Shown here: piece after piece, positions 1-64,000 of the stretch
How the letters are laid out: the number at the start of each line of letters is the position of its first letter
How positions within the stretch are numbered: position 1 is the first letter of the stretch
Assembly (NCBI GenBank): GCA_016792585.1
Contig: JAEULB010000159.1
Span: forward strand, 47,097-111,096
Length of the DNA stretch: 64,000 bases
From: Rhodospirillaceae bacterium
GTDB taxonomy: Bacteria; Pseudomonadota; Alphaproteobacteria; SHVZ01
Direction of reading: 5' to 3'
Position numbers and translations under genes: made by a program
The notes under the pieces: generated by a model
What the model was told of the DNA's origin: nothing
Database searches by the model: none
Seen by the model: only the letters and a program-made list of their open reading frames with translations

Positions 1-211
1 CCAGGGCCTCGACGCGCCGGTCGAAGGCGAGACGCCGAGCCCGCTCGATCCGCCGAAGGGCTGTCCCTTCCACACCCGCTGCCCGCGCAAGGTAGGCACG
101 ATCTGCGAGGCCGCGCGTCCGCCAGAGCAGGTGACGCCCGCCGGCCATCGCATGGCCTGCCACATCCCGATGGCCGATCTCGCCCGCGTCCAGGAGAAAG
201 AGCTGACATGA
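1..211 (+). CDS. ABC transporter ATP-binding protein, C-terminal fragment (Dpp/Opp oligopeptide type); 5' end is outside the window
   Basis: The frame starting at nt 2 reads ...KGCPFHTRCPRKVGTICEAARPPEQVTPAGHRMACHIPMADLARVQEKELT*. That is the Cys/His-rich C-terminal extension typical of DppF/OppF-class ATPases. The stop overlaps the ATG at 208. Confidence 0.6.
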   Translation, partial: QGLDAPVEGETPSPLDPPKGCPFHTRCPRKVGTICEAARPPEQVTPAGHRMACHIPMADLARVQEKELT

Positions 212-1917
212 TTCAGAGCCAGATGGTCGCGACCCGCACCGAGGTCGCGGGCACGCGCGGTGTCGTCACCGGCGGGCATCCGGCCGAGGCCGCGGCCGGC
301 GTGGCAATGATCGAGGCCGGCGGCAATGCGATCGATGCCGTCGTCGCCGCCGCGTTCGTAGGATTCGTCGTCGAGCCGGCTTCGTGCGGCATCGGCGGCT
401 ACGGCCACCTCGCGGTCTGGCTCGGCAAGGAAAAGCGCTTCGTCACCTTCGACCACTATGTCCGCGCGCCGGGTGCGGCACGACCCGACATGTTCGAGAT
501 CGATCGCACCAAGCCGAACAAGTACTACGGCTTCCCCTACACGGTCGGGATGAAGGCCGAGCAGGGTCCGCTGGCGCCGGCGGTGCCGGGCGCCGTCGCG
601 GGCCTGTGCGATGCGCACCGCATGTTCGGCCGGCTGCCGCTGGCCAAGGTGCTGGAGCCGGCGATCGCCGAGGCCGAAGCCGGCATCGAGGTCACCTGGC
701 AGCTGCTGCTGCCGATCTCCGAGCGCCTCGCCGCGATCCAGGCATTGCCGGCGACCGCCGACTGGCTGCTGCGCAACAACCTGCCGCCGAAGGCCGCGGG
801 CCAGCTCGCCGGCGGCGGCGACCGTCTCGACGGCAAGGATCTCGCGAAGACGCTCCGCCGCATCGCCGAGAAGGGTGCGGCCGGCTTCTACGAAGGGCCG
901 GTCGCCGAGGCGATCGAGCGCCATGTGACCGGCCAGGGCGGCATCCTGACCGCCGCCGATCTCGCGACATACAAGACCCGCATCCTGGAAGAGAAGCCGA
1001 CCCGCTATCGCGGCCTCAACTGCAACACCTGCTACGACCAGGTGACCTACGAGGCGCTCAACATCCTCGAATGCTTCGACCTCAAGGCCCTCGGCAAGGA
1101 CAGCCTCGCCTTCCGCCATCTGATCGCCGAGGCGCTCGCCTGCGGCTTCATCGACAGCATGACGCATTACGGCGACCCGGACTTCGAGCGGGCACCGGTC
1201 GAAGGCCTCGCCAGCCCCGAGTTCGGGAAGATGCGCGCCCAGCAGCTCCGCATGGACCGCGCCCTGCCGCGTCCGGTCGCCGCCGCCGATCCCTGGCCCT
1301 ACGACAACTCGGCCGAGAGGCCGAAGAAGATCGCCAACGAGCCGGGCATCGCCAAGCTCGCCGGCACCAGCCAGATGGCCTCGGCCGATGCCGAGGGGAA
1401 CGTCTGCGCCTTGATCACCAGCCTCACCAGCGGCTTCGGATCGCTGATGATCGTTCCCGGTACCGGGGTAATCCTCAACAACTCGATGCAGAACTTCGAC
1501 CCGCGGCCCGACCAGGCGAACCGCATCAAGCCGGGCAAGATGCCGATCTTCGCCGCCCCTTCGCTGGTCGCCGAGAAGGACGGCCGCGCCGTCTTCGCCG
1601 GCTGCGGCTCGGGCGGCTACCGGATCACCACGGGCGTGCTGCACGCCTTCCTCTACGCGACCGAGTTCGGGATGGGCCCGCAGGCGGCGGTCGATGCGCC
1701 GCGGATCCACTGCCAGGGCCAGGAGACCTATGTCGACGGCCGCATTCCGCAGGAGGTGCGCGACGGTCTCGCGGCGATGGGCCACAAGGTCGTGGTCCAG
1801 ACCGAGTCCCCCGGCCTCAACGCCTTTGGCCGTGTGAACGCAATCACCGTCGCCAAGGACGGCTCGATGCGCGCCGGTTCGGGCCCGGCCTGGGCCTCCG
1901 CCGCGGCCGCGTGCTGA
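208..1917 (+). CDS. ggt: Gamma-glutamyltransferase family protein (Ntn hydrolase), paralog 1
   Basis: 569-aa ORF. The N-terminus reads TRGVVTGGHPAEAAAGVAMIEAGGNAIDAVVA. A putative autoprocessing Thr lies in TSQMASADAEGN, and a downstream PGTGVILNN box is present. There is an AGGAGA upstream of the start. Confidence 0.85.
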   Translation: MIQSQMVATRTEVAGTRGVVTGGHPAEAAAGVAMIEAGGNAIDAVVAAAFVGFVVEPASCGIGGYGHLAVWLGKEKRFVTFDHYVRAPGAARPDMFEIDRTKPNKYYGFPYTVGMKAEQGPLAPAVPGAVAGLCDAHRMFGRLPLAKVLEPAIAEAEAGIEVTWQLLLPISERLAAIQALPATADWLLRNNLPPKAAGQLAGGGDRLDGKDLAKTLRRIAEKGAAGFYEGPVAEAIERHVTGQGGILTAADLATYKTRILEEKPTRYRGLNCNTCYDQVTYEALNILECFDLKALGKDSLAFRHLIAEALACGFIDSMTHYGDPDFERAPVEGLASPEFGKMRAQQLRMDRALPRPVAAADPWPYDNSAERPKKIANEPGIAKLAGTSQMASADAEGNVCALITSLTSGFGSLMIVPGTGVILNNSMQNFDPRPDQANRIKPGKMPIFAAPSLVAEKDGRAVFAGCGSGGYRITTGVLHAFLYATEFGMGPQAAVDAPRIHCQGQETYVDGRIPQEVRDGLAAMGHKVVVQTESPGLNAFGRVNAITVAKDGSMRAGSGPAWASAAAAC

Positions 1918-1942
1918 GGTGATGAGGAGAAGTGACTTCCTA

Positions 1943-1973
1943 CCCCCACTCCCGCCGAAGGCGGGGGAGGGTT
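1943..1973. repeat. GC-rich imperfect hairpin (CTCCCGCC-GAA-GGCGGGGGAG) ending in a GGGGGAGGGTT core; a short copy of the REP-like element at 45939-46095
   Basis: It lies between the GGT1 stop (1917) and the most probable GGT2 start (1994). It shares the motif GGGGGAGGGTT with the intergenic element at 45945-45975. Confidence 0.45.
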
Positions 1974-1993
1974 CCGATGGAAGCGGGTCGGCC

Positions 1994-3667
1994 ATGAGGC
2001 CCGGCTCGGTCATCCTCGGCCGGACGCCGATCAGCGGTACCAAGGGCGCCGTCGCCTGCGGGCACCAGACAGCGGCCGATGTCGGCGTCGAGATCATCCG
2101 CCAGGGCGGCAATGCGGTGGATGCGGCGATCGCCGGCGCCTTCGCCTCCTTCGTCGTCGAGCCGCAGATGTGCGGGATCGGCGGGCATGGCCGGATGTCG
2201 GTCTATCTCGCGAAGACCGATAAGGCCGTCGGCATCGACCACTTCATCCGGGCGCCCAAGGCGGCGACGCCGGAGATGTACACGCGGGCTCTCGCCAAGT
2301 GGCGCAACGCCGGCTGGGGCGGCGTCGAGGGCGCGATCAACACCACGGGCCACCTCTCGGTCGGAATCCCCGGCACCATCGCCGGCCTCTGGGAGGCGCA
2401 TCGCCTCTTCGCCAAGCTGCCGTGGAAGTCGTTGGTCGGCCCCGCGATCGAGCTTGCCCGCGCCGGCGTCGTCGCCGATCCGAGGCTGACCGCCTCGATC
2501 GCCGGCCGGACGGTCGAGATCCGCCAGTATGCCGAGGCGGCGAAGTGGCTGCTGCCTGACGACGCGCCGCCCCGCCCGGCCAATGCCGGCGGCGCTTTCC
2601 ACCGCTTCGACTTCTCCGACATGGCCCGGACGCTGGAGACCATCGCCGAGAAAGGCGCCGCCGCCTTCTATGACGGCCGGCTCGCCGCCGCGATCGACCG
2701 TGAGATGCAGTCCGCCGGCGGCCTGCTGACGTCAGAGGACCTCGCCGGCTACAAGCCCGACACTTTCCTTCAGCCCTGGCACGACTACCGCGGACGCGAC
2801 TACGTCACCTGCGGCGACCTTATCTATGTCGAGGCCCTCAACATCCTCGAGCGCTTCGACCTGGGATCGCTCGACCCGCACGGGGCCGAGGTCCGGCACC
2901 TAGTCGCCGAGGCCCTGGCCCAGTCCTTCGCCGACAACTTCGCCCATGCCGCCGACCCGAGGCACCTGAAGGCGCCGCTCGAGGGTCTGGCCAGCAAGGC
3001 CTTCGCCGCCGAGCAGGCGGCGCTTATCCGGACCGAAAAGGCGCGCACCAAGGTCGAGCCGGGCAACCCGTGGCCGCACCAGGGACCGACGCCGTCGGTC
3101 CCGCCGCCGCCCTTCGAGGGCACGACCCAGATCGTCGCCGCCGACGGCGACGGCAACATGGCGAGCCTGATCACCAGCCTCGGCAGCGCTTTCGGCTCGC
3201 TGGTCATGATCCCTGGAACCGGGGTCTTCCTCGGCAACGCCATGCAGTGGTTCGACCCGCGCCCTGGCCAGGCCAACTCGGTCGGCCCCGGACGCATGCC
3301 CCTTTATGCCGCCCCGGTCGCGATCTTCCGCGAAGGCGGCCGATCGATCGGTGGGATCGCCGGCTCCGGCGGCTATCGCATCCTCTCGGCAATTCTAATC
3401 TTAACACTCAATTATCTTAACCATCTATTTGATCCACAACAATCTATCGACCTTCCGCGAATTCACACGGAGGGTGGCGACCTCGAGGTCGACAGCCGCA
3501 CCTCCCCGGCCGCCATCGATCGCTTGAAAGCCCTCGGCCACCGGGTCCGGCTGGTCGACGGCGTCGGCCTGCCGACCGCCTTCGGCCGCCCGTCTGCGGT
3601 GTGGCGGACGGCCGACGGCCTGGTTCCCGCCAGCGACGCGCGCTCCGGCGGCGTCGCCGCCTTCTGA
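1994..3667 (+). CDS. ggt: Gamma-glutamyltransferase family protein, paralog 2, tandem to paralog 1
   Basis: The ORF track opens at 1919, but the N-terminal alignment with paralogs 1 and 3 (GAVACGHQTAADVGVEIIRQGGNAVDAAIA) favours the Met at 1994. The catalytic Thr lies in EGTTQIVAADGDGNMASLITSL. The gene contains an anomalous AT-rich in-frame patch at 3388-3468. Confidence 0.8.
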   Translation: MRPGSVILGRTPISGTKGAVACGHQTAADVGVEIIRQGGNAVDAAIAGAFASFVVEPQMCGIGGHGRMSVYLAKTDKAVGIDHFIRAPKAATPEMYTRALAKWRNAGWGGVEGAINTTGHLSVGIPGTIAGLWEAHRLFAKLPWKSLVGPAIELARAGVVADPRLTASIAGRTVEIRQYAEAAKWLLPDDAPPRPANAGGAFHRFDFSDMARTLETIAEKGAAAFYDGRLAAAIDREMQSAGGLLTSEDLAGYKPDTFLQPWHDYRGRDYVTCGDLIYVEALNILERFDLGSLDPHGAEVRHLVAEALAQSFADNFAHAADPRHLKAPLEGLASKAFAAEQAALIRTEKARTKVEPGNPWPHQGPTPSVPPPPFEGTTQIVAADGDGNMASLITSLGSAFGSLVMIPGTGVFLGNAMQWFDPRPGQANSVGPGRMPLYAAPVAIFREGGRSIGGIAGSGGYRILSAILILTLNYLNHLFDPQQSIDLPRIHTEGGDLEVDSRTSPAAIDRLKALGHRVRLVDGVGLPTAFGRPSAVWRTADGLVPASDARSGGVAAF

Positions 3668-3744
3668 CCGATGCCGGTCGCTTTGCGGCAGGTACGGACC
3701 CTGTCCGCGACGTGAGATGATCCACCGCTTCCCAGAGGAATGAG

Positions 3745-5091
3745 ATGTCCCTTCCCGCCAAAGCCAAATACGTCGTCATCGGCGCCGGTGTTCACGGCCT
3801 ATCGACCGCCTATCACCTGGCCGAGAAGCTGGAGGCGACCGGCAAGGGCTCGGGCAAGGACATCGTGATCCTGGACAAGACCGGCATCGCCGCCGGCGCC
3901 TCGGGCATCGCCTGCGGGGTCATCCGCAACAACTACTTCCAGCCGGCGATGCGCGAGCTGATGGCCGAGTGCGTGTCGGTCTGGGAGTCGGACCCCAAAG
4001 CCTTCTCCTACCACCCCGTAGGCTACATGCAGATCTCTCCTGAAGTGATGCATGAGAATGTCGGGCAGATCGCCAAGCAGCAGAAAGATATCGGCTACGA
4101 CTCTGTTTTCATTGAGGGCAAGGCCGACTGCACCAAGTACATGAAGGGCCTGTTCGACGACTGGCAGGCCAAGGGCATCACCTCGGTCCTGCACGAGAAG
4201 AAGGGCGGCTACGCCAACAACCGGGCGTCCATGTACGGGCTCGCCAAGAAGGCTGAGGCGAACGGTGTCCAGATCGTGGCGCCGACCAAGGTCACCGGCT
4301 TCAAGTTCGCGTCCAACTCGACGGCGGTCTCGGCGGTCGAGACCGACCGCGGCACGATCGAGTGCGACTTCGTGGTGGTCGGCGTCGGCCCCTGGATCAA
4401 CCAGGTCTGGAAGATGCTTGACCTGCCCAAGACCGTCGACATCAAGGGCCGCGACGGCAAGGTCCACAAGGCCGTCGGCATGTGGACCTACTGGTGCCTG
4501 GAGGAAGGCACGCTCGGCGTCGATCCCAAGTATGGCCTCATGAACGACGGCAAGATGGGCCCGGTCATGCACGTCGACACCGACGCGCCGTTGCACTCGG
4601 ACGAGGATGGCTCCCTCATCACCGACAAGCTCTGGGGCATCTACTACAAGCCCGACTTCAACTTCGACGGCATCCAGGGCGGCGCCATGCCGTACAAGGT
4701 CGAGACCCCGGTAGATGAGGTGAAGATCGACCCTTACGGCCCTGACTCACCTGAGTTCATTGTCGACGCCAACTTCGCGCACATGTTCACCTCGGCCCTC
4801 GCCTTCTGCCAGAAGCGCTACTCGGGCCAGGCGCACAAGTGGAAGCACGAGCCGTCTGGCGGGCTGGGCTGCTTCACCCCGGACAGCTTCCCGGTCTTCG
4901 ACGTCTTCCGCGACAACGTCTATGTGCTGGCCGACTCGAACCACGGGTACAAGATGATCGCGGTCGGCAAGCTCGCAGCCGGCGAGATCGTCAGCGGCAC
5001 CAAGAGCAAGCTGCTCGAGCCCTTCCGGATCTCGCGCTTCCCCGAGGGCAAGCTGCACCCGGTCTCCAACAGCCCCTTCCCCTGGAGCTGA
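3745..5091 (+). CDS. FAD-dependent oxidoreductase of the DAO / sarcosine-oxidase-beta-like class
   Basis: The N-terminal Rossmann motif is KYVVIGAGVHGLSTAYHLAE. The RBS is AGAGGAATGAG-ATG. The protein is Lys-rich and the gene is locally lower in GC than its neighbours. Confidence 0.7.
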   Translation: MSLPAKAKYVVIGAGVHGLSTAYHLAEKLEATGKGSGKDIVILDKTGIAAGASGIACGVIRNNYFQPAMRELMAECVSVWESDPKAFSYHPVGYMQISPEVMHENVGQIAKQQKDIGYDSVFIEGKADCTKYMKGLFDDWQAKGITSVLHEKKGGYANNRASMYGLAKKAEANGVQIVAPTKVTGFKFASNSTAVSAVETDRGTIECDFVVVGVGPWINQVWKMLDLPKTVDIKGRDGKVHKAVGMWTYWCLEEGTLGVDPKYGLMNDGKMGPVMHVDTDAPLHSDEDGSLITDKLWGIYYKPDFNFDGIQGGAMPYKVETPVDEVKIDPYGPDSPEFIVDANFAHMFTSALAFCQKRYSGQAHKWKHEPSGGLGCFTPDSFPVFDVFRDNVYVLADSNHGYKMIAVGKLAAGEIVSGTKSKLLEPFRISRFPEGKLHPVSNSPFPWS

Positions 5092-5094
5092 CCC

Positions 5095-6516
5095 ATGCCC
5101 GCGCCGATGGATTTCATCCACAAGCTCAAGTTCGACGACCTTCCGGCGAAGGTGGTCGAGCAGGCCAAGCTCTGCCTCGTGGACCTCATCGGCGCGGCGG
5201 CAGCCGGCAGCGAGACCGCGATGTCGCGGATCATCCGCGACCACGCGGTCGAGACCTTCGGGGCGCGCAAGAACGCCGTCCGCCTGATGCTGGACGGCCG
5301 CAAGGTCGGCCCCGCCGGCGCCGCGATGGCCGGCGGCATCACCATCGACGCCTTCGACTCCCATGACGGCCACGTGCTGACCAAGGGCCATGCGGGCGTC
5401 GCGATCCTGCCGACCCTGCTGGCCCTGGCCGACCCGCTGAAGAAGGTCGCCGGCCGCGAATTCCTGACGAGCCTGGTGATCGGCTACGAGATCGCGATCC
5501 GCGCCGGCATCGCCACCCATCGGACGGCGAAGGACTATCACACCTCCGGGTCCTGGAACTCGCTCGGCGCCGCCGCGGTCGTGGCGCGCTGGATGAAGCT
5601 CTCCCCGGCGCTAACCCGGGAGGCCCTCGGCATCGCCGAGTATCATGGCCCCCGCAGCCAGATGATGCGCTGCATCGACTTCCCGACCATGGTGAAGGAC
5701 GGCTCCGGCTGGGGTGCCATGGCCGGCGTCAGCGCGGCACTGCTGGCGAAGGCCGGTTTCACCGGCGCTCCGGCCCTGGTCTGGGAGGGCGCCGACGTCG
5801 CCGATCTCTGGCGCGACCTCGGCAAGCGCTGGCGGATCATGGAGATGTACTTCAAGCCCTACCCGGTCTGCCGCTGGGCCCAGCCGCCGATCACCGCCAG
5901 CCTCGGCCTGCTCAAGAAGCACGGCATCAAGGGCGATGAGGTGACCCAGATCGAGGTCTCGACCTTCCACAACGCCGTCCGGCTCGCGACCCGGACGCCG
6001 AAGTCGACCGAGGAGGCGCAGTACAGCCTGCCCTTCCCGGTCGCCGCCGCGATCGTTCACGGCAAGGTCACCGCCCGCGAAGTCGACGGCAAGGGCCTGA
6101 CCGATCCCCGTGTGCTCAAGCTCGCCCGCGGCATGAAGCTGACCGAGGACCTGTCGCTGACCGCCGAGTTCCCGGCCCGCCGCATCGCCCGCGTCGCCTT
6201 GACCATCAAGGACGGCCGTGTGCTCAAGTCCGATCTCGTCGAGGCGCTCGGCGATCCGGAGCGGCCACTGGGCGCGGCCGGCATCGTCGCCAAGTACCGC
6301 GAGACAGCCGAGGCCGTGCTCGGCAAGGCCCGCACCGAGAAGATCTTGGCTCAGGCGATGGCGATGGACGGAGCGCGAGCCGATGCCCGCGCGCTGGTCG
6401 ACCTGGTGCTGGCGCCGGTGAAGGTGCAGAAGCCGGCGACGACGAAGCGCCGCGCGGCGGGCCGGCCGAAGACGCGCGCCAATGGCAGCGTCCAGGCCCT
6501 CGCCGCCGACGACTGA
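5095..6516 (+). CDS. MmgE/PrpD family protein (2-methylcitrate dehydratase-like)
   Basis: 473 aa. The N-terminus LPAKVVEQAKLCLVDLIGAAAAG is characteristic of the family. The start is 4 nt after the upstream stop, suggesting translational coupling. Confidence 0.75.
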   Translation: MPAPMDFIHKLKFDDLPAKVVEQAKLCLVDLIGAAAAGSETAMSRIIRDHAVETFGARKNAVRLMLDGRKVGPAGAAMAGGITIDAFDSHDGHVLTKGHAGVAILPTLLALADPLKKVAGREFLTSLVIGYEIAIRAGIATHRTAKDYHTSGSWNSLGAAAVVARWMKLSPALTREALGIAEYHGPRSQMMRCIDFPTMVKDGSGWGAMAGVSAALLAKAGFTGAPALVWEGADVADLWRDLGKRWRIMEMYFKPYPVCRWAQPPITASLGLLKKHGIKGDEVTQIEVSTFHNAVRLATRTPKSTEEAQYSLPFPVAAAIVHGKVTAREVDGKGLTDPRVLKLARGMKLTEDLSLTAEFPARRIARVALTIKDGRVLKSDLVEALGDPERPLGAAGIVAKYRETAEAVLGKARTEKILAQAMAMDGARADARALVDLVLAPVKVQKPATTKRRAAGRPKTRANGSVQALAADD

Positions 6517-6535
6517 TCCGCTTCGAGGCGCCCGG

Positions 6536-6691
6536 CTATTCGGCCGGCGCGCCCGCCGGAAGATTCGCCGTTCCCTGTCGCTCGATCAGTTTGTCGCGCT
6601 CGACCATCCAGCCGCGGAAGATGACCACCATCCCGAGCATCACCAGGACGGTGAAGATCATGATCATGATCGGCAGGAATACCTCATGCAT
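6536..6691 (-). CDS. Hypothetical small membrane protein of 51 aa (MHEVFLPIMIMIFTVLVMLGMVVIFRGWMVERDKLIERQGTANLPAGAPAE); absent from the ORF track because it is under 60 aa
   Basis: Hand translation of the minus strand gives an ATG at 6691-6689 and a TAG at 6538-6536. An AGGGGG Shine-Dalgarno sits 6-11 nt upstream. The product has one clear TM segment. It lies at the 3' end of the minus-strand ABC importer operon. Confidence 0.35.
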   Translation of the reverse strand: MHEVFLPIMIMIFTVLVMLGMVVIFRGWMVERDKLIERQGTANLPAGAPAE

Positions 6692-6779
6692 GTCAGCCCC
6701 CTGAAATTCTTCAGCAAAAGAAGGATTTCAGAGTTGGCCGTGGTCAGCATTGATTCAGGTCAAATTTGCGGAGAACCGC

Positions 6780-8495
6780 CTAGTTCACGTAGCGGTGCCG
6801 GGCGTGGATGCGGCGCTCGCGCGGATCGGGGCGCGGCACGGCTGAGAGCAGTGCCTTCGTGTAGCCGTGAACAGGGTCGTTGCAGACCTGCTCGGCATCG
6901 CCGGTCTCGACCACCTTGCCGCGATACATCACCGCGACCCGGTCGCAGATGTAGCGGATGACGCTGATGTCGTGGCTGACGAAGACGTAGGCGAGCTTGA
7001 GCTCGTCCTGGAGCTGCAGCATCAGGTCGAGCATCTGGGCACGGAGGGAGACGTCGAGGGCCGAGGTCGCCTCGTCCGCGACGATCAGGCGCGGGCTCAA
7101 GGCCAGCGCGCGAGCGATGCCGATGCGCTGGCGCTGGCCGCCGGAGAAGGCGTGCGGGTAGCGCTCGGCCCAGTCCGGATTGAGCCCGACGCGCTTCAAG
7201 AGTGCGGCGACCCGGTCGTGCAGCTCCGAGCCCTCGGCGATGCCGTTCACCAGCAACGGCTCGCCGATGATCTGGCCGACGGTCATGCGCGGATTGAGCG
7301 AGGCGAACGGATCCTGGAAGATCATGCGCATCTCGCGCCGGCACTCCCGCAGCCTGTCCTTCTCCAGGCTGGCCACGTCGTCGACGCTGCCGTCGGGACG
7401 GCGATAGAGGATCTGCCCGGCAGTCGGCTCGTAGACGCGAAGCAGGCAGCGGCCGAGCGTGGTCTTGCCCGAGCCGGACTCGCCGACGATACCGAGCGTC
7501 TCGCCCGCGCGCACGACGATGTCGACGTCGTCGACGGCGCGGACATGGTCGACCACCTTGCGGAAGAAACCCTTCCGGATCGGGAAGTGCATCTTGAGCC
7601 CGCGCACGTCGAGCAATGGCGGCTCCTCGGCGGAGACCGGCTCGCGCGCGGCGCGGATCTGGGAAGGCCGCTCCAGCTTCAGCACGTTGCCGAGCAGCAT
7701 CTGGGTATAGGGATCCTGGGGGGCGTGGAAGATCTGCTCGACCGGGCCGCGCTCGACCACCTTTCCCTGGTACATGACCACGACCTCGTCGGCGATCTCG
7801 GCGACGACGCCCATGTCGTGGGTGATGAACATCACCGCCATGCCGCGCTCGGCCTGGAGGCGCTTCATCAGGTCGAGGATCTCGGCCTGGGTGGTGACAT
7901 CCAGAGCCGTGGTCGGCTCGTCGGCGATCAGCACCTGCGGATTGCAGGCCAAGGCCATCGCGATCATCGCCCGCTGCCGCATGCCGCCCGAGTACTCGAA
8001 GGTGTAGCGCTCGATCGCACGCTCCGGATTCGGAATCTCGACTGCGCGCAGAAGCTCGATCGCCCGCGCCGTCGCCTCCTTCTTGCTCATGCCGAGATGG
8101 AGCGTCAGCACCTCGGTGATCTGGTTGCCGATCGTGTGCACCGGCGACAGCGACGACATCGGCTCCTGGAAGATCATCGCGATCTCGGCGCCGCGCACCG
8201 ACCGGATCTCGCGCCCGCGCGGGTTCAGGGAAGCGAGGTCGACCGATGTACCGTTCGTGCGGTTGAAGACGATCGAGCCCTTCTCCACGCGGCCGGGCGG
8301 ATCGACGATCTGCAGGATCGAGCGGGCAGTCACGCTCTTGCCCGACCCCGACTCGCCGACGACGCAGACGGTCTTGCCGCGCGAGAGGTCGAAAGAGACG
8401 CCGTCGACCGCCTTCACCACGCCGCCGCGCACGGGGAAGTGGGTGTGGAGGTCGCGGATCGAGATGATCGGCTGGCCAGGGGAAGCAGTAGTCAT
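6780..8495 (-). CDS. ABC transporter ATP-binding protein with duplicated ATPase domains (fused DppD/DppF type)
   Basis: There are two Walker A motifs (GESGSGKS and GESGSGKT) and two LSGG signature boxes ([16 protein letters not shown]). It overlaps the upstream permease stop. Confidence 0.9.
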
Positions 8496-9643
8496 TTGTT
8501 ATACGGATCGGCGGCGTCACGAAGCCCGTCGCCGAGGAAGTTGAGGGCAAGGACGGCGATCACCACCGCCGCCCCCGGCGCGAACAGCCAGGGCGCGGTC
8601 ACGATCGAGCGGATGTTCTGCGCCTCCCGCAGCAGCACGCCCCAGGAGATCACCGGCGGCTGCAGGCCGAGGCCAAGGAACGAAAGGGCCGTCTCGGCGA
8701 GGATCATCGCCGGGATCGCCAGCGTGACGCTGGCGACGATGTGGCTCATGAAGCTCGGCAGCATGTGGCGGAAGATGATGCGCATCTCGGACGCGCCGTC
8801 GAGGCGCGCCGCGGTCACGAAGTCCTCGGTGCGAAGCGAGAGGAAGCGGCCCCGGACGACGCGCGCGAGCTGGGCCCAGCCGATCAGCGAAAGGATCAGC
8901 GTGATCATGAAGTAGTGCAGCAGCGCCGGCCAGTTCTGCGGCAAGGCGGCGGCGAGCGCCAGCCAGATCGGGATCGTCGGCAGCGCCAGGATGAACTCGA
9001 TCACGCGCTGGATCACGAAATCGATCCGGCCGCCGTAATAGCCGGAGATGCCGCCGAGCAGGATGCCGATCAGCAGCGACATCGCCACGCCGACGAGGCC
9101 GATCGACATCGAGATCTGGCACCCCTTGACGATCCGGCTCCACACGTCGCGACCGAGGCGGTCGGAGCCCAGGAAGAAGATCTGCTGGCGCGGGTCCGTG
9201 CTGCCGATCAGATGGGTCTTCGAAGGGATCAGGCCGAAAAGGTGATAAGCGTAGCCCTCGGCGAAGAAGCGAAGGTCGATCCTCCGCGTCGGATCCTCGG
9301 TGTAGATCGGCGCCAGCGTGACCGGGTCGCGCTTCAGCACCATCTGCTTGACGTGCGGGCTGAAGACCGTGCTGCCGTCAGGCAGGGTCGCGAACAGGTG
9401 GAGAGGCTGCGGCGGATGGTAGACCGCACGCGCATTCTGCTGGCTCGGATCGGTGGTGGCGAAGAAATCCGGCACCGCCGCGACGATGTAGATCATCAGC
9501 GTGACGATGGCGCCGAGCATCGCCAGCTTGTGCTTGCGGAACGACCACCAGACCAGCTGCCACTGGGACGCGGTGGTGAAGCGCGAGGCGGCGGTCGGCG
9601 GGGTCGGCTGCTCCGGTGGCGCGGTCTCGGTCTTGGCGGTCAT
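8492..9643 (-). CDS. ABC transporter permease (DppC/OppC family)
   Basis: 383 aa, multi-TM. It carries the conserved permease segment ...AMILAETALSFLGLGLQPP.... Confidence 0.85.
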   Translation of the reverse strand: MTAKTETAPPEQPTPPTAASRFTTASQWQLVWWSFRKHKLAMLGAIVTLMIYIVAAVPDFFATTDPSQQNARAVYHPPQPLHLFATLPDGSTVFSPHVKQMVLKRDPVTLAPIYTEDPTRRIDLRFFAEGYAYHLFGLIPSKTHLIGSTDPRQQIFFLGSDRLGRDVWSRIVKGCQISMSIGLVGVAMSLLIGILLGGISGYYGGRIDFVIQRVIEFILALPTIPIWLALAAALPQNWPALLHYFMITLILSLIGWAQLARVVRGRFLSLRTEDFVTAARLDGASEMRIIFRHMLPSFMSHIVASVTLAIPAMILAETALSFLGLGLQPPVISWGVLLREAQNIRSIVTAPWLFAPGAAVVIAVLALNFLGDGLRDAADPYNK

Positions 9644-10629
9644 CAGTCGAACCGGATGCGCGGGTCGACCAGCGCCAGCAGGATGTCACTGAGCAGCGTG
9701 CCGACGAGGGTCAGCGTGCACATCAGCAGCACGAACGCGCCAGCGAGGTACATGTCCTGGCTCATCAGCGACTGCAGCAGCAGCGGTCCTGCGATCGGCA
9801 GGCTCAGCACCACGGCGACGATAAGCGCGCCGGAGATCAGGTTCGGCAGTAGCCAGCCGATGGTTGAGATGAACGGATTGATCGCGACCCTGACCGGATA
9901 CTTGAGCAGCAGACGGAACTCGGAAAGTCCCTTGGCGCGGGCGGTCGTGACGTAGGGTCGGTGCAGCTCGTCCAGCATGTTGGCGCGCATGATGCGGATC
10001 AGGCTGGCGGTGCCGTTGGTGGCAAGGATGACCACCGGCACCCACAGGTGCTCGACCAGGTTCTGAACCTTCCCCCAGCTCCAGGGCGCGGTCTGGTATT
10101 CCGGCGAGAACAGCCCACCGACATCGGCCCCGAACAGCACGACGGCGACGTACATCAGAACCAACGCCAGCAGGAAGGACGGAATCGCGAGCCCGAGGAA
10201 GCCGAGGAAGGTGAAGAAGTAGTCGCCGATCGAGTACTGGCGCACCGCCGAATAGACACCGATCGGGAACGCCAGCGCCCAGGTCATCAGCAGGGTCGAC
10301 GAGGTGACGACCAGGGTCAGCGCCATGCGCTCCCAGATCAGCTCGGAGACCGGCTGCTGCCACTCGAAGCTGAGGCCGAAATCGCCGCGCGTGACGATCC
10401 CGACGATCCACTTGAAGTATTGGACGATGAACGGCTGGTCGAGCCCGAAGCGCGTGCGCAGCTCGGCCGCCGCGGTGCGGTCGACGATCTCGTTCGAGGC
10501 CGCCAGGGTCGCAATGTAGGTGGTGACGTAGTCGCCGGGCGGAAGCTGGATCAGGACGAACGCAAGAAAGCTGACGGCGAACAGCGACGGAACCATCCAC
10601 AACAGACGCTTAATGATGAAGCCCAGCAT
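9643..10629 (-). CDS. ABC transporter permease (DppB/OppB family)
   Basis: The N-terminus is MLGFIIKRLLWMVPSLFAVSFLAFVLIQLPPGDYV. It is 328 aa, and its stop abuts the start of the next permease. Confidence 0.85.
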   Translation of the reverse strand: MLGFIIKRLLWMVPSLFAVSFLAFVLIQLPPGDYVTTYIATLAASNEIVDRTAAAELRTRFGLDQPFIVQYFKWIVGIVTRGDFGLSFEWQQPVSELIWERMALTLVVTSSTLLMTWALAFPIGVYSAVRQYSIGDYFFTFLGFLGLAIPSFLLALVLMYVAVVLFGADVGGLFSPEYQTAPWSWGKVQNLVEHLWVPVVILATNGTASLIRIMRANMLDELHRPYVTTARAKGLSEFRLLLKYPVRVAINPFISTIGWLLPNLISGALIVAVVLSLPIAGPLLLQSLMSQDMYLAGAFVLLMCTLTLVGTLLSDILLALVDPRIRFD

Positions 10630-10683
10630 CTAGGTGAAGTCCGGCGCGCCCCTCCCCGTCGGAACGGCGCGCCGGCAAGTCCT

Positions 10684-12642
10684 TTAGCTCGTGAAGAAGT
10701 ACTGCTGCGGCATCGACGGACCGGGATTCGGCCACGACCAGGCGCCGGGCATCTTGGCCGGAACGTTGCGGAGCCGGTTGTTGGCGATGCCGAACAGGTT
10801 CGGCGCGAGGCAGATGCCGATCGCATCGAAGGCGTCGGCGGCGAGATCGAGGATCTCCTTCATCAGCTCGCCCTGGCGCTTGACGTCGGAGATCGAACGC
10901 GCCTCGTCATAGAGCTTGGTGCGTCGCTTATGGTTCTCCGGCGGCTCGGCGCCTTCCTTGCCGTTGCTCGAGTACCAGACCGCCCACGGAATCGCGTAGC
11001 GCGAACCCTGCGGATGGATCGGCACCCAGTCGCGGGCGTCGATCAGCGGCTCGAGGCCGCCCGGCCCCTGCCAGACCGCGAAGTCGTGGTCGTTGTTGTC
11101 GCCGCGCGTGTAGTAGAGCGCGCGCTCGATCGTGTTGACCTTCATATCGACGCCGACCGCCGCCCAATGACGCTTGCACAGCTCGAGCGCGTCGACCTGG
11201 TCGGGATAGAGGGTCGGGATCACGTCGACGGCGAAGAACAGCTTCTGGCCGTCCGGGCGCAGTCGGAAGTTCTGGCCGTCGCGCTTCGAGAACCCGAGCT
11301 TGTCGAGCATCTCGTTCGACTTCTTAGGATCGAACTCGGTGTACTGGCGTGCGAACTTCGCATGATACCAGGGATGCGTCGGACGCGGCCCGAACTGCCA
11401 CGGCTCCGACTGCCCGAGATAGACGATGTCGATGATCTCCTGGCGGTTGATCGCGTGGGAGAGCGCGATGCGGAAGTCCTTGTTGGCGAAGATCGCCCTG
11501 AGCGCCGGGTCCTTGTGGGTGGCGTTGGGGTAGATCGACATCTGCTGGCTGTTGGCGTTGATCGTCTCGAACAGGCGGTAGTTCCCGCGCTGTGCCGACT
11601 GCGCCACCGTCGGCTTGTTCTGGAGCGTGTCGATGTGGCGCTCCTGGATGTCGATCTTGCCCGACACCACGTCGAGCATCAGCGACTCGACGTCCTGGGC
11701 GATGCTGAAGGTGATTCCGTCGACGTAGGGCAGCTGGTTGCCCTCGGTATCGACCTGCCAGAAATACGGATTCCGCTTCAGAACGACGCGGGTGGCGCCT
11801 CCGGTATAGGGCTCGGCGATGGTCCACGGATCGAGCGTCGGCTTCTCGGTGTTGCCCCAGCGCGAGGGGATCTCGATGTCGCCGCAGCGGAGCCGAAACA
11901 GGGCGCCCCAGTCCGGCACGTTCGCGGCCTTGGCGAGGTCGGCGACGTTGTTCGCATACTTCGGATGGAATTTCGAGCAGTAGTGCTTCGGGAAAAGCGT
12001 CGGATGCTGTCCCAACGGCGTCGCCATCTGCTGAAGGAACATGCCGTAGGGGCCGTCGAAGGTGAACTTGACGGTGACATCATCGACCTTCGAGACCTTG
12101 CACATCTTGCCGTTGATCGTCCAAAGCGCCGGCGGCGACTTGTAGAGCTCGGTGTTGGCGAGGCAGTCCTCGAACACGAAGACGATGTCGTCGGCGGTGA
12201 ACGGATGGCCGTCCGACCACTTCATGCCCGGGCGCAGATGGAAGGTGAACTCGTTGTTGCCGGCGTTCACGTCCCACTTGTGCGCGACGCCCGGCAGCAC
12301 GTCGGTGAACTCGAGGTTCCAGCGGGTCAGGCCCTGGTTGCCGACCATGCGCAGGATGCCGTTGTGGTCGGCCGAGCCGCGGAGCCCGCGGCGGATCTGG
12401 CCGCCGTAACGGCCGACGCGCTCGACCGGCTGAACCACCAGCGGGATCTTCGGCAGGCGCTCGGCGAGCGGCGGCAGCTTCTTGTCGGCGACCGCCTGAA
12501 CGAACTCCGGCGCTTCCTTGGCGGCGCCCTGAGCCAAGGCGCTCCACGACACCAGGCTGGTCGCTGCCATGCCGCCGGCGCCGGCCATCAGTTGGCGGCG
12601 AGTCAGCTTCAAGCCGCCGGAATTGTTGCGTTTGCGTGCCAT
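10684..12642 (-). CDS. ABC transporter substrate-binding protein, family 5 (peptide/nickel type), with a TAT/Sec signal
   Basis: The true start is the internal Met, MARKRNNSGGLKLTRRQLMAGAGGMAATSLVSWSALAQG, which contains a twin-Arg motif and is preceded by GGAGGAAACC. The long 915-aa track ORF is an open-frame artefact that extends over the uxuA-like gene. Confidence 0.8.
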   Translation of the reverse strand: MARKRNNSGGLKLTRRQLMAGAGGMAATSLVSWSALAQGAAKEAPEFVQAVADKKLPPLAERLPKIPLVVQPVERVGRYGGQIRRGLRGSADHNGILRMVGNQGLTRWNLEFTDVLPGVAHKWDVNAGNNEFTFHLRPGMKWSDGHPFTADDIVFVFEDCLANTELYKSPPALWTINGKMCKVSKVDDVTVKFTFDGPYGMFLQQMATPLGQHPTLFPKHYCSKFHPKYANNVADLAKAANVPDWGALFRLRCGDIEIPSRWGNTEKPTLDPWTIAEPYTGGATRVVLKRNPYFWQVDTEGNQLPYVDGITFSIAQDVESLMLDVVSGKIDIQERHIDTLQNKPTVAQSAQRGNYRLFETINANSQQMSIYPNATHKDPALRAIFANKDFRIALSHAINRQEIIDIVYLGQSEPWQFGPRPTHPWYHAKFARQYTEFDPKKSNEMLDKLGFSKRDGQNFRLRPDGQKLFFAVDVIPTLYPDQVDALELCKRHWAAVGVDMKVNTIERALYYTRGDNNDHDFAVWQGPGGLEPLIDARDWVPIHPQGSRYAIPWAVWYSSNGKEGAEPPENHKRRTKLYDEARSISDVKRQGELMKEILDLAADAFDAIGICLAPNLFGIANNRLRNVPAKMPGAWSWPNPGPSMPQQYFFTS

Positions 12643-12713
12643 GGTTTCCTCCGTTTCGCTGCGCCGCTTAAGCGCGTGTTTAAGGCCAGAATGAAGGTTG
12701 CTCAGTCGATCTG

Positions 12714-13718
12714 TCAAACCGCCCGTTTCCCGGTGTCGAGGGTCTGCAGCAATGCCGCGATGTAGCCGTAGCAATAGGCGAAGGCCACGCCCTGCGGGTC
12801 CTTGCCGTCGATGATCGGCACGTGGTCCGGCATGATCATGTACTTGTAGCCGACGTCCCGGTAGAGGCGCAGCGCCGCCGGCATGTCCATGTCGCCTTCG
12901 TCGGGGAAGGTCTCCATGAAGTCGAGCTTGCGCCCGCGGATGTTGCGGAAGTGCACGTTGAAGATCTTGCCGCGGCTGCCGAACCACTCGATCACCGCGC
13001 CGACCTCCTTCGCCGGGTCGTCGAGCATCTCGCCGATCGTGCCCTGGCAGAAGTTGAGGCCGTGATAGGGGCTTTCCTCGGTCTCGACGAAGCGCTTCAG
13101 GCCCTCGACCGTGCCGAGCACGCGCGTCACACCCTTCCAGCCGGGCGGCGTGTAGGGATCGTGCGGGTGGCAAGCAAGCCGGACCTTGTTGGCCGTCGCG
13201 ACCGGCACCACGCGCTTGAGGAAATACTCGATCCGCGCCCAGTTCTCCTCCGGGTCGACGACGCCGGCGATGCCGGGCTTCGCATCCTGGTCGGCCTCGG
13301 ACCAGCGGAAGGACTCGTTGCGCGAGCCGCCCCGGCCGATCGAGTGCTTCGTGCGCGGGATGCCGATGATGTTGAGATTGTACTTGGCCGCCGGAATGCC
13401 GGCCTTGGCCAATCGCTCGATCAGCGCGCAAATTGAATCGATCTGGCGGTCGCGGTCGGGGCCGGCCGTCAGCACGTCCGGGCTCTCCTGCTCCTCGATC
13501 GGCCGCGAGTTCATCGGCAGCTGAACCATGTCGAGGACGAGGCCGAAGCTTTCGACCGTCTCGCGATGGCGATTCAGGACGTCGAGCGACCAGTGATGCG
13601 GGTTGCCGTCGGGATCGGCGCAGACATGGCGCACGCCGAGCTGAGCCCAGACACGATAGTCGCTGTCGTCGCGGGCCTTGACCTGGGTCCCGAGATACAC
13701 CGCCCCTCCCCGATGCAT
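12714..13718 (-). CDS. uxuA: Mannonate dehydratase (UxuA)-like protein
   Basis: 334 aa from the internal Met MHRGG.... Three segments resemble E. coli UxuA. VATANKVRLACHPHDPYTPPG resembles VAEEVGVRMAVHPDDPPRP. IFNVHFRNIRG resembles IYFTHLRST. YKYMIMPDHVP resembles LIPMRPDHGH. The 557-aa track ORF is a GC-driven upstream extension. Confidence 0.65.
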   Translation of the reverse strand: MHRGGAVYLGTQVKARDDSDYRVWAQLGVRHVCADPDGNPHHWSLDVLNRHRETVESFGLVLDMVQLPMNSRPIEEQESPDVLTAGPDRDRQIDSICALIERLAKAGIPAAKYNLNIIGIPRTKHSIGRGGSRNESFRWSEADQDAKPGIAGVVDPEENWARIEYFLKRVVPVATANKVRLACHPHDPYTPPGWKGVTRVLGTVEGLKRFVETEESPYHGLNFCQGTIGEMLDDPAKEVGAVIEWFGSRGKIFNVHFRNIRGRKLDFMETFPDEGDMDMPAALRLYRDVGYKYMIMPDHVPIIDGKDPQGVAFAYCYGYIAALLQTLDTGKRAV

Positions 13719-13758
13719 TGAGGCTTCTTCGTTGCTTGTAGGATAACCGGACAGGCGC

Positions 13759-13798
13759 CTTCGAGGCAGCCCCAGACTTTCGGACGGGGGCCTCGAAG
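13759..13798. promoter_or_regulatory. Inverted repeat CTTCGAGGC-N22-GCCTCGAAG in the uxuA/HAD divergent region, with an extended CCCC/GGGG inner stem
   Basis: The 9-bp arms are exact reverse complements. An A-tract follows, and then the AAGGAG RBS of the HAD gene. Confidence 0.4.
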
Positions 13799-13844
13799 AC
13801 TGCACAAAAAAGAGGCTACGATCCGCGCCAGCGAAGGAGATGCC

Positions 13845-14549
13845 ATGAACGTGGATGCGTTGGTCTTCGATGTCTTCGGCACCTGCGTCGACTGGCGCGG
13901 CTCGATCGTTCGCGAGGCTCGGCGCTGGAGCCGCGACCTCGGCCGCACGATCGACGGCGAAGGCCTCGCCGATGCCTGGCGCGCGGCCTATGGGCCGTCG
14001 ATGGAGGAAGTGAAGTCGGGCCGCCGCCCCTTCACCTATCTCGATACCCTCCATCGCGAGACCCTGGATCGCATCGCCGGCCGCTTCGGCCTCGGCGGGC
14101 TCGAGGAGAAGACGCTCGCTCACATCAATCGCGTCTGGCACCGGCTCGACCCGTGGCCGGACACGGTGCCGGGCCTGCGTCGTCTTCGCGCGAAGTTCCT
14201 GCTGGCCCCGCTCTCGAACGGCGGCGTGGCGCTGCTGACCAGAATGGCGAAGCGCGCCGCCATGCCCTGGGACCTGATCCTCTCCGGCGAGCTGTTCGAG
14301 GGCTACAAGCCGGAGCCCAAGGTCTATCTCGGCGCCGCGCGCCTGCTCGACCTTCCGCCCGAGCGCGTGATGATGGTCGCCGCCCACAACGGCGACCTCG
14401 AAGCGGCTGCGGCGCTGGGCCTCAAGACGGCCTTCGTGCTGCGCCCGACCGAGTACGGCCCGGCGCAGACGACCGATCTCGCGCCGTCGCGGACATGGGA
14501 CTGCTCCGTCGACAGCATGGAAGCGCTCGCCGACGCGCTCGGCTGCTAG
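13845..14549 (+). CDS. HAD-superfamily hydrolase of the haloacid dehalogenase type II class
   Basis: The N-terminus is LVFDVFGTCVDW, the catalytic Asp motif of L-2-haloacid dehalogenase-like HAD enzymes. There is an AAGGAG Shine-Dalgarno 6 nt upstream. Confidence 0.75.
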   Translation: MNVDALVFDVFGTCVDWRGSIVREARRWSRDLGRTIDGEGLADAWRAAYGPSMEEVKSGRRPFTYLDTLHRETLDRIAGRFGLGGLEEKTLAHINRVWHRLDPWPDTVPGLRRLRAKFLLAPLSNGGVALLTRMAKRAAMPWDLILSGELFEGYKPEPKVYLGAARLLDLPPERVMMVAAHNGDLEAAAALGLKTAFVLRPTEYGPAQTTDLAPSRTWDCSVDSMEALADALGC

Positions 14550-15103
14550 AGACCGAACGGCTCCAGCGCGCGCATGACGGCGTGGTCGACGACGTCGTCG
14601 ATCGTCTTCGGCTTGAGATGGAAGGCCGGCACCGGCGGCATCACCGTGGCGCCGTAGGAGACCGCCCGCTCCATGAGCTCGATGTGGCCCAAGTGCAGCG
14701 GCGTCTCGCGCAGCAGCAGCACGAGGCGCCGGCGCTCCTTCAGGCAGACATCGGCGGCACGGACGACCAGGTTCTCGTCATAGGAATTGGCGATCCCGCT
14801 CAGGGTGCGGATCGAGCAAGGCGCCACCAGCATCCCCTCGGTGCGGAACGAGCCGCTCGCCATCGAGGCGCCGATGTCCTTGTAGCTGTGGACCTGGGAG
14901 GCGAGCCGGCGCACCTGCAGGGCCGTGCGGTCCGTCTCTTCTTCTATGGTCCGGAGCGCCGAGGGCGACAGGATCAGATGGGTCTCGACCGCCTTTTCCC
15001 TAAGCCGCTCCAGTGCCCTGATGCCGAAGATCGCCCCGGAGGCGCCGGTGATCGCGACGATCAGGCGCTTCGGCTGGGCCTTGGGGGCGGGTTTCCGGGG
15101 CAC
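14546..15103 (-). CDS. ubiX: UbiX/Pad1 flavin prenyltransferase
   Basis: 185 aa. The motif LIVAITGASGAIFGIRALERL is a close match to the family throughout. Confidence 0.8.
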   Translation of the reverse strand: MPRKPAPKAQPKRLIVAITGASGAIFGIRALERLREKAVETHLILSPSALRTIEEETDRTALQVRRLASQVHSYKDIGASMASGSFRTEGMLVAPCSIRTLSGIANSYDENLVVRAADVCLKERRRLVLLLRETPLHLGHIELMERAVSYGATVMPPVPAFHLKPKTIDDVVDHAVMRALEPFGL

Positions 15104-15167
15104 AGGCTCACATGACCCAAGGGGCGCCTGGGACGCAATGGGGTTACTGACATCCCAGATTCGCTAA

Positions 15168-15184
15168 TTGACATTTCAATGTCG
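15168..15184. promoter_or_regulatory. TTGACA -35-like hexamer overlapping an inverted repeat GACATT-N2-AATGTC; candidate GntR autoregulatory operator
   Basis: The 6-bp arms are exact reverse complements. The site lies 45 bp upstream of the GntR start, and a second TGACAT lies 21 bp upstream. No clean -10 element was found. Confidence 0.4.
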
Positions 15185-15228
15185 CCATACTGGAATTCCG
15201 GCCCCGCCTCGTCCCAACGGCCCTTCGC

Positions 15229-15957
15229 ATGCTCGATATCTCTCGCACCCTTCCCGCCGACAGCGAGACGCGCCAGAGCGACATCGCCTTCGAGATGGTG
15301 AAGGCCGATATCGTCGCCTGCCGGCTGGCTCCGGGCACGAGCGTGACCGAAGCCGAGCTCGCCGAGCGTTATCAGCTGGGCAAGGCGCCGATCCGGATGG
15401 CTCTGACCCGGCTCGCCGACCGCGACTGGCTGCGCGCGCTTCCCCGGCGCGGCTATCTGGTGAAGCCGGTCGCGATGCGCGACGTCACCGAGATCTTCGA
15501 TCTTCGCCTGATCATCGAGCCGGCCGCGGCGCGCGCCGCCGCCGGCCGCGTCGAGGTCAGCCGCCTCGAGCATCTGGACGCCGTCTGCCGTGCCGGCTTC
15601 GTGCCGGGCGACGCCGCCAGCGAAGCGACCTACCTTCAGGCGCACCGTCAGTTCCACTTCGCGATCGTGCTGGCAGCCGGCAATCGGCGCCTCGGCCGCA
15701 GCTTCGAGCCGCTGTGGGACGAGACCGAGCGCGTGCTGCACCACACCGGCCTGCTTCGCCGTGACGCCGAGCCGCTTCGCCACGACCACAAGCCGCTGAT
15801 CGAGGCGCTCCGCGCCGGCGACGGCGCCGCCGCCGAATCCGAGATGCGCGAGGAGGTCCAGCACCTCAGCCGCGCGATCATGGAGACCGCGCTCAAGACC
15901 GCGATCCTCCCTGCCCCGTCCGCCGAGACGGAGCGGGCCGAGGACGCGCGCTGGTGA
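15229..15957 (+). CDS. GntR-family transcriptional regulator (FadR/FCD subfamily)
   Basis: There is an N-terminal winged-helix domain (AELAERYQLGKAPIRMALTRLADRDWL) and a C-terminal FCD-type all-helical domain. Confidence 0.85.
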   Translation: MLDISRTLPADSETRQSDIAFEMVKADIVACRLAPGTSVTEAELAERYQLGKAPIRMALTRLADRDWLRALPRRGYLVKPVAMRDVTEIFDLRLIIEPAAARAAAGRVEVSRLEHLDAVCRAGFVPGDAASEATYLQAHRQFHFAIVLAAGNRRLGRSFEPLWDETERVLHHTGLLRRDAEPLRHDHKPLIEALRAGDGAAAESEMREEVQHLSRAIMETALKTAILPAPSAETERAEDARW

Positions 15958-16009
15958 CTACCTGCGCCGGCAGGGGGCCGGCACGTCGTTCCAACCTGGG
16001 AGGCTCAAC

Positions 16010-17509
16010 ATGAACCGATGGTCGATATGGCTCAGGACCGCCGCGCTCGCGACGGTGCTCGCCGCCGGACAAGCCTACGCCGCCAAGGATGTGCTGGTTA
16101 TCGATCTCGCCAGCGAGCCCGCCTCGCTCGACCCGCATGTCCAGTGGAACCCGGACAGCTACTGGGTCTACCGCAACATCTTCGACAACGTCGTGACGCG
16201 CGACGACGACGGCAAGATCATCCCGCAGGTCGCGACCTCGTGGAAAGCGATCGACGACAAGACGATCGAGTTCGCGCTCCGCAGCGACATCACGTTCCAT
16301 GACGGCACGGCGATGACCGCCGACGACGTCGCCTTCACCGTCAAGCGCATCACCGATCCCGCCTTCAAGAGCCCGCAGCTCGACCAGTTCAACAAGATCG
16401 TCGCGACCGAGGTGGTCAATCCGACGACGATCCGCTTCAGGACCGACAGCGTCTATCCGGTGCTCATGGCGCAGCTGACCAAGCTCAGCGTCGTGCCGAA
16501 GGCGCATGTCGAGAAGGTCGGCAACGAAGCCTTCAACCAGGGCCCGGTCGGCAGCGGCGCCTACAAGTTCCAGTCGATCCAGCGCGGCGTGAAGACGACA
16601 CTGGTGCGCAACGACGCCTATTGGGGCCAGAAGGGCGCCTTCCCGACGGTCGAGTTCCGGCCGGTGCCTGACCAGGCGACCCGCATGGCCGATCTCCGCT
16701 CCGGCAAGGCCGACCTGATCGTCACGATCAACGCCGACCACGCCAAGGAGCTGAAGGCCGATGCCAATACCAAGGTGCTGAGCGTGCTCAGCGAGCGCGT
16801 CGCCTACTTCATGCTGAACTCGCTGACCGGCCCGACCTCGGACCTCCGTGTCCGCCAGGCGATCTCGCACGCGATCGACCGCCAGGGCATCATCGACGGC
16901 CTGATGGGCGGCTACGACAAGCCGGTCGCGACCATGCTGTCGCCCGTCCATGTCGGCTTCTCCGACGGCTTCAAGGGCCCGGTCTACGACCCCAACAAGG
17001 CGAAGGAGCTCTTGAAGGCCGTCGGCGCCCCAGCGCAAGGCACCTTCACCCTCTTCACCTCGCCGGTCTTCGACCAGCGCATCGTCGTCGCGATCCAGCA
17101 GATGCTGCGCGACGTCGGGCTCAAGGTCGAGATCACCTCCAGCGACTTCGCCAACTGGCTGAAGCGCGCCCAGGCCTCGCCGCAGGAGTTCGGCGAGGTC
17201 ACCTTCAGCCGCTGGTCCTGCGGCTGCCAGGACGCCGACGGCATCCTCTTCCCGCTCTACCACTCGAAGAGCCAGTGGGCGAAGTCGAACAACCCGGCGA
17301 TGGACGCCGAGCTCGATGCCGGCCGCTCAACCCTCGACGTGGCGAAGCGCACCCAGCACTACAAGAAGGCGAACGAGCTCGCCGAGGCGACCGTCCCGCT
17401 GGTGCCGCTCTACCAGGCCGCCATCCTCTACGGCGCCCGCAAGGAGCTGCGCTGGAAGCCGACGCCGAACGAGAGCTTCTTCATCAACCGCATCGGCTGG
17501 GACGGCTGA
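16010..17509 (+). CDS. ABC transporter substrate-binding protein, family 5; orphan, with no adjacent permeases
   Basis: The signal peptide is MNRWSIWLRTAALATVLAAGQAYA. The RBS is GGGAGG. The fold matches the family. Confidence 0.8.
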   Translation: MNRWSIWLRTAALATVLAAGQAYAAKDVLVIDLASEPASLDPHVQWNPDSYWVYRNIFDNVVTRDDDGKIIPQVATSWKAIDDKTIEFALRSDITFHDGTAMTADDVAFTVKRITDPAFKSPQLDQFNKIVATEVVNPTTIRFRTDSVYPVLMAQLTKLSVVPKAHVEKVGNEAFNQGPVGSGAYKFQSIQRGVKTTLVRNDAYWGQKGAFPTVEFRPVPDQATRMADLRSGKADLIVTINADHAKELKADANTKVLSVLSERVAYFMLNSLTGPTSDLRVRQAISHAIDRQGIIDGLMGGYDKPVATMLSPVHVGFSDGFKGPVYDPNKAKELLKAVGAPAQGTFTLFTSPVFDQRIVVAIQQMLRDVGLKVEITSSDFANWLKRAQASPQEFGEVTFSRWSCGCQDADGILFPLYHSKSQWAKSNNPAMDAELDAGRSTLDVAKRTQHYKKANELAEATVPLVPLYQAAILYGARKELRWKPTPNESFFINRIGWDG

Positions 17510-17522
17510 TCGGTCTATGATC

Positions 17523-17562
17523 GGGCGAGGGCGCCGTCGGGTGCCCTCGCCCTTTTCCTTTT
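17523..17562 (+). terminator. Rho-independent terminator: GGGCGAGGGC, 10-nt loop, GCCCTCGCCC, then TTTTCCTTTTCC
   Basis: A perfect 10-bp GC stem followed by a T-tract lies 14 nt after the substrate-binding protein stop. Confidence 0.7.
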
Positions 17563-17575
17563 CCGGGAATCCCAC

Positions 17576-18379
17576 ATGGCCGCCATGAGCTGGGGCGACG
17601 AGTTCGCCGGCAAGCGCGTCGTCGTCACCGGCGCCTGCGGCATCTACGGCCGCTGGATCGCCAAGGCCTTCGACGCGGTCGGGGCGAAGCTCTGCCTCTC
17701 CGACGTGAAGGACAAGGATCTCGCTGCCTTCGCCGCGGAACTGAAGCTCTCGGACAAGGACGGGCTCACCCACAAGACCGATCTGACCGACGCCGCTTCG
17801 ATCGACGACCTCGTCGCCAGCGTGGCCAAGGCCTGGGGTGCCGCCGACATCGTCGTCAACAATGCCGGCATCTATCCGAGCGGCTTCCTTCTCGATATCG
17901 ACGTGAAAGAGTGGGACCGGATCATCGGGGTCAACCTGCGCGCGCCCTTCCTGGTCTCGCGCGGCTTCGCCAAGCTGATGATCCGGCACAAGGTCAAGGG
18001 CAGCATCGTCGACATCTCCTCGGGCGCGTCGCGCAAGATGCGGCGCACGGTGGCGCCCTACTGCCTCTCCAAGACCGCGCTCGACCGCCTCAACAAGGGC
18101 TTCGCGATCGAGCTCGCCGAGTTCGGCATCCGCGTCAACATCGTCGAGCCCGGCTTCGCGCCGGGATCGACCGCGAGCCCCCTGACGCCCGCCCATGTCG
18201 AGGCGACCCTGGCGCAGATCCCGCTCGGCCGTGCGACGCTGCCCAACGAGGCGCCGGATGCGGTGCTGTTCCTCTGCTCGAGCAAGGCCGAGTACATCAC
18301 CGGCACGACGCTGACCGTCGACGGCGGCAACTCGATCGGCAGCCTCGCCGTCCATCAGGACAAGAAGCGTCCCGGGTGA
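17576..18379 (+). CDS. SDR-family oxidoreductase
   Basis: 267 aa with a Gly-rich NAD(P)-binding N-terminus (VVVTGACGIYGRWIAKAF). Confidence 0.8.
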   Translation: MAAMSWGDEFAGKRVVVTGACGIYGRWIAKAFDAVGAKLCLSDVKDKDLAAFAAELKLSDKDGLTHKTDLTDAASIDDLVASVAKAWGAADIVVNNAGIYPSGFLLDIDVKEWDRIIGVNLRAPFLVSRGFAKLMIRHKVKGSIVDISSGASRKMRRTVAPYCLSKTALDRLNKGFAIELAEFGIRVNIVEPGFAPGSTASPLTPAHVEATLAQIPLGRATLPNEAPDAVLFLCSSKAEYITGTTLTVDGGNSIGSLAVHQDKKRPG

Positions 18380-19905
18380 CATCGTCGACGTCGAAGCGCG
18401 CCGTCGCCTCCCCTCGCGGCGTCGTCGCCGCCCAGCACCCCGCCGCCGCCGAAGCCGGGATCCGCATGCTGGCATCCGGCGGCAACGCGATCGACGCCGC
18501 GGTTGCCGCGACCCTGGCGGTTGGCGTCGTCGAGCCCTGGCTCAGCGGCATCGGCGGCGGCGGCCTGATGCTGCTTCGGCTTGCGGCCGAGGGCGTCACC
18601 CGAGGCATCGACTTCTCGATGGTCTCGCCGCGCCGCCTCGATCCGGCACGCTATGCGCTGGCGACCGGCACCGATGCAGGGCTCTTCCAGTGGCCGCGCG
18701 TCGTGGGCGACCGCAACATTTCCGGTCCGGAGTCGATCTGCGTTCCGGGGACGATCGCCGGCCTCGGCCTCGCCACCGAGCGTTTCGCCAGGCTTTCGTG
18801 GCGCCAACTGATCCAGCCGGCGATCGAACTCGCCGAAGCCGGCCTGCCTGTCGACTGGTTCACCGCACTGACCATCGGCGTCGAGGCCGGGCTCGAGGCG
18901 TATCCGGCGACGCGGATGGTGTTCCTGCCGGGCGGCGCCGCGCCGAAGGCCGATACCGGTCTGAGGCTCGCCAACCCGGCGCTGACGGGGACACTCCGCC
19001 GTCTTGCCGATGCCGGCCCCGGCGACTTCTACGAAGGCGGGATCGCCCGCGGCATCGTCGCCGACCTCGCCGCGCATGGCAGCGTGATCGATCGCGACGA
19101 CCTCGCCGGCTACGAGGCGCGGATGGTCGAACCGGCGTCGCTCGACTATCGGGGAACCGCGATCGAGGCGATGCCCGGCTTGACCGGCGGCCCGACCTAC
19201 CTCGCGGCGATGCGCGGGCTTCTGCACGACATCGTGCCCGGCACCTCGCCGACACCCGAGGCGTTCGTCGCCTACGCTCGCGCCCTCACCGCAGCCTATG
19301 CCGACCGGTTCGCGACCCACGGCCATGCCGGCCTCACCCACGATTCCGGATGCACCTCGCATGTCAGCGTCATCGACGCGGACGGCAACATGGCGTCGGT
19401 CACCAACACGCTGCTCGCCCGCTTCGGCGCCAAGCTGGTGCTGCCGTCGACCGGCATCCTCATGAACAACGGCATGATGTGGTTCGACCCGCGCCCCGGC
19501 GCCGCAAACGCGATCGCGGCGGGCAAACGGCCGCTTGCGAACATGTGCCCGCTGCTGGCGACGCGCAACGGCACGCCGGTCTTCGTCATGGGGGCCGCCG
19601 GCGGGCGGCAGATCGTGCCGGCGCTGGTGCAGCTGACCTCGCTCCTGCTCGACTTCGGCATGTCGGTCGACGAGGCGCTGCGCGTCCCGCGCCTGGACGC
19701 CAGCACCTCGACCGTGATCTGCGACGACCGCATGCCCGCGGGCCAGGTCGCGGCGATCGCACAGTCGTTTCCGGTCTCGCGCATCGCCGACACCGTCTAT
19801 CCGGTGCAGTTCGGCGTGCCTAACGCAGTGGTTCGCGAGCGCGGCCTCAATATCGGCATGGCGCATCCGACCACGCCGTGGCCAGTCGCGCTGGCGGAGA
19901 GCTAG
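18376..19905 (+). CDS. ggt: Gamma-glutamyltransferase family protein, paralog 3
   Basis: A GTG start overlaps the SDR stop (GTGA). It is in frame with the track ORF 17911-19905. The N-terminus VVAAQHPAAAEAGIRMLASGGNAIDAAVA matches the other two paralogs. The catalytic Thr lies in CTSHVSVIDADGNMASVTNTL. Confidence 0.75.
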   Translation: MTSSTSKRAVASPRGVVAAQHPAAAEAGIRMLASGGNAIDAAVAATLAVGVVEPWLSGIGGGGLMLLRLAAEGVTRGIDFSMVSPRRLDPARYALATGTDAGLFQWPRVVGDRNISGPESICVPGTIAGLGLATERFARLSWRQLIQPAIELAEAGLPVDWFTALTIGVEAGLEAYPATRMVFLPGGAAPKADTGLRLANPALTGTLRRLADAGPGDFYEGGIARGIVADLAAHGSVIDRDDLAGYEARMVEPASLDYRGTAIEAMPGLTGGPTYLAAMRGLLHDIVPGTSPTPEAFVAYARALTAAYADRFATHGHAGLTHDSGCTSHVSVIDADGNMASVTNTLLARFGAKLVLPSTGILMNNGMMWFDPRPGAANAIAAGKRPLANMCPLLATRNGTPVFVMGAAGGRQIVPALVQLTSLLLDFGMSVDEALRVPRLDASTSTVICDDRMPAGQVAAIAQSFPVSRIADTVYPVQFGVPNAVVRERGLNIGMAHPTTPWPVALAES

Positions 19906-20282
19906 GCGAGTTCCTTCGCGAGCTCGTCCAACATGTGGAAGGCGGTGTTGGCCGCAGGCACGCCGCAGTAGATCGCCTGCTGCAGCACGATCTCCTTGAG
20001 GTCGTCGGGAGAGAACCCGCCCTCGACAAGCGCCGCGCGCGCATGCATGCGGAACTCGTCCCAGCGCGACAGCGCAAGCAGGGTGCCGATCACCAGGATC
20101 CGCCTGGTGCGGATGTCGAGGCCGGGTCGGGTCCAGATCTCGCCCCAGGCGTAGCGCGTGATCAGGTCCTGGAAGTCGCGCGTGAGGTCGTTGGTCTTCG
20201 CCACCGAGCGGTCGACATGGGCGTCGCCGAGCACCTTGCGGCGGACGCTCATGCCGGCGGCATGGCGCTCCTTCTCATCCAT
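19902..20282 (-). CDS. pcaC: 4-carboxymuconolactone decarboxylase
   Basis: 126 aa. The N-terminus MDEKERHAAGMSVRRKVLGDAHVDRS is a textbook PcaC N-terminus. Confidence 0.85.
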   Translation of the reverse strand: MDEKERHAAGMSVRRKVLGDAHVDRSVAKTNDLTRDFQDLITRYAWGEIWTRPGLDIRTRRILVIGTLLALSRWDEFRMHARAALVEGGFSPDDLKEIVLQQAIYCGVPAANTAFHMLDELAKELA

Positions 20283-21621
20283 TCCCGACCTCCTTCGACA
20301 GCACCTGCTCGACGAACTCGGCCGCCACGCCGAGATAGGTCTCGGGCATCATCAGCACCTCGATCTCGTCGGGGCTGAGATATCGGGAGACCTGTGGATC
20401 CTCGGCAAGAACCGTCTTCAATGGCAGGCCCTCGGCGATCGACCTGCGGCAGGCCGCCTCGATCAGCTCATGCGCCTTGGCTTTGCCGAGCCGGCTGCCC
20501 AGCGTCGCCGAGACCGCCTCCGCCAGCACCAGCCCACCGGTCACCTCGATGTTGGCGCGCATCCGCTTCGCATCGACGACGAGGCCGCCGAGCGCGTCGG
20601 CGATCGAGCGTGCTGCGCCGCCGGTGATCCGCACCAATTCCGGCAGCGTCTCCCATTCGGCCTGCCAGCCGCCGAGCCCGCGCTCGTGCTCCTGGCCCAT
20701 CGAACCCAGCATCGTCGCGACCAGGCCCGGCGCGCGCGATGCCGCCGCCAGCGCCACGGAGGCGGAAACCGGGTTGCGCTTGTGCGGCATCGTCGAAGAT
20801 CCGCCACGGCCCGCCGCCGGCGCCTCATAGGCCTCGCCGATCTCGGTCTGGCCCATCAGCGCGAGGTCGCGCGCAATCTTGGACAAGGTTCCGGCGACGA
20901 GGCCGAGCGTCGTCGCCAGCGCGACGAGGCGCTCGCGCTGCGCATGCCAGGGCAGATCCGGGACCGGCAGGCCCAGGCGGAAACCGAGCACGCGGCCGAC
21001 CTCCGGACCGTCGCCGCCGAGCGAGGCCAGCGTGCCGGCAGCGCCGCCGAACTGAAGCACGCAAGCCGCCTCCAGATCGGCATCAAGCCGGGCGCGCACG
21101 CGGCGAAGCGCGTCGAGCCAGCCCGCCGCCTTGAGTCCGAAGGTGACCGGCACCGCCTGCTGCATCCAGGTGCGTCCGATCATCGGCGTCTCGGCATGCA
21201 CGCGCGCGTGGCCGGCAGCCGCGGTCGCGGCGCGGGCCAGATGCGCCGAGATCGACGGGATCGCCTTCCTGAGCTGGAGCACCAGTCCGGTGTCGATGAT
21301 GTCCTGGCTGGTGGCGCCGATATGGACGAACCTGGCGGCATCCGCGTCCGACGCCGCGACCAGCGCCGTCATCGCCTTGACCAGCGGGATCGCCAGGTTG
21401 CCGGCCCTGGCCGCGTCCTCGGCGAGCGCCGCGCGATCGTAGAGCTGCGCCTTGCCGGCATTCCTGATCGACGCCAACGCCTCGCTCGGCACCAGGCCGA
21501 TATCGGAGGCCGCCTCGGCGAGCGCCACCTCGACATCGAGCATCGCCTGCAGGCGTGCCTCGTCGGAGAGCGCGCTATTGACCTCGGCGTCGCCGAAGAG
21601 ATGGGACGTCAGCTCGCTCAC
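20275..21621 (-). CDS. pcaB: 3-carboxy-cis,cis-muconate cycloisomerase
   Basis: Fumarase/aspartase-family signature GSSTMPHKRNP. 448 aa. Its end overlaps pcaC by 8 nt. Confidence 0.85.
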   Translation of the reverse strand: MSELTSHLFGDAEVNSALSDEARLQAMLDVEVALAEAASDIGLVPSEALASIRNAGKAQLYDRAALAEDAARAGNLAIPLVKAMTALVAASDADAARFVHIGATSQDIIDTGLVLQLRKAIPSISAHLARAATAAAGHARVHAETPMIGRTWMQQAVPVTFGLKAAGWLDALRRVRARLDADLEAACVLQFGGAAGTLASLGGDGPEVGRVLGFRLGLPVPDLPWHAQRERLVALATTLGLVAGTLSKIARDLALMGQTEIGEAYEAPAAGRGGSSTMPHKRNPVSASVALAAASRAPGLVATMLGSMGQEHERGLGGWQAEWETLPELVRITGGAARSIADALGGLVVDAKRMRANIEVTGGLVLAEAVSATLGSRLGKAKAHELIEAACRRSIAEGLPLKTVLAEDPQVSRYLSPDEIEVLMMPETYLGVAAEFVEQVLSKEVGNG

Positions 21622-22172
21622 GGAGCGAAGAAGACGGTCTCGTCCTTCCCCTGCAGCACGATGTCGAACCGGTAGCGGCCGTCGGCGACGCGTTTGGCGA
21701 TCAGCGTCGGGGCGCGATCGGCCGGCACCAGCTCGAGGATCGGGTCCTGGTCGTTGGCGGCTTCGCCGTCGAAATAGAGCCGGGTCACCAGCCGCGTCAG
21801 CAGGCCGCGGGCGAAGACGCCGACCACCAGGTGCGGTGCCTGCTGGCGGTTGCCGGGGCCGGGCACCGGACCGGGCATCACCGTGGTCAGGCTGAAGCGG
21901 CCTTCGGGATCGGTCGGAGCGCGGCGGAATCCGTCGAATGCCGTCGCGGTTCCGGCGCGGCCGTCCTCGGGATGATGGTAGCGGCCGGACGAGTCTGCCT
22001 GCCAGGTCTCGATCAGCGCATCCGGCACCGGCGCGCCGGCGCCGTCGCGGACCGTTCCCTCGATCGTGACGCGCGCGCCGTCGGGCGAACCGACGATCTC
22101 GCTGCAGCCGTCGAAGACGAGGCCGAAGCGGAAGAACGGCCCGACGGTCTGGAAGGGAGTGGCGCCGGTCAT
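21618..22172 (-). CDS. pcaG: Protocatechuate 3,4-dioxygenase alpha subunit
   Basis: It starts at the internal Met (MTGATPFQTVGPFF), whose ATG overlaps the pcaH stop (ATGA). Confidence 0.8.
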   Translation of the reverse strand: MTGATPFQTVGPFFRFGLVFDGCSEIVGSPDGARVTIEGTVRDGAGAPVPDALIETWQADSSGRYHHPEDGRAGTATAFDGFRRAPTDPEGRFSLTTVMPGPVPGPGNRQQAPHLVVGVFARGLLTRLVTRLYFDGEAANDQDPILELVPADRAPTLIAKRVADGRYRFDIVLQGKDETVFFAP

Positions 22173-22879
22173 CCTTGCGCTTCCATCGGCGTCGCGTTGC
22201 GACCGCGCACGATCATGTCGAAGCGGTAGCCCAGCGCCCATTCCGGCTTGGTCAGGTTGAAGTCGAACGTCGAGACCATCCGGTCGCGCGCCTTCGGATC
22301 GCTGGTCGAGTTGAAGATCGGGTCGTGCGCCAGCAGCGGGTCACCCGGGAAGTACATCTGGGTGATCAGCCGCGTGAGGAAACTGGGCCCGAAGATCGAG
22401 AAGTGCAGATGCGCCGGCCGCCAGGCGTTGTGATGGTTCCGCCAGGGATAGGCGCCGGGCTTGATCGTGACGAAGCGATAGCGTCCCTCGGCATCGGTGA
22501 TCGCACGGCCCGCGCCGGTGAAGTTGGGGTCCAAAGGCGCGTCGTGCTGGTCGCCATCATGGCGGTAGCGCCCGGCGGCATTCGCCTGCCAGAGCTCGAC
22601 CAGCGTGTTCGGGATCGGGCGCTCGTCCTCGTCCAGCACCAGGCCCTCGACGATGATCCGCTCGCCCTGGGCCGGCGCCTTGCCCTGCATCGTCAGGTCG
22701 ACCTCGAGCGGGCCGAAGCGCTCGAATCCGGCGACCGGTCCGGTGATCTCGGACAACGTCTGCGGGATCGTGATCGCCGCCTGCTTGGGATGCCGGAGCT
22801 TGGTCGAGCCGTAGCCTTCGTAGGCATTCGACGGATGGGTTCCGTCTGGGATCGGCCGATAGGGTCTGAGGCTGGTCAT
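22169..22879 (-). CDS. pcaH: Protocatechuate 3,4-dioxygenase beta subunit
   Basis: The segments ELWQANAAGRYRH, WRPAHLHF and SIFGPSF match the intradiol dioxygenase beta chain. The start is taken at MTSLRPYRPIPDG. Confidence 0.8.
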   Translation of the reverse strand: MTSLRPYRPIPDGTHPSNAYEGYGSTKLRHPKQAAITIPQTLSEITGPVAGFERFGPLEVDLTMQGKAPAQGERIIVEGLVLDEDERPIPNTLVELWQANAAGRYRHDGDQHDAPLDPNFTGAGRAITDAEGRYRFVTIKPGAYPWRNHHNAWRPAHLHFSIFGPSFLTRLITQMYFPGDPLLAHDPIFNSTSDPKARDRMVSTFDFNLTKPEWALGYRFDMIVRGRNATPMEAQG

Positions 22880-22934
22880 CCGATGAGTCCCGGTGAATCC
22901 TGCCCGCATGTTAGCAGCCGTCCGCGAATTGCGC

Positions 22935-22948
22935 CCGGCAATTGCCGG
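22935..22948. promoter_or_regulatory. Perfect 14-bp palindrome CCGGCAATTGCCGG in the pcaH/Ldh2 divergent promoter region
   Basis: The sequence is its own reverse complement. A related half-site, GAATTGCGCC, lies immediately upstream. Confidence 0.4.
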
Positions 22949-23010
22949 CCTCCAAGGCCCGTGGCAGGGTGGCGGCCCGCCGATTTCCTGACCATTCCAG
23001 CGAGACTTCC

Positions 23011-24108
23011 ATGGCCGAGACGACGCGCTATCACCGGATCGCGCCCGCCAACCTCAAGAAGGCGATCATGCTCGTCTTCGCACAGGTCGGCAGCAGCACG
23101 CGCGAGCAGGAGCTGACCGCAGACCACCTGGTCGCGGCCAACCTCGCCGGCCACGACTCCCACGGCGTCGGGATGATCCCGGCCTACCTGCAGGCCTGGC
23201 GCGAGAAGAAGCTGACGATCAATGGCCGGCACACGGTCGCGGTCGACTCGGGACCGATCCTGACCGTCGATGGCGGCTTGGGCCTCGGCCAGGTGATCGC
23301 CTACGACGCGATGAACCTCGGCATGGAGCGGGCGAGGCAGATGGGCGTCTGCATCCTCGGCATCCGGAACGCTCATCACACCGGCCGCATCGGCCACTGG
23401 GCCGAGCAATGTGCCGCCGGGGGCTTCGTCTCGATGCACTATGTCGCGGGCTTCGCCGGCGTGACCTCGGTCGCCCCCTTCGGCGGCAGCCAGACCCGCT
23501 TCCAGACCAATCCCTATTCAGCGGGATTCCCGCTGCCGGGCCGGCCGCCGATCATCCTCGACTTCGCCACCTCGAAGATCGCGATGGGCAAGGTGCGCGT
23601 CGCCTTCAACAAGGGCGAGCAGGTGCCGGAGAACTGCCTGATCGACGCCGAGGGCAAGCCCACCCGCGATCCGGGCGTGATGTACGCGCCGTCCGACAAG
23701 CGCGGCGCCCTCTTCACCTTCGGCGAGCACAAGGGCTCGGGGCTGGCGATGATCTGCGAGCTGTTCGCCGGCGCGCTCACCGGCGGCGGCACGACATACC
23801 CGGGCAACTACGAGAACCGCCCGATCATGAACAGCATGCTGTCGATCATCGTCGAGCCGTCCAGGCTCGGCGGCGGCGACAATGTCGGGCCCGAGGCGAA
23901 CCGCTTCGTCGACTGGGTCAAGTCATCGAAGCCGTTGCCGGGCGTCCAGGAAGTGCTGGTCGCGGGCGAGCCCGAGCGCAAGCGCCGCGCCGAGCGCGAG
24001 CGCGACGGCATTCCCGTCGACATCACCACCTGGAGCGAGGTGGCGAAGGCTGCCGAAGCCGCCGGCCTCAAGCGTTCCGACCTCGACAAGGCAGCGAGCC
24101 TCGCCTGA
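23011..24108 (+). CDS. Ldh2 family (malate/L-lactate dehydrogenase type 2) oxidoreductase
   Basis: It carries the NAHHTGRIG motif typical of the Ldh_2 family. The start is taken at MAETTRYHRIAPANL. A TTG alternative exists at 22942. Confidence 0.7.
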   Translation: MAETTRYHRIAPANLKKAIMLVFAQVGSSTREQELTADHLVAANLAGHDSHGVGMIPAYLQAWREKKLTINGRHTVAVDSGPILTVDGGLGLGQVIAYDAMNLGMERARQMGVCILGIRNAHHTGRIGHWAEQCAAGGFVSMHYVAGFAGVTSVAPFGGSQTRFQTNPYSAGFPLPGRPPIILDFATSKIAMGKVRVAFNKGEQVPENCLIDAEGKPTRDPGVMYAPSDKRGALFTFGEHKGSGLAMICELFAGALTGGGTTYPGNYENRPIMNSMLSIIVEPSRLGGGDNVGPEANRFVDWVKSSKPLPGVQEVLVAGEPERKRRAERERDGIPVDITTWSEVAKAAEAAGLKRSDLDKAASLA

Positions 24109-25598
24109 TGGCGAAGATGCTTTCGTGGTCCGAGTGGTCGTCGCTCGACGCGATCGCATTGGCCAAGCGGATACGCTCCGGCGAGATCAGCGCGAAGGAA
24201 GCTGCTCAGCAGGTCGCCGCCGGCATCGCCCAGCTCAATCCGAAGCTGAGGGCCGTGCTGGAGGTGTTCGAGGAGGTCGTCGCCAATCCCGACACGGACG
24301 GCCCGGACCGCGCTGGCCCCTTCTACGGCGTGCCGCTGCTGCTCAAGGACGTACTGTCGGGCCTCAAGGGCCGGAAGCTCGAGAACGGCTCGCGACAGTT
24401 CCGGGGCAACGTGGCACAGGCGACCGACCCGCTGATCGAGAACTATCTCGGCATGGGCCTGGTGCCGATCGGGCGGTCGACGACGCCGGAGTTCGGCTGG
24501 ACCTTCGACACCACCACCGACTACCTCGACGAGCTGATCGTCACCCGCAGTCCCTGGAACCTCGAGCGCACGCCTGGCGGATCCTCCGGCGGATCGGCGG
24601 CGATGGTCTCGGCCGGCGTGCTGCCGATCAGCATGGCCTCCGACGGCGGCGGCTCGATCCGCATCCCGGCCTCGTTCTCAGGTCTCGTCGGACACAAGCC
24701 GTCGCGAGGCCTGGTGCCGCGGAACCTCTCGTCCAGCGAGTACATGACCCGCCATGTCTACGAAGGCGTGGTGACACGGACCGTGCGCGACACGGCGCTT
24801 GCCCTCGACGGGCTCGCGCGCGGGCCGGAAGGCGGTTTCTTCATCCGGGCGACACCGGCCGTCCCCTCCTTCCTCGCCGCGATCGGCGACCTGCCGACGC
24901 GATGGCGGATCGGATTCTCCTGCGGGTCCTGGGGAGCCAGGTCGCCGGTCGACGCGGCCGTCGTCCAGCGGCTCGGCGAGGTCGCGAAGCTCCTCGAGAG
25001 CCTCGGCCATACGGTCGAGGAGGTGAAGGACGCCGACCTCTGCGATTTCGAAAGGCTCCGGCGCGGCTACACGACCCACAATCGCGCCGTCCGGCGCGGC
25101 CAGATCGAGGCGGCCAGGCAGCGCGGCCAGAGCCTCGAGGATCTGGCCAAGCTGATGTCGCCGACCTACTACCAGCACATGCTCACCTCGCAGGAAACGA
25201 CGCTGTTCGACCTGCAGCGCGCATTCGCCGACAACAACGCCTCGATCCGCAGCTTCGGTCACGCCATGGCGACGTTCGACGCGCTGCTGACGCCGACCCT
25301 GTCAATCCGCGTGCCGAAGGCCAACGGCCCCTACTCGCCCTACAGCGACGAGCCCTTCGCGCCCTGGTTCGAGCGTCTCTACGATGCCTGCCGCTACACC
25401 ATCCCAGGGAACGAGACCGGCATGCCCTCAGTCTCGGTTCCGGCCGGCCTCGATGCCGACGGCATGCCGATCGGCGCGCTGCTCCACGGCAAGTTCGGAC
25501 GCGACGACATGGTGCTCAGACTCGCCGCCCAGATCGAGGCGGCGAAACCCGAGTGGTTCTCGCCGAGACCTCGCCACCACATCGCGGCCAATCCGTAG
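24108..25598 (+). CDS. Amidase (amidase-signature family), paralog 1
   Basis: The [14 protein letters not shown] signature is present. The ATG overlaps the stop of the Ldh2 gene (TGATG). Confidence 0.85.
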   Translation: MAKMLSWSEWSSLDAIALAKRIRSGEISAKEAAQQVAAGIAQLNPKLRAVLEVFEEVVANPDTDGPDRAGPFYGVPLLLKDVLSGLKGRKLENGSRQFRGNVAQATDPLIENYLGMGLVPIGRSTTPEFGWTFDTTTDYLDELIVTRSPWNLERTPGGSSGGSAAMVSAGVLPISMASDGGGSIRIPASFSGLVGHKPSRGLVPRNLSSSEYMTRHVYEGVVTRTVRDTALALDGLARGPEGGFFIRATPAVPSFLAAIGDLPTRWRIGFSCGSWGARSPVDAAVVQRLGEVAKLLESLGHTVEEVKDADLCDFERLRRGYTTHNRAVRRGQIEAARQRGQSLEDLAKLMSPTYYQHMLTSQETTLFDLQRAFADNNASIRSFGHAMATFDALLTPTLSIRVPKANGPYSPYSDEPFAPWFERLYDACRYTIPGNETGMPSVSVPAGLDADGMPIGALLHGKFGRDDMVLRLAAQIEAAKPEWFSPRPRHHIAANP

Positions 25599-25679
25599 GA
25601 TTTCGGTCAAGCCCGGCTTCGCTTGACGCAATCGGCGGCGCCTCGCCACGCTCGGTCTGGGAAATTCCTGGAGGGAACG

Positions 25680-27182
25680 ATGGCGAAGCAGGCTCTGTCG
25701 TGGTCGGAATGGGCGTCGCTGGACGCGCTGGCGCTGGCCGATCTCGTCGCCAGGAAGAAGGTCTCGGCGAAGGAGGTCGCGGCCCAGGCCAAGGCCGGCA
25801 TCGACGCGGCAAACCCGACGCTCGAAGCGGTGCTGGAAGTCTTCGAGGACGTCGTCGCCAATCCCGACAAGGACAGGCCGAACAAGGACGGCGCCTTCTA
25901 CGGCGTGCCGCTGCTGCTGAAGGACATCGGCTCCGGTCTCAAGGGCCGCAAGCAGGAGTCGGGATCGAAGCTGCTCCGCGACTTCGTCGTGGCCGAGACC
26001 GATCCGCTGGTCGCCAACTTCCTCGGCGGCGGCCTGGTGCCGATCGGCCGCTCGACCACGCCAGAGTTCGGCATGACCTTCGACACCACCACCAGCTACC
26101 TCGACAAGGTCATCACCACCCGCAATCCGTGGAACCTGAAGCACACGCCGGGCGGATCGTCGGGCGGGTCGGCGGCGATGGTCTCGGCCGGCGTGCTGCC
26201 GATCAGCATGGCCTCCGACGGCGGCGGCTCGACCCGCATTCCCGCCTCGTATTGCGGCCTGGTCGGTCACAAGTCGTCGCGCGGCCTGGTGCCGCGCCAG
26301 ATCGGCGGCAGCGACTACCAGTCGCGCCATGTCAACGAAGGCGTGGTCACCCGGTCGGTCCGCGACACCGCGGCCGCGTTGGACGCGATCGGGCACGGAC
26401 CGCAGGGCGGCTTCTTCGTCCGCGTGACGCCGGCGGTGCCGTCGTTCCTGGACGCCCTGAAGGACGTGCCGAAGGGATGGAAGATCGGACTCTCGACCGG
26501 TCCCTGGGGCCGGTCGACGCCGGTCGACGACCAGGTCGCCGCCCGTATCCGCGAGGTCGGCAAGCTGCTCGAGAGCCTCGGCCACACGGTCGAGGAAGTG
26601 AAAGACGAGCAGGTCTGCGACTGGACCGCGATGTGGCGCGGCTACATCGCTCACTGGATCTCCAGCCGCATGGCGCATCAGGGCCTGGCACGCAGCCGCA
26701 ACGTCGACGCCTCGCGGATCAAGGACTTCATGGTGCCGATGGTCTGGCGGCACTTCGAGGCGGCGCAGACCTACAAGCTGGTCGACCTGATGAACGCGAT
26801 GAACGACAACAACGTCGTTACCCGCGCCTTCGGCAAGCTGATGGACAGGTACGACATGCTGCTGACGCCAACCCTGGCGATCCGCGTGCCGCTGGCGAAC
26901 GGCCCCTACTCCCTGCTCCGCGACGAGCCGCTGACCGGCTGGATGGACCGCCTCGCGGATGCCTGCCGCTTCACCATGCCCGGCAACGAGACCGGCGTGC
27001 CGGCGATCTCGGTTCCGGCCGGCCTCGACTCCGACGGCCTGCCGATCGGCGCCCAGCTTCACGGCAAGTTCGGCCGCGACGACATGGTGCTGAGGCTGGC
27101 GGCCCAGGTCGAGGCGGCGAAGCCGGAGTGGTTTGCCGCGCGGCCGAAGAACCACATCGCGGCAGGTACGTGGAGCGTCTGA
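25680..27182 (+). CDS. Amidase (amidase-signature family), paralog 2
   Basis: It starts at [11 protein letters not shown], after a strong GGAGGG Shine-Dalgarno. It is collinear with, and closely similar to, paralog 1 over its whole length. Confidence 0.85.
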
Positions 27183-27192
27183 GGCTGTCTTG

Positions 27193-27229
27193 AACGTTCC
27201 GTTGCGATTTGGCGTCGCAACGGAACGTT
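27193..27229. promoter_or_regulatory. Perfect 15-bp inverted repeat AACGTTCCGTTGCGA-N7-TCGCAACGGAACGTT
   Basis: It lies between the amidase-2 stop and the histidine kinase start. No U-tract follows on either strand, so it may be a GC-type terminator or an operator. Confidence 0.45.
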
Positions 27230-27280
27230 AACCCCGATGGTGGTAGCGAGAGCTTCGACTAGCTGCCACATTCGAGACAA

Positions 27281-28966
27281 ATGCGCTCTAGCGCCACGCA
27301 CCACCGGACGCTGACAGCGATCGTCGTCGCCGCCGTCGTGGCCGTGTCGGCGATCTGGGCGGCGGCGATCTCGCTGGCGATCCAGGACCGGCGCGACGTG
27401 TTCCGCGATGCGGAGACCGAGCTGATCGGCACGCAGAACGCGATCTCGGCGCATGTCGAGCGCACTTTCGAGAACGGCCGCTTTCTCCTGACGGCGGTCG
27501 ACCTCTGGCTCGGCGATGCGGACAACCAGCGCCCGCTCGACCAGCTGGCCTCGTGGATCACGACGCTCGAAAGCGCACAGGAGACCCCGCTCACGGTCCA
27601 CCTGTTCGACCAGGCCGGCGACATCGTCCGCTACGGCGATCCGAGAGTCGATGCCGTCAACATCCGCGACCGCGACTACTTTCAGGAGCTGCAACGCCGG
27701 TTCCCGCGATATCACTACGTCGGCGCGGGGATCGTCGGCCGCGACACCGGCCGCAGAGTCATCCCGCTCGCGACCAAGATCCCGGTCAATCGCTTCGGCA
27801 TCGCCTATGCCGTCGCCTCGATCCCGACCCAGGTGCTGGTCGAGGCCTTCGAGGGCCTGCTGGTGACCGCTCCCGGCGTCGTCGGCATCATCCGCGAGGA
27901 CGGTACCTTCCTGCTGAGGACGCCGGACGAGAAAGCCCTGACCGGCACCCAGATCGACCTGAGCAGCGTGCTGAGCCTGACGCCGGAGTCCCCGCGCGCC
28001 GGCTTCTTCATTCACCGCCTGGGCAGCGGCGCCGAGGCCATGACCGCCTACTCGCGCCTGAACTCGCTGCCCCTCTACGTCTTCGGCACCTTCCAGATAT
28101 CCGACCTACTCGCCAAGGTTCAGGATCGGTCACGTCCGAAAATCCTGACCGCGGCCGCCTCGACCGTTCTCGTCGTGCTCGCCGCCGCCCTTCTCGGATT
28201 CCTGATCGTGCAGCGCGAGAGGGAGGCCAGGCGCGTCGCCGATGCGCTGGTCGCCGCCGACGAGGCGAGTGCGGCGAAGACCCAGTTCCTCGCCAATGTC
28301 AGCCACGAGCTCCGCACGCCGCTCAACGCCGTCATCGGCTTCTCGGAGACGCTGGCGGGGCAGTTCTTCGGGCCGTTGTCGGATCGCTATCGCGGATATG
28401 CCGAGGACATCCTGTCGTCCGGGCGACACCTGCTCAGCATCGTCGACCAGCTGCTCGACATGGCCTCGATCGAGGCCCGGCGCGAGCATCTGAGACCCGA
28501 GCCGGTCGCGATCGACGAGATCGCCGATGCGGTCGCCCATATGATGCGGCCGATGGCCGACCAGCGCGGCATCCGCGTGGCCGTCCGCCACCCGGGCGAA
28601 CCGATCACGATCGAGAGCGACAGCCGTTGCGTCCGCCAGATCCTGATCAACCTGATGAGCAACGCCATCCGCTTCTGCCGCGCCGGCGGCGAGGTCGCGC
28701 TGTCCTGGAACCGCGACGGCGGCCACGTGAACGTGGCGATCGAGGACCAAGGCCCCGGCATCGCCGAGGAAGACCTGCCGCGGATCTTCGATCTCTTCTG
28801 GCAGAGCGAGGACGCCTATGCGCGACGCCACGGCGGCATCGGCCTCGGCCTGCCGCTGACCAAGACGCTGACGACGGCGCTCGGCGGCACCATCGCGGTC
28901 ACCAGCGAGGTCGGCGTCGGGAGCCGCTTCGTCGTGCGGCTTCCCGACACGCTGACTGCCGCCTAG
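27281..28966 (+). CDS. Sensor histidine kinase with a periplasmic sensing domain flanked by TM segments; orphan, with no response regulator nearby
   Basis: H-box VSHELRTPLNAVIGFSE. The HATPase_c N, G1 and G2 boxes are present (LINLMSNAIRF ... DQGPGI ... GGIGLGL). There are two TM segments. Confidence 0.85.
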   Translation: MRSSATHHRTLTAIVVAAVVAVSAIWAAAISLAIQDRRDVFRDAETELIGTQNAISAHVERTFENGRFLLTAVDLWLGDADNQRPLDQLASWITTLESAQETPLTVHLFDQAGDIVRYGDPRVDAVNIRDRDYFQELQRRFPRYHYVGAGIVGRDTGRRVIPLATKIPVNRFGIAYAVASIPTQVLVEAFEGLLVTAPGVVGIIREDGTFLLRTPDEKALTGTQIDLSSVLSLTPESPRAGFFIHRLGSGAEAMTAYSRLNSLPLYVFGTFQISDLLAKVQDRSRPKILTAAASTVLVVLAAALLGFLIVQREREARRVADALVAADEASAAKTQFLANVSHELRTPLNAVIGFSETLAGQFFGPLSDRYRGYAEDILSSGRHLLSIVDQLLDMASIEARREHLRPEPVAIDEIADAVAHMMRPMADQRGIRVAVRHPGEPITIESDSRCVRQILINLMSNAIRFCRAGGEVALSWNRDGGHVNVAIEDQGPGIAEEDLPRIFDLFWQSEDAYARRHGGIGLGLPLTKTLTTALGGTIAVTSEVGVGSRFVVRLPDTLTAA

Positions 28967-30372
28967 GCCGCCATCGTCTTCAGCAGCGCCAGCGCTTCCT
29001 TCTCCAGGGTCTCGGCCGCGGTCGGCGCATAGGGCGTCGCCCATTCGGTCTCGTAGCCGCCTTCGGCATAGGCGTCGGCGACCGGCACGTAGCCCTGCCA
29101 GCCGTTCGAGTATCCGGCGAGCTGGACCACCGGCAGCGGCGCGGCATCGCGGACGCGCGCGCCGATCCGCGAGAACGGCTCCAGCGGCGCCCCGATCAGA
29201 CCGACATTGCCCAGGCGGATTCCATGCAGGTCGACGCTCATATGGGTCTGGCCCTGGGTGATCCTCGCCCAATGCGCGTTCATCGCCGCCCGTTTGTAGC
29301 GGGCATTGGTGTCGGAGATCTCCTGCGGGCTGGCCTTGGTCTTGTCGATCGCGACCATCGCCTGGGCGAGACGCTCCTGCTCTGCCGTCGCGTCCGCGGC
29401 AGAGCCGTAGTTGCGCACCGGCAGCTTCGCCTTCCGGGTCGTCACCACCAGCTTGGTCTCGGCCTCGGGCCCGGTGTCCTCGGCCCAGAGGCCGAGGGGC
29501 GCGCCCGACTCCACAACCTTGTCGAAGCGCCTGACGATCGGGCGCGTGCGGAGCGCCATCAGGACCCGCGACGCCTCGGCGCCGAGCCTGGTCCCGATCC
29601 GCCGCGGGATCCGCACGTCGCCGGTCAGGCCTTGCTCCGGCATCTGGTCGCCGGCGCAACCCTGCAGGAACAGGCAGGGCGCACCGGTCAGCTGCTCGAC
29701 CACGCGCTTCACCGTTCCCGGATAGTCCGGGCTGATCAGCCGGTTCTGATGCGCCAGCGTGATCGGATGCGTGCCGAAGCCGACGATGGAGGCGATCGGC
29801 TTCTCGTCCAGGTCGTCGATGCGGACCGCCGTGACGGTCTGGTCGACATACCCGTCGCGGTTCTCGGCGACCAGCACCGCGCCCGACGGCCCCTTGAAGC
29901 GCCGGTTCACGGTGATGTCGCTCTTGCCGTAGCCGCCGATCACGCGCGCCTGCTTCGGCGCCATCATCGCCTGGCGCACGGCGCCGACGAGCTGCGCGCG
30001 CACATAGTCCTGATATGCCGGCACCAGCTCGGCGCCCGGAAGCTTGCTGTTGCCGCCGAAGCCGCCGGAGACCGACCAGGGCGGACCGGCATGGGTGTGC
30101 GTGTAGGCAAGACGTACGGCCTCCGCCGGCACGCCGGCGACGTCGCCGATCATCTTCCGAAGCTCGTCCGACTCGTCCATGCCGAAGGAGCCGAAGTCGA
30201 CATCCATCAGGACGGCCTTGGTGTTGCCGTCCTCGATGATCATCGCCGTCGCCCAGAGCTCCATGTCGATGCCCTCGGCACGGTCGTGCACGCGGGCACC
30301 CCAGTTGGTGTGCGCGATGCCGACGGGCGGCGTGATGTCGGTGCGGCCGACGCCGACACGAAGCTTGGACAT
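28963..30372 (-). CDS. Neutral/alkaline ceramidase-like hydrolase (hypothetical)
   Basis: 469 aa. The N-terminus LRVGVGRTDITPPVGI resembles the neutral ceramidase N-terminal domain. There is a strong AAGGAGA RBS. Confidence 0.45.
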   Translation of the reverse strand: MSKLRVGVGRTDITPPVGIAHTNWGARVHDRAEGIDMELWATAMIIEDGNTKAVLMDVDFGSFGMDESDELRKMIGDVAGVPAEAVRLAYTHTHAGPPWSVSGGFGGNSKLPGAELVPAYQDYVRAQLVGAVRQAMMAPKQARVIGGYGKSDITVNRRFKGPSGAVLVAENRDGYVDQTVTAVRIDDLDEKPIASIVGFGTHPITLAHQNRLISPDYPGTVKRVVEQLTGAPCLFLQGCAGDQMPEQGLTGDVRIPRRIGTRLGAEASRVLMALRTRPIVRRFDKVVESGAPLGLWAEDTGPEAETKLVVTTRKAKLPVRNYGSAADATAEQERLAQAMVAIDKTKASPQEISDTNARYKRAAMNAHWARITQGQTHMSVDLHGIRLGNVGLIGAPLEPFSRIGARVRDAAPLPVVQLAGYSNGWQGYVPVADAYAEGGYETEWATPYAPTAAETLEKEALALLKTMAA

Positions 30373-30393
30373 GGGTCAGGTCTCCTTGATTAC

Positions 30394-30786
30394 TCAGGCA
30401 GCGCGCGCGGCGACCGCCTCGATCTCCACTAGGAACTCGGGCCGGGCGAGCCCGGCGACGATCACGAAGGTAGAGGCCGGAAAGTCCGGCCCCGGAAGAT
30501 GCTTCAGCCGCGCCGTGCGCACGGCCGGGATCAGGTCGCGGTCGACGACAAAGGTCGTCACCTTGACCAGGTCGGCCTCGGTCATGCCGCCTGATGCCAG
30601 CACGCGGAAGACGTTGGACCAGGCGTGATCGGCCTGCGCTTCCGCGCCCTCGGCCAGCGTGCCGTCCGGCGCAATGCCGAGCTGGCCGGACACGAAGATC
30701 CAGCGCAACCCCTTCTCGACCGCGATCCCGTGACTGTAGGCGCCGAGCGGCGGCGCCATTGTCGGCGGGTTGAGGCGTTCGTGCAT
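30394..30786 (-). CDS. ridA: RidA/YjgF family protein
   Basis: About 130 aa with the typical fold signature (GLRWIFVSGQLGIAPDG...TTFVVD). The start is taken at MHERLNPP, and 30813 is an alternative. Confidence 0.75.
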   Translation of the reverse strand: MHERLNPPTMAPPLGAYSHGIAVEKGLRWIFVSGQLGIAPDGTLAEGAEAQADHAWSNVFRVLASGGMTEADLVKVTTFVVDRDLIPAVRTARLKHLPGPDFPASTFVIVAGLARPEFLVEIEAVAARAA

Positions 30787-30793
30787 CGACGCT

Positions 30794-31771
30794 TCAGCTC
30801 TTGGGACGGACACCCATCGCCAACAGTCGGTCCCTCATCCGGTCGGTCGCGGCTGTGATCGCCGCGGCGATCGTCGGCTCGACGCTCTTGTGGCCGGCCT
30901 CCAGAACCCAGGTGAACTCCGCCTCGGGCCATGCCTTGTGCAGCTTCCAGGCGACGTAAGGGCGCGTGGTCTGGTCGTAGCGGCCCTGGATGATCGCGCC
31001 CGGGATGTGGCGGATCTTGGAGACGCCGTCGATCAGCTGGTTGGGCTTCAGGTAGAACTTGTTGACGCAGTAGTCGGTCCAGAATCGCGCCAGCGGAATG
31101 CAGGCCTCCGGCGCGAGGCCGCCCGGCAGCGCCGTCGGATCCTCGCGGAACGGGATGGTGAAGCAGCTGTATGTGGCGAGCGCGCGCGCCGCCGGCAGAT
31201 GCACCTTGGGATCCGGGTCGAGCGCCCGCTTGTGATAGGCCTTCAGGAGGTCGCCGCGCTCGGCTTCGGGAATGAAGCTGGCGAGCTCCCACCAGCGTTC
31301 CGGGAAGATGTTCTTCTGACCGTTCCACCACCAGTCGACCTCGTCGTCGCCGCCGGTGAAGATGCCGCGGATGACGATGCCGTGGCAGCGCTCGGGGTGG
31401 TTCTGGGCGTAGTGCAGCGACATGAAGCTCGACCACGAGCCGCCGGTCACCAGCCACTTCTCGACGCCCATCTCCTTCCGCACCTTCTCATAGTCGGCGA
31501 GGATGTGGGCCGTGGTGTTGTTGGCGAGCTCGCCGTTCGACGACGACTTTCCGGTCCCGCGCTGGTCGAAGACGATGATGTCGAAGAAGTCCGGATCGTA
31601 GTTGCGGCGATTGTCCGGCACCGTCCGCCCGCCCGGCCCGCCATGCGTGAAGATCACCGGCACGCCCTTCGGGTTGCCCGACCGCTCCCAGTAGAGCTCG
31701 TGAAGATTGTCGACCTTGAGCTTGCCGGTCGTATGCGGCTCGATCGACGGGTAGAGAGCGGGCGAGGCCAT
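30794..31771 (-). CDS. pip: Proline iminopeptidase (alpha/beta hydrolase)
   Basis: It has the nucleophile elbow GGSWSS and the oxyanion region HGGPGG. The start at MASPALYP has a GGAGA Shine-Dalgarno 9 nt upstream. Confidence 0.8.
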   Translation of the reverse strand: MASPALYPSIEPHTTGKLKVDNLHELYWERSGNPKGVPVIFTHGGPGGRTVPDNRRNYDPDFFDIIVFDQRGTGKSSSNGELANNTTAHILADYEKVRKEMGVEKWLVTGGSWSSFMSLHYAQNHPERCHGIVIRGIFTGGDDEVDWWWNGQKNIFPERWWELASFIPEAERGDLLKAYHKRALDPDPKVHLPAARALATYSCFTIPFREDPTALPGGLAPEACIPLARFWTDYCVNKFYLKPNQLIDGVSKIRHIPGAIIQGRYDQTTRPYVAWKLHKAWPEAEFTWVLEAGHKSVEPTIAAAITAATDRMRDRLLAMGVRPKS

Positions 31772-31849
31772 CGATGAAGTCTCCGTGACGTGAGACCGGC
31801 GGCGCACCTGGGCGCGCCGCCGGTCGGACTTGACGCTATGCCGAGGAGA

Positions 31850-33448
31850 TCAGTCCTTGGCGATGTTGAACAGCACCAGCTTCGAGGTGGGAAGCACGCC
31901 GGAGACGTTCTTCCGCCAGGCGTAGGGCTGGTCGTACTGGCCGGTCATGACGTAGGGCACGACCTCCCAGAGGCGACGGTGCAGCTTGTCGAGGACCGCC
32001 ATGCGCTCTTCCTTGGTCTGGGCGGCGATGAAGGCATTGCGCAGCTTCTCGGTCTCCTCGTCGGCGGCCCAGCCGGCCCAGCTCGAATCCGTCGACATGT
32101 TGGTGCCGAGGTTGGTCAGCGGGTTATGCCAGGTCGACCACGAGCCCGAGGCCGACCACAGATGCCAGCCGCCGCTCTCGCCGGGCTTGTTCTTGTTGCC
32201 GCCGAACCGGGTCACCATCGTGCCCCAGTCCATCATCTCGAGCTCGACGTTGACACCGGTCTTGCGCAGGCCGTCGACGAGGACCTCGGTGATCGCGCCG
32301 ATGTGGGCGATCTCCTTGGTGCCGATCACGTAGATCTTCTCGCCCTTGTAGCCGGCCTCGGCGAGAAGCTGCTTCGCCTTCTCGCGGTTGACCTTGCGGT
32401 AGGGCTCGGAGCCGACCTCGGTGCCATAGGCCGACTTGCAGACGAAGAAGCTGTAGCACTCGTTCCACCACTTCTTGTCGCCGAAGCCGGCGGCAAGGAA
32501 GTCCTCCTGCGAGGCGATCAAGGCGAGGGCCTGACGGGCCTTGATGTTGTTGAACGGCGGGTGCAGGCCGTTCGGGCGGAAGAAGCCGAAGCCGCCGACC
32601 GGATGCACCTTCTGGACGACGATGTCCTTGTCCTTCTCGAGCAAGGGCAGGATGTCGCCGGCCGGCATGTCGATCATGTCGACTTCGCTCTTGAGGAGCG
32701 CGGCGGCGGCGGTGTTGGCGTCGGGAATCACCTTGAACACGAGGCGATCGACCTTCGCCTGCTTGCCGCCGGCCATCGCATTCGGCGGCTCGGAGCGCGG
32801 CACGTAGTCCGGGTTCTTGACGTAGACGACCTCGGAGCCCGGCTTCCACTCGGAGGCGACGAACTTGAACGGACCGGAGCCGATCTGCGCATCGTTGGGG
32901 ACGGCGGTGAACGGATCGACCATCGCCTCCTTCTCGCGCATCATCGCCGGGAAGTTGCCTGCGTGGTTGCCGAGCGAGTACTCGACCCAGGCATAGGGCT
33001 GCTTCATCTTGATGACGAAGGTGTTGGCATCGGTCGCGGTGATGCCGGCGACGCTCTCGCCCATCTTGCGGCCGATCGGGTCGCGCTTCATCCAGCGGTT
33101 GATCGAGGCGATGATGTCCTTGGTCGTGACCGCGGTGCCGTCATGCCACTTGAGGCCGGGCCTGAGCGTCATCGTGTAGGTCAGCTTGTCCGCCGAGACC
33201 GCGGAGTTGCTCACCATCTGCGGCATCGGCTGCAGATCGACGTCCCAGGCGAAGAGCTGATCGTAGATGTTGGTCGCATGCATCGTCGTGATCGTCGCCG
33301 CCGCCTGCAGCGGGTCGAGCACGCGAAGATCGGCATGCGGGATGATGGTCAGCGTCTTCTGCGCCGACGCCGGTTGCGCATGGAGCCCGAGGCCCAAGGC
33401 CAAGGACATCGCCGTCAGGGCGCCCAAGCGCCCGGTGTAGGATTTCAT
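31850..33448 (-). CDS. ABC transporter substrate-binding protein, family 5; orphan
   Basis: It starts at MKSYTGRLGALTAMSLALGLGLHAQPASA, after GGGAGG. Confidence 0.8.
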   Translation of the reverse strand: MKSYTGRLGALTAMSLALGLGLHAQPASAQKTLTIIPHADLRVLDPLQAAATITTMHATNIYDQLFAWDVDLQPMPQMVSNSAVSADKLTYTMTLRPGLKWHDGTAVTTKDIIASINRWMKRDPIGRKMGESVAGITATDANTFVIKMKQPYAWVEYSLGNHAGNFPAMMREKEAMVDPFTAVPNDAQIGSGPFKFVASEWKPGSEVVYVKNPDYVPRSEPPNAMAGGKQAKVDRLVFKVIPDANTAAAALLKSEVDMIDMPAGDILPLLEKDKDIVVQKVHPVGGFGFFRPNGLHPPFNNIKARQALALIASQEDFLAAGFGDKKWWNECYSFFVCKSAYGTEVGSEPYRKVNREKAKQLLAEAGYKGEKIYVIGTKEIAHIGAITEVLVDGLRKTGVNVELEMMDWGTMVTRFGGNKNKPGESGGWHLWSASGSWSTWHNPLTNLGTNMSTDSSWAGWAADEETEKLRNAFIAAQTKEERMAVLDKLHRRLWEVVPYVMTGQYDQPYAWRKNVSGVLPTSKLVLFNIAKD

Positions 33449-33576
33449 CTCTTCGCCTCCCGTTTTGATCCGCCCCGAAGTCTCTCGGATCGGAAACCGA
33501 TCCGGACGATGCAACTGTCCGACCGGCGTCATTCCCTGTCAATTGCGGGCAAGGACGGCCGAAACCGGACTTCTCC

Positions 33577-33621
33577 AAAAGAAAAGGCCGGCGGGACACG
33601 GATGCGCGCCGCCGGCCCTTT
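33577..33621 (-). terminator. Rho-independent terminator on the minus strand: GGCCGGCGG, loop, CCGCCGGCC, then UUUUCUUUU
   Basis: A 9-bp perfect stem sits 16 nt after the stop of the upstream substrate-binding protein gene. The T-tract is present in the minus-strand reading direction. Confidence 0.65.
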
Positions 33622-33636
33622 ATCCACGTCAGGCGC

Positions 33637-35226
33637 CTATTCCTTGCTGATGTTCCAGAGCACCAGCTTGGAGGTGGGCAGCACGCCCTTGATGTTGTTG
33701 CGCCAGGCATACTGCTGGTCGAACTGGCCGGTGACGACGTAGGGCATGACCTCGTACATGCGGCGCTGCAGCTTCTCGAGCAGCTCCATGCGGGTCTTCT
33801 GGTCGGTCGCCTCGATGAAGGCGACGCGGAGCTTCTCGCCCTCGTCGTCGGTCGGCCAGCCGGCCCAGCTGCCCTCGGCGTTCAGCACCACGCCGATGTT
33901 GGTCAGCGGGTTGTGCCAGGTCGACCACGAGTTGGTCGTCGTGAAGATGTTCCAATGGCCCGGCTGCCCGACCGGTGCCTTGTTGGTGAGGAAGCGGGTC
34001 AGCGTCGTGCCCCAGTCGGCCCATTCGACCTCGGCCTTGACGCCGATCGCGTTGAGCGCGGCAGCCAGAACCTCGGCCTGCGCGCCGATCGCGGCGATCT
34101 CGCGGGTCGAGGTGATGACGATGCGCTCGCCCTTGTATCCCGCTTCCTCGAACAGCTTCTTCGCGCGCGCCGGATCGGGCTTGCGGAAGCCCTCGGAGCC
34201 GGCCTCGGAGCCGTAGACCGACTTGCAGACGAAGAACGAGAAGCACTCGTTCCAGTTCTTGGTGCCGACCGCGGTGATCATGTAGTCGGACTGCGGGGCG
34301 ACGAGGGCCAGCGCCTGGCGGGCCTTCGCGTTGTTGAACGGCGGGTGGAGAGCGTTGGCCCGGATGGCGCCGAAGCCGCCGACCGGGGCCAGCTTCGACA
34401 CGGTCACCTGGTTCGACTTCTCGAGCTGCGGCAGCACGTCGGCGGCCGGGCTGTCGATGAAGTCGACCTCGCCCTTCAGCAGCGCCGAGGCGGCGGTCTG
34501 CGGATCGGGGATGATCTTGAAGATCAGCCGGTCGACCTTAGCCTGGCGGCCGCCGGCCATGCCGTCCGGGGCCTCCGCGCGCGGCACGTAGTCGGCGTTC
34601 TTGACGTAGACCACCTCGTCGCCCGGCTTCCACTGGTCCCTGGCGAACTTGTAGGGGCCTGAGCCGATCTGCGCGTCGGCGCCGACCGCGGTCATCGGGT
34701 CGATAAGCGCTTCCTTCTCGCGCATGATCGCCGGGTAGTTGCCGGCATGGTTGCCGAGCGAGTACTCGACCCACGAGTAGGGCTGCTTCAGCTTGAAGAC
34801 GAAGGTCTTGTCGTCGACGATGTCGATCGAGGCGAGAACGCCCGCCAGGCGCCGGCCGACGCCGTCGCGGACCATCCAGCGCTTGACCGAGGCGACCGCG
34901 TCCTTCGAGGTCACCGTTGAGCCGTCATGGAACTTGAGGCCCGGACGCAGCGTCATCGTATAGGTGAGCTTGTCGTCCGAGACCTTGTAGTCGCTGATCA
35001 TCTGCGGCTTGGACTGCAGATTCACGTCCCAGGCGAACAGCTGGTCGTAGATGTTCGACGCATGCATCGTCGTGATCGTCGCCGCCGCCTGCAGCGGATC
35101 GAGGATGCGGAGATCGGCATGCGGAACCACATAGACAGTCTTCTGCGCCTCGGCCGGCGCCGCCGTCAGGGCGAGAGCCGCCAGGGGCAGGGCCAAGAAC
35201 GCCAGCCTTTTGCGATAAAGGGTCAT
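33637..35226 (-). CDS. ABC transporter substrate-binding protein, family 5; orphan, and a close paralog of the preceding one
   Basis: The signal peptide is MTLYRKRLAFLALPLAALALTAAPAEA. There is a GGAGGT Shine-Dalgarno. It is collinear with, and closely similar to, the 31850-33448 protein over its whole length. Confidence 0.8.
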   Translation of the reverse strand: MTLYRKRLAFLALPLAALALTAAPAEAQKTVYVVPHADLRILDPLQAAATITTMHASNIYDQLFAWDVNLQSKPQMISDYKVSDDKLTYTMTLRPGLKFHDGSTVTSKDAVASVKRWMVRDGVGRRLAGVLASIDIVDDKTFVFKLKQPYSWVEYSLGNHAGNYPAIMREKEALIDPMTAVGADAQIGSGPYKFARDQWKPGDEVVYVKNADYVPRAEAPDGMAGGRQAKVDRLIFKIIPDPQTAASALLKGEVDFIDSPAADVLPQLEKSNQVTVSKLAPVGGFGAIRANALHPPFNNAKARQALALVAPQSDYMITAVGTKNWNECFSFFVCKSVYGSEAGSEGFRKPDPARAKKLFEEAGYKGERIVITSTREIAAIGAQAEVLAAALNAIGVKAEVEWADWGTTLTRFLTNKAPVGQPGHWNIFTTTNSWSTWHNPLTNIGVVLNAEGSWAGWPTDDEGEKLRVAFIEATDQKTRMELLEKLQRRMYEVMPYVVTGQFDQQYAWRNNIKGVLPTSKLVLWNISKE

Positions 35227-35336
35227 CACCACCTCCAATTGAAATTCCTTGATCCCCGCTCGGCGGGGCGAAACGACTGGCCATGACTGTCGAGCGGGCG
35301 CTTTGGGCTGTCAATCGCGCCGCCGGGTTGGCGAAA

Positions 35337-36536
35337 TCACGATTGCCTGTAGCGCCCGACGATCTCGTCATTCAGTGAGACTCCGAAGCCCGGCTGGTCC
35401 GAAAGCGCGATCTCGCCGTTCTCGACGGTCGGCTCGCCGTGGAAGAGCTCGGAGAAGAAGGTGTCGCCGTCGCGCTCCGGATGCGGGAAGAATTCGGCGA
35501 GCGGCATGTTGGCGCTCGCCATCACCAGATGAAGGTTGTGGTAGTTGTGCGCGTGCGGCACGACCGGAAGGTTGAAGGCCTGCGCCAGCGCCACGATCTT
35601 GCGAGCCTCCGTCAGCCCGCCGACCCGGTTGACGTCGAGCTGCACGTAGTCGACGGCGCGCCGCTCGATCAGCTCGCGGAAGCCCCAGCGGGTGAACTCG
35701 TGCTCTCCGCCGGCGATGGCGACGCCCCCTTCCCGCTTGATCCGCGCATAGCCCTCGATGTCGTCGGGAATCACCGGCTCCTCCACCCAGGCGAGGTGAT
35801 AGGGCTCGAGCATCCTCAGCATCTCGATCGCGTATTGCGCGGTCCAGCCCATGTAGGCGTCGGCCATCAGGTCGATGTCATCGCCGATCGCCTCGCGCAC
35901 GACCTTCACCAGATCAAGGTTCTTCTTCATGCCGGGCCTTCCGTCGCCGGGGCCATAGCCGAAGCGCATCTTCATCGCGGTGTAGCCGTCCCTGGCATAT
36001 CCGGCGGCGATCTCGGCCAGGCGCTCGGGCTTCTTCATCGCGTAGAGCGAGCTCGCGTAGGCCCGGAGCTTGCCCCGCGTCCTGCCGCCGAGCAGGTTGT
36101 AGACCGGCTGCCTGGTCGCCTTCCCCATGATGTCCCAGAGCGCGATGTCGATGCCGCTGATCGCCTCCAGGACCAAGCCCTTGCGACCGATGTTGATGGT
36201 CGAGCGGTACATCTTTTCCCACAGAAGCTCGACGTCGAACGGCGAGCCGCCGATCACGAGCGGGCCTAGGATGTTCTCGACCACCTGCGCCATCGCCTCG
36301 GACCCAAGCGCGATGCCGCCCAAGCCCTCGATGCCGTCGTCGGTGGTGACCTTGACGATCACCACCGTCACCTTGTCCTTCCGCATCTCGATCGGCGCAT
36401 TGTAGAGGCCGACTGCCATCTCGCGCATCTCGCGGCCGAGATCGAACAGGACGTCGGTCGGCGTCGTGCTCCACCAGATCGGCGGCGACCACTCGGGTTC
36501 GCGGATGCGGATGGCGTCGACCTTGGCGATGCGCAT
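35337..36536 (-). CDS. Mandelate racemase / muconate lactonizing enzyme family protein (enolase superfamily; acid-sugar dehydratase-like)
   Basis: It starts at MRIAKVDAIRI. The conserved metal-ligand and catalytic segments of the family are present. Confidence 0.75.
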   Translation of the reverse strand: MRIAKVDAIRIREPEWSPPIWWSTTPTDVLFDLGREMREMAVGLYNAPIEMRKDKVTVVIVKVTTDDGIEGLGGIALGSEAMAQVVENILGPLVIGGSPFDVELLWEKMYRSTINIGRKGLVLEAISGIDIALWDIMGKATRQPVYNLLGGRTRGKLRAYASSLYAMKKPERLAEIAAGYARDGYTAMKMRFGYGPGDGRPGMKKNLDLVKVVREAIGDDIDLMADAYMGWTAQYAIEMLRMLEPYHLAWVEEPVIPDDIEGYARIKREGGVAIAGGEHEFTRWGFRELIERRAVDYVQLDVNRVGGLTEARKIVALAQAFNLPVVPHAHNYHNLHLVMASANMPLAEFFPHPERDGDTFFSELFHGEPTVENGEIALSDQPGFGVSLNDEIVGRYRQS

Positions 36537-36684
36537 TGAGGACTCCAGTCTGAAGGCGCCGCAGGTCACTCGGCCGGGTTGCGGGTGTCAAGCCGACCCG
36601 CTGTTTCACGGACCCGAATGCAACCTTGCCCCTTGCGCATCCTCGCCTCTAGGCTCGCCGCACCTTTCCTGGAGATCCGTCCCG

Positions 36685-37719
36685 ATGGCCACTGAGACAA
36701 TCCGCGTCGGCGTGACGCGCGACGCCCTCCTCGCCGGCACCGAGAAGACTTTCTTCGATCCGTCCGCGCTGGAGATCCTGAAAGGCGCCAAGGAGATCAC
36801 CTGGGAGTACCTGCCGGAGGCCAAGAAAGTCCTGACCGCCGACGACGCGGCCAAGTACGACATCATTTCGGTCGTCGCCGCAGGCATCGGCGCCGACGCG
36901 CTCGGCCGGGCCGACCAGAAGCTGAAGCTGGTCGCAGGGTTCGGCGCCGGCTACGACAACCGCGACGTCAAGGCGCTGACCGCCAACGGCGTGCTGCTGA
37001 CCAACAACCCGGACGCCGTGCGCCGACCGATGGCGACGACGCAGCTGACCTTCATCCTGGCGCTCGCGCACAAGCTGAACCACAAGGACCGCATCACCCG
37101 CGCCGGCAAATGGACCGACCAGCGCCAGTACTACGGCGTCGGCCTCACCGGGCGCACGCTCGGCACGATCGGCTTCGGCAACATCGCCAAGGAGCTGTTC
37201 AAGATCGCGAAGCCGCTCGACATGAAGTTCATCGCCCACGACCCCTACGCGAAGGAAGAGGATGCGAAGGCGTTGGGCGTGAAGCTGGTCGACTACGACA
37301 CGCTGTTCCGCGAATCCGACTTCGCCTGCGTCAACGTGCTGCTGAACGACTCGACCCGGAAGCTGGTCGGTGAGCGTGCCTTCAGCCTGATGAAGCCGAC
37401 CGCCTATTTCATTTCCGCCGCGCGCGGGCCGATCGTCGACGAGAAGGCGATGTACGACGCGCTGGCGAGCAACAGGATCGCCGGCGCCGGCATCGACGTG
37501 TTCGAGCAGGAGCCGACGCCGCCGGACAACCCGATCCTGAAGCTCGAGAACGTCTTCGTCTCCCCGCACTCGCTCTGCCATACCGACGAGTGCAACCGGC
37601 TGCTCGCCGAAGGCTCGTTCAGGTCGGCGACCGCGTACGCGCGGAAGGAGACGCCGCCGAAGCTGATCAACCCCGACGCGCTCCAGCACCCGCGTCAGAA
37701 GGCCTGGTTCGGGAAGTAG
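36685..37719 (+). CDS. D-isomer-specific 2-hydroxyacid dehydrogenase
   Basis: NAD-binding motif GTIGFGNIA. 344 aa from MATETIRVG. Confidence 0.8.
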   Translation: MATETIRVGVTRDALLAGTEKTFFDPSALEILKGAKEITWEYLPEAKKVLTADDAAKYDIISVVAAGIGADALGRADQKLKLVAGFGAGYDNRDVKALTANGVLLTNNPDAVRRPMATTQLTFILALAHKLNHKDRITRAGKWTDQRQYYGVGLTGRTLGTIGFGNIAKELFKIAKPLDMKFIAHDPYAKEEDAKALGVKLVDYDTLFRESDFACVNVLLNDSTRKLVGERAFSLMKPTAYFISAARGPIVDEKAMYDALASNRIAGAGIDVFEQEPTPPDNPILKLENVFVSPHSLCHTDECNRLLAEGSFRSATAYARKETPPKLINPDALQHPRQKAWFGK

Positions 37720-37723
37720 GCGC

Positions 37724-38275
37724 CTAGTTCGACAGCGGCGTCCGCGTCACCGGGATCCGTGGCGCCGCAGCGGGCACGCCCTCGACGTTCTTCGGCGGCA
37801 GCAGCTTGACCGCGGCATCGAGCGCGTCGATCAGCTGAGCGTCGACATGCTCGCCCGGGGGCAACGCGTTGGTCTTCCGGAAGCTCACGATCGCGACCTT
37901 GGTCCGCCGGCCGAGCGCACCGTCGGCGGCGCCGATCTGGTAGCCCAGCTGCTCCAGATAGAACTGCGTGCGTGCGATCGCCCGACGGTCAACGACGAAA
38001 GGTTCCGGAGGCGGCGGTGCCGCGACCGGCGGCGGTAGTGCAGCGACTGACGGGGGCGCCGATGCCGGCGGTGGCTCCGACGATTGCGGCGGTGGCGGTG
38101 GCGTGGGCGAAGGGGCGGCCGGCACTGGCTGCGGCGGCAGGGCCAGCGTCACCTGGGTGGCCGGCGCCGCGCTGCGATCCGGCTTCGGCACGAAGCGCCA
38201 GCCAAGCCAACCAGCCGCGACGACGGTCGCCGCGACGCCAATCCAGCCCACTGCCTTCCCGAGCTTCCTCGACAC
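37724..38275 (-). CDS. Membrane-anchored proline-rich protein with a C-terminal peptidoglycan-binding (PG_binding_1) domain
   Basis: There is an N-terminal TM segment. A Pro/Ala-rich linker follows (PPPPPQSSEPPPASAPP). The C-terminal repeat is YLEQLGYQIGAADGALGRRTKVAIVSF. Confidence 0.6.
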   Translation of the reverse strand: MSRKLGKAVGWIGVAATVVAAGWLGWRFVPKPDRSAAPATQVTLALPPQPVPAAPSPTPPPPPQSSEPPPASAPPSVAALPPPVAAPPPPEPFVVDRRAIARTQFYLEQLGYQIGAADGALGRRTKVAIVSFRKTNALPPGEHVDAQLIDALDAAVKLLPPKNVEGVPAAAPRIPVTRTPLSN

Positions 38276-38297
38276 GCCCTCGCCTGCCTTTCGCAGT

Positions 38298-38867
38298 CTA
38301 CATCGCCGGCGGCAGGGTCTTGGTTCCCACGCCGTCGATCAGCTTCTTCGCCTCGGCCATGTCCATCTGCGTGCCGGCCGGCTTGCAGACGACCGCGGTG
38401 ACCCGCTCGGCGATCTGCGATCCCGACCGTGCATACTGGCCGACCACGCAGGGGCGGTCCGCATTCTGCGGCCGATAGGTGAAGAGGCGGAACTTCCCTT
38501 CGGCGTTGCCGCGGAAATAGGGCTGCTCGGTGCGGGCGAAAACGAGGTTCTTGTCGGCGATCCAGGCGAGATCCTCGACCACCGCACGCAGGCCCGCGTC
38601 GCGCCACTTGGCCGGGCCGCCCACGAACTCGTACCAGAAGACCCCGAGCAGGCCATCGGCGGCATAGCCCGCCTTGTCGGTGGTCGGCACCGCCGGCGCC
38701 TCGCCCTTGGCGGGTTCGCCTTCGGCACGGTCAAAAAAAGAAGGCTTCGCGTCCTTCAGGGCGGGGATCGCGATGACCAGCGCTGAGTCCGCCGGCTCGA
38801 TCTTCTTCCAGTCCTGGGCAAAGGCCGGGGCTGTCGCCAAGAGTGCGAGGAGTATGAGAAAACGCAT
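38298..38867 (-). CDS. Secreted hypothetical protein
   Basis: The signal peptide is MRFLILLALLATAPAFA. I did not recognise a family. Confidence 0.5.
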   Translation of the reverse strand: MRFLILLALLATAPAFAQDWKKIEPADSALVIAIPALKDAKPSFFDRAEGEPAKGEAPAVPTTDKAGYAADGLLGVFWYEFVGGPAKWRDAGLRAVVEDLAWIADKNLVFARTEQPYFRGNAEGKFRLFTYRPQNADRPCVVGQYARSGSQIAERVTAVVCKPAGTQMDMAEAKKLIDGVGTKTLPPAM

Positions 38868-38899
38868 GCGGGAACGGTAGCGGCCCCGCCGCCGGCTGA

Positions 38900-39961
38900 C
38901 TACCGCCTTTGGGCGCGCAGCCTTCCGACGATGCCGGTCGGGAAGAAGTAGACGCTGAGCACGAACAGGATGCCGAGCCAGAGCAGCCAGCGGTCGGGAT
39001 GCAGGAGCTGCGGCAGCAGCGGAATGCCGTCCGTCGCGGCCGAGAGCTTGCCCATAACCACCTGCAGGTAGTTCTGCGCCAGGATGAAGATCGCCGCCCC
39101 CAGCACGGCGCCATAGAGGGTGCCCATGCCGCCGATCACGACCATCAGCAGGATGTCGATCATGATCGCAAAACTGAGCGTGGTGTCGGGGCCGGTGTAG
39201 CGGAGCCAGAGCGCCATCAGCACGCCGGCCAAAGTCGCCATCGTCGCCGAGAGCACGCTGGCGACCGTTCGGTAGACGACGACGCGGTATCCGAGGGCCT
39301 CGGCGCGAAACTCGTTCTCGCGGATCGCCTGCAGCACGCGGCCGAAGGGCGAGTTGACGATCCGAAGCGCCAGCAGGAAGAGACCGAGGGAGGCGAAGAA
39401 GACCAGGTAATAGGTGAGGATGCGGCCGGTGATCGAGACGCCGAGGACCTGGTCCTCGATCAGGCGGAAGGACGGGCGCAGCATCGCCGGCACCGAATAG
39501 CTGCGGCCGTCCTCGCCGCCGGTGATGTCGCGGAGCTGGGAGGCCAGCACGGCGAAGGCCGAGGCGACCGCCAGCGTGATCATCGCGAAGAAGATCGCCC
39601 GCACGCGGAGCGAGAAGAGACCGATGACGACGGCGAGGATCAGCGACAGCAGCAAGGCGAGGGCCACACCGACGCCCATGGCCCCCCAGGTGGCGCCGAT
39701 CCCGTGCATCGCGACCGCCACCCCGTAGCCGCCGATCCCGTAGAACATCGTGTGCGCGAAGGAGACGATGCCGGTGTAGCCCAGCAGCAGGTCGTAGCTG
39801 GCCGCCAGCACGATGAAGACGCAGATCTTGGCCGCGACATTCAGCGACTGGCTGCCCGGAAACAGGAACGGCGCGAAGGCGAGCGAGACCAGGACGACCA
39901 CCAGCGCGACGGTCAGCGCATGCGAGCGCGGCAGGTCGCCGGAGAGGAGCCGATGGAGCAT
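38900..39961 (-). CDS. Branched-chain amino acid-type ABC transporter permease (LivM-like)
   Basis: 353 aa from MLHRLL..., with multiple TM segments. The start overlaps the preceding permease stop (TGATG). Confidence 0.8.
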   Translation of the reverse strand: MLHRLLSGDLPRSHALTVALVVVLVSLAFAPFLFPGSQSLNVAAKICVFIVLAASYDLLLGYTGIVSFAHTMFYGIGGYGVAVAMHGIGATWGAMGVGVALALLLSLILAVVIGLFSLRVRAIFFAMITLAVASAFAVLASQLRDITGGEDGRSYSVPAMLRPSFRLIEDQVLGVSITGRILTYYLVFFASLGLFLLALRIVNSPFGRVLQAIRENEFRAEALGYRVVVYRTVASVLSATMATLAGVLMALWLRYTGPDTTLSFAIMIDILLMVVIGGMGTLYGAVLGAAIFILAQNYLQVVMGKLSAATDGIPLLPQLLHPDRWLLWLGILFVLSVYFFPTGIVGRLRAQRR

Positions 39962-40947
39962 CAGCGCCTCGCCACCGGGTAGAGGCCCTGCGGCCGCCAG
40001 GAGAGGATCGCCAGCATCAGCACGATGTTGGAGACCAACGCCAGCTTCGGCACCAGGAAGCCCGAGTAGTTGGCGAGCAGCGCCAGCAGGATCGATCCGG
40101 CGAAGCAGCCGCCGACCGAGCCCAAGCCGCCGATGATGATGGCGATGAAGATCAGCACCATCATCTCCATGCCCATCGAGGCGACCAGGATCTGGCGATA
40201 GAGAGCCCAGAGCACGCCGCCTAGGCCGGCCAGCGCCGAGCCGGCGACGAAGACGCCGACGAAGATCTTCCTGATGTCGTATCCCAGCGCCTCGACCATC
40301 TCGGTGTTCTCGACGCCGGCGCGGATCAGGAGGCCGATCCGGGTGCGGTTGAGGCCGAGATGCATGCCGGCGAAGACGGCGAGACCCAGCAGGATCGCGA
40401 AGACGCGGAAGCGCTCGACCGCGGCATCGCCGATCACGAAGGAACCGCGCAAGGTCTCGGGCAGGCGCACCGGGATCGGGTTGGCACCCCAGAGCGCGTG
40501 GATCAGCTGTTCGGCGACGATCAGCCCGCCGGTGGTGATCAGGATCTGCTTCAAGTGCTGGCCGTAGACCGGCCGGATCACCACGCGCTCGAAGAAGTAG
40601 CCGAGCGCGCCGGTCGCGACCATCGCGACGACCGCCGCGAGCCCGATCACGCCGAGATTGAGGCCGAGCGAGTCGGCGGTACCCCAAGCCGCCAGCGGAA
40701 CCAGCACGAGCAGCGCCACATAGGCGCCGATCGAGATGAAGACGCCATGGCCGAAGTTGATGACGTCCATCAGGCCGAAGACCAGGGTCAATCCTGAGGA
40801 CATCACGAAGATCATCATGCCCATCGCCAGGCCGGCGACGGTCAGCGTTACCCAGGTGGACAGGCTGCCGACGAAGGGCAGCGCCCCCAGCGCCAAGGCC
40901 GCGATCAGGATCAGCGGCGCCCAGTCAGCATGCTTCGTCTCGGTCAC
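39961..40947 (-). CDS. Branched-chain amino acid-type ABC transporter permease (LivH-like)
   Basis: The GTG start overlaps the stop of the upstream ATPase (GTGA). The N-terminus is VTETKHADWAPLILIAAL.... Confidence 0.7.
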   Translation of the reverse strand: MTETKHADWAPLILIAALALGALPFVGSLSTWVTLTVAGLAMGMMIFVMSSGLTLVFGLMDVINFGHGVFISIGAYVALLVLVPLAAWGTADSLGLNLGVIGLAAVVAMVATGALGYFFERVVIRPVYGQHLKQILITTGGLIVAEQLIHALWGANPIPVRLPETLRGSFVIGDAAVERFRVFAILLGLAVFAGMHLGLNRTRIGLLIRAGVENTEMVEALGYDIRKIFVGVFVAGSALAGLGGVLWALYRQILVASMGMEMMVLIFIAIIIGGLGSVGGCFAGSILLALLANYSGFLVPKLALVSNIVLMLAILSWRPQGLYPVARR

Positions 40948-41669
40948 TGATGGCGATCCAGGCTGAGGCCGAGCAGCCGGTGCTGAAGCTCGGCATTCTC
41001 GGCGAGCTCGGCCATCGGACCGGCATGGACGACGCGCCCGTCGTCCATCACCGCGACCGTATCGCCGAGCGCCTTGGCGGCGGCGAAGTTCTGCTCGACC
41101 AGCAGGATCGTGGCGCCCGACGCCTTCAGCTCGCGGAAGGCGGAGATCATGTTGGCGACGATGGCCGGCGCCAGGCCCTTGGTCGGCTCGTCGACGAGAT
41201 AGAGCTTGCGCGGCTCGATGATCGCACGCGCGATCGCCAGCATCTGCTTCTGCCCACCGGACAGCGCCCCGGCGGCGAGCGCCCAGAATTTCTCCAGCGC
41301 CGGGAACAGGCCGAACACCCATTTCAGGCGCTCGGCATCGATCTCCCCTTCCCTGGCGGCCAGCACCAGGTTCTCGCGCACCGTGAGGTCGGCGAAGATG
41401 CCCATGTTCTCCGGCACGTAAGCGAGACCGGAACGCGCGATCTGCGGGGTCGGACGCTGGGTCACGTTCTCGCCGGCGAGCGTCACGCGGCCGGACGAGG
41501 CGCGCCAGAGACCCATGATCGTGCGCAAGGTCGAGGTTTTCCCCGCCCCGTTGCGGCCGAGCAGCATCGTGACGCCGCTCTCCGGCACGACGAGATCGAC
41601 GCCATGCAGGATGTGATAGCGCCCGACATGGGTGTGGACGCCCGAAAGCGAGAGCAGCGGTGCGGTCAT
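40944..41669 (-). CDS. ABC transporter ATP-binding protein (LivF-like)
   Basis: Walker A motif GRNGAGKTS. 241 aa. Confidence 0.85.
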   Translation of the reverse strand: MTAPLLSLSGVHTHVGRYHILHGVDLVVPESGVTMLLGRNGAGKTSTLRTIMGLWRASSGRVTLAGENVTQRPTPQIARSGLAYVPENMGIFADLTVRENLVLAAREGEIDAERLKWVFGLFPALEKFWALAAGALSGGQKQMLAIARAIIEPRKLYLVDEPTKGLAPAIVANMISAFRELKASGATILLVEQNFAAAKALGDTVAVMDDGRVVHAGPMAELAENAELQHRLLGLSLDRHQ

Positions 41670-42439
41670 GCCGCCGCCACGCCGAGATAGGCTTCCTGGA
41701 CGACGGCCGAGGCGATCACCTCGGCCGGCAGGCCGTCGGCAACGAGCTGGCCGTTATGCAAAACGATGATGCGGTCGGCGAGCGAGCGGACCACGTCCAT
41801 CTTGTGCTCGACCAGCAGGATGGTGGCGTTCGCCCGCGCCTTGATCTCCTGGATCAGCTCCAGGATGGTCGGCACCTCGTCGACGCTCATGCCGGCGGTC
41901 GGCTCATCGAACATGAAGATGTCAGGCTCGAGCGCCAGCATCAGCGCGACTTCGAGCTTCCGCTGGTCGCCATGCGACAGCGAGGCGACAGCAGCGTCGC
42001 GGCGGTCGGCAAGACGCACGCGCGCCAGCATCGCCTCCGCCTTCTCGATCAGCGCGCGCCGGTCGCTCCACAGGCTGACGAGGTCGAGCCCGACCCGCGC
42101 CCGGCTCTGCACGGCAAGCCGCACGTTCTCGGCGACGGTGAGGTTGGGAAACAGGTTGGTCAGCTGGAAGGCGCGGCCCATGCCGCGATGGGTGCGGGCC
42201 GAGACCGGGAGTCCGGTCACGTCCTCGCCCTTCAGCAGCACCGTGCCGGCGCTGGCCTTGAGCTGTCCCGAGATCAGGTTGAAGTAGGTGGTCTTGCCGG
42301 CGCCGTTGGGACCGACGATCGCGGTCAGGCTGCCGGAGCGGAAGCTGCAGCTAACCTTGTCGACGGCGACATGGCCGCCGAAGCGGATGGTGAGGTCGCG
42401 CGTCTCCAGCGCCGGCGCGTCCATCTTTGTCCCCGACAC
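41666..42439 (-). CDS. ABC transporter ATP-binding protein (LivG-like)
   Basis: Walker A motif GPNGAGKTT. 257 aa. Confidence 0.85.
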   Translation of the reverse strand: MSGTKMDAPALETRDLTIRFGGHVAVDKVSCSFRSGSLTAIVGPNGAGKTTYFNLISGQLKASAGTVLLKGEDVTGLPVSARTHRGMGRAFQLTNLFPNLTVAENVRLAVQSRARVGLDLVSLWSDRRALIEKAEAMLARVRLADRRDAAVASLSHGDQRKLEVALMLALEPDIFMFDEPTAGMSVDEVPTILELIQEIKARANATILLVEHKMDVVRSLADRIIVLHNGQLVADGLPAEVIASAVVQEAYLGVAAA

Positions 42440-42477
42440 GAGCGGGGCGACCTCTCGGCCGCCCCTGCCCTTCGATC

Positions 42478-43680
42478 TTAGCGCTTGTTGCGGATCGGCA
42501 CCGGGATCGCCGAGGCCGGGATCTCGTTGACGAGGTCGAGCAGGTCGTACTGGTCCTTCCCGTCCTTCTTGACCCGGAAGTGATACATCGCCTGCATCGC
42601 CTGATGGTCCTCCTTGCGGAAGGTCATCTTGCCCTTGGGCGTGTCGAACTCGAGCCCTTCCATCGCGGCGATCAGCTTCTCGGTGTCGCTGCCGCCGGCC
42701 TTGGTGATGGCGGCAAGCACGGCCGAGGCCGCGGCCATTCCGCCGGCAGTGAAGAAGTCGGGCGGCATGTTGAAGCGCTTCTGGTGCTCGGCCACCAGCC
42801 AGTCGTTCATCGGGTTCTTCGGGAATCCCCAGTAGTAATAGATCGCCCCTTCCATGCCCGGATAGGCCTTGTAGGGCACCATCGCCGGCAGGATGTTGCC
42901 GCCCGGCGCGATCTCGATGTTGAAGCGCTCGGGCTTGAGGTCGGCGATCTTGGTCAGCGGGTGAGGGCCGGCCCAGATGATCACGATCACCTTGCGGCCC
43001 GGCTTGTCCTTCAACGCGTCGAACAGGCGCTGGGCCGAGGCAGTGAAGTCGGTGGTGTTCTGCGGCGCATATTCCTCGAACACGACCTTGGACGGGCTCT
43101 TCACCGCCTCAAGCGCGTCCTTCATCGCCTTCACACCGTCGCGGCCGAAGGCGTAGTCCTGCGCCAGGGTCGCGATCTGCATCGGCTCCTTCGAGAGCGC
43201 GACCGCGGCCGCGACGCCGTCCTGGGAGGAGTTGCGGCCCGTGCGGAAGATGTAGCGGTTCCACTTGTCGCCGGTGATCGAGTCGGCGACTGCCGGCTCG
43301 ACCAGCAGCACCTTCTTGTACTCCTCGGCGACCGAGAGGGCGGCCAGTGCCGCCGCCGACGAGGTGGTGCCGACCGCGATGTCGACCTTGTCGTCGCCAT
43401 AGGCCTGCTCGAGCAGCGACTTGGCGAGGTCGGGCTTCAGTTGGTCGTCCTTGACGATGACGCGGATCTTCCGGCCGTTCAGCTCCATGGAACCTTTGGT
43501 CAGATACTCGAGGCCCATCATGAAGCCGGCCTCGGTCTGCTTGGCATAGGCCTCGAGCGGGCCGGTCTTGCCGGCGATCAAGGCGATCTTGAGCTCCTGC
43601 GCCGAAGCAACTCCCCAAGACAGGGCGACGGCGGCCGCACCGCCCATTACGACACGCAGGAACCTGGAATACGCGCCCAT
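42478..43680 (-). CDS. Branched-chain amino acid-type (LivJ/K family) ABC substrate-binding protein
   Basis: It starts at MGAYSRFLRVVMGGAAAVALSWGVASA, after GGGAGGTGA. The operon runs in the unusual order SBP, livG, livF, livH, livM. Confidence 0.8.
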   Translation of the reverse strand: MGAYSRFLRVVMGGAAAVALSWGVASAQELKIALIAGKTGPLEAYAKQTEAGFMMGLEYLTKGSMELNGRKIRVIVKDDQLKPDLAKSLLEQAYGDDKVDIAVGTTSSAAALAALSVAEEYKKVLLVEPAVADSITGDKWNRYIFRTGRNSSQDGVAAAVALSKEPMQIATLAQDYAFGRDGVKAMKDALEAVKSPSKVVFEEYAPQNTTDFTASAQRLFDALKDKPGRKVIVIIWAGPHPLTKIADLKPERFNIEIAPGGNILPAMVPYKAYPGMEGAIYYYWGFPKNPMNDWLVAEHQKRFNMPPDFFTAGGMAAASAVLAAITKAGGSDTEKLIAAMEGLEFDTPKGKMTFRKEDHQAMQAMYHFRVKKDGKDQYDLLDLVNEIPASAIPVPIRNKR

Positions 43681-43700
43681 GCTCACCTCCCTGGCTGGAC

Positions 43701-43716
43701 CGTCATTCATATGACG
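43701..43716. promoter_or_regulatory. Inverted repeat CGTCAT-N4-ATGACG; candidate TetR operator 1
   Basis: The arms are exact reverse complements. It lies in the divergent SBP/tetR promoter region. Confidence 0.45.
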
Positions 43717-43807
43717 ATCAATTCATGTTTGACCTGAAAATAGCCGCGCCCTCATGAAACGTCAACAAGGCCACGTTTCTTGACATAAGCGGCCGATAGG
43801 CGCAGGT

Positions 43808-43827
43808 ATATGACGCCATCGTCATAT
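43808..43827. promoter_or_regulatory. Inverted repeat ATATGACG-N4-CGTCATAT; candidate TetR operator 2
   Basis: The 8-bp arms are exact reverse complements. It shares the ATGACG/CGTCAT core with operator 1 in the opposite arrangement. It ends 9 nt before the TetR ATG. Confidence 0.5.
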
Positions 43828-43835
43828 TGGACCCG

Positions 43836-44438
43836 ATGACCGCTCGCGCCGCCGCCAAGCCCCAGCCCAAGACCGACCGCGGCGAGCGGACGCGGCGGAA
43901 GATCCTGTCTGCTGCCTCGGCGGAGATCGGTCGCCGCGGTTTCAGCGTCACCTCGATCAGCGACATCACGGCCGCTGCTGGCGTCGGCCAAGGCACCTTC
44001 TACATCTACTTCGAGAGCAAGGAAGACGTGCTGCGCGAGCTGGTGCTCCAGCTTGGCCGCGACCTCCGGCATCACCTATCGGGAGCGATCGCACGCACGA
44101 AGAACCGGCTGGAGGCCGAGCGCGAGGGCCTCCGCGCCTTCATCGAGTTCGTGCGCGGCAATCCCGGCCTCTACCGCATCATCGAGGAATCGCAGTTCGT
44201 CGACGATGCGATCTATCGCCGCCACTACATGGACTTCGCGGCCACGTACCGGTCGGCCCTCGAGGTCGCCGAGCAGCGGGGCGAGATCCGCAAGGGCAAC
44301 GCCGAGGTCCGCGCCTGGGCGCTGATGGGCATGGCGGTCCTACTGGGCCAGCGCTACGGGATCTGGGACGTGGCGACCCCCCTCGACGACGTGATCGGGC
44401 CCGCCGTCGACCTGATCGGGAGAGGCATCCAGCCCTGA
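43836..44438 (+). CDS. TetR/AcrR-family transcriptional regulator
   Basis: The HTH region is RKILSAASAEIGRRGFSVTSISDITAAAGVGQGTFYIYF. The start is taken at MTARAAAK, and there is a TTG alternative at 43827. Confidence 0.85.
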   Translation: MTARAAAKPQPKTDRGERTRRKILSAASAEIGRRGFSVTSISDITAAAGVGQGTFYIYFESKEDVLRELVLQLGRDLRHHLSGAIARTKNRLEAEREGLRAFIEFVRGNPGLYRIIEESQFVDDAIYRRHYMDFAATYRSALEVAEQRGEIRKGNAEVRAWALMGMAVLLGQRYGIWDVATPLDDVIGPAVDLIGRGIQP

Positions 44439-44459
44439 TCTCGGGTAGCGTCGTGGGCA

Positions 44460-45938
44460 ATGGTCGCCGACTTCGCCCGACGCCGTGCCGAGACCACCCC
44501 CGACCGCATCGCCTTCGTCGAAGCGGCGAGCGGCCAGTCCTTCTCCTATCGCGAATTCGACGACCGGGCGGACCGGGCGGCGACTCTTCTCCGCGATCTC
44601 GGCGTTACCACGGGCGACCGCATCGCGACGCTGACGCTGAACGAGGTCGCCTTCTTCGAGATCCTGGTCGCGGCCGCGCGTATCGGCGCGATCATGGTGC
44701 CGCTCAACTGGCGGTTTGCCGCCGATGAGCTCGCCCCGATCCTTGCGGATTGCAGCCCCCGCTTGATCGTCCATGACGGCGCCAACGAGGCGATGGCGCG
44801 ACGGCTCTCCGCGCCCCGCCTGTCGCTCACCGACTACGAGGCGCGGATCGCGACGGCCTCTCCGTTCGCCCATCGCGCGGAGCCATGGCCCGCCGACGGC
44901 GTCTGGTATCTGCTCTACACCTCCGGCACGACCGGGAGGCCCAAGGCCGTGATCCAGACCTTCGGCATGGCTGAGGCCAATCACGTCAACCTGAGCCACG
45001 CGATCGGGCTCACCGCCGAAGACCGCACACTCAACTTCCTTCCCCTCTTCCACACGGCCGGCATCAACCTGCACACGCTGCCGACGCTGATATCTGGCGG
45101 CACGGTGACGATCTTCCCGAAGTTCGACGCCGACAGGGTGATCGCCGCGATCGGTTCCGGCCAGGTCACCTGCTTCTTCGGCGTGCCCGCGGTCTACCAG
45201 GCGCTCGCCCTGCACCCGCGCTTCGCATCGCTGGATCTCGGCCGCGCGCGCTCCTGGGCGTCCGGCGGCGCGCCGCTGCCGGAATCCCTGCTCCGCGCCT
45301 TTCTCGCACGCGGGGCGCGCGTCTGCGCCGGCTACGGCATGACCGAGACCGGGCCGACGCTCTGCCTGATGGATCCCGGCAGCGTCGAGGCGAAGGTCGG
45401 CTCGTCCGGCAAGGCACAAACCCTTTCGCAGGTCCGCATCGTCGACGATCTCGGGCGCGACGTTCCGACCGGCATGTCGGGCGAAGTGCTGGTGAAGGGC
45501 GCCAACGTCACGCCCGGCTACTGGAACAACGACGCTGCGACCCGCGCCGCCTTCACCGCCGACGGGTGGCTCAAGACCGGCGACGTCGGGCGCCTGGATG
45601 AAGACGGCTACGTCACCATCGTCGACCGCCTCAAGGACATGTTCATCTCCGGCGGCGAGAACGTCTATCCGGCCGAGGTCGAACGCGCGCTCCTCGCCCA
45701 TCCCGACGTGCTCGAGGCCGCCGTGATCGGCGTCGCCGACGAACGCTGGGGCGAGGTCGGTCGCGCCTTCGTCGTGCCTCGGGAGAACGCGCGGCCGGAG
45801 CCGGAGCGGCTCCGCGCCTTCTGCCGCGACCGGATTGCCGGATACAAGGTGCCGCAGACGATCCTGGTCGTCGGCGACCTGCCACGCACCGCCGCCGGCA
45901 AGGTGCAGAAGCACCTGCTGCGGGTGCGTACCGACTGA
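44460..45938 (+). CDS. AMP-dependent acyl-CoA synthetase/ligase
   Basis: AMP-binding motif LLYTSGTTGRPKAV. 492 aa. Confidence 0.85.
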   Translation: MVADFARRRAETTPDRIAFVEAASGQSFSYREFDDRADRAATLLRDLGVTTGDRIATLTLNEVAFFEILVAAARIGAIMVPLNWRFAADELAPILADCSPRLIVHDGANEAMARRLSAPRLSLTDYEARIATASPFAHRAEPWPADGVWYLLYTSGTTGRPKAVIQTFGMAEANHVNLSHAIGLTAEDRTLNFLPLFHTAGINLHTLPTLISGGTVTIFPKFDADRVIAAIGSGQVTCFFGVPAVYQALALHPRFASLDLGRARSWASGGAPLPESLLRAFLARGARVCAGYGMTETGPTLCLMDPGSVEAKVGSSGKAQTLSQVRIVDDLGRDVPTGMSGEVLVKGANVTPGYWNNDAATRAAFTADGWLKTGDVGRLDEDGYVTIVDRLKDMFISGGENVYPAEVERALLAHPDVLEAAVIGVADERWGEVGRAFVVPRENARPEPERLRAFCRDRIAGYKVPQTILVVGDLPRTAAGKVQKHLLRVRTD

Positions 45939-46095
45939 GGTCGTCCCCCCTCTTCCGGCAAAGCCGGGGGGAGGGTTGGGGTGGGGGCGAGCGAAGCGAG
46001 GAATGGATCTAAAGAACTCAGCGACGGAAACCTCGCGACGCCTTGCATCGCTCGCCCCACCCTGCCCTCCCCCGCGTACGACGCGGGAGAGGGTT
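45939..46095. repeat. REP/RIME-like composite intergenic palindromic element: two GC-rich terminal hairpins plus a long internal inverted repeat
   Basis: Hairpin B lies at 45945-45975 (CCCCCCTCTTCCGGC..GCCGGGGGGAGGG). Hairpin C lies at 46065-46093 (CCCTCCCCCGCG-TACGA-CGCGGGAGAGGG), 3 nt before the M20 peptidase stop. The segments GGGAGGGTTGGGGTGGGGGCGAGCGA (about 45970-45995) and TCGCTCGCCCCACCCTGCCCTCCC (about 46049-46072) are near reverse complements of each other. Confidence 0.6.
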
Positions 46096-47310
46096 CTACG
46101 AGACCAGCAAATCCCGTAGCGTCAGCGCGATCACCTTGGTCGCCGCAACGACGTCGTCGAGCTTCACGCGCTCGTCGGCGCGATGCGCGTTGGCTTCCAG
46201 GATCGTGCGCGGGCCGGCGCCGTAGAGGATCGTCGGTATCCCCTGCTCGGCGTAGTGACGGGCGTCGGTGTAGAGCGGCACGCCGGTGACGGGGATCGCC
46301 TCGGCCAGGATTTCGGTCGCGCGGCGCGCCAGCGTCTCGGCCATCTTGCGGCTGGCATCGCTCGCGGTCAGCGGGCGCGCGAGAAGGACACACCGGATCT
46401 CGACCGAAGCGCCAGCAACCGAAACCGCCTTGGCGATGACGTCGCGCAGCTCGGCTTCGACCTCAGCCGGATTCTCTTCCGGGATCATCCGCCGGTCGAG
46501 GCGCAGCGTCACCGCGTCCGGCACGACATTGGTGTTGATGCCGCCCTTGATCAGGCCGACCGTCATCTGCGCGGCACCGATGCCGGGCGTCTTCGAAACG
46601 CGCGAAGCAAGCCCCTTGCGCCAGGCATAGAGCGCCTGGAGCACCTGGCTCGCCGCTTCCAGCGCGTCGATGCCGGTCGAGGGCGATGCGGCATGGGCCG
46701 AGCGTCCGCGCAAAGTCACTTCCAGATGCAGGCAGCCGTTATGGGCCGCGACCACCGCGTAGGAGAAGCCGGCGCAGATCACCATGTCGGGCTTCGAGAG
46801 GCCGGCTTTCAAGAGATGGCCGGGACCGATCTCGCCGCCGACCTCCTCGTCGTAGGTGAAGTGCAGCTCGACCGTGCCGCGCGTCGGCTTGACGGTTTCC
46901 AGCGCCATCAGCGCGAAAGCGTATGTGGCGAAGTCCGACTTCGAAACCGCAGCGCCGCGGCCGTACATCCAGCCGTCGACCACCTCGGCGCCGTATGGAT
47001 CGCGGGTCCAGCCCTCGCCAGGCGGCACCACATCGCCATGGGCATTGAGCGCGACGGTCGGGCCTGGCCCGAACTTCCGCCGGACGATCAGGTTGGCGGC
47101 ACTCTTCATACCGTTCGCGGCCACCAGATCAGCCGGGACCGGATGGGACTCGACCTTGAGCCCGAGGCCTTCGAGCAGTGCCGCCGCCTTGGCCGCCGCA
47201 CCGGCGAGGTCGCCCGGCGGATTGTCGGACGGAATGCGCACGAGCTCGGCCAGGAACCGCTCCTGGCGCGTCCGGTTTGCATCGATAAAACCCAGTATTT
47301 CTGACGTCAT
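46096..47310 (-). CDS. M20-family metallopeptidase (ArgE/DapE/carboxypeptidase G2-like)
   Basis: Metal-binding regions ALNAHGDVVPPGEGW and YDEEVGG are present. The start is taken at MTSEILGFIDAN, with a GAAGGGGTGG RBS. Confidence 0.75.
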   Translation of the reverse strand: MTSEILGFIDANRTRQERFLAELVRIPSDNPPGDLAGAAAKAAALLEGLGLKVESHPVPADLVAANGMKSAANLIVRRKFGPGPTVALNAHGDVVPPGEGWTRDPYGAEVVDGWMYGRGAAVSKSDFATYAFALMALETVKPTRGTVELHFTYDEEVGGEIGPGHLLKAGLSKPDMVICAGFSYAVVAAHNGCLHLEVTLRGRSAHAASPSTGIDALEAASQVLQALYAWRKGLASRVSKTPGIGAAQMTVGLIKGGINTNVVPDAVTLRLDRRMIPEENPAEVEAELRDVIAKAVSVAGASVEIRCVLLARPLTASDASRKMAETLARRATEILAEAIPVTGVPLYTDARHYAEQGIPTILYGAGPRTILEANAHRADERVKLDDVVAATKVIALTLRDLLVS

Positions 47311-47472
47311 GACCACCCCTTCATGAGCCCGCCGCCCCAATAGCACATCCGGCGCGAGACCCGTCACGGAGCCGTGTTTCCAGGACGGACGTTCCCGATT
47401 GCCAAGCCTTTGAGAGGCATCATAGGCTTTCCTCATTCCTTATCATTCTTGTCCCTAGGGGAGGTTCGCATC

Positions 47473-49023
47473 GTGCTCAGATTGACCCTGTTGACGACGG
47501 TCAGCGCGCTCGCGCTGGCGGTCGCCATCTCGCCGGCGCTGGCGCAGAAGAAGGGCGGCAACGCCGTCGTCGGCACCTCCTCGGCGCCGCCGCTGACCGA
47601 TGCGCAGGCCTCCACGGCCGAAGCGTCGCGCAACATCTCGCTGCACTGGATCGAGACGCTGTTCGCGCGCGACGAGAACGCTAACGTGATCCCCGACCTC
47701 GCGACCAAGGCCGACATCTCGGCCGACGGCAAGACCTACGTGTTCACGCTGCGCGAGGGCGTGAAGTTCCACAACGGCCAGGAGATGACGTCGGAAGACG
47801 TGATCGCCTCGCTCGAGCGCTACGGCAAGGTCGGCGGCTCCGCCCAGATCATCAAGCCGATCACCAAGATGACCGCGACGTCGAAGTACGTCGTGACCGT
47901 CGAGCTGACCCAGCCGGTCCCGGGCTTCCTCGACCAGCTCTCCAGCCCGCGCGCCCCGGCCGGCATCATGCCGAAGTCGGAAGCCGGCAAGGAGCGCGGC
48001 AAGATCGACCACATCGGCACCGGCCCGTACCAGTTCGTCGAGTACATCCCGGACAGCCACGTCCAGGTGAAGCGCTTCGACGCCTACACGCAGAACAACA
48101 ACTTCCAGAAGCGTGACGGCTTCGGCGGCAAGAAGACCGCCTATTTCGACACCGTCCGCTTCCGTCACATCCCCGAGGGCGGCGCCCGCTCGGCCGCGCT
48201 CGAGGCCGGCGAGATCCATGCCGTCGACGCGCTGCCGCCGCCGTCGGCGAAGCGCCTCAAGGACAACCGGAACATCAAGATCATCGAGGCGATGCCCTGG
48301 GCGTTCCAGACCATCATCGTCAACGCTTCCTTCGGCCCGACCAAGGACCAGAAGGTGCGTCAGGCGATCCAGGCGATCATCGACGCCGAAGAGATCATGG
48401 CGATCGCGGGTGAAGGCCTTTATCGCCTGACCCATGGCTGGCAGCATCCGGGCACGACCTACTTCGCCGGCGACATCGGCAAGTCGGACTACAACGCGAA
48501 GGATCTGGCGAAGGCCAAGCGCCTCCTCGCCGAAGCCGGCTACAAGGGCGAGGAGATCGTCATCCTCACCGACTCGACGATCGCCAACCACCAGCAGACC
48601 GGCGTCGTCGCCGCCGAGCAGCTGAAGAAGGCCGGGCTCAACATCAAGCTCAACACGGTGGACTGGCCGACCGCATTCCAGCTTCGCGCCAAGCCGGAAG
48701 GCTGGAGCCTGTGGACGCTCGGCTTCGGCATCGAGCCCTACGAGGGCCCGTACAACGTGACCTCGTTCTTCGCCACCGACTACGACGGCAAGGGCGCCCA
48801 GTGGCTGGCCGACCCCGAGCTGCAGCGCGCCAACAACGTGCTGAACACCGCCCTCAAGCTCGAGGACCGGCAGAAGGCCTTTGCCGACTTCCAGAAGCGG
48901 TTCTTCGAGTTCGTCCCGGCCATCAAGGTCGGCGACCTCGGCCGCTACCAGGCGGTCCGCGCCAACGTGCAGAACTATGCGCCGGGCCGCATCCCGCGCA
49001 TGTGGGACGTCTGGTTCGAGTAA
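47473..49023 (+). CDS. ABC transporter substrate-binding protein, family 5; orphan
   Basis: A probable GTG start is followed by a signal peptide (LRLTLLTTVSALALAVAISPALAQ). GGGGAGG lies 9 nt upstream. Confidence 0.7.
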   Translation: MLRLTLLTTVSALALAVAISPALAQKKGGNAVVGTSSAPPLTDAQASTAEASRNISLHWIETLFARDENANVIPDLATKADISADGKTYVFTLREGVKFHNGQEMTSEDVIASLERYGKVGGSAQIIKPITKMTATSKYVVTVELTQPVPGFLDQLSSPRAPAGIMPKSEAGKERGKIDHIGTGPYQFVEYIPDSHVQVKRFDAYTQNNNFQKRDGFGGKKTAYFDTVRFRHIPEGGARSAALEAGEIHAVDALPPPSAKRLKDNRNIKIIEAMPWAFQTIIVNASFGPTKDQKVRQAIQAIIDAEEIMAIAGEGLYRLTHGWQHPGTTYFAGDIGKSDYNAKDLAKAKRLLAEAGYKGEEIVILTDSTIANHQQTGVVAAEQLKKAGLNIKLNTVDWPTAFQLRAKPEGWSLWTLGFGIEPYEGPYNVTSFFATDYDGKGAQWLADPELQRANNVLNTALKLEDRQKAFADFQKRFFEFVPAIKVGDLGRYQAVRANVQNYAPGRIPRMWDVWFE

Positions 49024-49046
49024 GCCGAACCGCATAACGCCTAACG

Positions 49047-49080
49047 ACGGGGGGCTTCGGCCCCCCGTTTTCGTTTCTGC
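49047..49080 (+). terminator. Rho-independent terminator: ACGGGGGGC-UUCG-GCCCCCCGU followed by UUUUCGUUUCU
   Basis: A GC stem with a UUCG tetraloop and a T-tract lies 24 nt after the substrate-binding protein stop. Confidence 0.75.
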
Positions 49081-49116
49081 TACGATCCTAAAATCCCGCC
49101 CAAGAAGGAGAAGCCG

Positions 49117-49872
49117 ATGTCTTTCTACCGAGGCATGACCTGCGAGAACGTGACGATCACCGGCGACGGCGGAACCCCGATCACCGCCTATGTGGCGAAG
49201 CCGGCTGGCAGCGGCCCCTTCCCCGGGATCGTGCTGGTCCACCACATGCCCGGCTGGAGCGAGCTCTATATCGAGACGACGCGCCGCTTCGCCCATCACG
49301 GCTACATCGCGATCTGCCATAACCTCTATGAGCGCACCGGCAACGCCGATGCGAATCCCGACGACGTCGCGGCCAAGGTTCGCGCCGAGGGCGGCATCCC
49401 CGATGCCCAGATGGTCGGCGACACGGCGGCCGCAGTGAAGTGGATGCGCTCTCAAGCCAACCTCAACGGCAAGGTCGGGATCTTCGGCTCATGCTCCGGC
49501 GGACGGCACGCCCTGATCTACGCCTCGCAGAGGAAGGATGTGGACGCCTGCGCCGACCTCTGGGGCGGCCGCGTGGTGATGAGCAAGGAGGAGCTCAACC
49601 CGAAGACGCCCGTGGCGCCGATCGACATGACCAAGGACCTCTCCTGTCCGTTGCTCGGCATCTTCGGCAACGAGGACCGGGCGCCGCCGCCCGATCAGGT
49701 GAACCAGCACGAGGCGGAGCTGAAGAAGCACGGCAAGGTTTACGAATTCCACCGCTACGACGGCGCCGGCCACGGCTTCTTCTACTGGCACCGGCCGATC
49801 TACCGGCCCGAGCAGGCGATGGACGGCTGGAGCAAGGTCTTCGCCTTCTTCGGCAAGCACCTCGGGAAATAG
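49117..49872 (+). CDS. Dienelactone hydrolase family protein
   Basis: The fold segments (GIVLVHHMPGW ... GFCSGG-type nucleophile region IFGSCSGG) match the family. The RBS is AAGAAGGAGAAG. Confidence 0.75.
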   Translation: MSFYRGMTCENVTITGDGGTPITAYVAKPAGSGPFPGIVLVHHMPGWSELYIETTRRFAHHGYIAICHNLYERTGNADANPDDVAAKVRAEGGIPDAQMVGDTAAAVKWMRSQANLNGKVGIFGSCSGGRHALIYASQRKDVDACADLWGGRVVMSKEELNPKTPVAPIDMTKDLSCPLLGIFGNEDRAPPPDQVNQHEAELKKHGKVYEFHRYDGAGHGFFYWHRPIYRPEQAMDGWSKVFAFFGKHLGK

Positions 49873-49882
49873 GAAGCGCGAC

Positions 49883-50188
49883 ATGTGCACCTCGATCATT
49901 GAGATCGCGCCGGCCGAAGGCATGGCGAAGCGCGGCGACGAGTGGTTCCCGCTCTCCCGGGCCGTGATCGCCTATGACCACGCCCGGCACGCGCCTCTGG
50001 GCGACGTCATCACGCTCGACTTCACCAATGCGGCCCTCGATCCCGGCGCCAGGGCGGCGGTGGAGCTGACGCTGGCCTCGGCCAGGGAACTTCGCGCCGC
50101 CCTTGACCGCGCCATCGCCGCTGCGGAATACGAGGAAGCCGAAGTGCGCGGCAAGGGTGCCGCCCTCTATCTCCTGCGGAGCGCGTGA
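49883..50188 (+). CDS. Hypothetical protein (101 aa)
   Basis: It is an ORF with good local codon usage. Its stop lies 1 nt before the next start. I did not recognise a family. Confidence 0.4.
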   Translation: MCTSIIEIAPAEGMAKRGDEWFPLSRAVIAYDHARHAPLGDVITLDFTNAALDPGARAAVELTLASARELRAALDRAIAAAEYEEAEVRGKGAALYLLRSA

Positions 50189-50189
50189 C

Positions 50190-50948
50190 ATGAACCTATC
50201 AGCCGCGATCCTGGCCGCCCTGCTCCTCGCCGCCCCGGCCTCGGCCGCCGAGATCAAGGTCTTGAGTGCCGGTGCCTTCAAGCCGGTCGTGGCGGCGCTG
50301 GCGCCCGACTTCGAGAAGCAGACCGGCCACAAGGTCACGATCGACAACGACACCGCGGGCGGCCTCGCCCGCCGCATCACCGGCGGCGAGGCATTCGATC
50401 TCGTGGTGATTCCGCCGGGCGGGATCGAGCCGCTGGTCAAGGCCGGCAAGGTGGTCGACGGCTCGGCGGTGCGGCTGGCGCGCGTCGCGATCGGTGTCGC
50501 GGTCAAGAAGGGCGCACCGGCGCCCGACATCGGCAGCGTCGCCGCGTTCCAGGAGGCGCTGCTGAAGGCGCGCGCGGTCGCCTATATCGATCCCGCCGCC
50601 GGCGGATCGAGCGGCATTTATCTTACGGAGCTGTTCGTGAAGCTCGGCATCGCCGACCGCATCAGGCCGAAGGCAGTGCTGGTTCCCGGCGGACTCGTCG
50701 CCGAACGGCTGGTCAATGACCAGGCCGACATCGCGCTCCACCAGATCAGCGAGATCCTGGCCGTGCCCGGTGCGACGCTGGTCGGCCCGATCCCGCGCGA
50801 GATCCAGAACTACACGGTCTATGCCGGCGCGCTCGGCACCGGCGCCCGCGACATCTCGGCGGCACGTGCGCTTCTCGCCGCGCTCAAGGGTCCGGGAGCC
50901 GAGGCGATATTGAAGGACAAGGGCATGGAACCCGCGCCCGGTGGCTGA
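50190..50948 (+). CDS. ModA-like (molybdate/tungstate-type) periplasmic solute-binding protein; orphan
   Basis: The signal peptide is MNLSAAILAALLLAAPASA. The N-terminus AEIKVLSAGAFKPVV resembles ModA. No modBC genes are adjacent. Confidence 0.55.
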   Translation: MNLSAAILAALLLAAPASAAEIKVLSAGAFKPVVAALAPDFEKQTGHKVTIDNDTAGGLARRITGGEAFDLVVIPPGGIEPLVKAGKVVDGSAVRLARVAIGVAVKKGAPAPDIGSVAAFQEALLKARAVAYIDPAAGGSSGIYLTELFVKLGIADRIRPKAVLVPGGLVAERLVNDQADIALHQISEILAVPGATLVGPIPREIQNYTVYAGALGTGARDISAARALLAALKGPGAEAILKDKGMEPAPGG

Positions 50949-51690
50949 CGCGCTGCCACTGATCGAGGTCTGCGTCGAGGGCGTCGAGGGGCTGCTGGCC
51001 GCCCAGGATGGCGGCACCGATCGTGTCGAACTTTGCGCCAGCCTGATGGAAGGCGGGATTACGCCGAGCCTCGGCACCGTCCGGCAGGCGCAACACCTCG
51101 CCGCAATTCCGTTCTTCACGATCGTCCGTCCGCGCGGCGGCGACTTCCTCTATTCGACGGCCGAGTTCGTCTCCATGCTCGAAGACGTCGAGGCGCTGCG
51201 CGACTTGGGAGTTCCGGGTGTCGTCTTCGGGTGCCTGACCGCCGATGGGCGGATCGACGAGGAACGTATGACGGCCCTGGTCGCGCGCGCCGGTGCGATG
51301 CAGGTCACCTGTCATCGCGCCTTCGACATGACCGCCGATCCGATCGAAGCGCTCGAAGCACTGGTCCGCTGCGGCGTGCACCGCGTGCTCACCAGCGGCC
51401 AGCGCGATACCGCCCTCGAAGGGGCGCCGCTTCTGCGCGAGCTGGTACATCGGGCCGGCGACCGCATCGTCGTCATGGGCTGCGGCCGCCTGAACGCGTC
51501 CACGATCGGCGAGGTGCGGCGGCTGACCGACCTCAAGGAGATGCACTTTTCGGCGCCCGCCCAGCAGCCAAGCGGCATGACCTATCGCAATCCCCATATC
51601 CGCATGGGCGGGCCATCGGACCGCGAGTACACCGCCACGGTCACCGATCCTGATGCCGTGCGGGCCACCATCGCCGCCGCCCGCGCCTGA
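50941..51690 (+). CDS. cutC: Copper homeostasis protein CutC
   Basis: A GTG start reads PLIEVCVEGVEGLLAAQDGGTDRVELCASLMEGGITPS, a typical CutC N-terminus. Confidence 0.8.
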   Translation: MADALPLIEVCVEGVEGLLAAQDGGTDRVELCASLMEGGITPSLGTVRQAQHLAAIPFFTIVRPRGGDFLYSTAEFVSMLEDVEALRDLGVPGVVFGCLTADGRIDEERMTALVARAGAMQVTCHRAFDMTADPIEALEALVRCGVHRVLTSGQRDTALEGAPLLRELVHRAGDRIVVMGCGRLNASTIGEVRRLTDLKEMHFSAPAQQPSGMTYRNPHIRMGGPSDREYTATVTDPDAVRATIAAARA

Positions 51691-51693
51691 GGG

Positions 51694-52149
51694 TCAGCCG
51701 GGTTCCTTCATCACGGTGATGTCGACCACGCGGTTGCGAGGCTCGGACTTCTCGTCGGCCGTCGCGACATCCGGCCGGCGTTCGCCGGTCCAGCCCCAGT
51801 CGATCCGTGCCGTCGGCATCCCGGCGGCAACGAGCTCGGCCAGGACCGCCTCGGTCCGCCGCTTCGACAGCGCCATGTTGACCGGCGGGGAACCGACGCG
51901 GTCGGTCTTCCCGATCACCCGCACGCTCATCTTGTCGTTGTTGGCGGCGACGGCGGCGATCGCGGCGACGACGGCCTGTCCGCGCGCATCGATCTCGGCG
52001 CTGTCGGTGTCGAAGAAGACCTGGTACTCCGTGCGCGCTTCCGCCGGCGCCACGACGGCCTGGGTCGTCGGCGCCGGCCGGGCGCATCCCGCGATGGCGA
52101 CCGAAAGCGTCAGCAAAAGCGCCGCGAGCCGGTTCTTCGGGTAGGGCAT
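51694..52149 (-). CDS. OmpA-family lipoprotein (peptidoglycan-associated C-terminal domain)
   Basis: It starts at MPYPKNRLAALLLTLSVAIAGC (lipobox). The OmpA-like C-terminus is FDTDSAEIDARGQAVV...NMALSKRRTEAV. There is a GGAGA RBS. Confidence 0.7.
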   Translation of the reverse strand: MPYPKNRLAALLLTLSVAIAGCARPAPTTQAVVAPAEARTEYQVFFDTDSAEIDARGQAVVAAIAAVAANNDKMSVRVIGKTDRVGSPPVNMALSKRRTEAVLAELVAAGMPTARIDWGWTGERRPDVATADEKSEPRNRVVDITVMKEPG

Positions 52150-52319
52150 TCCTGTCTCCAACTTCCGGTTGGCTTGTATCGGTACGGCTGGCCCGTCCCG
52201 GACGGGACGAACCAGGGCTGAATTGACCCGAAAGGGGATTGTGCCGGTGAGGTGAGTGCGCAGGCGTAGGCGAGCTATGGGTAACTGAACACCCCATCGG
52301 CCCGGAAGTTCCCGGATGA

Positions 52320-53075
52320 TTACGCCGCGCGCGCCGGCTCCGCCGTCGCCCAGGCGACGCAGGCGAGCGCCAGCGCGTCGGTCGCATCGAAGCACCGCTC
52401 CAGGATCTCTTTCCGCGCCGGGGCCAAGCCGACCGGGACCTCGGTGCAGCCGAGGACGACCCGGGCGGCCCCCGCCGCGAGCAGCCGCTCGACCGCTTCC
52501 TCGAGCAGCGGCGTAGCGCCCTGGGTATCGCCGGTCTTGACCTTGCGGACCGCCGGCCAGAACAGGCGCTCGCTCTCCTCGGGCCCGAGGGCCAGGCATT
52601 CGTAGCCATGCGCTTCGAGGCGGTCCTGATAGACCCGCGTCCGGACCGTCGCCTCGGTTCCGATCAACCCGACCCGGCCCTTCGGCACACCGAGCGCCAC
52701 GAGCCGCTCGGCGGCGGTCTCGCCGATGTGCAGCAGCCGGGCGCCACAGCCTCGCCGGAGGCCCTCATACCAGTAGTGCGCCGTGTTGCAGGCGATCGCG
52801 ATGCATCCGGCGCCCATCTGCTCCAGCCGCCGGACGCCCTCCTGCATCATCGGCAGCGGCGACTCGCCGGTACCGAAGATCGCCGCGGACCGGTCCGGGA
52901 TCTGCGGCACCGACCAGGCGACCATCGGGATGTGGTCCTGGTCCTTCGTCGCCGGGGTCGCCTCGATCACTTTGCGCATGAAGTCGGTGGTCGCCAGCGG
53001 CCCCATGCCGCCCAGCACGCCGATCATACGCCGGCCCACCCGAGAGGCGCGGCCACCGGAATCATCCGTCGTCAT
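52320..53075 (-). CDS. Asp/Glu/hydantoin racemase family protein
   Basis: Two-Cys racemase motifs are present: IGVLGGMGPLAT, ACNTAH and GCTE. The start at 53075 (MTTDDSGG) overlaps the DUF2237 stop as ATGA. An alternative Met lies at 53027. Confidence 0.75.
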   Translation of the reverse strand: MTTDDSGGRASRVGRRMIGVLGGMGPLATTDFMRKVIEATPATKDQDHIPMVAWSVPQIPDRSAAIFGTGESPLPMMQEGVRRLEQMGAGCIAIACNTAHYWYEGLRRGCGARLLHIGETAAERLVALGVPKGRVGLIGTEATVRTRVYQDRLEAHGYECLALGPEESERLFWPAVRKVKTGDTQGATPLLEEAVERLLAAGAARVVLGCTEVPVGLAPARKEILERCFDATDALALACVAWATAEPARAA

Positions 53076-53479
53076 GGGTCGACCGCGTACTTCTTGAGGT
53101 CTTCGAGCGAGCAATAGGCGAGCGCCCCTTCATGCGTCGCGCGCAGGACGACCTTCGGCGCGCGGCCGGCCTCCAGCGCCTCCTGCCAGCGCGGGGCGCA
53201 GAGGCACCATCGGTCGCCAGGCTTGAGTCCGGCGAAGCCGTATTGCGGATAGGGCGTCGAAAGGTCGTTGCCCACGCTTCTCGAATATTCCAGGAACTCG
53301 GCCGTGGTCACGCAGCAGACCGTGTGGCTGCCGATATCCTCGGGCGAGGTGTCGCAGCAGCCGTTGCGGAAGAAGCCGGTCACGGGATCGAGCGAGCAAT
53401 CTTCGAGCTTGCCACCGAGCACGTTCCTGGAAGGGCGGCGTCCGCCGCCCCCTCCCCATCTTTGATCGTCTAGTGGCAT
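53072..53479 (-). CDS. DUF2237 family protein (Cys-rich, uncharacterized)
   Basis: 135 aa. The conserved segments are CSLDPVTGFFRNGCC, DIGSHTVC and GDRWCLCAPRWQEA. Confidence 0.6.
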   Translation of the reverse strand: MPLDDQRWGGGGGRRPSRNVLGGKLEDCSLDPVTGFFRNGCCDTSPEDIGSHTVCCVTTAEFLEYSRSVGNDLSTPYPQYGFAGLKPGDRWCLCAPRWQEALEAGRAPKVVLRATHEGALAYCSLEDLKKYAVDP

Positions 53480-53523
53480 TGTCCGGCTGCCGTCGATGGA
53501 CCCTGCCGGATACTACCGCAGCC

Positions 53524-55248
53524 TCACGCCGCCCGCGCCTTCTTCGTCGCCTCGGCATCGACCACCGGCGGCTCGCCGGTGATGACGACGCCATAGGCCA
53601 GGCGCGCGTGCTCGCGGTCGACCTTGCCGAGCTTCACATCCTCCAGCACGCACTCGGGATCGCGCTCGAACGGGTTGCCCCAGCCGCCAGCGCCTGGAAG
53701 CACGTGGCGGAAGAGATCGCCGTTGCGAAGCGTCACCGGGTTGGTGATCAGCACCGGGAGGCTGCGTGCCTCGCCGTCGGGGTTGACGATCGACAGGCAC
53801 GGTGCCCCCGCCCTGCCGCCGGAAAGGCCGAAGGGCGGGAAGCGGCGCTTGTCCGAGCGAAGGGTCATCGTGCCGGCGTCGCCGAGGAAGCGATAGTCGC
53901 GGATCATCGACAGCCCGCCACGATACTTGCCGGGCCCGCCGGTGTTCGGCACCAGGCCGTACTGCTCGATGCGGATCGGATACTCGGCCTCGATCATCTC
54001 GACCGGTACGTTCGACTGGTTGGCACCCATGTGGGTCACGCCTTCCTGGCCGTCGCCGGAGGCCGATCCGCCCCAGTTGCCCATGAAGGTCTCGACGAAG
54101 ACGAAGGGCTTGCCCTGGTACTCCCCGCCGATCGCCGGGATCGAGGAGCCGCCATTGCCGTCCGCCGGCACCCGGTGCGGTACCGCCTGGGCCAGCGCGC
54201 CGAACACCGTGTCCATGGTGCGGAAGCCGGTGATGCCACGGGCGCCGCAGGCGCCGGGCGGGCGCGGGTTGACGATGGAGCCCAACGGCGCCTTCACATG
54301 GATCGGCCGGGTGAAGCCCTGGGCGTTCGGGATCTCCTCGCCCATGATCGAGCGGATCGCCGCATAGCAGGCGGCCTTGGTGAAGGGCACCGGCGCGTTG
54401 ATGCCCGCCGGCACCTGCGGCGACGTCCCGTCCAGGTCGACGGTGATCTCGTCGCCGGCGACCGTGACGGCGGCGCAAAAGCGGATCGGCTCCGGGTTCT
54501 CGCCGAAGCCGTCGATCCAGGACTCGAACCTGTAGGTGCCGTCCGGGATCTCGGCGATCACCGAGCGGGCCAGGCGCTCGGCATGGTCATGGATCTCGGC
54601 GAAGGTCGCGCGCAGCGTCGCCTTGCCGTACTTGGCGAACAGCGACTGGATCTCGCGCACGCCGATCGCGGTCGCGGCAATCTGGGCATTCAGGTCGCCC
54701 AGCACCTTCTCCGGCACGCGCACGTTCGCCGAGAGGATGTCGAGGACGGCCTGGTTGTCCACGCCGTTCGAGCTGAGCTTGATGAACGGCAGGCGCAACC
54801 CTTCCTGGTAGATGTCGGTCGAGCCGATCGAGTTGCTGCCCGGAACGATGCCGCCGATGTCGTTGTGGTGCGCGACCGTGGTCGCCCAGGCCTCCAGCGT
54901 GCCTTCCACGAACACCGGCCGGATGATGTAGATGTCCGGCAGGTGCTGGCCGGCCGAGAGATAGGGGTCGTTGAAGATGAAGACATCCTTCTCGGCGACG
55001 TCGCCTTCGTAGCGCCGGATCAGCGCCTGCATCGCGTCGTGGAAGCTGCCGAGGTGCAGCGGCGTGGTGAGCCCCTGAGCCAGCGTGCCACCTTTGGCAT
55101 CGCAGACCGCCGTCGAGTAATCCATCGAGTCGCGCACGATGCCGGAGCAGGCGGTCCGCAGCACGATCAGCGCGATCTCGTCGGCGACCGCATCGAGCGC
55201 GTTGCGGACGATCTCGGTCAGCACCGGGTCGATATTGTGCTTGGCCAT
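53524..55248 (-). CDS. hyuB: Hydantoinase B / oxoprolinase family protein (HyuB/OplB-like)
   Basis: 574 aa. The N-terminus is MAKHNIDPVLTEIVRNALDAVADEIA. The start overlaps the hyuA stop. Confidence 0.8.
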   Translation of the reverse strand: MAKHNIDPVLTEIVRNALDAVADEIALIVLRTACSGIVRDSMDYSTAVCDAKGGTLAQGLTTPLHLGSFHDAMQALIRRYEGDVAEKDVFIFNDPYLSAGQHLPDIYIIRPVFVEGTLEAWATTVAHHNDIGGIVPGSNSIGSTDIYQEGLRLPFIKLSSNGVDNQAVLDILSANVRVPEKVLGDLNAQIAATAIGVREIQSLFAKYGKATLRATFAEIHDHAERLARSVIAEIPDGTYRFESWIDGFGENPEPIRFCAAVTVAGDEITVDLDGTSPQVPAGINAPVPFTKAACYAAIRSIMGEEIPNAQGFTRPIHVKAPLGSIVNPRPPGACGARGITGFRTMDTVFGALAQAVPHRVPADGNGGSSIPAIGGEYQGKPFVFVETFMGNWGGSASGDGQEGVTHMGANQSNVPVEMIEAEYPIRIEQYGLVPNTGGPGKYRGGLSMIRDYRFLGDAGTMTLRSDKRRFPPFGLSGGRAGAPCLSIVNPDGEARSLPVLITNPVTLRNGDLFRHVLPGAGGWGNPFERDPECVLEDVKLGKVDREHARLAYGVVITGEPPVVDAEATKKARAA

Positions 55249-55250
55249 GG

Positions 55251-57335
55251 TCAGGATCCGAAGACGACGTTGACGTTGCCGAGCGCGTCGCGCGAGGCCG
55301 AGGCGCCGGGGGGAACGACGGTGGTGCCTTCGTACTCCTCGATGATCAGCGGTCCCTGCCTGGGGCTCGAGGTCAGCGCGGCGCGGCCGAGCACCGGCGT
55401 GTCGATGCGGCCGTGACGCGGGCCGAAGTAGGCAGGGCGCCTCAGCTCCTTTGCTTCACCGCGGCCGGATGAGACCTTCATGGTCTCGGCCGAGCCGCCG
55501 GCCGGCGCTGTCGCGGTCACCGAGAGAGCCACGATCTCGGTCGGCACCGTGCCGCGGAAATTATGGCCGTAGGTGGCCTGATGCTCGGCCTCGAAGCGCG
55601 CCGGCAGTGCTTTCAGCGTCTTGGCCGTCGCCGTGCCGTCGGGGATCGCGACCGGCAGCTCGAAGGCCTGGCTGGTGTAGCGCATCGAGGCGACGCGCAA
55701 GAGGGTCGCCGTCTTCGCCCAAGGCCCCAGCTTCGCCAGCACCTCGGCAGCAAGCTCATCAAGGATGCGCGAGACCTCGGCCGGATCGGCGGTGAGCGTC
55801 TGCTTGAGGTATCCCCGCGAGCGGCCGAAGGCCACGTCGGAAACCAGGAGCCCGATCGCCGAGAGCACGCCCGCCGCCGGCGGCACGATCACGCGCGCGA
55901 TGCCGAGCTCCTTCGCCAGATGCGGGCCGAAGACGCCGCCATTGCCGCCGAAGGCGACGAGGCCGAACTCGCGCGGGTCGCGGCCGCGATAGGTGGAGAC
56001 CGCCTTGAGTGCCCGCATCATCGTCGCCGATGCGACCTCGAACACGCTCCAGGCCGCGGCTTCCGCCGTGGTGCCGAGGCGGTGCGCGACCATCTCCTCG
56101 ATCACGGCTTTCGCCTTCGCGGCATCGATCGGCACTGTGCCGCCCGCCAGCGCCGTCGGGTTGACGAAGCCCAGGATCACATTGGCGTCCGTCACCGTCG
56201 CCTCGGCGCCGCCGAGGCCATAGCAGGCAGGCCCCGGCATGGCGCCGGCGCTTTCCGGACCGACCTTGAGGCCGCCACCGCGGTCGAATCTGACCAGGCT
56301 GCCGCCGCCGGCGCCGACCTCCGATATGTCGATCACCGGCAGCTTCAGCGCATATCCGCCGCCTTTCACCAGGCGGCTCGAGAGCGAGATGCCACCGCCG
56401 ACCTCGTACTCGTCAGTATGCGCGATCTTGCCGCCTTCGATCAGCGAGGCTTTCGCCGTGGTGCCGCCCATGTCGAGCGTCAGCACATCCTTCATGCCGG
56501 CGGCGGACGCGACCTGCGCCGCGCCGATCACGCCGGCGGCCGGACCGCATTCGACGATGCGCGCCGGCTGGTCCATCACCGTCGGCGCGTCGAGGATGCC
56601 GCCGGACGACTGCATCACCAGCAGCCTGCCGGCAACGCCGTCACCCGCGAGACGCCTGGCCAGCGCGCCGATATAGGTCTTCACCGGCGGGCCGACATAG
56701 GCGTTCACCACCGAGGTGCTGGTCCGCTCGTACTCGCGGATCTCCGGCAGGATGTCGACCGAGAGCGTGACGAAGGCGTCCGGGAACGCCTGTCTCAGCT
56801 TCTCGCCGACGCGACGCTCGTGATCCGGGTTCGCATAGGAGTGGAGGAAGCAGACGGCGATCGCCTCGACGCCGGCCTTCCGGATCTCGGCGACGGCGCG
56901 ATCGAGATCCTTCTCGTCCAGCGGCGTCAGAACGCTGCCGTCCGGGTTCAGGCGCTCGGTCACCTCGAAACGCAGGTTGCGCGGCACCAGCGGCTGCGGC
57001 TTGACCCAGAGCGGATCGTAGAGCTTCGGCACGCGAACGCGGCGAAGCTCGAGCACGTCGCGGAACCCCTTCGTGGTGATCAGCGCGGTCTTCGCCCCCT
57101 TCCCTTCCAGGATCGCGTTGGTAGCGACCGTGCAGGCATGCAAGACCTCGGAGACGTCGGCGCCTTTCACTCCGCACGCCCTCAGGAGATCGCGGACGCC
57201 GTCGACCACCGCCGCGGCGTAGTCGGCGGGCGTCGACAGCACTTTGTGGGTGGCGATGGTGCCGTCGGGAAGCGTCGCGGCGATGTCGGTGAAGGTGCCG
57301 CCGATGTCGGCGGCGATGCGAATGGCGGAACTCAT
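55251..57335 (-). CDS. hyuA: Hydantoinase A / oxoprolinase family protein (HyuA/OplA-like, ATP-dependent)
   Basis: It starts at MSSAIRIAADIGGTFTDIA, the typical N-terminal ATPase motif of the family. 694 aa. Confidence 0.8.
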   Translation of the reverse strand: MSSAIRIAADIGGTFTDIAATLPDGTIATHKVLSTPADYAAAVVDGVRDLLRACGVKGADVSEVLHACTVATNAILEGKGAKTALITTKGFRDVLELRRVRVPKLYDPLWVKPQPLVPRNLRFEVTERLNPDGSVLTPLDEKDLDRAVAEIRKAGVEAIAVCFLHSYANPDHERRVGEKLRQAFPDAFVTLSVDILPEIREYERTSTSVVNAYVGPPVKTYIGALARRLAGDGVAGRLLVMQSSGGILDAPTVMDQPARIVECGPAAGVIGAAQVASAAGMKDVLTLDMGGTTAKASLIEGGKIAHTDEYEVGGGISLSSRLVKGGGYALKLPVIDISEVGAGGGSLVRFDRGGGLKVGPESAGAMPGPACYGLGGAEATVTDANVILGFVNPTALAGGTVPIDAAKAKAVIEEMVAHRLGTTAEAAAWSVFEVASATMMRALKAVSTYRGRDPREFGLVAFGGNGGVFGPHLAKELGIARVIVPPAAGVLSAIGLLVSDVAFGRSRGYLKQTLTADPAEVSRILDELAAEVLAKLGPWAKTATLLRVASMRYTSQAFELPVAIPDGTATAKTLKALPARFEAEHQATYGHNFRGTVPTEIVALSVTATAPAGGSAETMKVSSGRGEAKELRRPAYFGPRHGRIDTPVLGRAALTSSPRQGPLIIEEYEGTTVVPPGASASRDALGNVNVVFGS

Positions 57336-57486
57336 GGGGGCCGAGCCTAGGGCGAAGGAATTGAGGGGTCGAGTAGCGCTTCCCGATTTAACCCGATAAG
57401 CGTCGCTGATAGGCCCGATCAGCGCCGTTTCACCTTTGCAATCCGCGGCTTGGAAGCACCCGCGGAGACGCCTAGCCTCGGGCCTC

Positions 57487-59511
57487 ATGAAGCCCGTCCG
57501 CACCAAGTATCCCCGCCGCGTCCGCACCATCGAGAACGTCTTCATCCCGATGCCGGACGGCCGCAAGCTCGCCGCCCGCATGTGGATTCCGGAGGACGCC
57601 GAGACCGACAAGGTGCCGGCGCTCATGGAATACATGCCCTACCGCAAGCGCGACCAGAGCCGCGCCCGCGACGAGGCGATCCATCACTATCTCGCCGGCC
57701 ATGGCTATGCGTCGTTCCGAGTCGACACGCGCGGCTCAGGCGACTCCGACGGTCTGCTCCGCGGAGAATGGGAGCAGGGCGAGATCGATGACGGGCTCGC
57801 GATCATCGACTGGTTCGTCAAACAGCCCTGGTGCTCGGGCGCCGTCGGCATGATCGGCAAGTCGTGGAGCGGCTTCTCGGCGCTGGCGCTCGCCGGCACC
57901 GCTCATCCGGCCCTCAAGGCGATCATCCCGGTCTGCGCCGGCGACGACCGCTATCACCAGTCGCTGCACTGGACAGGCGGCACCTTCCTGGCCGAGCAGC
58001 TGTGGTGGACCGACACCATGGTGATCTTCAACGCGCGCCCGCCCGATCCGGAGATCGTGGGCGATCGGTGGCGCGAGATGTGGAAGGCGCGGCTCGACGA
58101 CAATCATCCCTGGATGATCGACTGGCTGAAGCATCAGCGCCGCGACGCTTTCTGGAAGCACGCCTCGCTCTCTGAGAAGGACAAGGTGACGGCCGCGGTC
58201 TTCGCCGTCGGCGGCTGGGCCGACTACATATCGCGCGCGGTGCCCAGGATGATGTCGAACCTGAAAGGCCCGCGCTTCGCGCTGCTGGGCCCCTGGGGCC
58301 ATCACTATCCGCATGACGGCGTGCCGCCGCCGACGACCGGCTTCCTGCAGGACTGCATCCGCTTCTTCGACCGCTACTGCAAGAACCTCGACAACGGCTG
58401 GGACAAGGAGCCGACGTACCGCGCCTTTCTCTCCTCCTTCCAGAAGCCGTCGACGAAGTATGCAGAGAAGCCCGGCCGCTGGGTGGCGCTCGACGCGTGG
58501 CCGTCCGACATGGTCCAGCGGCTCGCCTTCCATCTCAACTCCGGCCGCCTCGACAAGCGCGGCAGGCCAGAGCAGGCGCTGCAGCATTCTTCGCCGCTCG
58601 CGACCGGCTTCGCCGCGACCGAGTGGCTCAGCATGGATATCGAGGGCGAGCAGCCGCGCGACCAAAGAGAGGACGACGGCCGCTCCCTTACCTTCGACTC
58701 CGATCCGCTGACGAAGACTATCGACATCCTCGGCCGTGCCTCGCTCGAGATCGACGTCGCCGTCGACCGGCCGGTGGCCCAGCTCTGCGCGCGCCTCTGC
58801 GACGTGGCGCCGGACGGCACCTCGGTCCGCGTCGCGTTCCAGGTCCTCAACCTGACCCATCGAGACAACCACGAACAGCCGACGGCGCTGACGCCTGGCA
58901 AGCGCATGCGCGTCCGCCTCGACCTTCCGGATGTGGGCTACAGCTTCACCAAAGGGCACCGGGTGCGCCTGGCGCTCTCCACCTCCTACTGGCCGATCGT
59001 CTGGCCGGCGCCGGAGTCGGTGACGATGACGGTCTTCACCGGCGCCAGTACCTTCTCGCTGCCGGTGCTGAAGGGCACGACGAAGAAGCCGAAGTTCGGC
59101 ACGAACGAGCGCGGGCCCGAGATCGCGGTCGAGGTGATCGAGCCGAAGAAGATCGAGCGGCGCATTGTCCAGGACGGCATGACTGGCGAGATCGCGGTCG
59201 AGACCATCGGCACCGGCGGCTTCCTCGGCCCCGGCCGCAAATGGAAGATCACGCCGATCGGCACCGTGATCGGCCACACGCTCTACAAGCGCTTCGGCAT
59301 CGTCGAGGGCGATCCGACCTCGGCCAAGGGCGAGTACCGCCAGACCTACGAGCTGGAACGCGGTGACTGGAAGATCCGCATCCAGACGCATCTGACTTTC
59401 CACGCCACCAAGACCGACTGGGTGCTGAAGCAGGAGGGCGTCGCCTATGAAGGCGACACCGAAGTCTTCCGCAAGACCTGGTCCCACACCCAGCCGCGAG
59501 ACCTGATGTGA
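57487..59511 (+). CDS. CocE/NonD family hydrolase (S15 X-Pro dipeptidyl-peptidase-like), paralog 1
   Basis: It starts at MKPVRTKYPRRV. The nucleophile elbow is GKSWSG, and the typical C-terminal beta-sandwich domain follows. Confidence 0.75.
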   Translation: MKPVRTKYPRRVRTIENVFIPMPDGRKLAARMWIPEDAETDKVPALMEYMPYRKRDQSRARDEAIHHYLAGHGYASFRVDTRGSGDSDGLLRGEWEQGEIDDGLAIIDWFVKQPWCSGAVGMIGKSWSGFSALALAGTAHPALKAIIPVCAGDDRYHQSLHWTGGTFLAEQLWWTDTMVIFNARPPDPEIVGDRWREMWKARLDDNHPWMIDWLKHQRRDAFWKHASLSEKDKVTAAVFAVGGWADYISRAVPRMMSNLKGPRFALLGPWGHHYPHDGVPPPTTGFLQDCIRFFDRYCKNLDNGWDKEPTYRAFLSSFQKPSTKYAEKPGRWVALDAWPSDMVQRLAFHLNSGRLDKRGRPEQALQHSSPLATGFAATEWLSMDIEGEQPRDQREDDGRSLTFDSDPLTKTIDILGRASLEIDVAVDRPVAQLCARLCDVAPDGTSVRVAFQVLNLTHRDNHEQPTALTPGKRMRVRLDLPDVGYSFTKGHRVRLALSTSYWPIVWPAPESVTMTVFTGASTFSLPVLKGTTKKPKFGTNERGPEIAVEVIEPKKIERRIVQDGMTGEIAVETIGTGGFLGPGRKWKITPIGTVIGHTLYKRFGIVEGDPTSAKGEYRQTYELERGDWKIRIQTHLTFHATKTDWVLKQEGVAYEGDTEVFRKTWSHTQPRDLM

Positions 59512-61424
59512 CCGAAAAGCTCTACAGCCGCGCTCCCTCCTTCGGCGTCGTCGTCTCCGAGGACGTGATGGTGAAGATGGCCGACGGGATCCATCTCGCC
59601 ACCGACATCTACCGCCCGGCCCTTCCCGACGGCTCGCCCGCGCCCGGCAAGTTCCCGGTGATCTTCACCCGCACTTCCTACGACAAGTCGAACCCGGTGA
59701 TGCAGATCGGGCCGGTGGCGAAGTTCTTCACGCCCAGAGGCTACGTGACCGTGGTGCAGGACCTGCGCGGCCGCGGCCTCTCGGAAGGCCATGGCCAGTA
59801 CTTCCACGTGGCCAATGTCCGCGAGGGGCTCGACGGCGTCGATTCACTTGCGTGGATCGCGAGCCAACCCTGGTGCGACGGGCGCGTCGGCATGGTCGGC
59901 AGCTCGCATTCCGGCATCGTTCAGAACGTCGCCGCCTTCCATAAGCCGCCGTCGCTGAAGGCGCTGTGGGTCGACGTCTGCCCGACCTCGGCCTTCGATT
60001 GGGAGGCGCGCCAGGGCGGCGCCCAGGCGCTGCAGATGTTCGCCGCCCTCTTCCTGCACGGCTGGGACGTGCCGGAGATCCAGAACGATCCCGCCGCCAA
60101 GCGGCGGATCGAGTCGGCGGTCGAGAACATGCGCTCGCTGCTGCCGACCGGCCCCTGGAAGAAGGGACAGAACCCGCTCTCGGTCGTGCCCAACCTCGAG
60201 CAGGTCCTGATGCGCTACCAGAACAACGGCATCAAGGACGACTGGTGGAACATGGAGGTGCTGGAGCACAAGGCGCACTTCGACCGTTTCGCTGATATCC
60301 CCTGCGTCGTCTCCTCGGGCTGGTTCGATCCCTTCGTCGCCGATGTCGCCGGCCAATACCAGGCGCTGTCGAAGCGCCTGAAGTCTCCGCAGCGCATGAT
60401 CGTCGGCCCCTGGGGCCATGCCGGCATGCGCGCCGGCGGCAGCGCCTCGATCGAGGTCGATTTCGGCCCGGGCGCCGACTGGGGCTATCGCGTCTACAAC
60501 GCCGAGCGGCTTCGCTGGTTCGACAAGTGGCTGAAGGACATCGACACCGGCGTCGAGAGGGACGTGCCGGTGCGCTACTTCGAGATGGGGGGCGGCACCG
60601 GCACCCGCACCAGGCGCAGGCACCTCGACCATGGCGGCGTCTGGCGCGCCGCCGGCCAGTGGCCGCCGACGGGCTCGACACCGACGACGTTCTATCTCGC
60701 CGCCGACGGCGTGCTCGCGACGGCGCCGGCCGATGCGGCGCCGATCTCTTGGACGCATGACCCCGACCATCCGGTCGCCACCATCGGCGGCGCGGTTGCC
60801 GGCTTCCTCGAATGGGTGAAGCCGGGCGAGGGCATGGACCTCTCCTATGTCAGCCCCCGCGCGCGCATGCGCTCGCTCGTCCCCGACGGGCCGATGCACC
60901 AGAAGGAGCGCCCCGATCAGGTCGGCTCGCGTCCACCCTACCCGCTGCTGGCCGAACGGCCCGATGTGCTCGTGTTCGAGACCGCGCCGCTGAAGGAAGA
61001 CGTGGTGATCGCCGGCCCGATCGAGGCCAAGGTCTGGGTCGCCTCCTCCGCACTCGACACCGACGTGACCGTGAAGCTGCTCGACATCTCGCCGCCGACG
61101 GCGGAAGACCCCGCCGGCTTCCACATGCTGCTCTGCGACTCGATCCGGAGGCTCCGCTTCCGCAACGGCTACGACAAGGAGGAGCTGCTGGCGCCCGGCG
61201 AGATCGTCGAGGTGACCGTCGAGCTTCCGCCCTTGTCGAACCGCTTCAAGGCCGGCCACCGGATCCGCGTCGACATCGCGTCGTCGAACTTCCCGCGCTT
61301 CGACATCAACCCGGGCACAGGCGAGCCGCTCGGCCGCCATACCCACAAGGTCAAGGCGCGGAACACGCTCCATCTCGACAAGAAGCATCCGTCGCACATC
61401 GTGCTGCCGGTGATGAAAGGCTGA
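59508..61424 (+). CDS. CocE/NonD family hydrolase, paralog 2
   Basis: The GTG start overlaps the paralog-1 stop (GTGA). The nucleophile elbow is GSSHSG. Confidence 0.75.
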   Translation: MTEKLYSRAPSFGVVVSEDVMVKMADGIHLATDIYRPALPDGSPAPGKFPVIFTRTSYDKSNPVMQIGPVAKFFTPRGYVTVVQDLRGRGLSEGHGQYFHVANVREGLDGVDSLAWIASQPWCDGRVGMVGSSHSGIVQNVAAFHKPPSLKALWVDVCPTSAFDWEARQGGAQALQMFAALFLHGWDVPEIQNDPAAKRRIESAVENMRSLLPTGPWKKGQNPLSVVPNLEQVLMRYQNNGIKDDWWNMEVLEHKAHFDRFADIPCVVSSGWFDPFVADVAGQYQALSKRLKSPQRMIVGPWGHAGMRAGGSASIEVDFGPGADWGYRVYNAERLRWFDKWLKDIDTGVERDVPVRYFEMGGGTGTRTRRRHLDHGGVWRAAGQWPPTGSTPTTFYLAADGVLATAPADAAPISWTHDPDHPVATIGGAVAGFLEWVKPGEGMDLSYVSPRARMRSLVPDGPMHQKERPDQVGSRPPYPLLAERPDVLVFETAPLKEDVVIAGPIEAKVWVASSALDTDVTVKLLDISPPTAEDPAGFHMLLCDSIRRLRFRNGYDKEELLAPGEIVEVTVELPPLSNRFKAGHRIRVDIASSNFPRFDINPGTGEPLGRHTHKVKARNTLHLDKKHPSHIVLPVMKG

Positions 61425-61429
61425 AGCCC

Positions 61430-62911
61430 ATGCGTATCGCGACCATCCACGTCGGCCAGGAAACCAACGACTTCAACCCGCTGCCGACGACGATCGACGA
61501 CTTCAAGGCCTTCGGCATTCTCGAAGGCCAGGAGATCATCGAGAAGATGGCCGGCAAGGGCCAGGTCGGCGGCTGCGTCGACGCGATGGCGGCTTCGGGC
61601 ATGAACGTCGAGTGGGTTCCGATCATCTCCGGCTGGGCGATGGCCGGCGGGCGCATCGACACCGGCGCACGTCTGTTCTTCGAGGAGCGGATCGGCACGG
61701 GCCTCCGCAAGGCGGGCAAGATCGACGCGCTGGCTCTCCACCTGCACGGGGCCGCCGCGGCCGAGGGCGTCGACGATGTCGAAGGCGCGCAGCTCGCGAT
61801 CTGCCGTGCCGTCCTCGGGCCGGACGTGCCGATCGTGCTCTCGCTTGACCATCACGCCAACGTCACGCGCCAGATGGTCGAGCTGTCGGACGCGATCGTC
61901 GCCCACCGCACCCAGCCGCACGACACCTACGACACCGGCCGGCTCGCCGGCGACATGCTGGTGCGCATCCTCAGGAAGGAGATCAAGCCGGTGATGGCCT
62001 GGCGGAAGATCCGCCTCGTCACGCATCAGGAACAGTTCCTCACGTCCCAGGGCCCGATGAAGAAGTGGTTCGACCAGGCCCGCGAGTGGGAGAAGAAGGA
62101 CAAGCGCGTGCTGCACGTGGCGCTCTGCCCGATGCAGCCCTGGCTCGACGTCACCGAGGGTGGCTGGACCACGATCGTCAACGTCGACGGCGACCGGGAT
62201 CTCGCCGAGAAGCTCGCCGACGAGTCCGCCGACTTCGCCTGGTCGATGCGGAAGGACTTCATGGTCAAGGAAGCGGTCGCGGTCGACGAGGCGGTGCGCC
62301 GTGCCCACCAGGCGGCCAAGGGCGTTGTCGTGCTCAGCGACACCGGCGACACGGTGTTCGGTGGCACCGCCGGCGACTCGAACCTGATCCTGGAGTCGAT
62401 CCTCCGCCTCGGCATCAAGAGCAAGGCGCTGATGCCGCTGATCGAGCCGCAGACGGTGGCGAAGCTGGTCGCCGCCGGCGAGGGCGCCGAGGTGACGCTT
62501 CCGGTCGGCGGTCACAGCTCGCCGAAGTTCTTCAAGCCGCTCCTCGTCACCGGCCGGGTGAGGAAGATCGCCTCGGGCGTGGTCAAGGTCCCGGTCTTCC
62601 AGCAGCCCGAGCACGACATGGGCCGCACCGTGTTCTTCGAGGTCGGGCCTGCGACGCTGATGGTCAGCGAGAAGCCCGGCGCCGCCGGCAACGTGCCCGA
62701 GGTCTATCGCTGGTTCGGCTACGAGCCATCGGACTTCAAGATGGCGGTCCTGAAGACTGCGTCGAACTTCCAGTTCTTCAAGCCGATCACCTCCGAGGTG
62801 ATTCGCGTCGACACCCGCGGCCCCGGCCAGTCCGACGTGGTCGGCCTGCCGTGGCAACGGGTGCCGCGGCCGATGTATCCGATGGAGGATCCGAAGAGCT
62901 GGCGCGGATAG
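61430..62911 (+). CDS. M81-family metallopeptidase (microcystinase MlrC-like)
   Basis: It starts at MRIATIHVGQETNDFNP, a typical MlrC N-terminus. 493 aa. Confidence 0.7.
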   Translation: MRIATIHVGQETNDFNPLPTTIDDFKAFGILEGQEIIEKMAGKGQVGGCVDAMAASGMNVEWVPIISGWAMAGGRIDTGARLFFEERIGTGLRKAGKIDALALHLHGAAAAEGVDDVEGAQLAICRAVLGPDVPIVLSLDHHANVTRQMVELSDAIVAHRTQPHDTYDTGRLAGDMLVRILRKEIKPVMAWRKIRLVTHQEQFLTSQGPMKKWFDQAREWEKKDKRVLHVALCPMQPWLDVTEGGWTTIVNVDGDRDLAEKLADESADFAWSMRKDFMVKEAVAVDEAVRRAHQAAKGVVVLSDTGDTVFGGTAGDSNLILESILRLGIKSKALMPLIEPQTVAKLVAAGEGAEVTLPVGGHSSPKFFKPLLVTGRVRKIASGVVKVPVFQQPEHDMGRTVFFEVGPATLMVSEKPGAAGNVPEVYRWFGYEPSDFKMAVLKTASNFQFFKPITSEVIRVDTRGPGQSDVVGLPWQRVPRPMYPMEDPKSWRG

Positions 62912-62935
62912 CCCCTGCCTGGGCGATGATGGGGG

Positions 62936-64000
62936 ATGGCGCATCCCTATCGCCGCCTGCTCCAGGACCGTGACGTAAGCACGCTCTGGGCCGGCGTCAC
63001 GATCTCCTCGATCGGCTCGGAGCTCTATGCCTTCGGCGCGATCTGGCTCGCGGTCTCGATCGCCGGCGCGGAGGGCTCCCTGCTGGCGACCGCGCGCTTT
63101 GCCACGATCCTGGTGATGAGCGTCGCCGCCGGGGCCTTCGTCGACCTGTTGCCGCGGCGTGTCCTGCTGATCGGCGCGGATCTGATCAGGGCCGCCTTCT
63201 CCTTTCTCGTGGTAATCGTCGCGCTCGCCGACGGCCTTTCGCTCTGGCTCCTGATCGCCGTCGCCATGGTGCTCTCCGCCTGCGGCACGATCTATCAGCC
63301 GACGCTGCAGTCCGGCATTCCCCAGATCGCCCCCGACCAGGACCGGCTCCGCGAGACCAACGGGCTGATCGACGCGACGATGCGCATCGCCCAGGCCATC
63401 GGACCGTTCATCGCCGCCGCCATCGTCGCGGTTCTGCCGGTCATCCATCTGCTGACGCTGAACGCCGCGAGCTACCTCGCCTCGGCCGGTGCGATCTTCC
63501 GCATGGGCCACCGGCTCGACGGCCCCATGCGCGAGACCCGGCAGACCTTCCGCAAGCGCCTGCTCCGCGGGCTCGATGCGACAAAAGGCTGCCCCGGCGC
63601 CTGGCGCATCCTGCTGACGACCTGCCTTCGCGCAGCGGTCGCCGTGCTGTGCCTCGTCGTCGGCATCCCGCTCTTCTTCGCCCAAAGCCCTGCCGGCAGC
63701 GTGAGCGCAGCCGCCTTCGTGATCGGCGCGGCGGCAATGTGGGAAGTTCTGGCGAACTTCGTCATCGTCGCCCGTCCCGTCCGCTCGACTTGGCGTTCCA
63801 TATTCCTCGGCTATGCCTCGATCGGCGCCGGCGTGGCGCTGATCGGCGTGGCCGAACTCTTCCTGTCGGGCCTGATGCAGGTGACGACGATGGCGGCATC
63901 CGGCCTCCTGATCGGCTTCGGCAACTCGATGGCCGGAATCCAGATGCTGACCTGGTTCGGCAGCCGCCTGGACTCCGGCGACTTCGCCGCGATCCTCCGT
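62936..64000 (+). CDS. MFS transporter, N-terminal 355 codons; 3' end is outside the window
   Basis: Hand translation gives MAHPYRRLLQDRDVSTLWAGVTISSIGSELYAFGAIWLAV..., with multiple TM segments. It is open to the window end and absent from the ORF track because it has no stop. Confidence 0.65.
   Translation, partial: MAHPYRRLLQDRDVSTLWAGVTISSIGSELYAFGAIWLAVSIAGAEGSLLATARFATILVMSVAAGAFVDLLPRRVLLIGADLIRAAFSFLVVIVALADGLSLWLLIAVAMVLSACGTIYQPTLQSGIPQIAPDQDRLRETNGLIDATMRIAQAIGPFIAAAIVAVLPVIHLLTLNAASYLASAGAIFRMGHRLDGPMRETRQTFRKRLLRGLDATKGCPGAWRILLTTCLRAAVAVLCLVVGIPLFFAQSPAGSVSAAAFVIGAAAMWEVLANFVIVARPVRSTWRSIFLGYASIGAGVALIGVAELFLSGLMQVTTMAASGLLIGFGNSMAGIQMLTWFGSRLDSGDFAAILR

Follow-up and report, generated by a model that had tools for sequence, protein, structure and literature searches.

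An importer-linked operon of GGT-superfamily amidohydrolases, a flavoenzyme and a PrpD-like protein in Rhodospirillaceae points to a breakdown route for an imported N-methylated amide

Introduction

The bacterial gamma-glutamyltranspeptidases (GGTs; MEROPS T03), including those of E. coli (Ggt), B. licheniformis and B. subtilis, bind the gamma-glutamyl group through six residues, Arg114, Asn411, Gln430, Asp433, Ser462 and Ser463 in E. coli numbering, whose roles we take from PMC8062742. Arg114 binds the alpha-carboxylate, and the E. coli R114L mutant is inactive, as is R114D (PMC8062742). With the D433N substitution the enzyme loses transpeptidation and gains glutaryl-7-ACA acylase activity, and the E. 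coli mutant retains 82% of its hydrolytic activity; class IV cephalosporin (glutaryl-7-ACA) acylases likewise have Asn at position 433 (PMC8062742).

Two further described systems resemble the locus reported here: the N-methylglutamate pathway operon (gmaS-mgsABC, mgdABCD) and GbdR-controlled betaine catabolism. The flavoenzyme family encoded at our locus, and the regulator found upstream of the locus in its relatives, are typical of these systems. However, the 64-kb stretch of Rhodospirillaceae DNA analysed here (hereafter, the window) encodes amidases of the GGT type together with a peptide-type importer.

Results

The window opens with the last 69 codons of a gene for a fused two-domain Dpp/Opp-type ABC ATPase (2..211, + strand; the translation ends ...GCPFHTRCP...VQEKELT), and this tail shares 93% identity with the C-terminal end of the 681-aa ATPase encoded upstream of GGT1 in a related locus, L084. 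The ATPase stop codon (TGA, 209-211) overlaps the ATG of GGT1 (208-210) in an ATGA that couples GGT1 translationally to the ABC importer, and the block is therefore the tail of a longer operon. GGT1, a GGT-superfamily Ntn amidohydrolase gene (208..1917, stop at 1915-1917; G_glu_transpept, PF01019, E 3.6e-107), is followed head to tail on the same strand by GGT2, encoding a second GGT-superfamily amidohydrolase (1994..3667; PF01019, E 8.2e-108 in 1919-3667). GGT2 may start at an in-frame GTG at 1919 or at the ATG at 1994 that is annotated in relatives; the N-terminus given by the ATG agrees with the 557-aa product annotated in L084. After a gap of 77 nt comes the gene for an FAD-dependent amine oxidoreductase of 448 aa (3745..5091, + strand; DAO domain, PF01266, matching residues 9-226), which we refer to as the flavoenzyme. 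Its stop codon ends at 5091, and 3 nt later, with an ATG at 5095, begins the gene for a 473-aa protein (5095..6516, + strand) with both domains of the MmgE/PrpD superfamily, MmgE_PrpD_N (PF03972, E 8.5e-46) and MmgE_PrpD_C (PF19305, E 4.9e-35), and hence a member of that superfamily. On the coding strand of positions 1-7000 of the window, neither promoter-like nor terminator-like sites rose above background, and specifically no terminator-like site follows GGT2. We conclude that positions 2-6516 are the distal part of one catabolic operon with an importer upstream.

Convergent with this operon, on the - strand, lies a second Dpp/Opp-type importer (6780..10629), with a fused ATPase (6780-8495) and two permeases (8492-9643 and 9643-10629), all assigned by Pfam; past these, from ~10684, comes its SBP_bac_5 gene. 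The importer forms a transcription unit of its own and is kept beside the operon in close relatives, where the importer genes downstream of the PrpD-like gene are 85-97% identical (L005/L090, L092, L095 and L084). An earlier note on this DNA had described the tandem GGT genes, the oxidoreductase, the closely spaced MmgE/PrpD gene and the opposite-strand peptide-type importer, and coordinates and Pfam matches bear out that arrangement. The note had missed the ATPase tail at 2-211 and the N-methylated amine chemistry discussed below. It had also singled out the oxidoreductase gene as lower in G+C. This is accurate (0.62-0.65, as compared with ~0.70 around it), but it is not evidence of foreign origin: G+C is 0.57 at codon position 1 and 0.41 at position 2, whereas GC3 is 0.91, as high as in the neighbours. 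The lower G+C is confined to the first two codon positions and therefore reflects amino-acid composition. The window as a whole is a mosaic with a generally high density of amidases and SBP_bac_5 transporters (five SBP_bac_5 genes or more), and it is also rich in hydantoinases and S15 hydrolases.

Three full-length GGT-family genes are present, as the earlier note had recognised, the third (GGT3) lying about 16 kb away. All three products match PF01019 over its full length (E 1e-96 to 1e-108), share ~30% identity with bacterial GGTs, and have these enzymes as their best-scoring solved relatives. Their nucleophile boxes (TSQ, TTQ and TSH) align with Thr391 of E. coli GGT, and Thr391, Gly483-Gly484 and Arg513 are invariant in GGT alignments; all three paralogs thus keep the nucleophile, Thr/Ser409, the oxyanion pair Gly483-Gly484 and Arg513. 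Unlike bacterial GGTs, they lack a signal peptide and the lid loop, and GGT1 and GGT2 are encoded within an ABC-importer operon. Alignment inspection showed no export signal in any of the three, with just 13-16 non-hydrophobic residues before the conserved core, as compared with a 25-residue signal peptide in E. coli Ggt. GGT1 and GGT2 are accordingly predicted to be cytoplasmic amidohydrolases.

In all three proteins, all six gamma-glutamyl-binding positions are replaced, as judged from a 30%-identity alignment to E. coli GGT that is anchored by flanking invariant columns. GGT1 and GGT2, which are 42% identical to each other, carry different pocket signatures. That of GGT1 (Tyr114, Thr411, Ser430, Asn433 and Phe462-Ala463) is held by 113-119 of 120 homologs, with Asn433 in 119, and that of GGT2 (Phe114, Gly411, Ala430, Trp433 and Tyr462-Ala463) is invariant among 32 homologs, Trp433 occurring in every one. 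The conservation of these paralog signatures argues for distinct specificity rather than decay. GGT1 alone carries the Asn433 that marks class IV cephalosporin (glutaryl) acylases, a signature it shares with the engineered E. coli D433N enzyme; GGT2 and GGT3 have Trp at this position. A structure labelled 'cephalosporin acylase' (PDB 2nlz) is the second-best solved match of GGT1. However, Arg114 is also lost in GGT1.

We considered three named branches of the superfamily and rejected each. The canonical GGT assignment (TIGR00066; EC 2.3.2.2 / 3.4.19.13) fails on score, on the replaced binding residues and on the missing export signal: GGT1, GGT2 and GGT3 reach 312.8, 299.4 and 272 bits, respectively, under an equivalog cut-off of 357.85 bits. 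PRK09615 gives the three proteins 190-218 bits against a cut-off of 990. The CapD (poly-gamma-glutamate) branch (3g9k) scores 75-94 bits, and 5hft, which we take to be HpxW (oxamate amidohydrolase), scores 57-67 bits, as compared with 190-249 bits to B. licheniformis GGT. By these measures none of the three is an ordinary periplasmic housekeeping GGT.

GGT3 differs from the tandem pair in its surroundings as well as its pocket (Ser114, Leu411, Gly430, Trp433 and Ala462-Asn463; ~31% identity to GGT2). On the + strand, Pfam assigns a GntR/FCD regulator (15229-15957), an SBP_bac_5 protein (16010-17509) and an SDR (17576-18379), followed by GGT3 with its TSH box (18376-19905; G_glu_transpept E 1.9e-96 in frame 17911-19905). 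The true start of GGT3 is most likely the GTG at 18376, overlapping the SDR stop. Plasmid homologs (46-50% identical) lie in GntR-SBP-(permease-permease)-SDR-polysaccharide deacetylase-GGT-(ATPases) operons. GGT3 is part of an independent conserved module, GntR-SBP-SDR-(deacetylase)-GGT, outside the GGT1/GGT2 pathway, and the three copies do not form the single set that the earlier note had made of them.

The flavoenzyme matches the amine oxidoreductases SoxB, MSOX, dimethylglycine oxidase and MgdA (PF01266) in its N-terminal FAD-binding half; however, it is only 17-25% identical to them, and its C-terminal half is unrecognised by Pfam. Assignment to the sarcosine oxidase beta / MgdA subfamily was rejected: the protein scores 76.8 bits to soxB (TIGR01373), over residues 9-216 only, whereas the subfamily cut-off is 529.45 bits and a true SoxB-type protein in another locus (L001) scores 484.6 bits. 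In a fold search the leading matches were sarcosine oxidase beta, proline dehydrogenase beta, MSOX and DMGO, which tentatively suggests the sarcosine-oxidase-beta / MSOX / DMGO fold class; the model itself is of low confidence (pLDDT 65). The gene stands singly in the window, with no adjoining SoxA, SoxD or SoxG partner. The family is highly conserved, with homologs 66-80% identical across phyla, and its genomic surroundings include gmaS-mgsABC, soxBDAG-like genes, MTTB and GbdR-like regulators. Directly downstream of the flavoenzyme gene lies gmaS in 48 of 72 loci, where the flavoenzyme gene heads gmaS-mgsABC (N-methylglutamate pathway) operons. A genuine SoxB/MgdA-type gene is often present in the same locus, so the flavoenzyme is not simply MgdA. 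Its usual partners, gmaS-mgsABC and betaine/methylamine genes, point to N-methylated amine chemistry. In the window no gmaS and mgsABC adjoin it, and gmaS, mgs, mgd, MTTB and betaine transporter genes are all absent from the whole 64 kb. We found no known activity for members of the family in the literature.

The PrpD-like protein is far from 2-methylcitrate dehydratase PrpD, scoring 34.5 bits to the PrpD equivalog NF006943 (cut-off 575), and we rejected this identity; propionate/methylcitrate gene context is absent, with no prpB, prpC or acnD-like neighbours seen either in the window or among 85 related loci. Its best PDB matches are IRG1/CAD and IDS (iminodisuccinate) epimerase (E 1e-21 to 1e-16), the latter a near solved relative that acts on an N-substituted dicarboxylic amino acid. 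The subfamily instead has amine and betaine genes as its neighbourhood. It adjoins the flavoenzyme in 21 of the 85 loci, in at least four clades interleaved with gmaS-linked ones on a neighbour-joining tree drawn without support values. Genes that recur beside this flavoenzyme-PrpD module encode MTTB (an MttB-family methyltransferase), a regulator of GbdR-like type that scores 327 bits to NF052371, and proteins of the CN_hydrolase, CocE/NonD and OpuA-type ABC groups; the neighbours include betaine-type transporters and other amidases. The literature yielded no known activity for the subfamily.

In close relatives the full operon comprises a GbdR/GlxA-like regulator and an SBP_bac_5 gene (divergent), two permeases, the fused ATPase, GGT1, GGT2, the flavoenzyme and the PrpD-like gene. 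The order of the operon genes is the same in six loci (L002, L004, L005, L084, L090 and L093); the permease-permease-ATPase set, with the divergent SBP_bac_5 gene and regulator, lies upstream in L084 and L005. Linkage of the GGTs to the flavoenzyme and PrpD-like genes was seen only among close relatives (flavoenzyme at least 90% identical). More distant GGT1/GGT2 orthologs lack the oxidase and PrpD-like genes: the ABC importer and GGT1-GGT2 (module A) occur alone in L086, L172, L173 and L174. The flavoenzyme, with or without the PrpD-like gene, occurs without GGTs in more than 90 loci, and most homologs of both lack GGT partners. The set of four genes is thus a fusion of modules specific to this lineage. 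In L089, from a genome of different G+C, the order is GGT2-flavoenzyme-PrpD-MTTB-GGT1-type-SBP-permease, so the two modules are interleaved after rearrangement. The conservation of neighbourhood that the earlier note had proposed to examine holds for GGT2, oxidase and PrpD in relatives, the rearranged cluster included, but is absent in more distant genomes.

Discussion

We favour, at roughly even confidence, an explanation in which module A and the flavoenzyme-PrpD module (module B) have been joined in one pathway: an imported N-methylated amide would be hydrolysed and oxidised at a C-N bond, and its carbon skeleton then processed. The Dpp-type importer of module A would bring in the amide compound. 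GGT1 and GGT2, probably self-processing, with the catalytic machinery kept and the acyl pocket remodelled, would not recognise a free gamma-glutamyl alpha-amino acid moiety. Their most likely target is an amide bond in the imported compound that is of the glutaryl, oxoglutaramyl or N-substituted type, and not glutathione. Module B would act under the GbdR-like regulator, and elsewhere sits in methylated-amine or betaine clusters. The flavoenzyme most likely oxidises the C-N bond of a small N-methyl (secondary-amine) amino-acid-like product, and the PrpD-like enzyme would then isomerise, dehydrate or decarboxylate the carboxylate skeleton. Beyond the observed gene content, operon layout, loss of gamma-glutamyl-binding residues and neighbourhood statistics, we infer the order of these steps and the class of substrate.

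It is less probable, though the strongest of the alternatives, that the two modules have nothing to do with each other and are neighbours in position only, with the importer and GGTs serving one amide or peptide and the flavoenzyme and PrpD-like protein an unrelated methylated amine. Each module does occur without the other, as described above, and the 77-nt gap between GGT2 and the flavoenzyme leaves room for an internal promoter. The surrounding mosaic of amidases, hydantoinases and S15 hydrolases is also so dense in amidases and SBP_bac_5 transporters that chance juxtaposition is not negligible. However, the genes share a strand and tight spacing, with no terminator-like site after GGT2. 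The GbdR-like regulator, which occurs only where the flavoenzyme and PrpD-like genes occur, flanks module A on its far side in L084 and L005. Moreover, the GGT types of L089 are still interleaved with flavoenzyme, PrpD and MTTB genes after rearrangement, in a genome of different G+C.

We consider it unlikely that the GGTs act on a genuine gamma-glutamyl amide (such as gamma-glutamylmethylamide, theanine or a gamma-glutamyl peptide), releasing glutamate and an amine, with the flavoenzyme oxidising the amine or N-methylglutamate. In favour of this reading are the link of the flavoenzyme family to gmaS-mgsABC, a pathway with gamma-glutamylmethylamide and N-methylglutamate as its intermediates, and the intact fold and catalytic residues of the GGTs; in addition, genuine GGTs are the nearest solved structures, and loss of Asp433 in the E. 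coli D433N enzyme spares most hydrolysis (PMC8062742). However, all three paralogs, and their families throughout, have other residues at the six positions that bind the alpha-amino and alpha-carboxyl groups, the E. coli Arg114 mutants are inactive (PMC8062742), and all three proteins fall under the GGT equivalog cut-off. With the recognition residues gone, the evidence does not indicate a gamma-glutamyl substrate.

Ordinary glutathione or gamma-glutamyl salvage, with a Gsi-like importer, cytoplasmic GGTs degrading glutathione and the oxidase and PrpD-like protein as bystanders, is very improbable: source pipelines do annotate the proteins as 'gamma-glutamyltranspeptidase/glutathione hydrolase', and the SBP_bac_5 family includes GsiB, the best NCBIfam match (far under cut-off) of the SBP at 16 kb, but the absent signal peptides, remodelled pockets, sub-threshold scores and conserved paralog signatures speak against it.

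The earlier note's interpretation is thus partly supported. Its proposal of catabolism of a gamma-glutamylated or N-acylated compound stands in that the enzymes are not housekeeping periplasmic GGTs, to which the absent signal peptides, profile scores, binding residues, importer coupling and conserved GGT2-oxidase-PrpD linkage all testify; the gamma-glutamyl substrate is not supported. With importer, amidohydrolases, flavoenzyme and PrpD-like protein joined in one operon, the locus points to an uncharacterised breakdown route for an imported N-methylated amide, not glutathione housekeeping.

Layout of the GGT–flavoenzyme–PrpD operon

Domain matches bear out the gene content listed in the earlier note: three GGT-family genes, an oxidase of lower G+C, an MmgE/PrpD gene and an importer. 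GGT1 (positions 208-1917, plus strand) encodes a 569 aa protein with a G_glu_transpept domain over its full length, and GGT2 (1919 or 1994 to 3667, plus strand) a second G_glu_transpept protein. These are followed on the plus strand by the flavoenzyme gene (3745-5091; 448 aa), residues 1-226 of which match the FAD-dependent DAO family, and by the gene for the PrpD-like protein (5095-6516; 473 aa), which has both MmgE/PrpD domains. A peptide-type importer (6780-10629) is convergent to this operon, and GGT3, encoding the third GGT-family protein, lies at 18376-19905 (plus strand). Upstream, positions 2-211 of the plus strand code for the C-terminal 69 residues of a fused ABC ATPase; a related genome has an ATPase of 93% identity ahead of GGT1. 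Since the TGA of this fragment overlaps the GGT1 ATG, we conclude that the block from GGT1 to the PrpD-like gene is the tail of a longer operon.

The complete unit is visible in close relatives (L084, from GCA_041906305.1, and L005/L090, from a Lake-type alphaproteobacterial MAG). At these loci, the minus strand carries a GlxA/GbdR-like AraC regulator and an SBP_bac_5 gene, and the plus strand carries two permeases, the fused ATPase, GGT1, GGT2, the flavoenzyme and the PrpD-like gene, followed by a convergent second importer. GGT1 and GGT2 abut directly in L084, so the true start of GGT2 in the window is uncertain; the 76 nt between the GGT1 stop codon and the GGT2 ATG of the relatives (1918-1993) are in frame with a GTG at 1919. 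A scan of positions 1-7000 for promoter and terminator consensus sequences found no site above shuffled background. The G+C dip of the oxidase gene, in a window of ~68% G+C, is real, and is confined to codon positions 1 and 2; GC3 is 0.91, like that of its neighbours. We therefore rejected a foreign origin or recent acquisition of this gene, and attribute its low G+C to protein composition.

Several other regions of the window were noted. On the minus strand at 10684-14387, the listed ORFs are over-extended and overlapping, with GC3 below that of neighbouring genes; they include a 915-aa 'SBP_bac_5' ORF and a 557-aa ORF with only a C-terminal UxuA/xylose-isomerase-like match. Positions 20275-27182 encode Lyase_1/ADSL_C and protocatechuate-dioxygenase-beta-like proteins (both minus strand), then an Ldh_2-family dehydrogenase and two tandem amidase-signature proteins. 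Together with the SBP_bac_5 genes of the window, of which there are at least five, these genes indicate that the region is generally enriched in amide catabolism. At 53524-61424, minus-strand genes for hydantoinase B and A neighbour a tandem pair of plus-strand CocE/NonD (S15) hydrolase genes; the first of the pair has 39% identity to the S15 hydrolase of the PrpD/MTTB clusters described below.

The flavoenzyme family often heads gmaS-mgsABC operons

The flavoenzyme family shows striking conservation: more than 8000 database clusters match it, and the best 120 of these are at least 72% identical and 445-448 aa long. In species-representative genomes, identity is 66-76% across phyla, with hosts among Alpha- and Gammaproteobacteria, Terriglobia, Gemmatimonas, Latescibacterota, Eremiobacterota and Acidimicrobiia; overall, this protein of about 447 aa is 66-80% identical over at least six phyla. 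In sequence and fold alike, the closest proteins of known structure are without exception N-alkyl amino-acid oxidoreductases, namely sarcosine oxidase beta, proline dehydrogenase beta, monomeric sarcosine oxidase, dimethylglycine oxidase, glycine oxidase and MTOX. The AlphaFold model has a low-confidence pLDDT of 65, due to a shallow alignment, and serves for fold class only. An exact-sequence look-up of the window flavoenzyme returned no record, a tblastn search of 72,556 plasmids gave no match at E 1e-40, and we found no description of the enzyme in the literature searched.

We scored flavoenzyme neighbourhoods at 83 loci using a tblastn panel; 72 of these loci extend at least 1.8 kb downstream. 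Immediately after the flavoenzyme, 49 of the 83 loci, and 48 of the 72 with enough downstream DNA, carry a glutamine-synthetase homolog of the GmaS type. The GATase/GXGXG/Glu_synthase trio (mgsABC) comes next, and a GntR gene is usually divergent; the flavoenzyme is the first gene of GntR-divergent DAO-gmaS-mgsABC operons at 48/72 loci (among L001 and L007-L083). Methylamine use through the N-methylglutamate pathway is encoded by gmaS-mgsABC. Given that a genuine SoxBDAG/Mgd-type set is often found near the gmaS-linked flavoenzyme, we conclude that the flavoenzyme is not simply MgdA; with SoxA/SoxB-type genes sharing the locus in at least eight gmaS-linked cases, straightforward replacement of MgdABCD was rejected as the sole reading. 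At loci without gmaS, the flavoenzyme usually adjoins a GbdR/GlxA-like regulator. One locus (L063) places it beside an MttB-family methyltransferase, two GMC (choline-dehydrogenase-like) oxidoreductases and another DAO protein.

The PrpD-like protein belongs to recurrent clusters

The PrpD-like protein scores 34.5 bits against a cut-off of 575 for 2-methylcitrate dehydratase, and that assignment was rejected; IRG1/CAD and iminodisuccinate epimerase are only distant relatives. No paper describing this subfamily was found in the literature searched. We compared its neighbourhoods at 80 metagenomic loci and at genomic ones. PrpD homologs of at least 76% identity always have the flavoenzyme (90-96% identical) beside them, and also GGT2, wherever the contig reaches far enough upstream. 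Homologs of 55-61% identity occur in two recurrent layouts. The first, an uncharacterised cluster that recurs at L022, L097, L098, L101, L110, L121 and L114, comprises the flavoenzyme, a GbdR-like regulator, MTTB, CN_hydrolase, PrpD, a CocE/NonD hydrolase and an OpuA-type ABC transporter. In the second, the flavoenzyme is divergent from PrpD and an alpha/beta-hydrolase-OsmC fusion. Plasmid 1 of Paracoccus denitrificans PD1222 (L168, 385991-407244) encodes a PrpD homolog of 59% identity next to a glycine-betaine-type ABC transporter, a CN hydrolase, a GlxA regulator, and an acyl-CoA dehydrogenase, CoA ligase and Rieske oxygenase system that stand in place of MTTB and the flavoenzyme.

In a neighbour-joining tree of 101 flavoenzyme sequences, built without support values, the PrpD-linked copies fall into at least four clades that are intermingled with gmaS-linked copies. 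We therefore rejected a separate 'PrpD-type' paralog clade; the interleaving suggests that the flavoenzyme has a single function in both contexts.

The tandem GGT pair and its linkage to the flavoenzyme and PrpD genes

In more distant genomes, a Dpp-type importer is joined through overlapping stop and start codons to GGT1-GGT2, without flavoenzyme or PrpD (L172, L173 and L174), or to GGT1 alone, again without oxidase or PrpD (L086); at all of these loci the importer has a divergent SBP_bac_5 gene. We conclude that the tandem pair is an old unit tied to a Dpp-type importer. GGT1 and GGT2 may act together, either sequentially or as a complex.

The third GGT, which the earlier note listed with the other two, does not go with them: GGT3 belongs to a module separate from the GGT1-GGT2 operon. 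Homologs with 46-50% identity to GGT3 are found on Microvirga, Agrobacterium and Paracoccaceae plasmids, in operons (including L169, L170 and L171) of the order GntR-SBP-(permeases)-SDR-polysaccharide deacetylase-GGT-(ATPases). The window module (15229-19905) is a reduced GntR-SBP-SDR-GGT3 version, lacking the permeases, polysaccharide deacetylase and ATPases of the Microvirga and Paracoccaceae plasmid operons, and may rely on the importer encoded nearby on the opposite strand (6780-10629). Separately, an alphaproteobacterial MAG locus (L074, ~18900-20400) has a GGT3-type gene (47% identity) ~9 kb downstream of the flavoenzyme, past gmaS-mgsABC; no other GGT homolog was seen close to an N-methylglutamate operon.

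The importer-GGT genes and the flavoenzyme-PrpD genes could be two unrelated modules that are merely adjacent. They are linked over only a narrow phylogenetic range; amide hydrolases and SBP_bac_5 genes abound in the window, a mosaic that contains two amidases, a ceramidase-like gene, an M20 peptidase, hydantoinase A and B and two CocE/NonD hydrolases; and the 77 nt spacer between GGT2 and the DAO gene could hold a promoter. However, the genes of both modules are on the same strand and tightly spaced. Moreover, the GbdR-like regulator, elsewhere a companion of the flavoenzyme and PrpD and missing from loci with only the importer and GGTs, lies beyond the importer in L084 and L005, such that components of the flavoenzyme-PrpD module bracket the GGT module. 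Lastly, the more divergent loci L088/L089 have the order GGT2-type, flavoenzyme, PrpD, MTTB, GGT1-type, SBP, permease; both GGT signatures are kept, indicating that the modules are interleaved after rearrangement. We consider two unrelated adjacent modules rather unlikely, though this is the strongest of the alternatives. The GGT2-flavoenzyme-PrpD neighbourhood is conserved in close relatives and in L088/L089, but the fusion is narrow and lineage-specific.

The GGT homologs have remodelled substrate pockets

GGT1, GGT2 and GGT3 score 312.8, 299.4 and 272 bits, respectively, all below the curated gamma-glutamyltransferase cut-off of 357.85. GGT1 and GGT2 are 42% identical, and GGT3 and GGT2 ~31%. 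By sequence, their nearest solved structures are genuine GGTs (~30% identity), with CapD and 5hft much weaker; membership of CapD or HpxW was rejected on score. When aligned to E. coli Ggt, the TSQ, TTQ and TSH boxes match the nucleophile Thr391, and the catalytic residues Thr391, Thr/Ser409, Gly483-Gly484 and Arg513 are kept in all three proteins. The lid loop is absent, and every residue that holds the gamma-glutamyl alpha-carboxylate or alpha-amino group is replaced: in GGT1, GGT2 and GGT3, respectively, Arg114 is Tyr, Phe and Ser; Asn411 is Thr, Gly and Leu; Gln430 is Ser, Ala and Gly; Asp433 is Asn, Trp and Trp; and Ser462-Ser463 is Phe-Ala, Tyr-Ala and Ala-Asn. Among 120 GGT1 homologs of at least 56% identity, Tyr114 is found in 113, and Asn433 and Phe462 in 119 each; Phe114, Gly411, Ala430 and Trp433 are present in 32/32 GGT2 homologs. 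Judging from these alignments, the replacements in GGT1 and GGT2 are family traits and not decay.

The donor alpha-carboxylate is bound by Arg114, and the R114L and R114D enzymes have no activity; D433N confers glutaryl-7-ACA acylase activity at the cost of all transpeptidation; and Asn is the natural residue at position 433 in class IV cephalosporin acylases (PMC8062742, a review of bacterial GGTs). GGT1, with Asn433, thus carries the class IV acylase signature, whereas GGT2 and GGT3 differ from those acylases in having a bulkier, uncharged Trp. Gamma-glutamyl specificity, which the earlier note proposed beside an N-acylated compound, is not indicated by this comparison, and we regard a true gamma-glutamyl amide as an unlikely substrate, despite the intact catalytic residues. 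Plain glutathione salvage is more doubtful still, and the suggestion that these genes are not glutathione housekeeping is upheld by the sub-cut-off scores, the remodelled pocket and the N-termini: only 13-16 polar residues precede the conserved core in each of the three GGTs, and none begins with a stretch like the 25-residue signal peptide of E. coli Ggt.

A proposed catabolic route

The cluster is, as originally supposed, catabolic. A single route uniting importer, GGT1/GGT2, flavoenzyme and PrpD-like protein is, in our assessment, an evenly balanced proposition. A compound would be imported by the upstream Dpp-type importer, and GGT1 and GGT2 would hydrolyse its amide bond(s) in the cytoplasm; their pockets would accommodate an acyl group that lacks a free alpha-amino acid head, such as a glutaryl, 2-oxoglutaramyl or N-substituted group. 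The flavoenzyme would then oxidise the C-N bond of an N-methyl or secondary-amine product, and the PrpD-like enzyme would work on the carboxylate skeleton, with the whole route probably under the GbdR-like regulator. Gene content, layout, residue replacements and neighbourhood statistics are observations; this order of steps and this class of substrate are inferred.

A bolder and rather speculative extension is that the flavoenzyme, the PrpD-like protein and an interchangeable amidase (the GGT-like pair here, CN-hydrolase and CocE/NonD elsewhere) form an undescribed route under GbdR-like control, taking an imported N-methylated or betaine-derived amide to intermediates of the methylamine/N-methylglutamate pathway. 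The flavoenzyme would be a missing single-subunit enzyme of that pathway, e.g. an N-methylglutamate or N5-methylglutamine oxidase, and the GGT homologs natural amidases for N-substituted compounds of the glutaramate/2-oxoglutaramate type.

The cluster is a variant of known themes: ABC-importer operons that include GGT-superfamily amidases, and methylated-amine catabolism by sarcosine-oxidase-like enzymes. It yields two leads. The first is misannotation of pocket-remodelled GGT subfamilies. GGT-family genes are usually annotated as 'gamma-glutamyltranspeptidase/glutathione hydrolase'; for two large conserved cytoplasmic subfamilies, wired to ABC importers and specifically lacking gamma-glutamyl recognition, this is probably wrong. 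The class IV 'cephalosporin acylases', long a puzzle, may share their natural substrates, and the window operon offers a compact, testable four-enzyme set for substrate finding. The second lead is the apparently undescribed conserved flavoenzyme, which heads most gmaS-mgsABC operons sampled. If it is truly part of methylamine/betaine catabolism, it would extend by one step a pathway important to nitrogen and C1 cycling in the sea and in soils.

Follow-up and report, generated by a model that had tools for sequence, protein, structure and literature searches.

What kind of gene neighbourhood places an Ldh_2-family oxidoreductase gene next to two amidase genes in tandem, and how old is the arrangement? 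The question arose from a window of 64,000 nucleotides of Rhodospirillaceae DNA, in which a preliminary description had made out a recent amidase duplication within one catabolic unit. On re-reading, the Ldh_2 gene, the TGATG overlap, the 81-bp spacer, the GGAGGG motif, the collinear amidases and the 15-bp repeat were all found as described (Table 1). The interpretation fared differently: the region is probably an ordinary, lineage-specific catabolic gene neighbourhood of a small clade of uncultured Rhodospirillales, and a freshly duplicated operon is rejected.

Table 1 Features of the locus, with positions counted from the first letter of the window
Feature	Position	Strand	Basis
Perfect 14-bp palindrome CCGGCAATTGCCGG, pcaH-Ldh_2 intergenic region	22935..22948	.	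Locus alignment
Ldh_2-family NAD(P)-dependent oxidoreductase, YbiC/HcxB type, 365 aa	23011..24108	+	PF02615, NF007504, closest structure 2g8y
TGATG, overlap of Ldh_2 stop and A1 start	24106..24110	+	Direct sequence reading; CTGATG in all 5 A1 loci
Amidase A1, 496 aa, derived, fast-evolved amidase-signature paralog	24108..25598	+	PF01425, tree
Small spacer hairpin GTCAAGC-N8-GCTTGAC	25606..25627	+	Folding versus shuffles
Bipartite box GCTTGAC-N14-CTCGCCACGCT, ~60 nt upstream of A2 start	25621..25652	+	Locus comparison
GGAGGG Shine-Dalgarno for A2, 4 nt before ATG 25680	25670..25675	+	Direct reading
Amidase A2, 500 aa, ancestral-type amidase-signature copy	25680..27182	+	PF01425, outgroup agreement
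Perfect inverted repeat, 15-bp arms, 7-nt loop	27193..27229	+	Direct reading, folding
Invariant CGTTAAC (27226-27232) and second hairpin GTGGTAGC...GCTGCCAC (27240-27269)	27226..27269	+	Upstream of kinase gene
Orphan sensor histidine kinase, 561 aa	27281..28966	+	Pfam HisKA, HATPase_c, weak dCache_1
Convergent conserved partner block	28963..33532	-	Pfam and NCBIfam

Family assignment of the dehydrogenase and the amidases

The Ldh_2 reading frame, with its ATG at 23011, its stop at 24106-24108 and the motif RNAHHTGRIG, encodes a protein scoring 327 bits against PF02615 (Pfam cut-off 38.8). The same protein passes the NCBIfam YbiC-type equivalog NF007504 over residues 6-362 (470.6 bits; cut-off 336), resembles E. 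coli YbiC/HcxB over its full length, and has YbiC (2g8y) as its closest solved structure (E = 3.6e-98). Many of its homologues are labelled hydroxycarboxylate dehydrogenase B in the JGI annotation. Judged by these comparisons, the product belongs to the YbiC/HcxB subfamily. The earlier proposal of a cyclic imine reductase could not be upheld: the DpkA/LhpD delta-1-piperideine-2-carboxylate/delta-1-pyrroline-2-carboxylate reductases (1wtj, 2cwf) have PF02615 in common with the Ldh_2 protein but are much more distant from it than YbiC (E = 1e-36 for DpkA, 1wtj), and a DpkA-type identity was ruled out on the basis of the far closer YbiC and the equivalog match. Sulfolactate dehydrogenase gave E = 2e-46. 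The palindrome upstream of the gene is a candidate operator; its core CAATTGCC is kept in six of seven aligned loci and the full 14 bp in three (the window, L001 and L005), while L002, which lacks the upstream pca genes, keeps it only in part.

Both amidases are members, by sequence, of the amidase signature (AS) family with intact Ser-cisSer-Lys motifs. Their PF01425 scores are 227 bits (A1) and 261 bits (A2) at a cut-off of 27, and the motifs LLKD, GGSSGGS and SDGGGS(I/T)RIPAS of either copy align to Lys72, cis-Ser150 and Ser174 of NylA, the 6-aminohexanoate-cyclic-dimer hydrolase (3a2p, 3a2q). None of the named NCBIfam amidase models (AtzE, allophanate hydrolase, GatA, indoleacetamide hydrolase, PRK07869 and others) reached its cut-off for A1 or A2; the best, PRK07869, gave 273 and 284 bits against 418, with the others further below. 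NylA is the closest solved structure to both proteins (E = 2e-53 and 2e-50) and aligns with them from end to end, but it is distant and its substrate-recognition residues, Asn125 and Cys316 (PMC12767561), differ. The equivalent of Asn125 is M132 in A2 and W131 in A1; that of Cys316 is W326-I327 in A2 and N325-R326 in A1, in a segment whose alignment is uncertain by about one residue. With Asn125 and Cys316 (or its aromatic variant) replaced in both copies, a NylA-type cyclic-dimer/lactam hydrolase was rejected, and the likeness to NylA does not argue for hydrolysis of nylon oligomers or lactams. The suggestion that the two amidases are diverging in specificity, on the other hand, gained in plausibility, because the copies differ from each other at these two positions, which are among 45 fixed A1/A2 differences.

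Age and asymmetry of the amidase duplication

Pairwise alignment of A1 and A2 gave 65% amino-acid identity with one gap and 72% nucleotide identity, above the roughly 40% that the preliminary description had set as a lower bound for its duplication. The copies are indeed collinear, and "highly similar", as they had been called, amounts to that 65% at the protein level. Compared with outgroups, A1 has 20 derived residues in common with the A2 clade, and the sequences support the two genes as true paralogs of one local lineage.

A recent origin of the pair did not stand. The paralogs are 63-65% identical, versus 83-93% for orthologues of each copy in relatives; A1 branches, on a long stem, outside the whole clade of A2 and single-copy amidases (neighbour-joining tree, 97.5% bootstrap); and gene conversion between A1 and A2 left no sign, within- and cross-genome nucleotide identities being alike (0.69-0.72). 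A recent tandem duplication was rejected on these grounds: the duplication is old. Its timing relative to the A2/L002-type split is tentative, being read from a neighbour-joining tree in which the A1 branch is long, with informative shared-derived sites numbering 0 versus 1. The compared relatives have an A2 or single amidase 77-93% identical to A2, whose nearest database homologue is 97% identical. The relationships of Ldh_2 and of A2 are congruent across loci.

Divergence between the copies was asymmetric. Of the 45 positions with a fixed difference, the outgroup has the A2 residue at 31 and the A1 residue at 6, and residues 326-355 are 20% identical between the copies and 78-80% within each. 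These comparisons show A1 as the fast-evolved, derived copy. Ortholog dN/dS of 0.12-0.21 over both copies (0.13-0.21 for A1) shows purifying selection on both. Other loci with adjacent amidase-signature genes, all unrelated to this one, are L016 (three in tandem), L027 (a tandem pair) and L087 (a divergent pair); in the present locus, by contrast, a stop/start overlap joins one copy to a dehydrogenase gene, and the copies have diverged in a strongly asymmetric way.

An old tandem duplication would have set A1, the second amidase copy, immediately at the stop codon of the dehydrogenase gene. A1 would then have changed fast at substrate-pocket positions while retaining its Ser-cisSer-Lys machinery. 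Purifying selection would have maintained it since, with loss or replacement in some lineages, a history that would fit altered amide specificity. That A1 is instead a redundant copy drifting to loss under relaxed constraint, without new function, seems very unlikely: its absence from L095, L178 and L002, its replacement in L096, its long branch and its loss of family-conserved residues would all agree with drift, but the reading frame is intact in five lineages, the dN/dS of its orthologues lies near the A2 value, the remodelled segment keeps 78% conservation among A1 sequences and the catalytic motifs are complete.

Linkage and expression of the dehydrogenase and amidase genes

The overlap of Ldh_2 stop and A1 start, noted before, recurs as CTGATG in five of five A1-carrying loci, and no terminator lies between the two genes; a scan of 22000-28000 returned no terminator-like site. 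On this sequence evidence, A1 is translationally coupled to Ldh_2. E. coli ybiC, by contrast, is not known to adjoin amidase genes. The search of relatives for the Ldh_2-amidase arrangement gave a divided answer: adjacency is kept in all 10 clade loci that cover both genes, at Ldh_2 identities down to 76%, but outside the clade amidase relatives at 54-66% identity had no Ldh_2 gene nearby, nor had the two examined Ldh_2 relatives at 52-56% an amidase gene. The adjacency, as sampled here, is confined to one narrow clade, and within it two opposite-strand genes separate Ldh_2 from the amidase in L096; the case for a functional link between dehydrogenase and amidases is therefore weak.

The spacer between A1 and A2 (25599-25679) carries a bipartite box that resembles a promoter or operator. 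All 11 loci have it, with its spacing fixed, ahead of A2 or of their only amidase gene, regardless of whether A1, Ldh_2 or an unrelated insertion comes before it; in the window it occurs once, against 0.03 matches expected by chance. The box departs from the sigma-70 consensus, and promoter activity would be our reading of it. A2, which retains the ancestral sequence type as well as a box and ribosome-binding site of its own, therefore probably has at least some independent expression. The small hairpin in the same spacer, whose earlier coordinates (25607-25628) were off by one base, does exist but is neither above chance level (-10.3 kcal/mol, z = -1.1; 25 of 200 shuffles did as well) nor conserved: L001 and L005 have a different left arm, and only the right arm is kept, as part of the A2 box. 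L001 has a separate hairpin between A1 and A2, and in single-copy loci a hairpin and the box lie between Ldh_2 and the amidase.

The ancestral order would accordingly have been a gene for a YbiC/HcxB-type 2-oxo/2-hydroxy-carboxylate dehydrogenase, a spacer with hairpin and promoter-like box, and a single amidase gene, this trio being convergent with a block for a ceramidase-like protein, RidA, prolyl aminopeptidase and peptide-binding proteins. The chemistry would presumably comprise hydrolysis of an amide to acid and ammonia plus a redox step on a 2-oxo/2-hydroxy acid.

How far do these genes work together? A single three-gene unit seems doubtful: the Ldh_2-A1 overlap would fit it, but the box ahead of A2 in all 11 loci, the hairpin between A1 and A2 in L001, the L096 insertion and the missing linkage in more distant relatives weigh against it. 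At the opposite extreme, Ldh_2 and the amidases could be unrelated neighbours, adjacent by accident and serving different pathways. The missing linkage outside the clade, the L096 insertion, and the hairpin and box that part Ldh_2 from the amidase in single-copy loci all speak for this; yet adjacency has persisted in every one of the 10 clade loci despite the Ldh_2 divergence, and a stop/start coupling in five of five loci would be hard to maintain unless co-expression were tolerated or useful, so that we regard accidental adjacency as a minority view to be taken seriously. Much less probable is the operon first envisaged, of recent amidase duplicates and a DpkA-like cyclic-imine reductase in cyclic imino acid or lactam catabolism. 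It would accommodate NylA, a cyclic-diamide (lactam) hydrolase, as closest solved structure of the amidases, the prolyl aminopeptidase gene in the convergent block, and the overlap of Ldh_2 with A1; against it stand the YbiC-type assignment by equivalog and structure, the age of the duplication, the non-conservation of NylA's substrate-recognition residues in both copies, and A2's own conserved box. A bolder extension of the preferred reading, of a lineage-specific catabolic neighbourhood, is speculative and has little better prospects: a neofunctionalised A1, captured through translational coupling by an HcxB-type dehydrogenase, might form an undescribed two-step route from an amide via a 2-hydroxy/2-oxo acid to its redox partner, with A2 working on the ancestral substrate and the dCache-type kinase, behind a stem-loop without U-tract, sensing the same compound.

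The inverted repeat and the genes beyond A2

The inverted repeat AACGTTCCGTTGCGA-N7-TCGCAACGGAACGTT (arms 27193-27207 and 27215-27229, 100% complementary) starts 10 nt after the A2 stop and ends 51 nt before the kinase start codon. Described beforehand as perfect, it proved exact and is the sole perfect short-loop inverted repeat of at least 15 bp in the window; it is not a dispersed repeat. Its fold (-26.5 kcal/mol, z = -5.3) was equalled by none of 200 shuffles, and Rfam covariance models run over 22000-29500 at E up to 1 gave no match. Like a rho-independent terminator, it offers a stable stem-loop shortly after a stop codon, and L002 and L095 have unrelated hairpins in its place. Unlike one, it has a stem that is unusually long, perfect and relatively A+T-rich, where the intrinsic class calls for a G+C-rich stem and a U-tract; no U-tract or T-run follows it, which sets it apart from canonical intrinsic terminators.

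The stem is kept in the window, L177, L001 and L181 with both-sides changes at several pairs (T-A to A-T at two, G-C to A-T at one), and one G-T pair works only as G-U in plus-strand RNA. The repeat is found only where the histidine kinase gene follows A2 and is absent from loci without it; in L178 and L180, where the kinase gene is present, the stem is degenerate. These patterns are most likely those of an RNA 3'-end or insulating hairpin, which at the end of the A2 message would end or stabilise the transcript and insulate the downstream sensor kinase gene; terminator or insulator activity is what we infer from them. A DNA operator, that is, a dimeric-regulator palindrome controlling the kinase or amidase genes, is also conceivable for a perfect, relatively A+T-rich palindrome so close upstream of the kinase start, confined to kinase-carrying loci and overlapped in its right arm by the invariant CGTTAAC. 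It seems unlikely, however, given stem bases that change while pairing holds, the pair that works only in plus-strand RNA, arms that degenerate in L178 and L180 despite the kinase gene, and the lack of an adjoining regulator gene.

Across all six loci with the kinase gene, CGTTAAC and the second hairpin are either invariant or conserved; the hairpin shows a single both-sides change. The kinase gene directly follows the amidase in L001 and in all three further lineages looked up with 71-89% orthologues; it is absent at this position in L005, L095, L096 and L002 and thus belongs to only part of the clade. Beyond it, the minus-strand block encodes by Pfam and NCBIfam a neutral-ceramidase-N-terminal-like protein, a RidA-family protein (without a match in L002, L095 and L096), a prolyl aminopeptidase (TIGR01249, 300.9 bits; cut-off 259.75) and a peptide-type substrate-binding protein; the block recurs in synteny in all clade loci that extend far enough.

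Gene order and enzyme families

Direct reading of the sequence confirmed that the TGA of Ldh_2, which encodes a YbiC/HcxB-type dehydrogenase, and the ATG of the first amidase gene (A1) overlap as TGATG, and that a spacer ending in GGAGGG precedes the second amidase gene (A2). Pfam scores were 327 bits for Ldh_2 and, for the Amidase family, 227 bits (A1) and 261 bits (A2). Upstream of Ldh_2, pcaH, pcaG and pcaB lie on the minus strand as part of a divergent protocatechuate branch; further upstream are genes for a gamma-glutamyltranspeptidase-family protein, a short-chain dehydrogenase and another peptide-type binding protein. Beyond the kinase, a convergent minus-strand block encodes a protein like the N-terminal part of neutral ceramidase, a RidA-family protein, a prolyl aminopeptidase (TIGR01249, 300.9 bits versus a cut-off of 259.75), two peptide-type binding proteins and an enolase-superfamily protein, and is followed by a plus-strand D-2-hydroxyacid dehydrogenase gene. 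The convergent kinase and ceramidase-like genes overlap tail to tail by 4 bp, at the stop codons.

Features of the Ldh_2-amidase region and of related loci (window positions unless a locus is named)
Feature	Position	Strand	Remarks
pcaHGB(C) branch	17911-22909		divergent from Ldh_2
Palindrome CCGGCAATTGCCGG	22935-22948		perfect, 14 bp; pcaH-Ldh_2 intergenic
GTGGCAGGGTGGC motif	22961-22973		pcaH-Ldh_2 intergenic
Ldh_2 gene	ATG 23011 to stop 24106-24108	+	ORF listing and sequence reading; encodes RNAHHTGRIG
Amidase A1	24108-25598	+	496 aa
A1-A2 spacer	25599-25679		81 bp; GGAGGG at its end, 4 nt ahead of A2 ATG
Amidase A2	25680-27182	+	500 aa
Inverted repeat AACGTTCCGTTGCGA-N7-TCGCAACGGAACGTT	27193-27229		15-bp arms
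CGTTAAC	27226-27232		invariant
Second hairpin GTGGTAGC...GCTGCCAC	27240-27269		conserved
Sensor histidine kinase gene, orphan	27281-28966		downstream of A2
Ceramidase-like gene	28963-30372	-	convergent
CCCTCTCC-loop-GGAGAGGG hairpin	L095 1625-1645; L178 ~4150-4172; L001 ~9503-9532; L097 ~615-642		related loci

The preliminary description had pointed to cyclic-imine reduction for the Ldh_2 product. This lead is unsupported, as the protein scores above the cut-off of the NCBIfam equivalog NF007504 (470.6 bits against 336) and has E. coli YbiC as its nearest solved structure (2g8y, E = 3.6e-98), whereas DpkA, a cyclic-imine reductase, is much more remote (E = 1e-36). By these matches, the protein groups with YbiC/HcxB-type dehydrogenases. 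This family acts as 2-oxo/2-hydroxy-carboxylate dehydrogenases, an activity with which JGI annotations of Ldh_2 homologues agree. One 500-aa homologue (P0131), 90% identical to the window protein over 64% of the query length, carries an extra PF20091 domain; it may represent a fusion, or an artefact of gene calling on a short contig.

A1 matches, at 100% identity, an NCBI protein encoded in a metagenome-assembled genome of Rhodospirillaceae. Neither amidase reached the cut-off of any specific NCBIfam amidase model. Among solved structures, NylA is nearest to both (E = 2e-53 and 2e-50), and its Lys, cis-Ser and Ser motifs are conserved in the two copies. Substrate recognition in NylA involves Asn125 and Cys316 (PMC12767561); the former aligns to M132 in A2 and W131 in A1, the latter to W326-I327 in A2 and N325-R326 in A1. 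A1, A2 and Ldh_2 add new members to known families, and their arrangement is lineage-specific. Substrates, if found, would name an anonymous amidase clade common in soil and freshwater Alphaproteobacteria; beyond annotation, the wider importance is small.

Age and mode of the amidase duplication

The two amidases had been described as collinear and highly similar products of a recent tandem duplication. Collinear they are, aligning end to end with one gap, and their similarity amounts to 65% protein and 72% DNA identity. Across a comparison set of 12 related loci from the same clade, A1 orthologues are 83-92% identical to one another and A2 orthologues 77-97%, against just 60-67% for all A1/A2 pairs. 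In a neighbour-joining tree (200 bootstraps), A1 forms a long-stemmed clade outside A2 and the single-copy amidases, with 97.5% support. The genes are paralogs, as originally proposed, but not recent ones. Relative to outgroups, A1 and the group of A2 plus single-copy amidases have 20 derived states in common, so A1 is a local paralog rather than a distant import. Dating by shared derived sites against an internal split returned 0 against 1 informative sites, too few to be of use.

For dN/dS, ortholog comparisons were taken in place of paralog comparisons, giving 0.13-0.21 for A1 and 0.12-0.17 for A2. The paralog values (0.45-0.57) are not meaningful because synonymous differences are saturated, GC3 being ~0.9 and pS reaching ~0.4 even between orthologues 91% identical. 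Gene conversion was considered and rejected, as A1/A2 nucleotide identities are equal across and within genomes; a 64-nt identical run at codons 164-184 is nearly intact in cross-genome A1/A2 comparisons too.

A1 and A2 show 45 fixed differences; the outgroup shares the A2 residue at 31 of these positions and the A1 residue at 6. Over residues 326-355, identity is 20% between the copies, compared with 78-80% within each. Identities, tree topology, dN/dS, fixed differences and the NylA-aligned positions together show that the duplication is old and that the copies diverged asymmetrically, at probable pocket positions that are now constrained. That A1 and A2 differ in substrate specificity, as the preliminary description had suggested, is plausible given the fixed differences at these positions and stands as a prediction from sequence.

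Putative control sequences around the amidase genes

The stop/start overlap CTGATG recurs in all five loci with A1. Upstream of A2 or the single amidase, a bipartite box, (G/C)CTTGAC-N14-CTNGCNANGCT, lies ~60 nt before the start codon with fixed spacing in 11/11 loci, whether its neighbour is A1, Ldh_2 or the insertion found in L096. Within the window the pattern occurs once, against 0.03 matches expected by chance. A spacer hairpin noted earlier, GTCAAGC-N8-GCTTGAC, is present one base to the left, at 25606-25627, and its fold is not more stable than that of shuffled sequence (z = -1.1); its right arm, GCTTGAC, is part of the box, while the left arm varies. In L095, L178, L097 and L001, a CCCTCTCC/GGAGAGGG hairpin separates the upstream gene from the box. 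Given the conserved box and the hairpin before it, A2 is probably governed by a control region of its own. The box departs from the sigma-70 consensus, and neither sigma-70 promoters nor canonical terminators were found between 22000 and 28000. The pair offers a clean, small example of asymmetric divergence after amidase duplication: A1 has been reshaped at predicted substrate positions and brought under translational coupling; A2, by contrast, keeps its own upstream box.

The CCCTCTCC/GGAGAGGG hairpin follows Ldh_2 in single-copy loci and A1 in L001, and is lost in the window. Upstream of Ldh_2, the palindrome and the GTGGCAGGGTGGC motif may be the operator and promoter of this gene. The core sequences CAATTGCC and TGGCAGGGT persist in 6/7 aligned loci, and in part in L002, which is missing the pca genes at the position they hold in the window. 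Sigma-54 or sigma-32 recognition of the motif upstream of Ldh_2 or of the A2 box, judged by eye only, was unconvincing.

The inverted repeat after A2, exact and perfect as first described, is unique in the window and its sole perfect short-loop repeat of at least 15 bp (fold -26.5 kcal/mol, z = -5.3). It is restricted to loci with the kinase gene downstream of A2; in kinase-less loci the spacer is nearly absent, or unrelated strong hairpins stand at this site. On this distribution and the uniqueness of the repeat, a dispersed REP- or MITE-like element was rejected. The stem is kept in the window, L177, L001 and L181 through changes on both sides (T-A to A-T at two pairs, G-C to A-T at one), and degenerate in L178 and L180. 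One further stem pair is G-T, which can form solely in plus-strand RNA. The repeat has no U-tract after it and no Rfam family match. These sequence patterns are most economically explained by a stem-loop in the A2 message, serving as its RNA 3' end or as an insulator, with kinase control sequences after it. The main rival is a DNA operator. As for the putative kinase control sequences, CGTTAAC and the second hairpin are present in 6/6 kinase-bearing loci, and are kept even where the 15-bp repeat is degenerate.

Extent of the arrangement across genomes

The preliminary description had combined Ldh_2 and the amidases into a catabolic unit. The coupling of Ldh_2 to A1 is consistent with this; its extent was overstated. 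Neither an Ldh_2 nor a ceramidase-like gene was found near amidase relatives of 30-66% identity (0 of ~150 loci, with flanks of at most 10 kb and often less), whose neighbours vary (NMT1-type transporters, an aminotransferase, other amidases), and no amidase lay beside Ldh_2 relatives of 52-56% identity in the two contexts examined. The pairing is therefore limited to a single narrow clade, genome comparison gives weak support to an obligate two-enzyme pathway, and single-genome adjacency had overstated the functional unit. Clustered amidase genes are common, since other genomes also carry adjacent paralogs: three unrelated loci (L016 116-4470, L027 8506-11443 and L087 4286-7500) hold two or three adjacent amidase-signature paralogs each.

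Within the clade, A1 and the kinase co-occur in the window, L177, L001 and L181; L005 has A1 without the kinase, L178 the kinase without A1, and L095 and L002 neither. Ldh_2 and A2 relationships are congruent across loci. Given this scattered presence and the congruence, A1 and the kinase are dispensable extras, acquired independently by a core that comprises Ldh_2, one amidase and the convergent block. No response regulator gene was found adjoining the kinase, whose orthologues (71-89%) occupied the same position in every case whose context was seen. In L096, a close relative, the A1 site is taken by two unrelated minus-strand genes (5931-7868, between Ldh_2 and the amidase), which on reading of the translated sequence, with no profile search, encode a Gfo/Idh/MocA-like oxidoreductase and a TIM-barrel or AP-endonuclease-2-like protein.

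Follow-up and report, generated by a model that had tools for sequence, protein, structure and literature searches.

Composite palindrome between two convergent genes

The window, as we call the whole stretch of 64,000 nucleotides analyzed here, carries an acyl-CoA synthetase gene (ACS) that converges on the gene of an M20-family deacylase, leaving 157 bp between them (Table 1). Homologs of the M20 protein are 403 amino acids long, and its real start is therefore probably near position 47307. A sequence-only reading had described two hairpins and a long internal inverted repeat in this gap, which is set by the ORF ends (45938 and 46096); both are borne out by a repeat search, which returned inverted arms at 45965–45986/46055–76 and 45984–46001/46041–58 and a terminal hairpin at 46065–77/46081–93. 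The left hairpin is CCGGC-aaa-GCCGG, lengthened by the C-rich CCCCCCTC and the G-rich GGGGGGAGGG. A hairpin follows each stop codon, as had been noted; the one on the ACS side begins 7 nt past the stop, and the one on the M20 side ends 2 nt before the stop codon rather than the 3 nt first given.

With at most one mismatch, GGGGGAGGGTT occurs five times against 1.06 expected. Furthermore, a profile of 24 arms from related copies found exactly three sites in the 64 kb: 45941–46000 on the plus strand (E = 4e-13), 46097–46042 on the minus strand (E = 5e-13) and 1937–1978 on the plus strand (nhmmer, E = 1e-3). The third site lies in the spacer between GGT1 and GGT2, where a shorter copy had been proposed, and the original observation therefore stands with that copy included. 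The feature at 45940–46095 is confirmed as real and well defined.

The composite palindrome consists of two inverted arms, alpha and beta, of about 60 nt each. Each arm begins with a pyrimidine (Y) arm (CCCTCTCCC plus a variable G+C top) and continues through a loop of 3–5 nt, a purine (R) arm (..GGGGGAGGG), a second loop of 2–3 nt and a G/T arm (GGGTGGGGG) to a conserved box, GCGAGCGAAGCGAGG. Alpha arms have the outer end TCGTG and the second loop TT; beta arms have the outer end TCGGAA, the second loop CA and a small extra hairpin in the box. Across the copies of the family, alpha arms are paired with beta arms. The earlier description of the two halves as inverted copies of one unit holds for the inverted layout, but GGGGGAGGG-NN-GGGTGGGG is more than the tail it was taken for, since it joins the purine arm to a mirror-image third strand. 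The solo unit in the GGT1-GGT2 spacer has no third-strand domain.

Table 1. Features of the composite element, its flanking genes and the solo unit, in window coordinates
Feature	Position	Strand	Basis
Acyl-CoA synthetase gene (ACS; AMP-binding family)	44460..45938	+	ORF ends with TGA at 45938
M20 deacylase gene (ArgE/DapE family), ORF as listed	46096..47436	-	stop CTA on the plus strand (= TAG) at 46096
Composite element as a whole (156 bp), with alpha arm, variable center and inverted beta arm	45940..46095	.	12-copy alignment; empty sites in L006 and L008
Alpha-arm hairpin: Y arm CCCCCCTCTTCCGGC, loop AAA, R arm GCCGGGGGGAGGG	45945..45975	+	fold; top covaries among copies
Alpha-arm third-strand (reverse-Hoogsteen, RH) domain GGGGTGGGGG, after the TT loop, mirrors the R arm	45978..45987	+	mirror rule; TM_ECO layout (PMC4666352)
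Conserved box GGCGAGCGAAGCGAGG	45986..46001	+	common to Sphingomonadales copies and some viral contigs
Variable center	46002..46030	.	kept only among the closest copies (L189, L248, L240, L157)
Box of the beta arm, reverse complement GGCGAGCGATGCAAGGCGTCGCGAGG; holds the small internal insert that characterizes beta arms	46031..46056	-	alignment; profile
Beta-arm RH domain, minus strand GGGTGGGG; CA between it and the R arm	46055..46062	-	repeat search; mirror rule; G4 pattern
Beta-arm hairpin, minus strand CCCTCTCCCGCG, loop TCGTA, CGCGGGGGAGGG	46065..46093	-	ssDNA fold, -16.2 kcal/mol, z -2.75
Putative left junction CTGAG, contains the ACS stop TGA; resembles empty-site CTAAG	45935..45939	+	inferred
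Putative right junction CTACG, contains the M20 stop (CTA); resembles empty-site CTAAG	46096..46100	+	inferred
Insert in the GGT1-GGT2 spacer, about 77 bp, with solo hairpin CCCCCACTCCCGCC-gaa-GGCGGGGGAGGG-TTCCGA at 1943–1977	1918..1993	+	nhmmer, E = 1e-3; TGATG overlap in relatives

Insertion into overlapping gene ends

Neither flanking protein has an exact match on record, and orthologous loci were reached through homologs of the M20 protein. Two relatives have an empty ACS/M20 site, one in the metagenome-assembled genome (MAG) GCA_041906305.1 (L006, 90% amino acid identity) and the other on an ENA contig (L008, 92%). In both, the convergent genes share 4 nt (CTAG/CTAA) with no intervening bases. 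A third relative (L001) carries a different insertion of 1.35 kb at the same spot, which is a gene for an RCC1-repeat protein. The comparison shows that the composite element was inserted, in the lineage of the window, into the 4-nt overlap of two convergent stop codons, and the insertion is recent. A metagenome scan with the window's own ACS 3′ end gave no matches.

The GGT locus, compared by way of GGT1 homologs, has a similar history. In two relatives (L254, from the same MAG and contig as L006 and with 95% amino acid identity, and L256) GGT1 and GGT2 overlap by TGATG, against 77 extra bases in the window, and the solo unit is therefore also an insertion. In turn, one convergent gap of L254 holds, at positions 16212–16268, a solo hairpin (CCGCCCTCCCCCG-tctcgcc-GCGGGAGAGGGCG); the counterpart in the window (6519–6538) consists of 20 unrelated bases and no unit. 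Presence and absence in both directions indicate that units were gained or lost in both lineages.

Both insertions in the window occupied zero-length gene junctions and left stop and start codons that still work. The ACS/M20 junctions, CTGAG and CTACG, differ from the empty-site CTAAG by a stop-to-stop change and a synonymous serine change, and ATGAGG stands twice at the GGT site (1922–27 and 1994–99). These repeats at the two polarized sites may be a short target duplication or just what selection allows; no target-site duplication is common to the 12 full-length copies that we aligned.

A dispersed family at the 3′ ends of genes

Full-length sister copies of the whole 157 bp, center included, occur at unrelated loci of related MAGs (L189, 85%; L248, 84%; L240 and L157, 83%; L136, 78%). 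When 12 copies were aligned with their flanks, similarity ran from (G)TCGTGCCCCCTCTCCCG (TCGTG) to CGGGAGAGGGTTCCGA (TTCCGA), with GGGTTCCGA as its right limit, and the flanks were unrelated. The ACS/M20 site of MAG GCA_041906305.1 is empty, yet this MAG holds at least five elements on three other contigs (L136, L157, L204, L206). The additional copies in related genomes support the earlier proposal of a dispersed family of intergenic palindromes.

A strict arm pattern (GGGAGGG N2-5 GGGTGGG N1-2 CGAGCGA) marked at least 118 genome stretches in the genome collection, mostly from Sphingomonadales, with about 6 of the listed genome matches looking like chance; it also marked three viral contigs. 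A loose unit pattern was found on more than 120 IMG/VR contigs, and most of these have the upstream C-rich arm. Many apparent solo arms turned out on inspection to be pairs with a divergent right arm. Among 72,556 plasmids, a blastn search with the element matched only Sphingobium and Azospirillum replicons, where the layout of the element lies in unannotated intergenic DNA, and none from Rhizobium or Sinorhizobium. The Rhizobium-specific RIME1 and RIME2 resemble the element in being alphaproteobacterial intergenic mosaics of palindromes, and the RIME label of the sequence-only reading is unsupported at the sequence level. Rfam returned no match at the gathering threshold in the window and 12 carrier loci and, at a permissive threshold, only generic long-hairpin (miRNA precursor) matches below threshold. 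A full-text literature search for the core sequences found no relevant paper.

To call the genes beside the copies, we trained a codon log-likelihood model on the loci; it called both flanks in the window correctly. Both flanks were called for 78 arm anchors, of which 27 lie in convergent, 44 in tandem and 7 in divergent gaps. In 35 of 60 cases, the stop codon of the upstream gene facing the arm was about -7 to +12 nt from the start of the hairpin, a position that is itself approximate to within a few nucleotides. Copies of the family adjoin stop codons and avoid divergent promoter gaps.

This preference of the whole family for 3′ ends, the convergent gap and the stable hairpin directly past each stop codon would also suit a structure that evolved locally, without mobility, as a bidirectional terminator or mRNA stabilizer. 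As an origin, this is refuted by the insertion itself and by near-identical sister copies at unrelated loci; relatives do with overlapping stop codons and no structure at all. The bidirectional terminator that had been suggested is unsupported, for positions 45600–46400 contain no terminator-like site, and the hairpins run into G-rich tails rather than a U tract. The E. coli relatives of the element described below are reported to show no terminator activity, and we give the local structure next to no credence. No sigma-70-like promoter was found at the element.

Candidate mobilizers

The sequence-only reading had also suggested that a RAYT may mobilize the repeat, and our searches give this no support. 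With E. coli RayT as the query, tblastn found no match in the 2.07 Mb around at least 118 copies, window included, and none among the PLSDB plasmids of Sphingomonads or Azospirillum, groups whose plasmids do carry the repeat. The RayT matches in PLSDB were only gamma-proteobacterial, beta-proteobacterial, cyanobacterial and similar. Clustering of 2,894 ORFs within 1.5 kb of the copies yielded only clusters of orthologous loci and no recurrent neighbor gene, and no transposase gene lies between or beside the arms in the 118 loci examined. The ends of the units, TCGTG and TCGGAA, lack a GTAG tag. Two copies hold cargo between their inverted arms, a DUF559 gene in L226 (Pfam, E = 4e-38) and a 153-aa ORF of no assigned family in L144. 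DUF559 was rejected as a partner gene, being inside this one element and near none of the other copies.

A REPIN, or REP doublet moved by a RAYT (Y1 HUH transposase) with its gene at another place in the genome, would explain why two inverted palindromic units make one long hairpin and why the copies are dispersed in intergenic DNA after stop codons. The lack of a consistent target duplication is likewise expected of IS200/IS605-type chemistry. The outcome of the RayT searches and the missing GTAG tag make a RAYT-driven doublet quite unlikely, as does the reported lack of any association between E. coli BoxC/TM_ECO and genes of mobile elements (Holder et al., 2015; PMC4666352). In general form, the element does resemble the REP/BIME and REPIN-RAYT systems of the gamma-Proteobacteria, which are short imperfect palindromes in intergenic DNA, often inverted doublets that give one long hairpin, located downstream of genes and in convergent gaps, with loops and stems that vary through compensatory changes. 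It differs from them in its longer arms (about 60 nt) and in a third-strand domain that is absent from REPs. The earlier REP-like idea thus survives for the inverted, dispersed units downstream of genes and not for the RAYT and terminator parts, and REP-like is acceptable as an analogy.

Another candidate is a classical MITE, which would derive from an IS by deletion, keep terminal inverted repeats (TCGTG.../...CGA) and be moved by a DDE transposase with a short target duplication. MITEs such as Correia/NEMIS, ERIC/IRU and RUP are also intergenic, 100–200 bp long and bounded by long imperfect terminal inverted repeats, and give one RNA hairpin. The defined termini of the element and its own long imperfect terminal repeats, the micro-duplications at the ACS/M20 and GGT junctions and the rare cargo between inverted arms all agree with such an origin. 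However, the flanks of the 12 aligned copies share no direct repeat, the junction duplications are imperfect and would be demanded anyway by selection to keep stop and start codons, and the 118 loci gave neither a transposase gene nor a parent IS. Furthermore, the unit exists as a solo hairpin without long arms, which also comes and goes. We consider a classical MITE unlikely.

Conservation of the hairpin and of a mirror-image third strand

Folding of the gap bore out the expectation of stable hairpins well beyond chance. The plus-strand RNA folds at -98.7 kcal/mol (z -5.5 against shuffles), the minus-strand RNA reaches z -4.0, and the single-stranded DNA folds at -48.6 kcal/mol (z -4.45). Among copies, the hairpin tops exist in at least nine different versions that are always complementary, and the run of consecutive pairs in the inner hairpin segments is 3.7, whereas 1000 shuffles gave 0.66 and at most 1.10.

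The third strand varies together with the purine arm. With the purine arm written as G(a1)AG(a2) and the G/T arm as G(b1)TG(b2), the two are mirror images in 170 of 176 asymmetric units (3 are direct and 3 symmetric), counts that, like those for covariation, are dominated by two subfamilies and thus represent few independent events. Subfamily A (3,4; 4-5,3) comprises mostly Sphingomonadales copies. Subfamily B (5,3; 3-4,5), to which the window's element belongs, is found in unclassified alphaproteobacterial MAGs, GCA_041906305.1 included. The subfamilies have opposite asymmetry, with concordant flips in the two arms, and the rarer types (3,5; 5,3) and (2,4; 4,2) obey the same mirror rule. The mirror copy pairs poorly with the pyrimidine arm, which argues against the third strand being an alternative hairpin. 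These comparisons show that both the hairpin and its mirror third strand are kept by compensatory change.

Relation to BoxC and other repeat families

The arms have a known counterpart in BoxC, which is the same as PIT (potential intrastrand triplex) and TM_ECO, from E. coli and other Proteobacteria (Bergler, 1992; Hoyne and Maher, 2000; Holder et al., 2015). TM_ECO has the pattern CCCTCNCCC N3-6 GGGNGAGGG N3 GGGNGAGGG of a class II purine-motif intrastrand triplex, and its 3610 copies in 262 proteobacterial genomes are always intergenic (Holder et al., 2015). Types are distinguished by the second loop (TTA or CCG), and 5 of the 23 copies in strain MG1655 combine one type A and one type B as an inverted pair (Holder et al., 2015). 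The triplex was seen in vitro, by circular dichroism (CD) and NMR signatures, and not detected in vivo; citing Maher's group, the same authors report neither promoter nor terminator activity for PIT/BoxC (Holder et al., 2015). They found no link with mobile-element genes and more variation between strains at TM_ECO loci, and they name Azospirillum, Caulobacter, Bradyrhizobium and several sphingomonads in their supplementary list (Holder et al., 2015).

Both arms of the element have the class II order of pyrimidine arm (with CCCTCTCCC), loop, purine arm, short loop of 2–3 nt and antiparallel G/T arm that mirrors the purine arm. The alpha arm reads CCCCCCTC..-loop-..GGGGGGAGGG-TT-GGGGTGGGGG, and the beta arm, on the minus strand, CCCTCTCCCGCG-loop-CGCGGGGGAGGG-CA-GGGTGGGG. 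The 170 mirror units of the family also keep the register of the triads, with G opposite G and T or A opposite A. Like BoxC, the family is intergenic, dispersed and present in many copies, either single or joined as an inverted pair of two different arm types (TTA + CCG in E. coli, TT + CA in the element). Azospirillum units pair the second loops CCG and TTA, as in E. coli TM_ECO. The tails-in arrangement of the element is found even in E. coli, in the hrpB-mrcB pair that lies 12 nt past the stop of hrpB. No associated transposase is known for either BoxC or the element, and both differ in presence or absence between close relatives.

The element departs from the strict TM_ECO pattern in several ways. 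Its hairpin has a variable, covarying G+C top, an extra stem that makes the first loop longer than 6 nt in place of the 3–6 nt of TM_ECO, and its third arm is GGGTGGGGG, not GGGNGAGGG. It also adds a conserved box (GCGAGCGAAGCGAG) and an inner region of 80 nt, which give it defined ends and a discrete length of about 155 bp. The family is biased toward the 3′ side of genes, whereas E. coli units are reported more often upstream of ORFs. Because of the broken pattern and the extra parts (stem top, box and 155-bp composite), we regard the element as a variant and not as a literal TM_ECO. The kind of element is already known from E. coli and common in Alphaproteobacteria.

The purine and RH arms themselves differ between the two, as GGGAGAGGG and GGGTGAGGG in E. 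coli and GGGGGAGGG and GGGTGGGGG in the window. This is an A-to-G change in both arms, and the pyrimidine arm keeps its T. Judged from these sequences, triad pairing would predict just such a joint change in the R and RH arms with the T retained.

A short-loop G-quadruplex (G4) motif can likewise be read in the G strand of each arm, in the alpha arm across the R arm and RH domain together (45966–45987), which makes a G4 a possible alternative fold, especially in RNA. The selected structure could then be a G4, in the DNA or in both 3′ UTR RNAs, that competes with the hairpin, rather than a triplex. Each arm has four runs of at least three G with loops of 1–2 nt; these two are the sole short-loop G4 motifs of the 64 kb, for which shuffles average 3.06, and G4s can form in RNA whereas purine-motif triplexes do not (Holder et al., 2015). 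A G4 would, however, require neither the mirror of the purine arm nor T opposite A nor the joint A-to-G change, and a strong hairpin already ties up two of its four G runs. The spectroscopic signatures of the E. coli relative are those of a triplex, and we see only a slim chance that the G4 is the selected fold.

Among the repeats of alphaproteobacterial hosts, REPs with a CGTC tag invite comparison. They have stems of 8–9 bp that open with A/T pairs, loops of 4–5 nt and CCA tails (Di Nocera et al., 2013; PMC3733652). Like the element, they are mostly head-to-head dimers and often heterodimers, have no known dedicated transposase and occur preferentially in unidirectional and convergent gaps (Di Nocera et al., 2013). 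The left end of the element in the window even reads CGTC (45942–45945), the family consensus being CGTG. The stems of the element are C/G homopolymer-like, with C and G alone in the window, and longer and lead into the mirror G/T strand, and there is no CCA tail. The element is therefore not a CGTC-type REP, because it does not follow the stem, loop and tail rules of that class.

Proposed nature and effects of the element

The composite element is probably a non-coding, non-autonomous dispersed repeat, an inverted heterodimer (alpha plus beta arm) of BoxC/PIT/TM_ECO-like units. Each unit would combine a G+C-rich homopyrimidine/homopurine hairpin, a short loop and a G/T strand mirroring the purine arm, a layout from which single-stranded DNA could form an intrastrand triplex of the class II purine motif. 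Joined, the two arms would give a hairpin or cruciform of about 150 nt. Such a repeat may spread as a selfish DNA element defined by its structure, through a single-stranded or structure-recognized intermediate and with the help, in trans, of an enzyme that is not evidently a RAYT. Copies would be tolerated where genes and promoters stay unbroken.

The element may also have effects in cis. Each of the convergent mRNAs would read from its stop codon into a strong hairpin and a G-rich tail, so that both would end in a stable stem-loop that might protect them from 3′ exonucleases. To judge from this layout, the stem-loop might slow exonucleases on the ACS and M20 mRNAs. At the DNA level, the palindrome could be a trouble spot for replication or recombination, and a role as a canonical terminator is unlikely.

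In the 30 years since BoxC/PIT triplex motifs became known, neither a function nor a means of spread has been found for them. The lineage of the window offers clean, polarized insertions in zero-length junctions, with intact overlaps in relatives at 90–95% protein identity. The mirror register shared by E. coli, Sphingomonadales and the alphaproteobacterium of the window raises the tentative possibility, which we do not favor, that the intrastrand DNA triplex itself is selected in vivo, for example as a recognized single-stranded intermediate of transposition or replication. Placement of copies at stop-codon junctions, even in overlaps of 1–4 nt, would then be precise and leave both reading frames restored, by some mechanism that needs no dedicated transposase, and the invariant box GCGAGCGAAGCGAG would be a recognition site for a protein or nucleic acid. 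Covariation of the third strand across lineages could show whether triplex geometry matters in cells and guide the search for a mobilizer. In high-GC Alphaproteobacteria, elements of this kind give rise to spurious ORFs and to trouble in assembly and annotation, and they mark recombination-prone sites.

Insertions and cargo at the ACS/M20 junction and between family arms

The junction between the acyl-CoA synthetase (ACS) and M20 deacylase genes carries an altogether different insertion in another relative (locus L001, GCA_964482145.1). At the identical position, orthologous to the site of the composite repeat in the window, this genome has 1.35 kb of DNA unlike the element that codes for a protein of 356 aa with 7 RCC1 repeats (Pfam RCC1). 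A copy of CTAR-G is retained on both sides of the RCC1 insertion (CTAAG ... CCTAGG), as at the window site. The 4-nt overlap of the ACS and M20 stop codons therefore looks like an insertion hot spot.

Family arms can also enclose cargo. Two inverted arms in L226 surround a DUF559 gene (Vsr-like endonuclease fold; Pfam E 4e-38), the sole instance of DUF559 between arms among the loci listed. The second case of cargo after L226 is an inverted pair of alpha arms in L144 that flanks approximately 480 bp encoding an ORF of 153 aa that matches no Pfam family.

Mosaic structure and distribution of the family

The repeat family is a mosaic. In Sphingopyxis and relatives (L150, L171, L179, L194, L202, L205, L219, and L233), which represent one sphingomonad sub-type, a conserved nested module of approximately 35 nt (CTGCGACTAGCGAACAAGTTCGCAAGTCTCGCTG) separates the C-tail of the right arm from its hairpin. 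A GGCATCGAGCC-type hairpin occupies the centers of many other copies of subfamily A, the mostly Sphingomonadales group. Many contigs of viral or prophage origin (IMG/VR loci L012–L131) contain the unit AAAAAAGCCCCTCCCC-ttca-GGGGAGGGG-TT-GGGGTGGGG, whose C strand combines a hairpin and a T run in the canonical shape of an intrinsic terminator, a shape that the window's subfamily lacks.

A solo hairpin unit was gained or lost between close relatives: it lies in a convergent gap 3′ of a PrpD-like gene in L254 (MAG GCA_041906305.1) and is absent from the window counterpart. The bases that come after this hairpin (CGATCGAGC) also follow the BoxC pair between hrpB and mrcB of E. coli (L253), which could be a coincidence or a shared flank.

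The MAG CAMDFP01 (GCA_945897335.1; L138, L153, L159, L193, L212, and L256) bears the title 'Asaia bogorensis', a species label that looks doubtful. Its GGT1 is 87% identical to that of the window's unclassified alphaproteobacterial lineage, with which it is also syntenic and has the subfamily B repeat in common.

Other hairpins and G-quadruplex motifs in the window

A hairpin unrelated to the element (GGCGCGCC-15 nt-GGCGCGCC, with CCCCTCCCC within the loop) separates two ORFs. Another (GGGCGGCG-tcc-GCCGCCC), adjoining CCCTCCCC, is kept at the orthologous position in an ENA relative (L008) and probably represents an unremarkable, conserved intergenic stem-loop outside the repeat family. Short-loop G-quadruplex motifs are rarer in the whole window (2) than in block-shuffled sequence (mean 3.06), and both lie inside the element.

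Coordinates of insertions, arms, and hairpins
Feature	Sequence	Position	Strand
RCC1 insertion	L001	11213–12561	
Orthologous repeat site	window	45939–46095	
DUF559 gene with arms	L226	1–445	
Left arm	L226	1–51	+
Right arm	L226	445–392	-
Alpha-arm pair with cargo	L144	3432–4024	
Solo hairpin	L254	16212–16268	
Counterpart lacking it	window	6519–6538	
CGATCGAGC copy	L253	~325–345	
GGCGCGCC hairpin	window	10644–10677	
Flanking ORF	window	9643–10629	-
Flanking ORF	window	10684–13431	-
GGGCGGCG hairpin	window	53433–53460	
Its ortholog	L008	4585–4625
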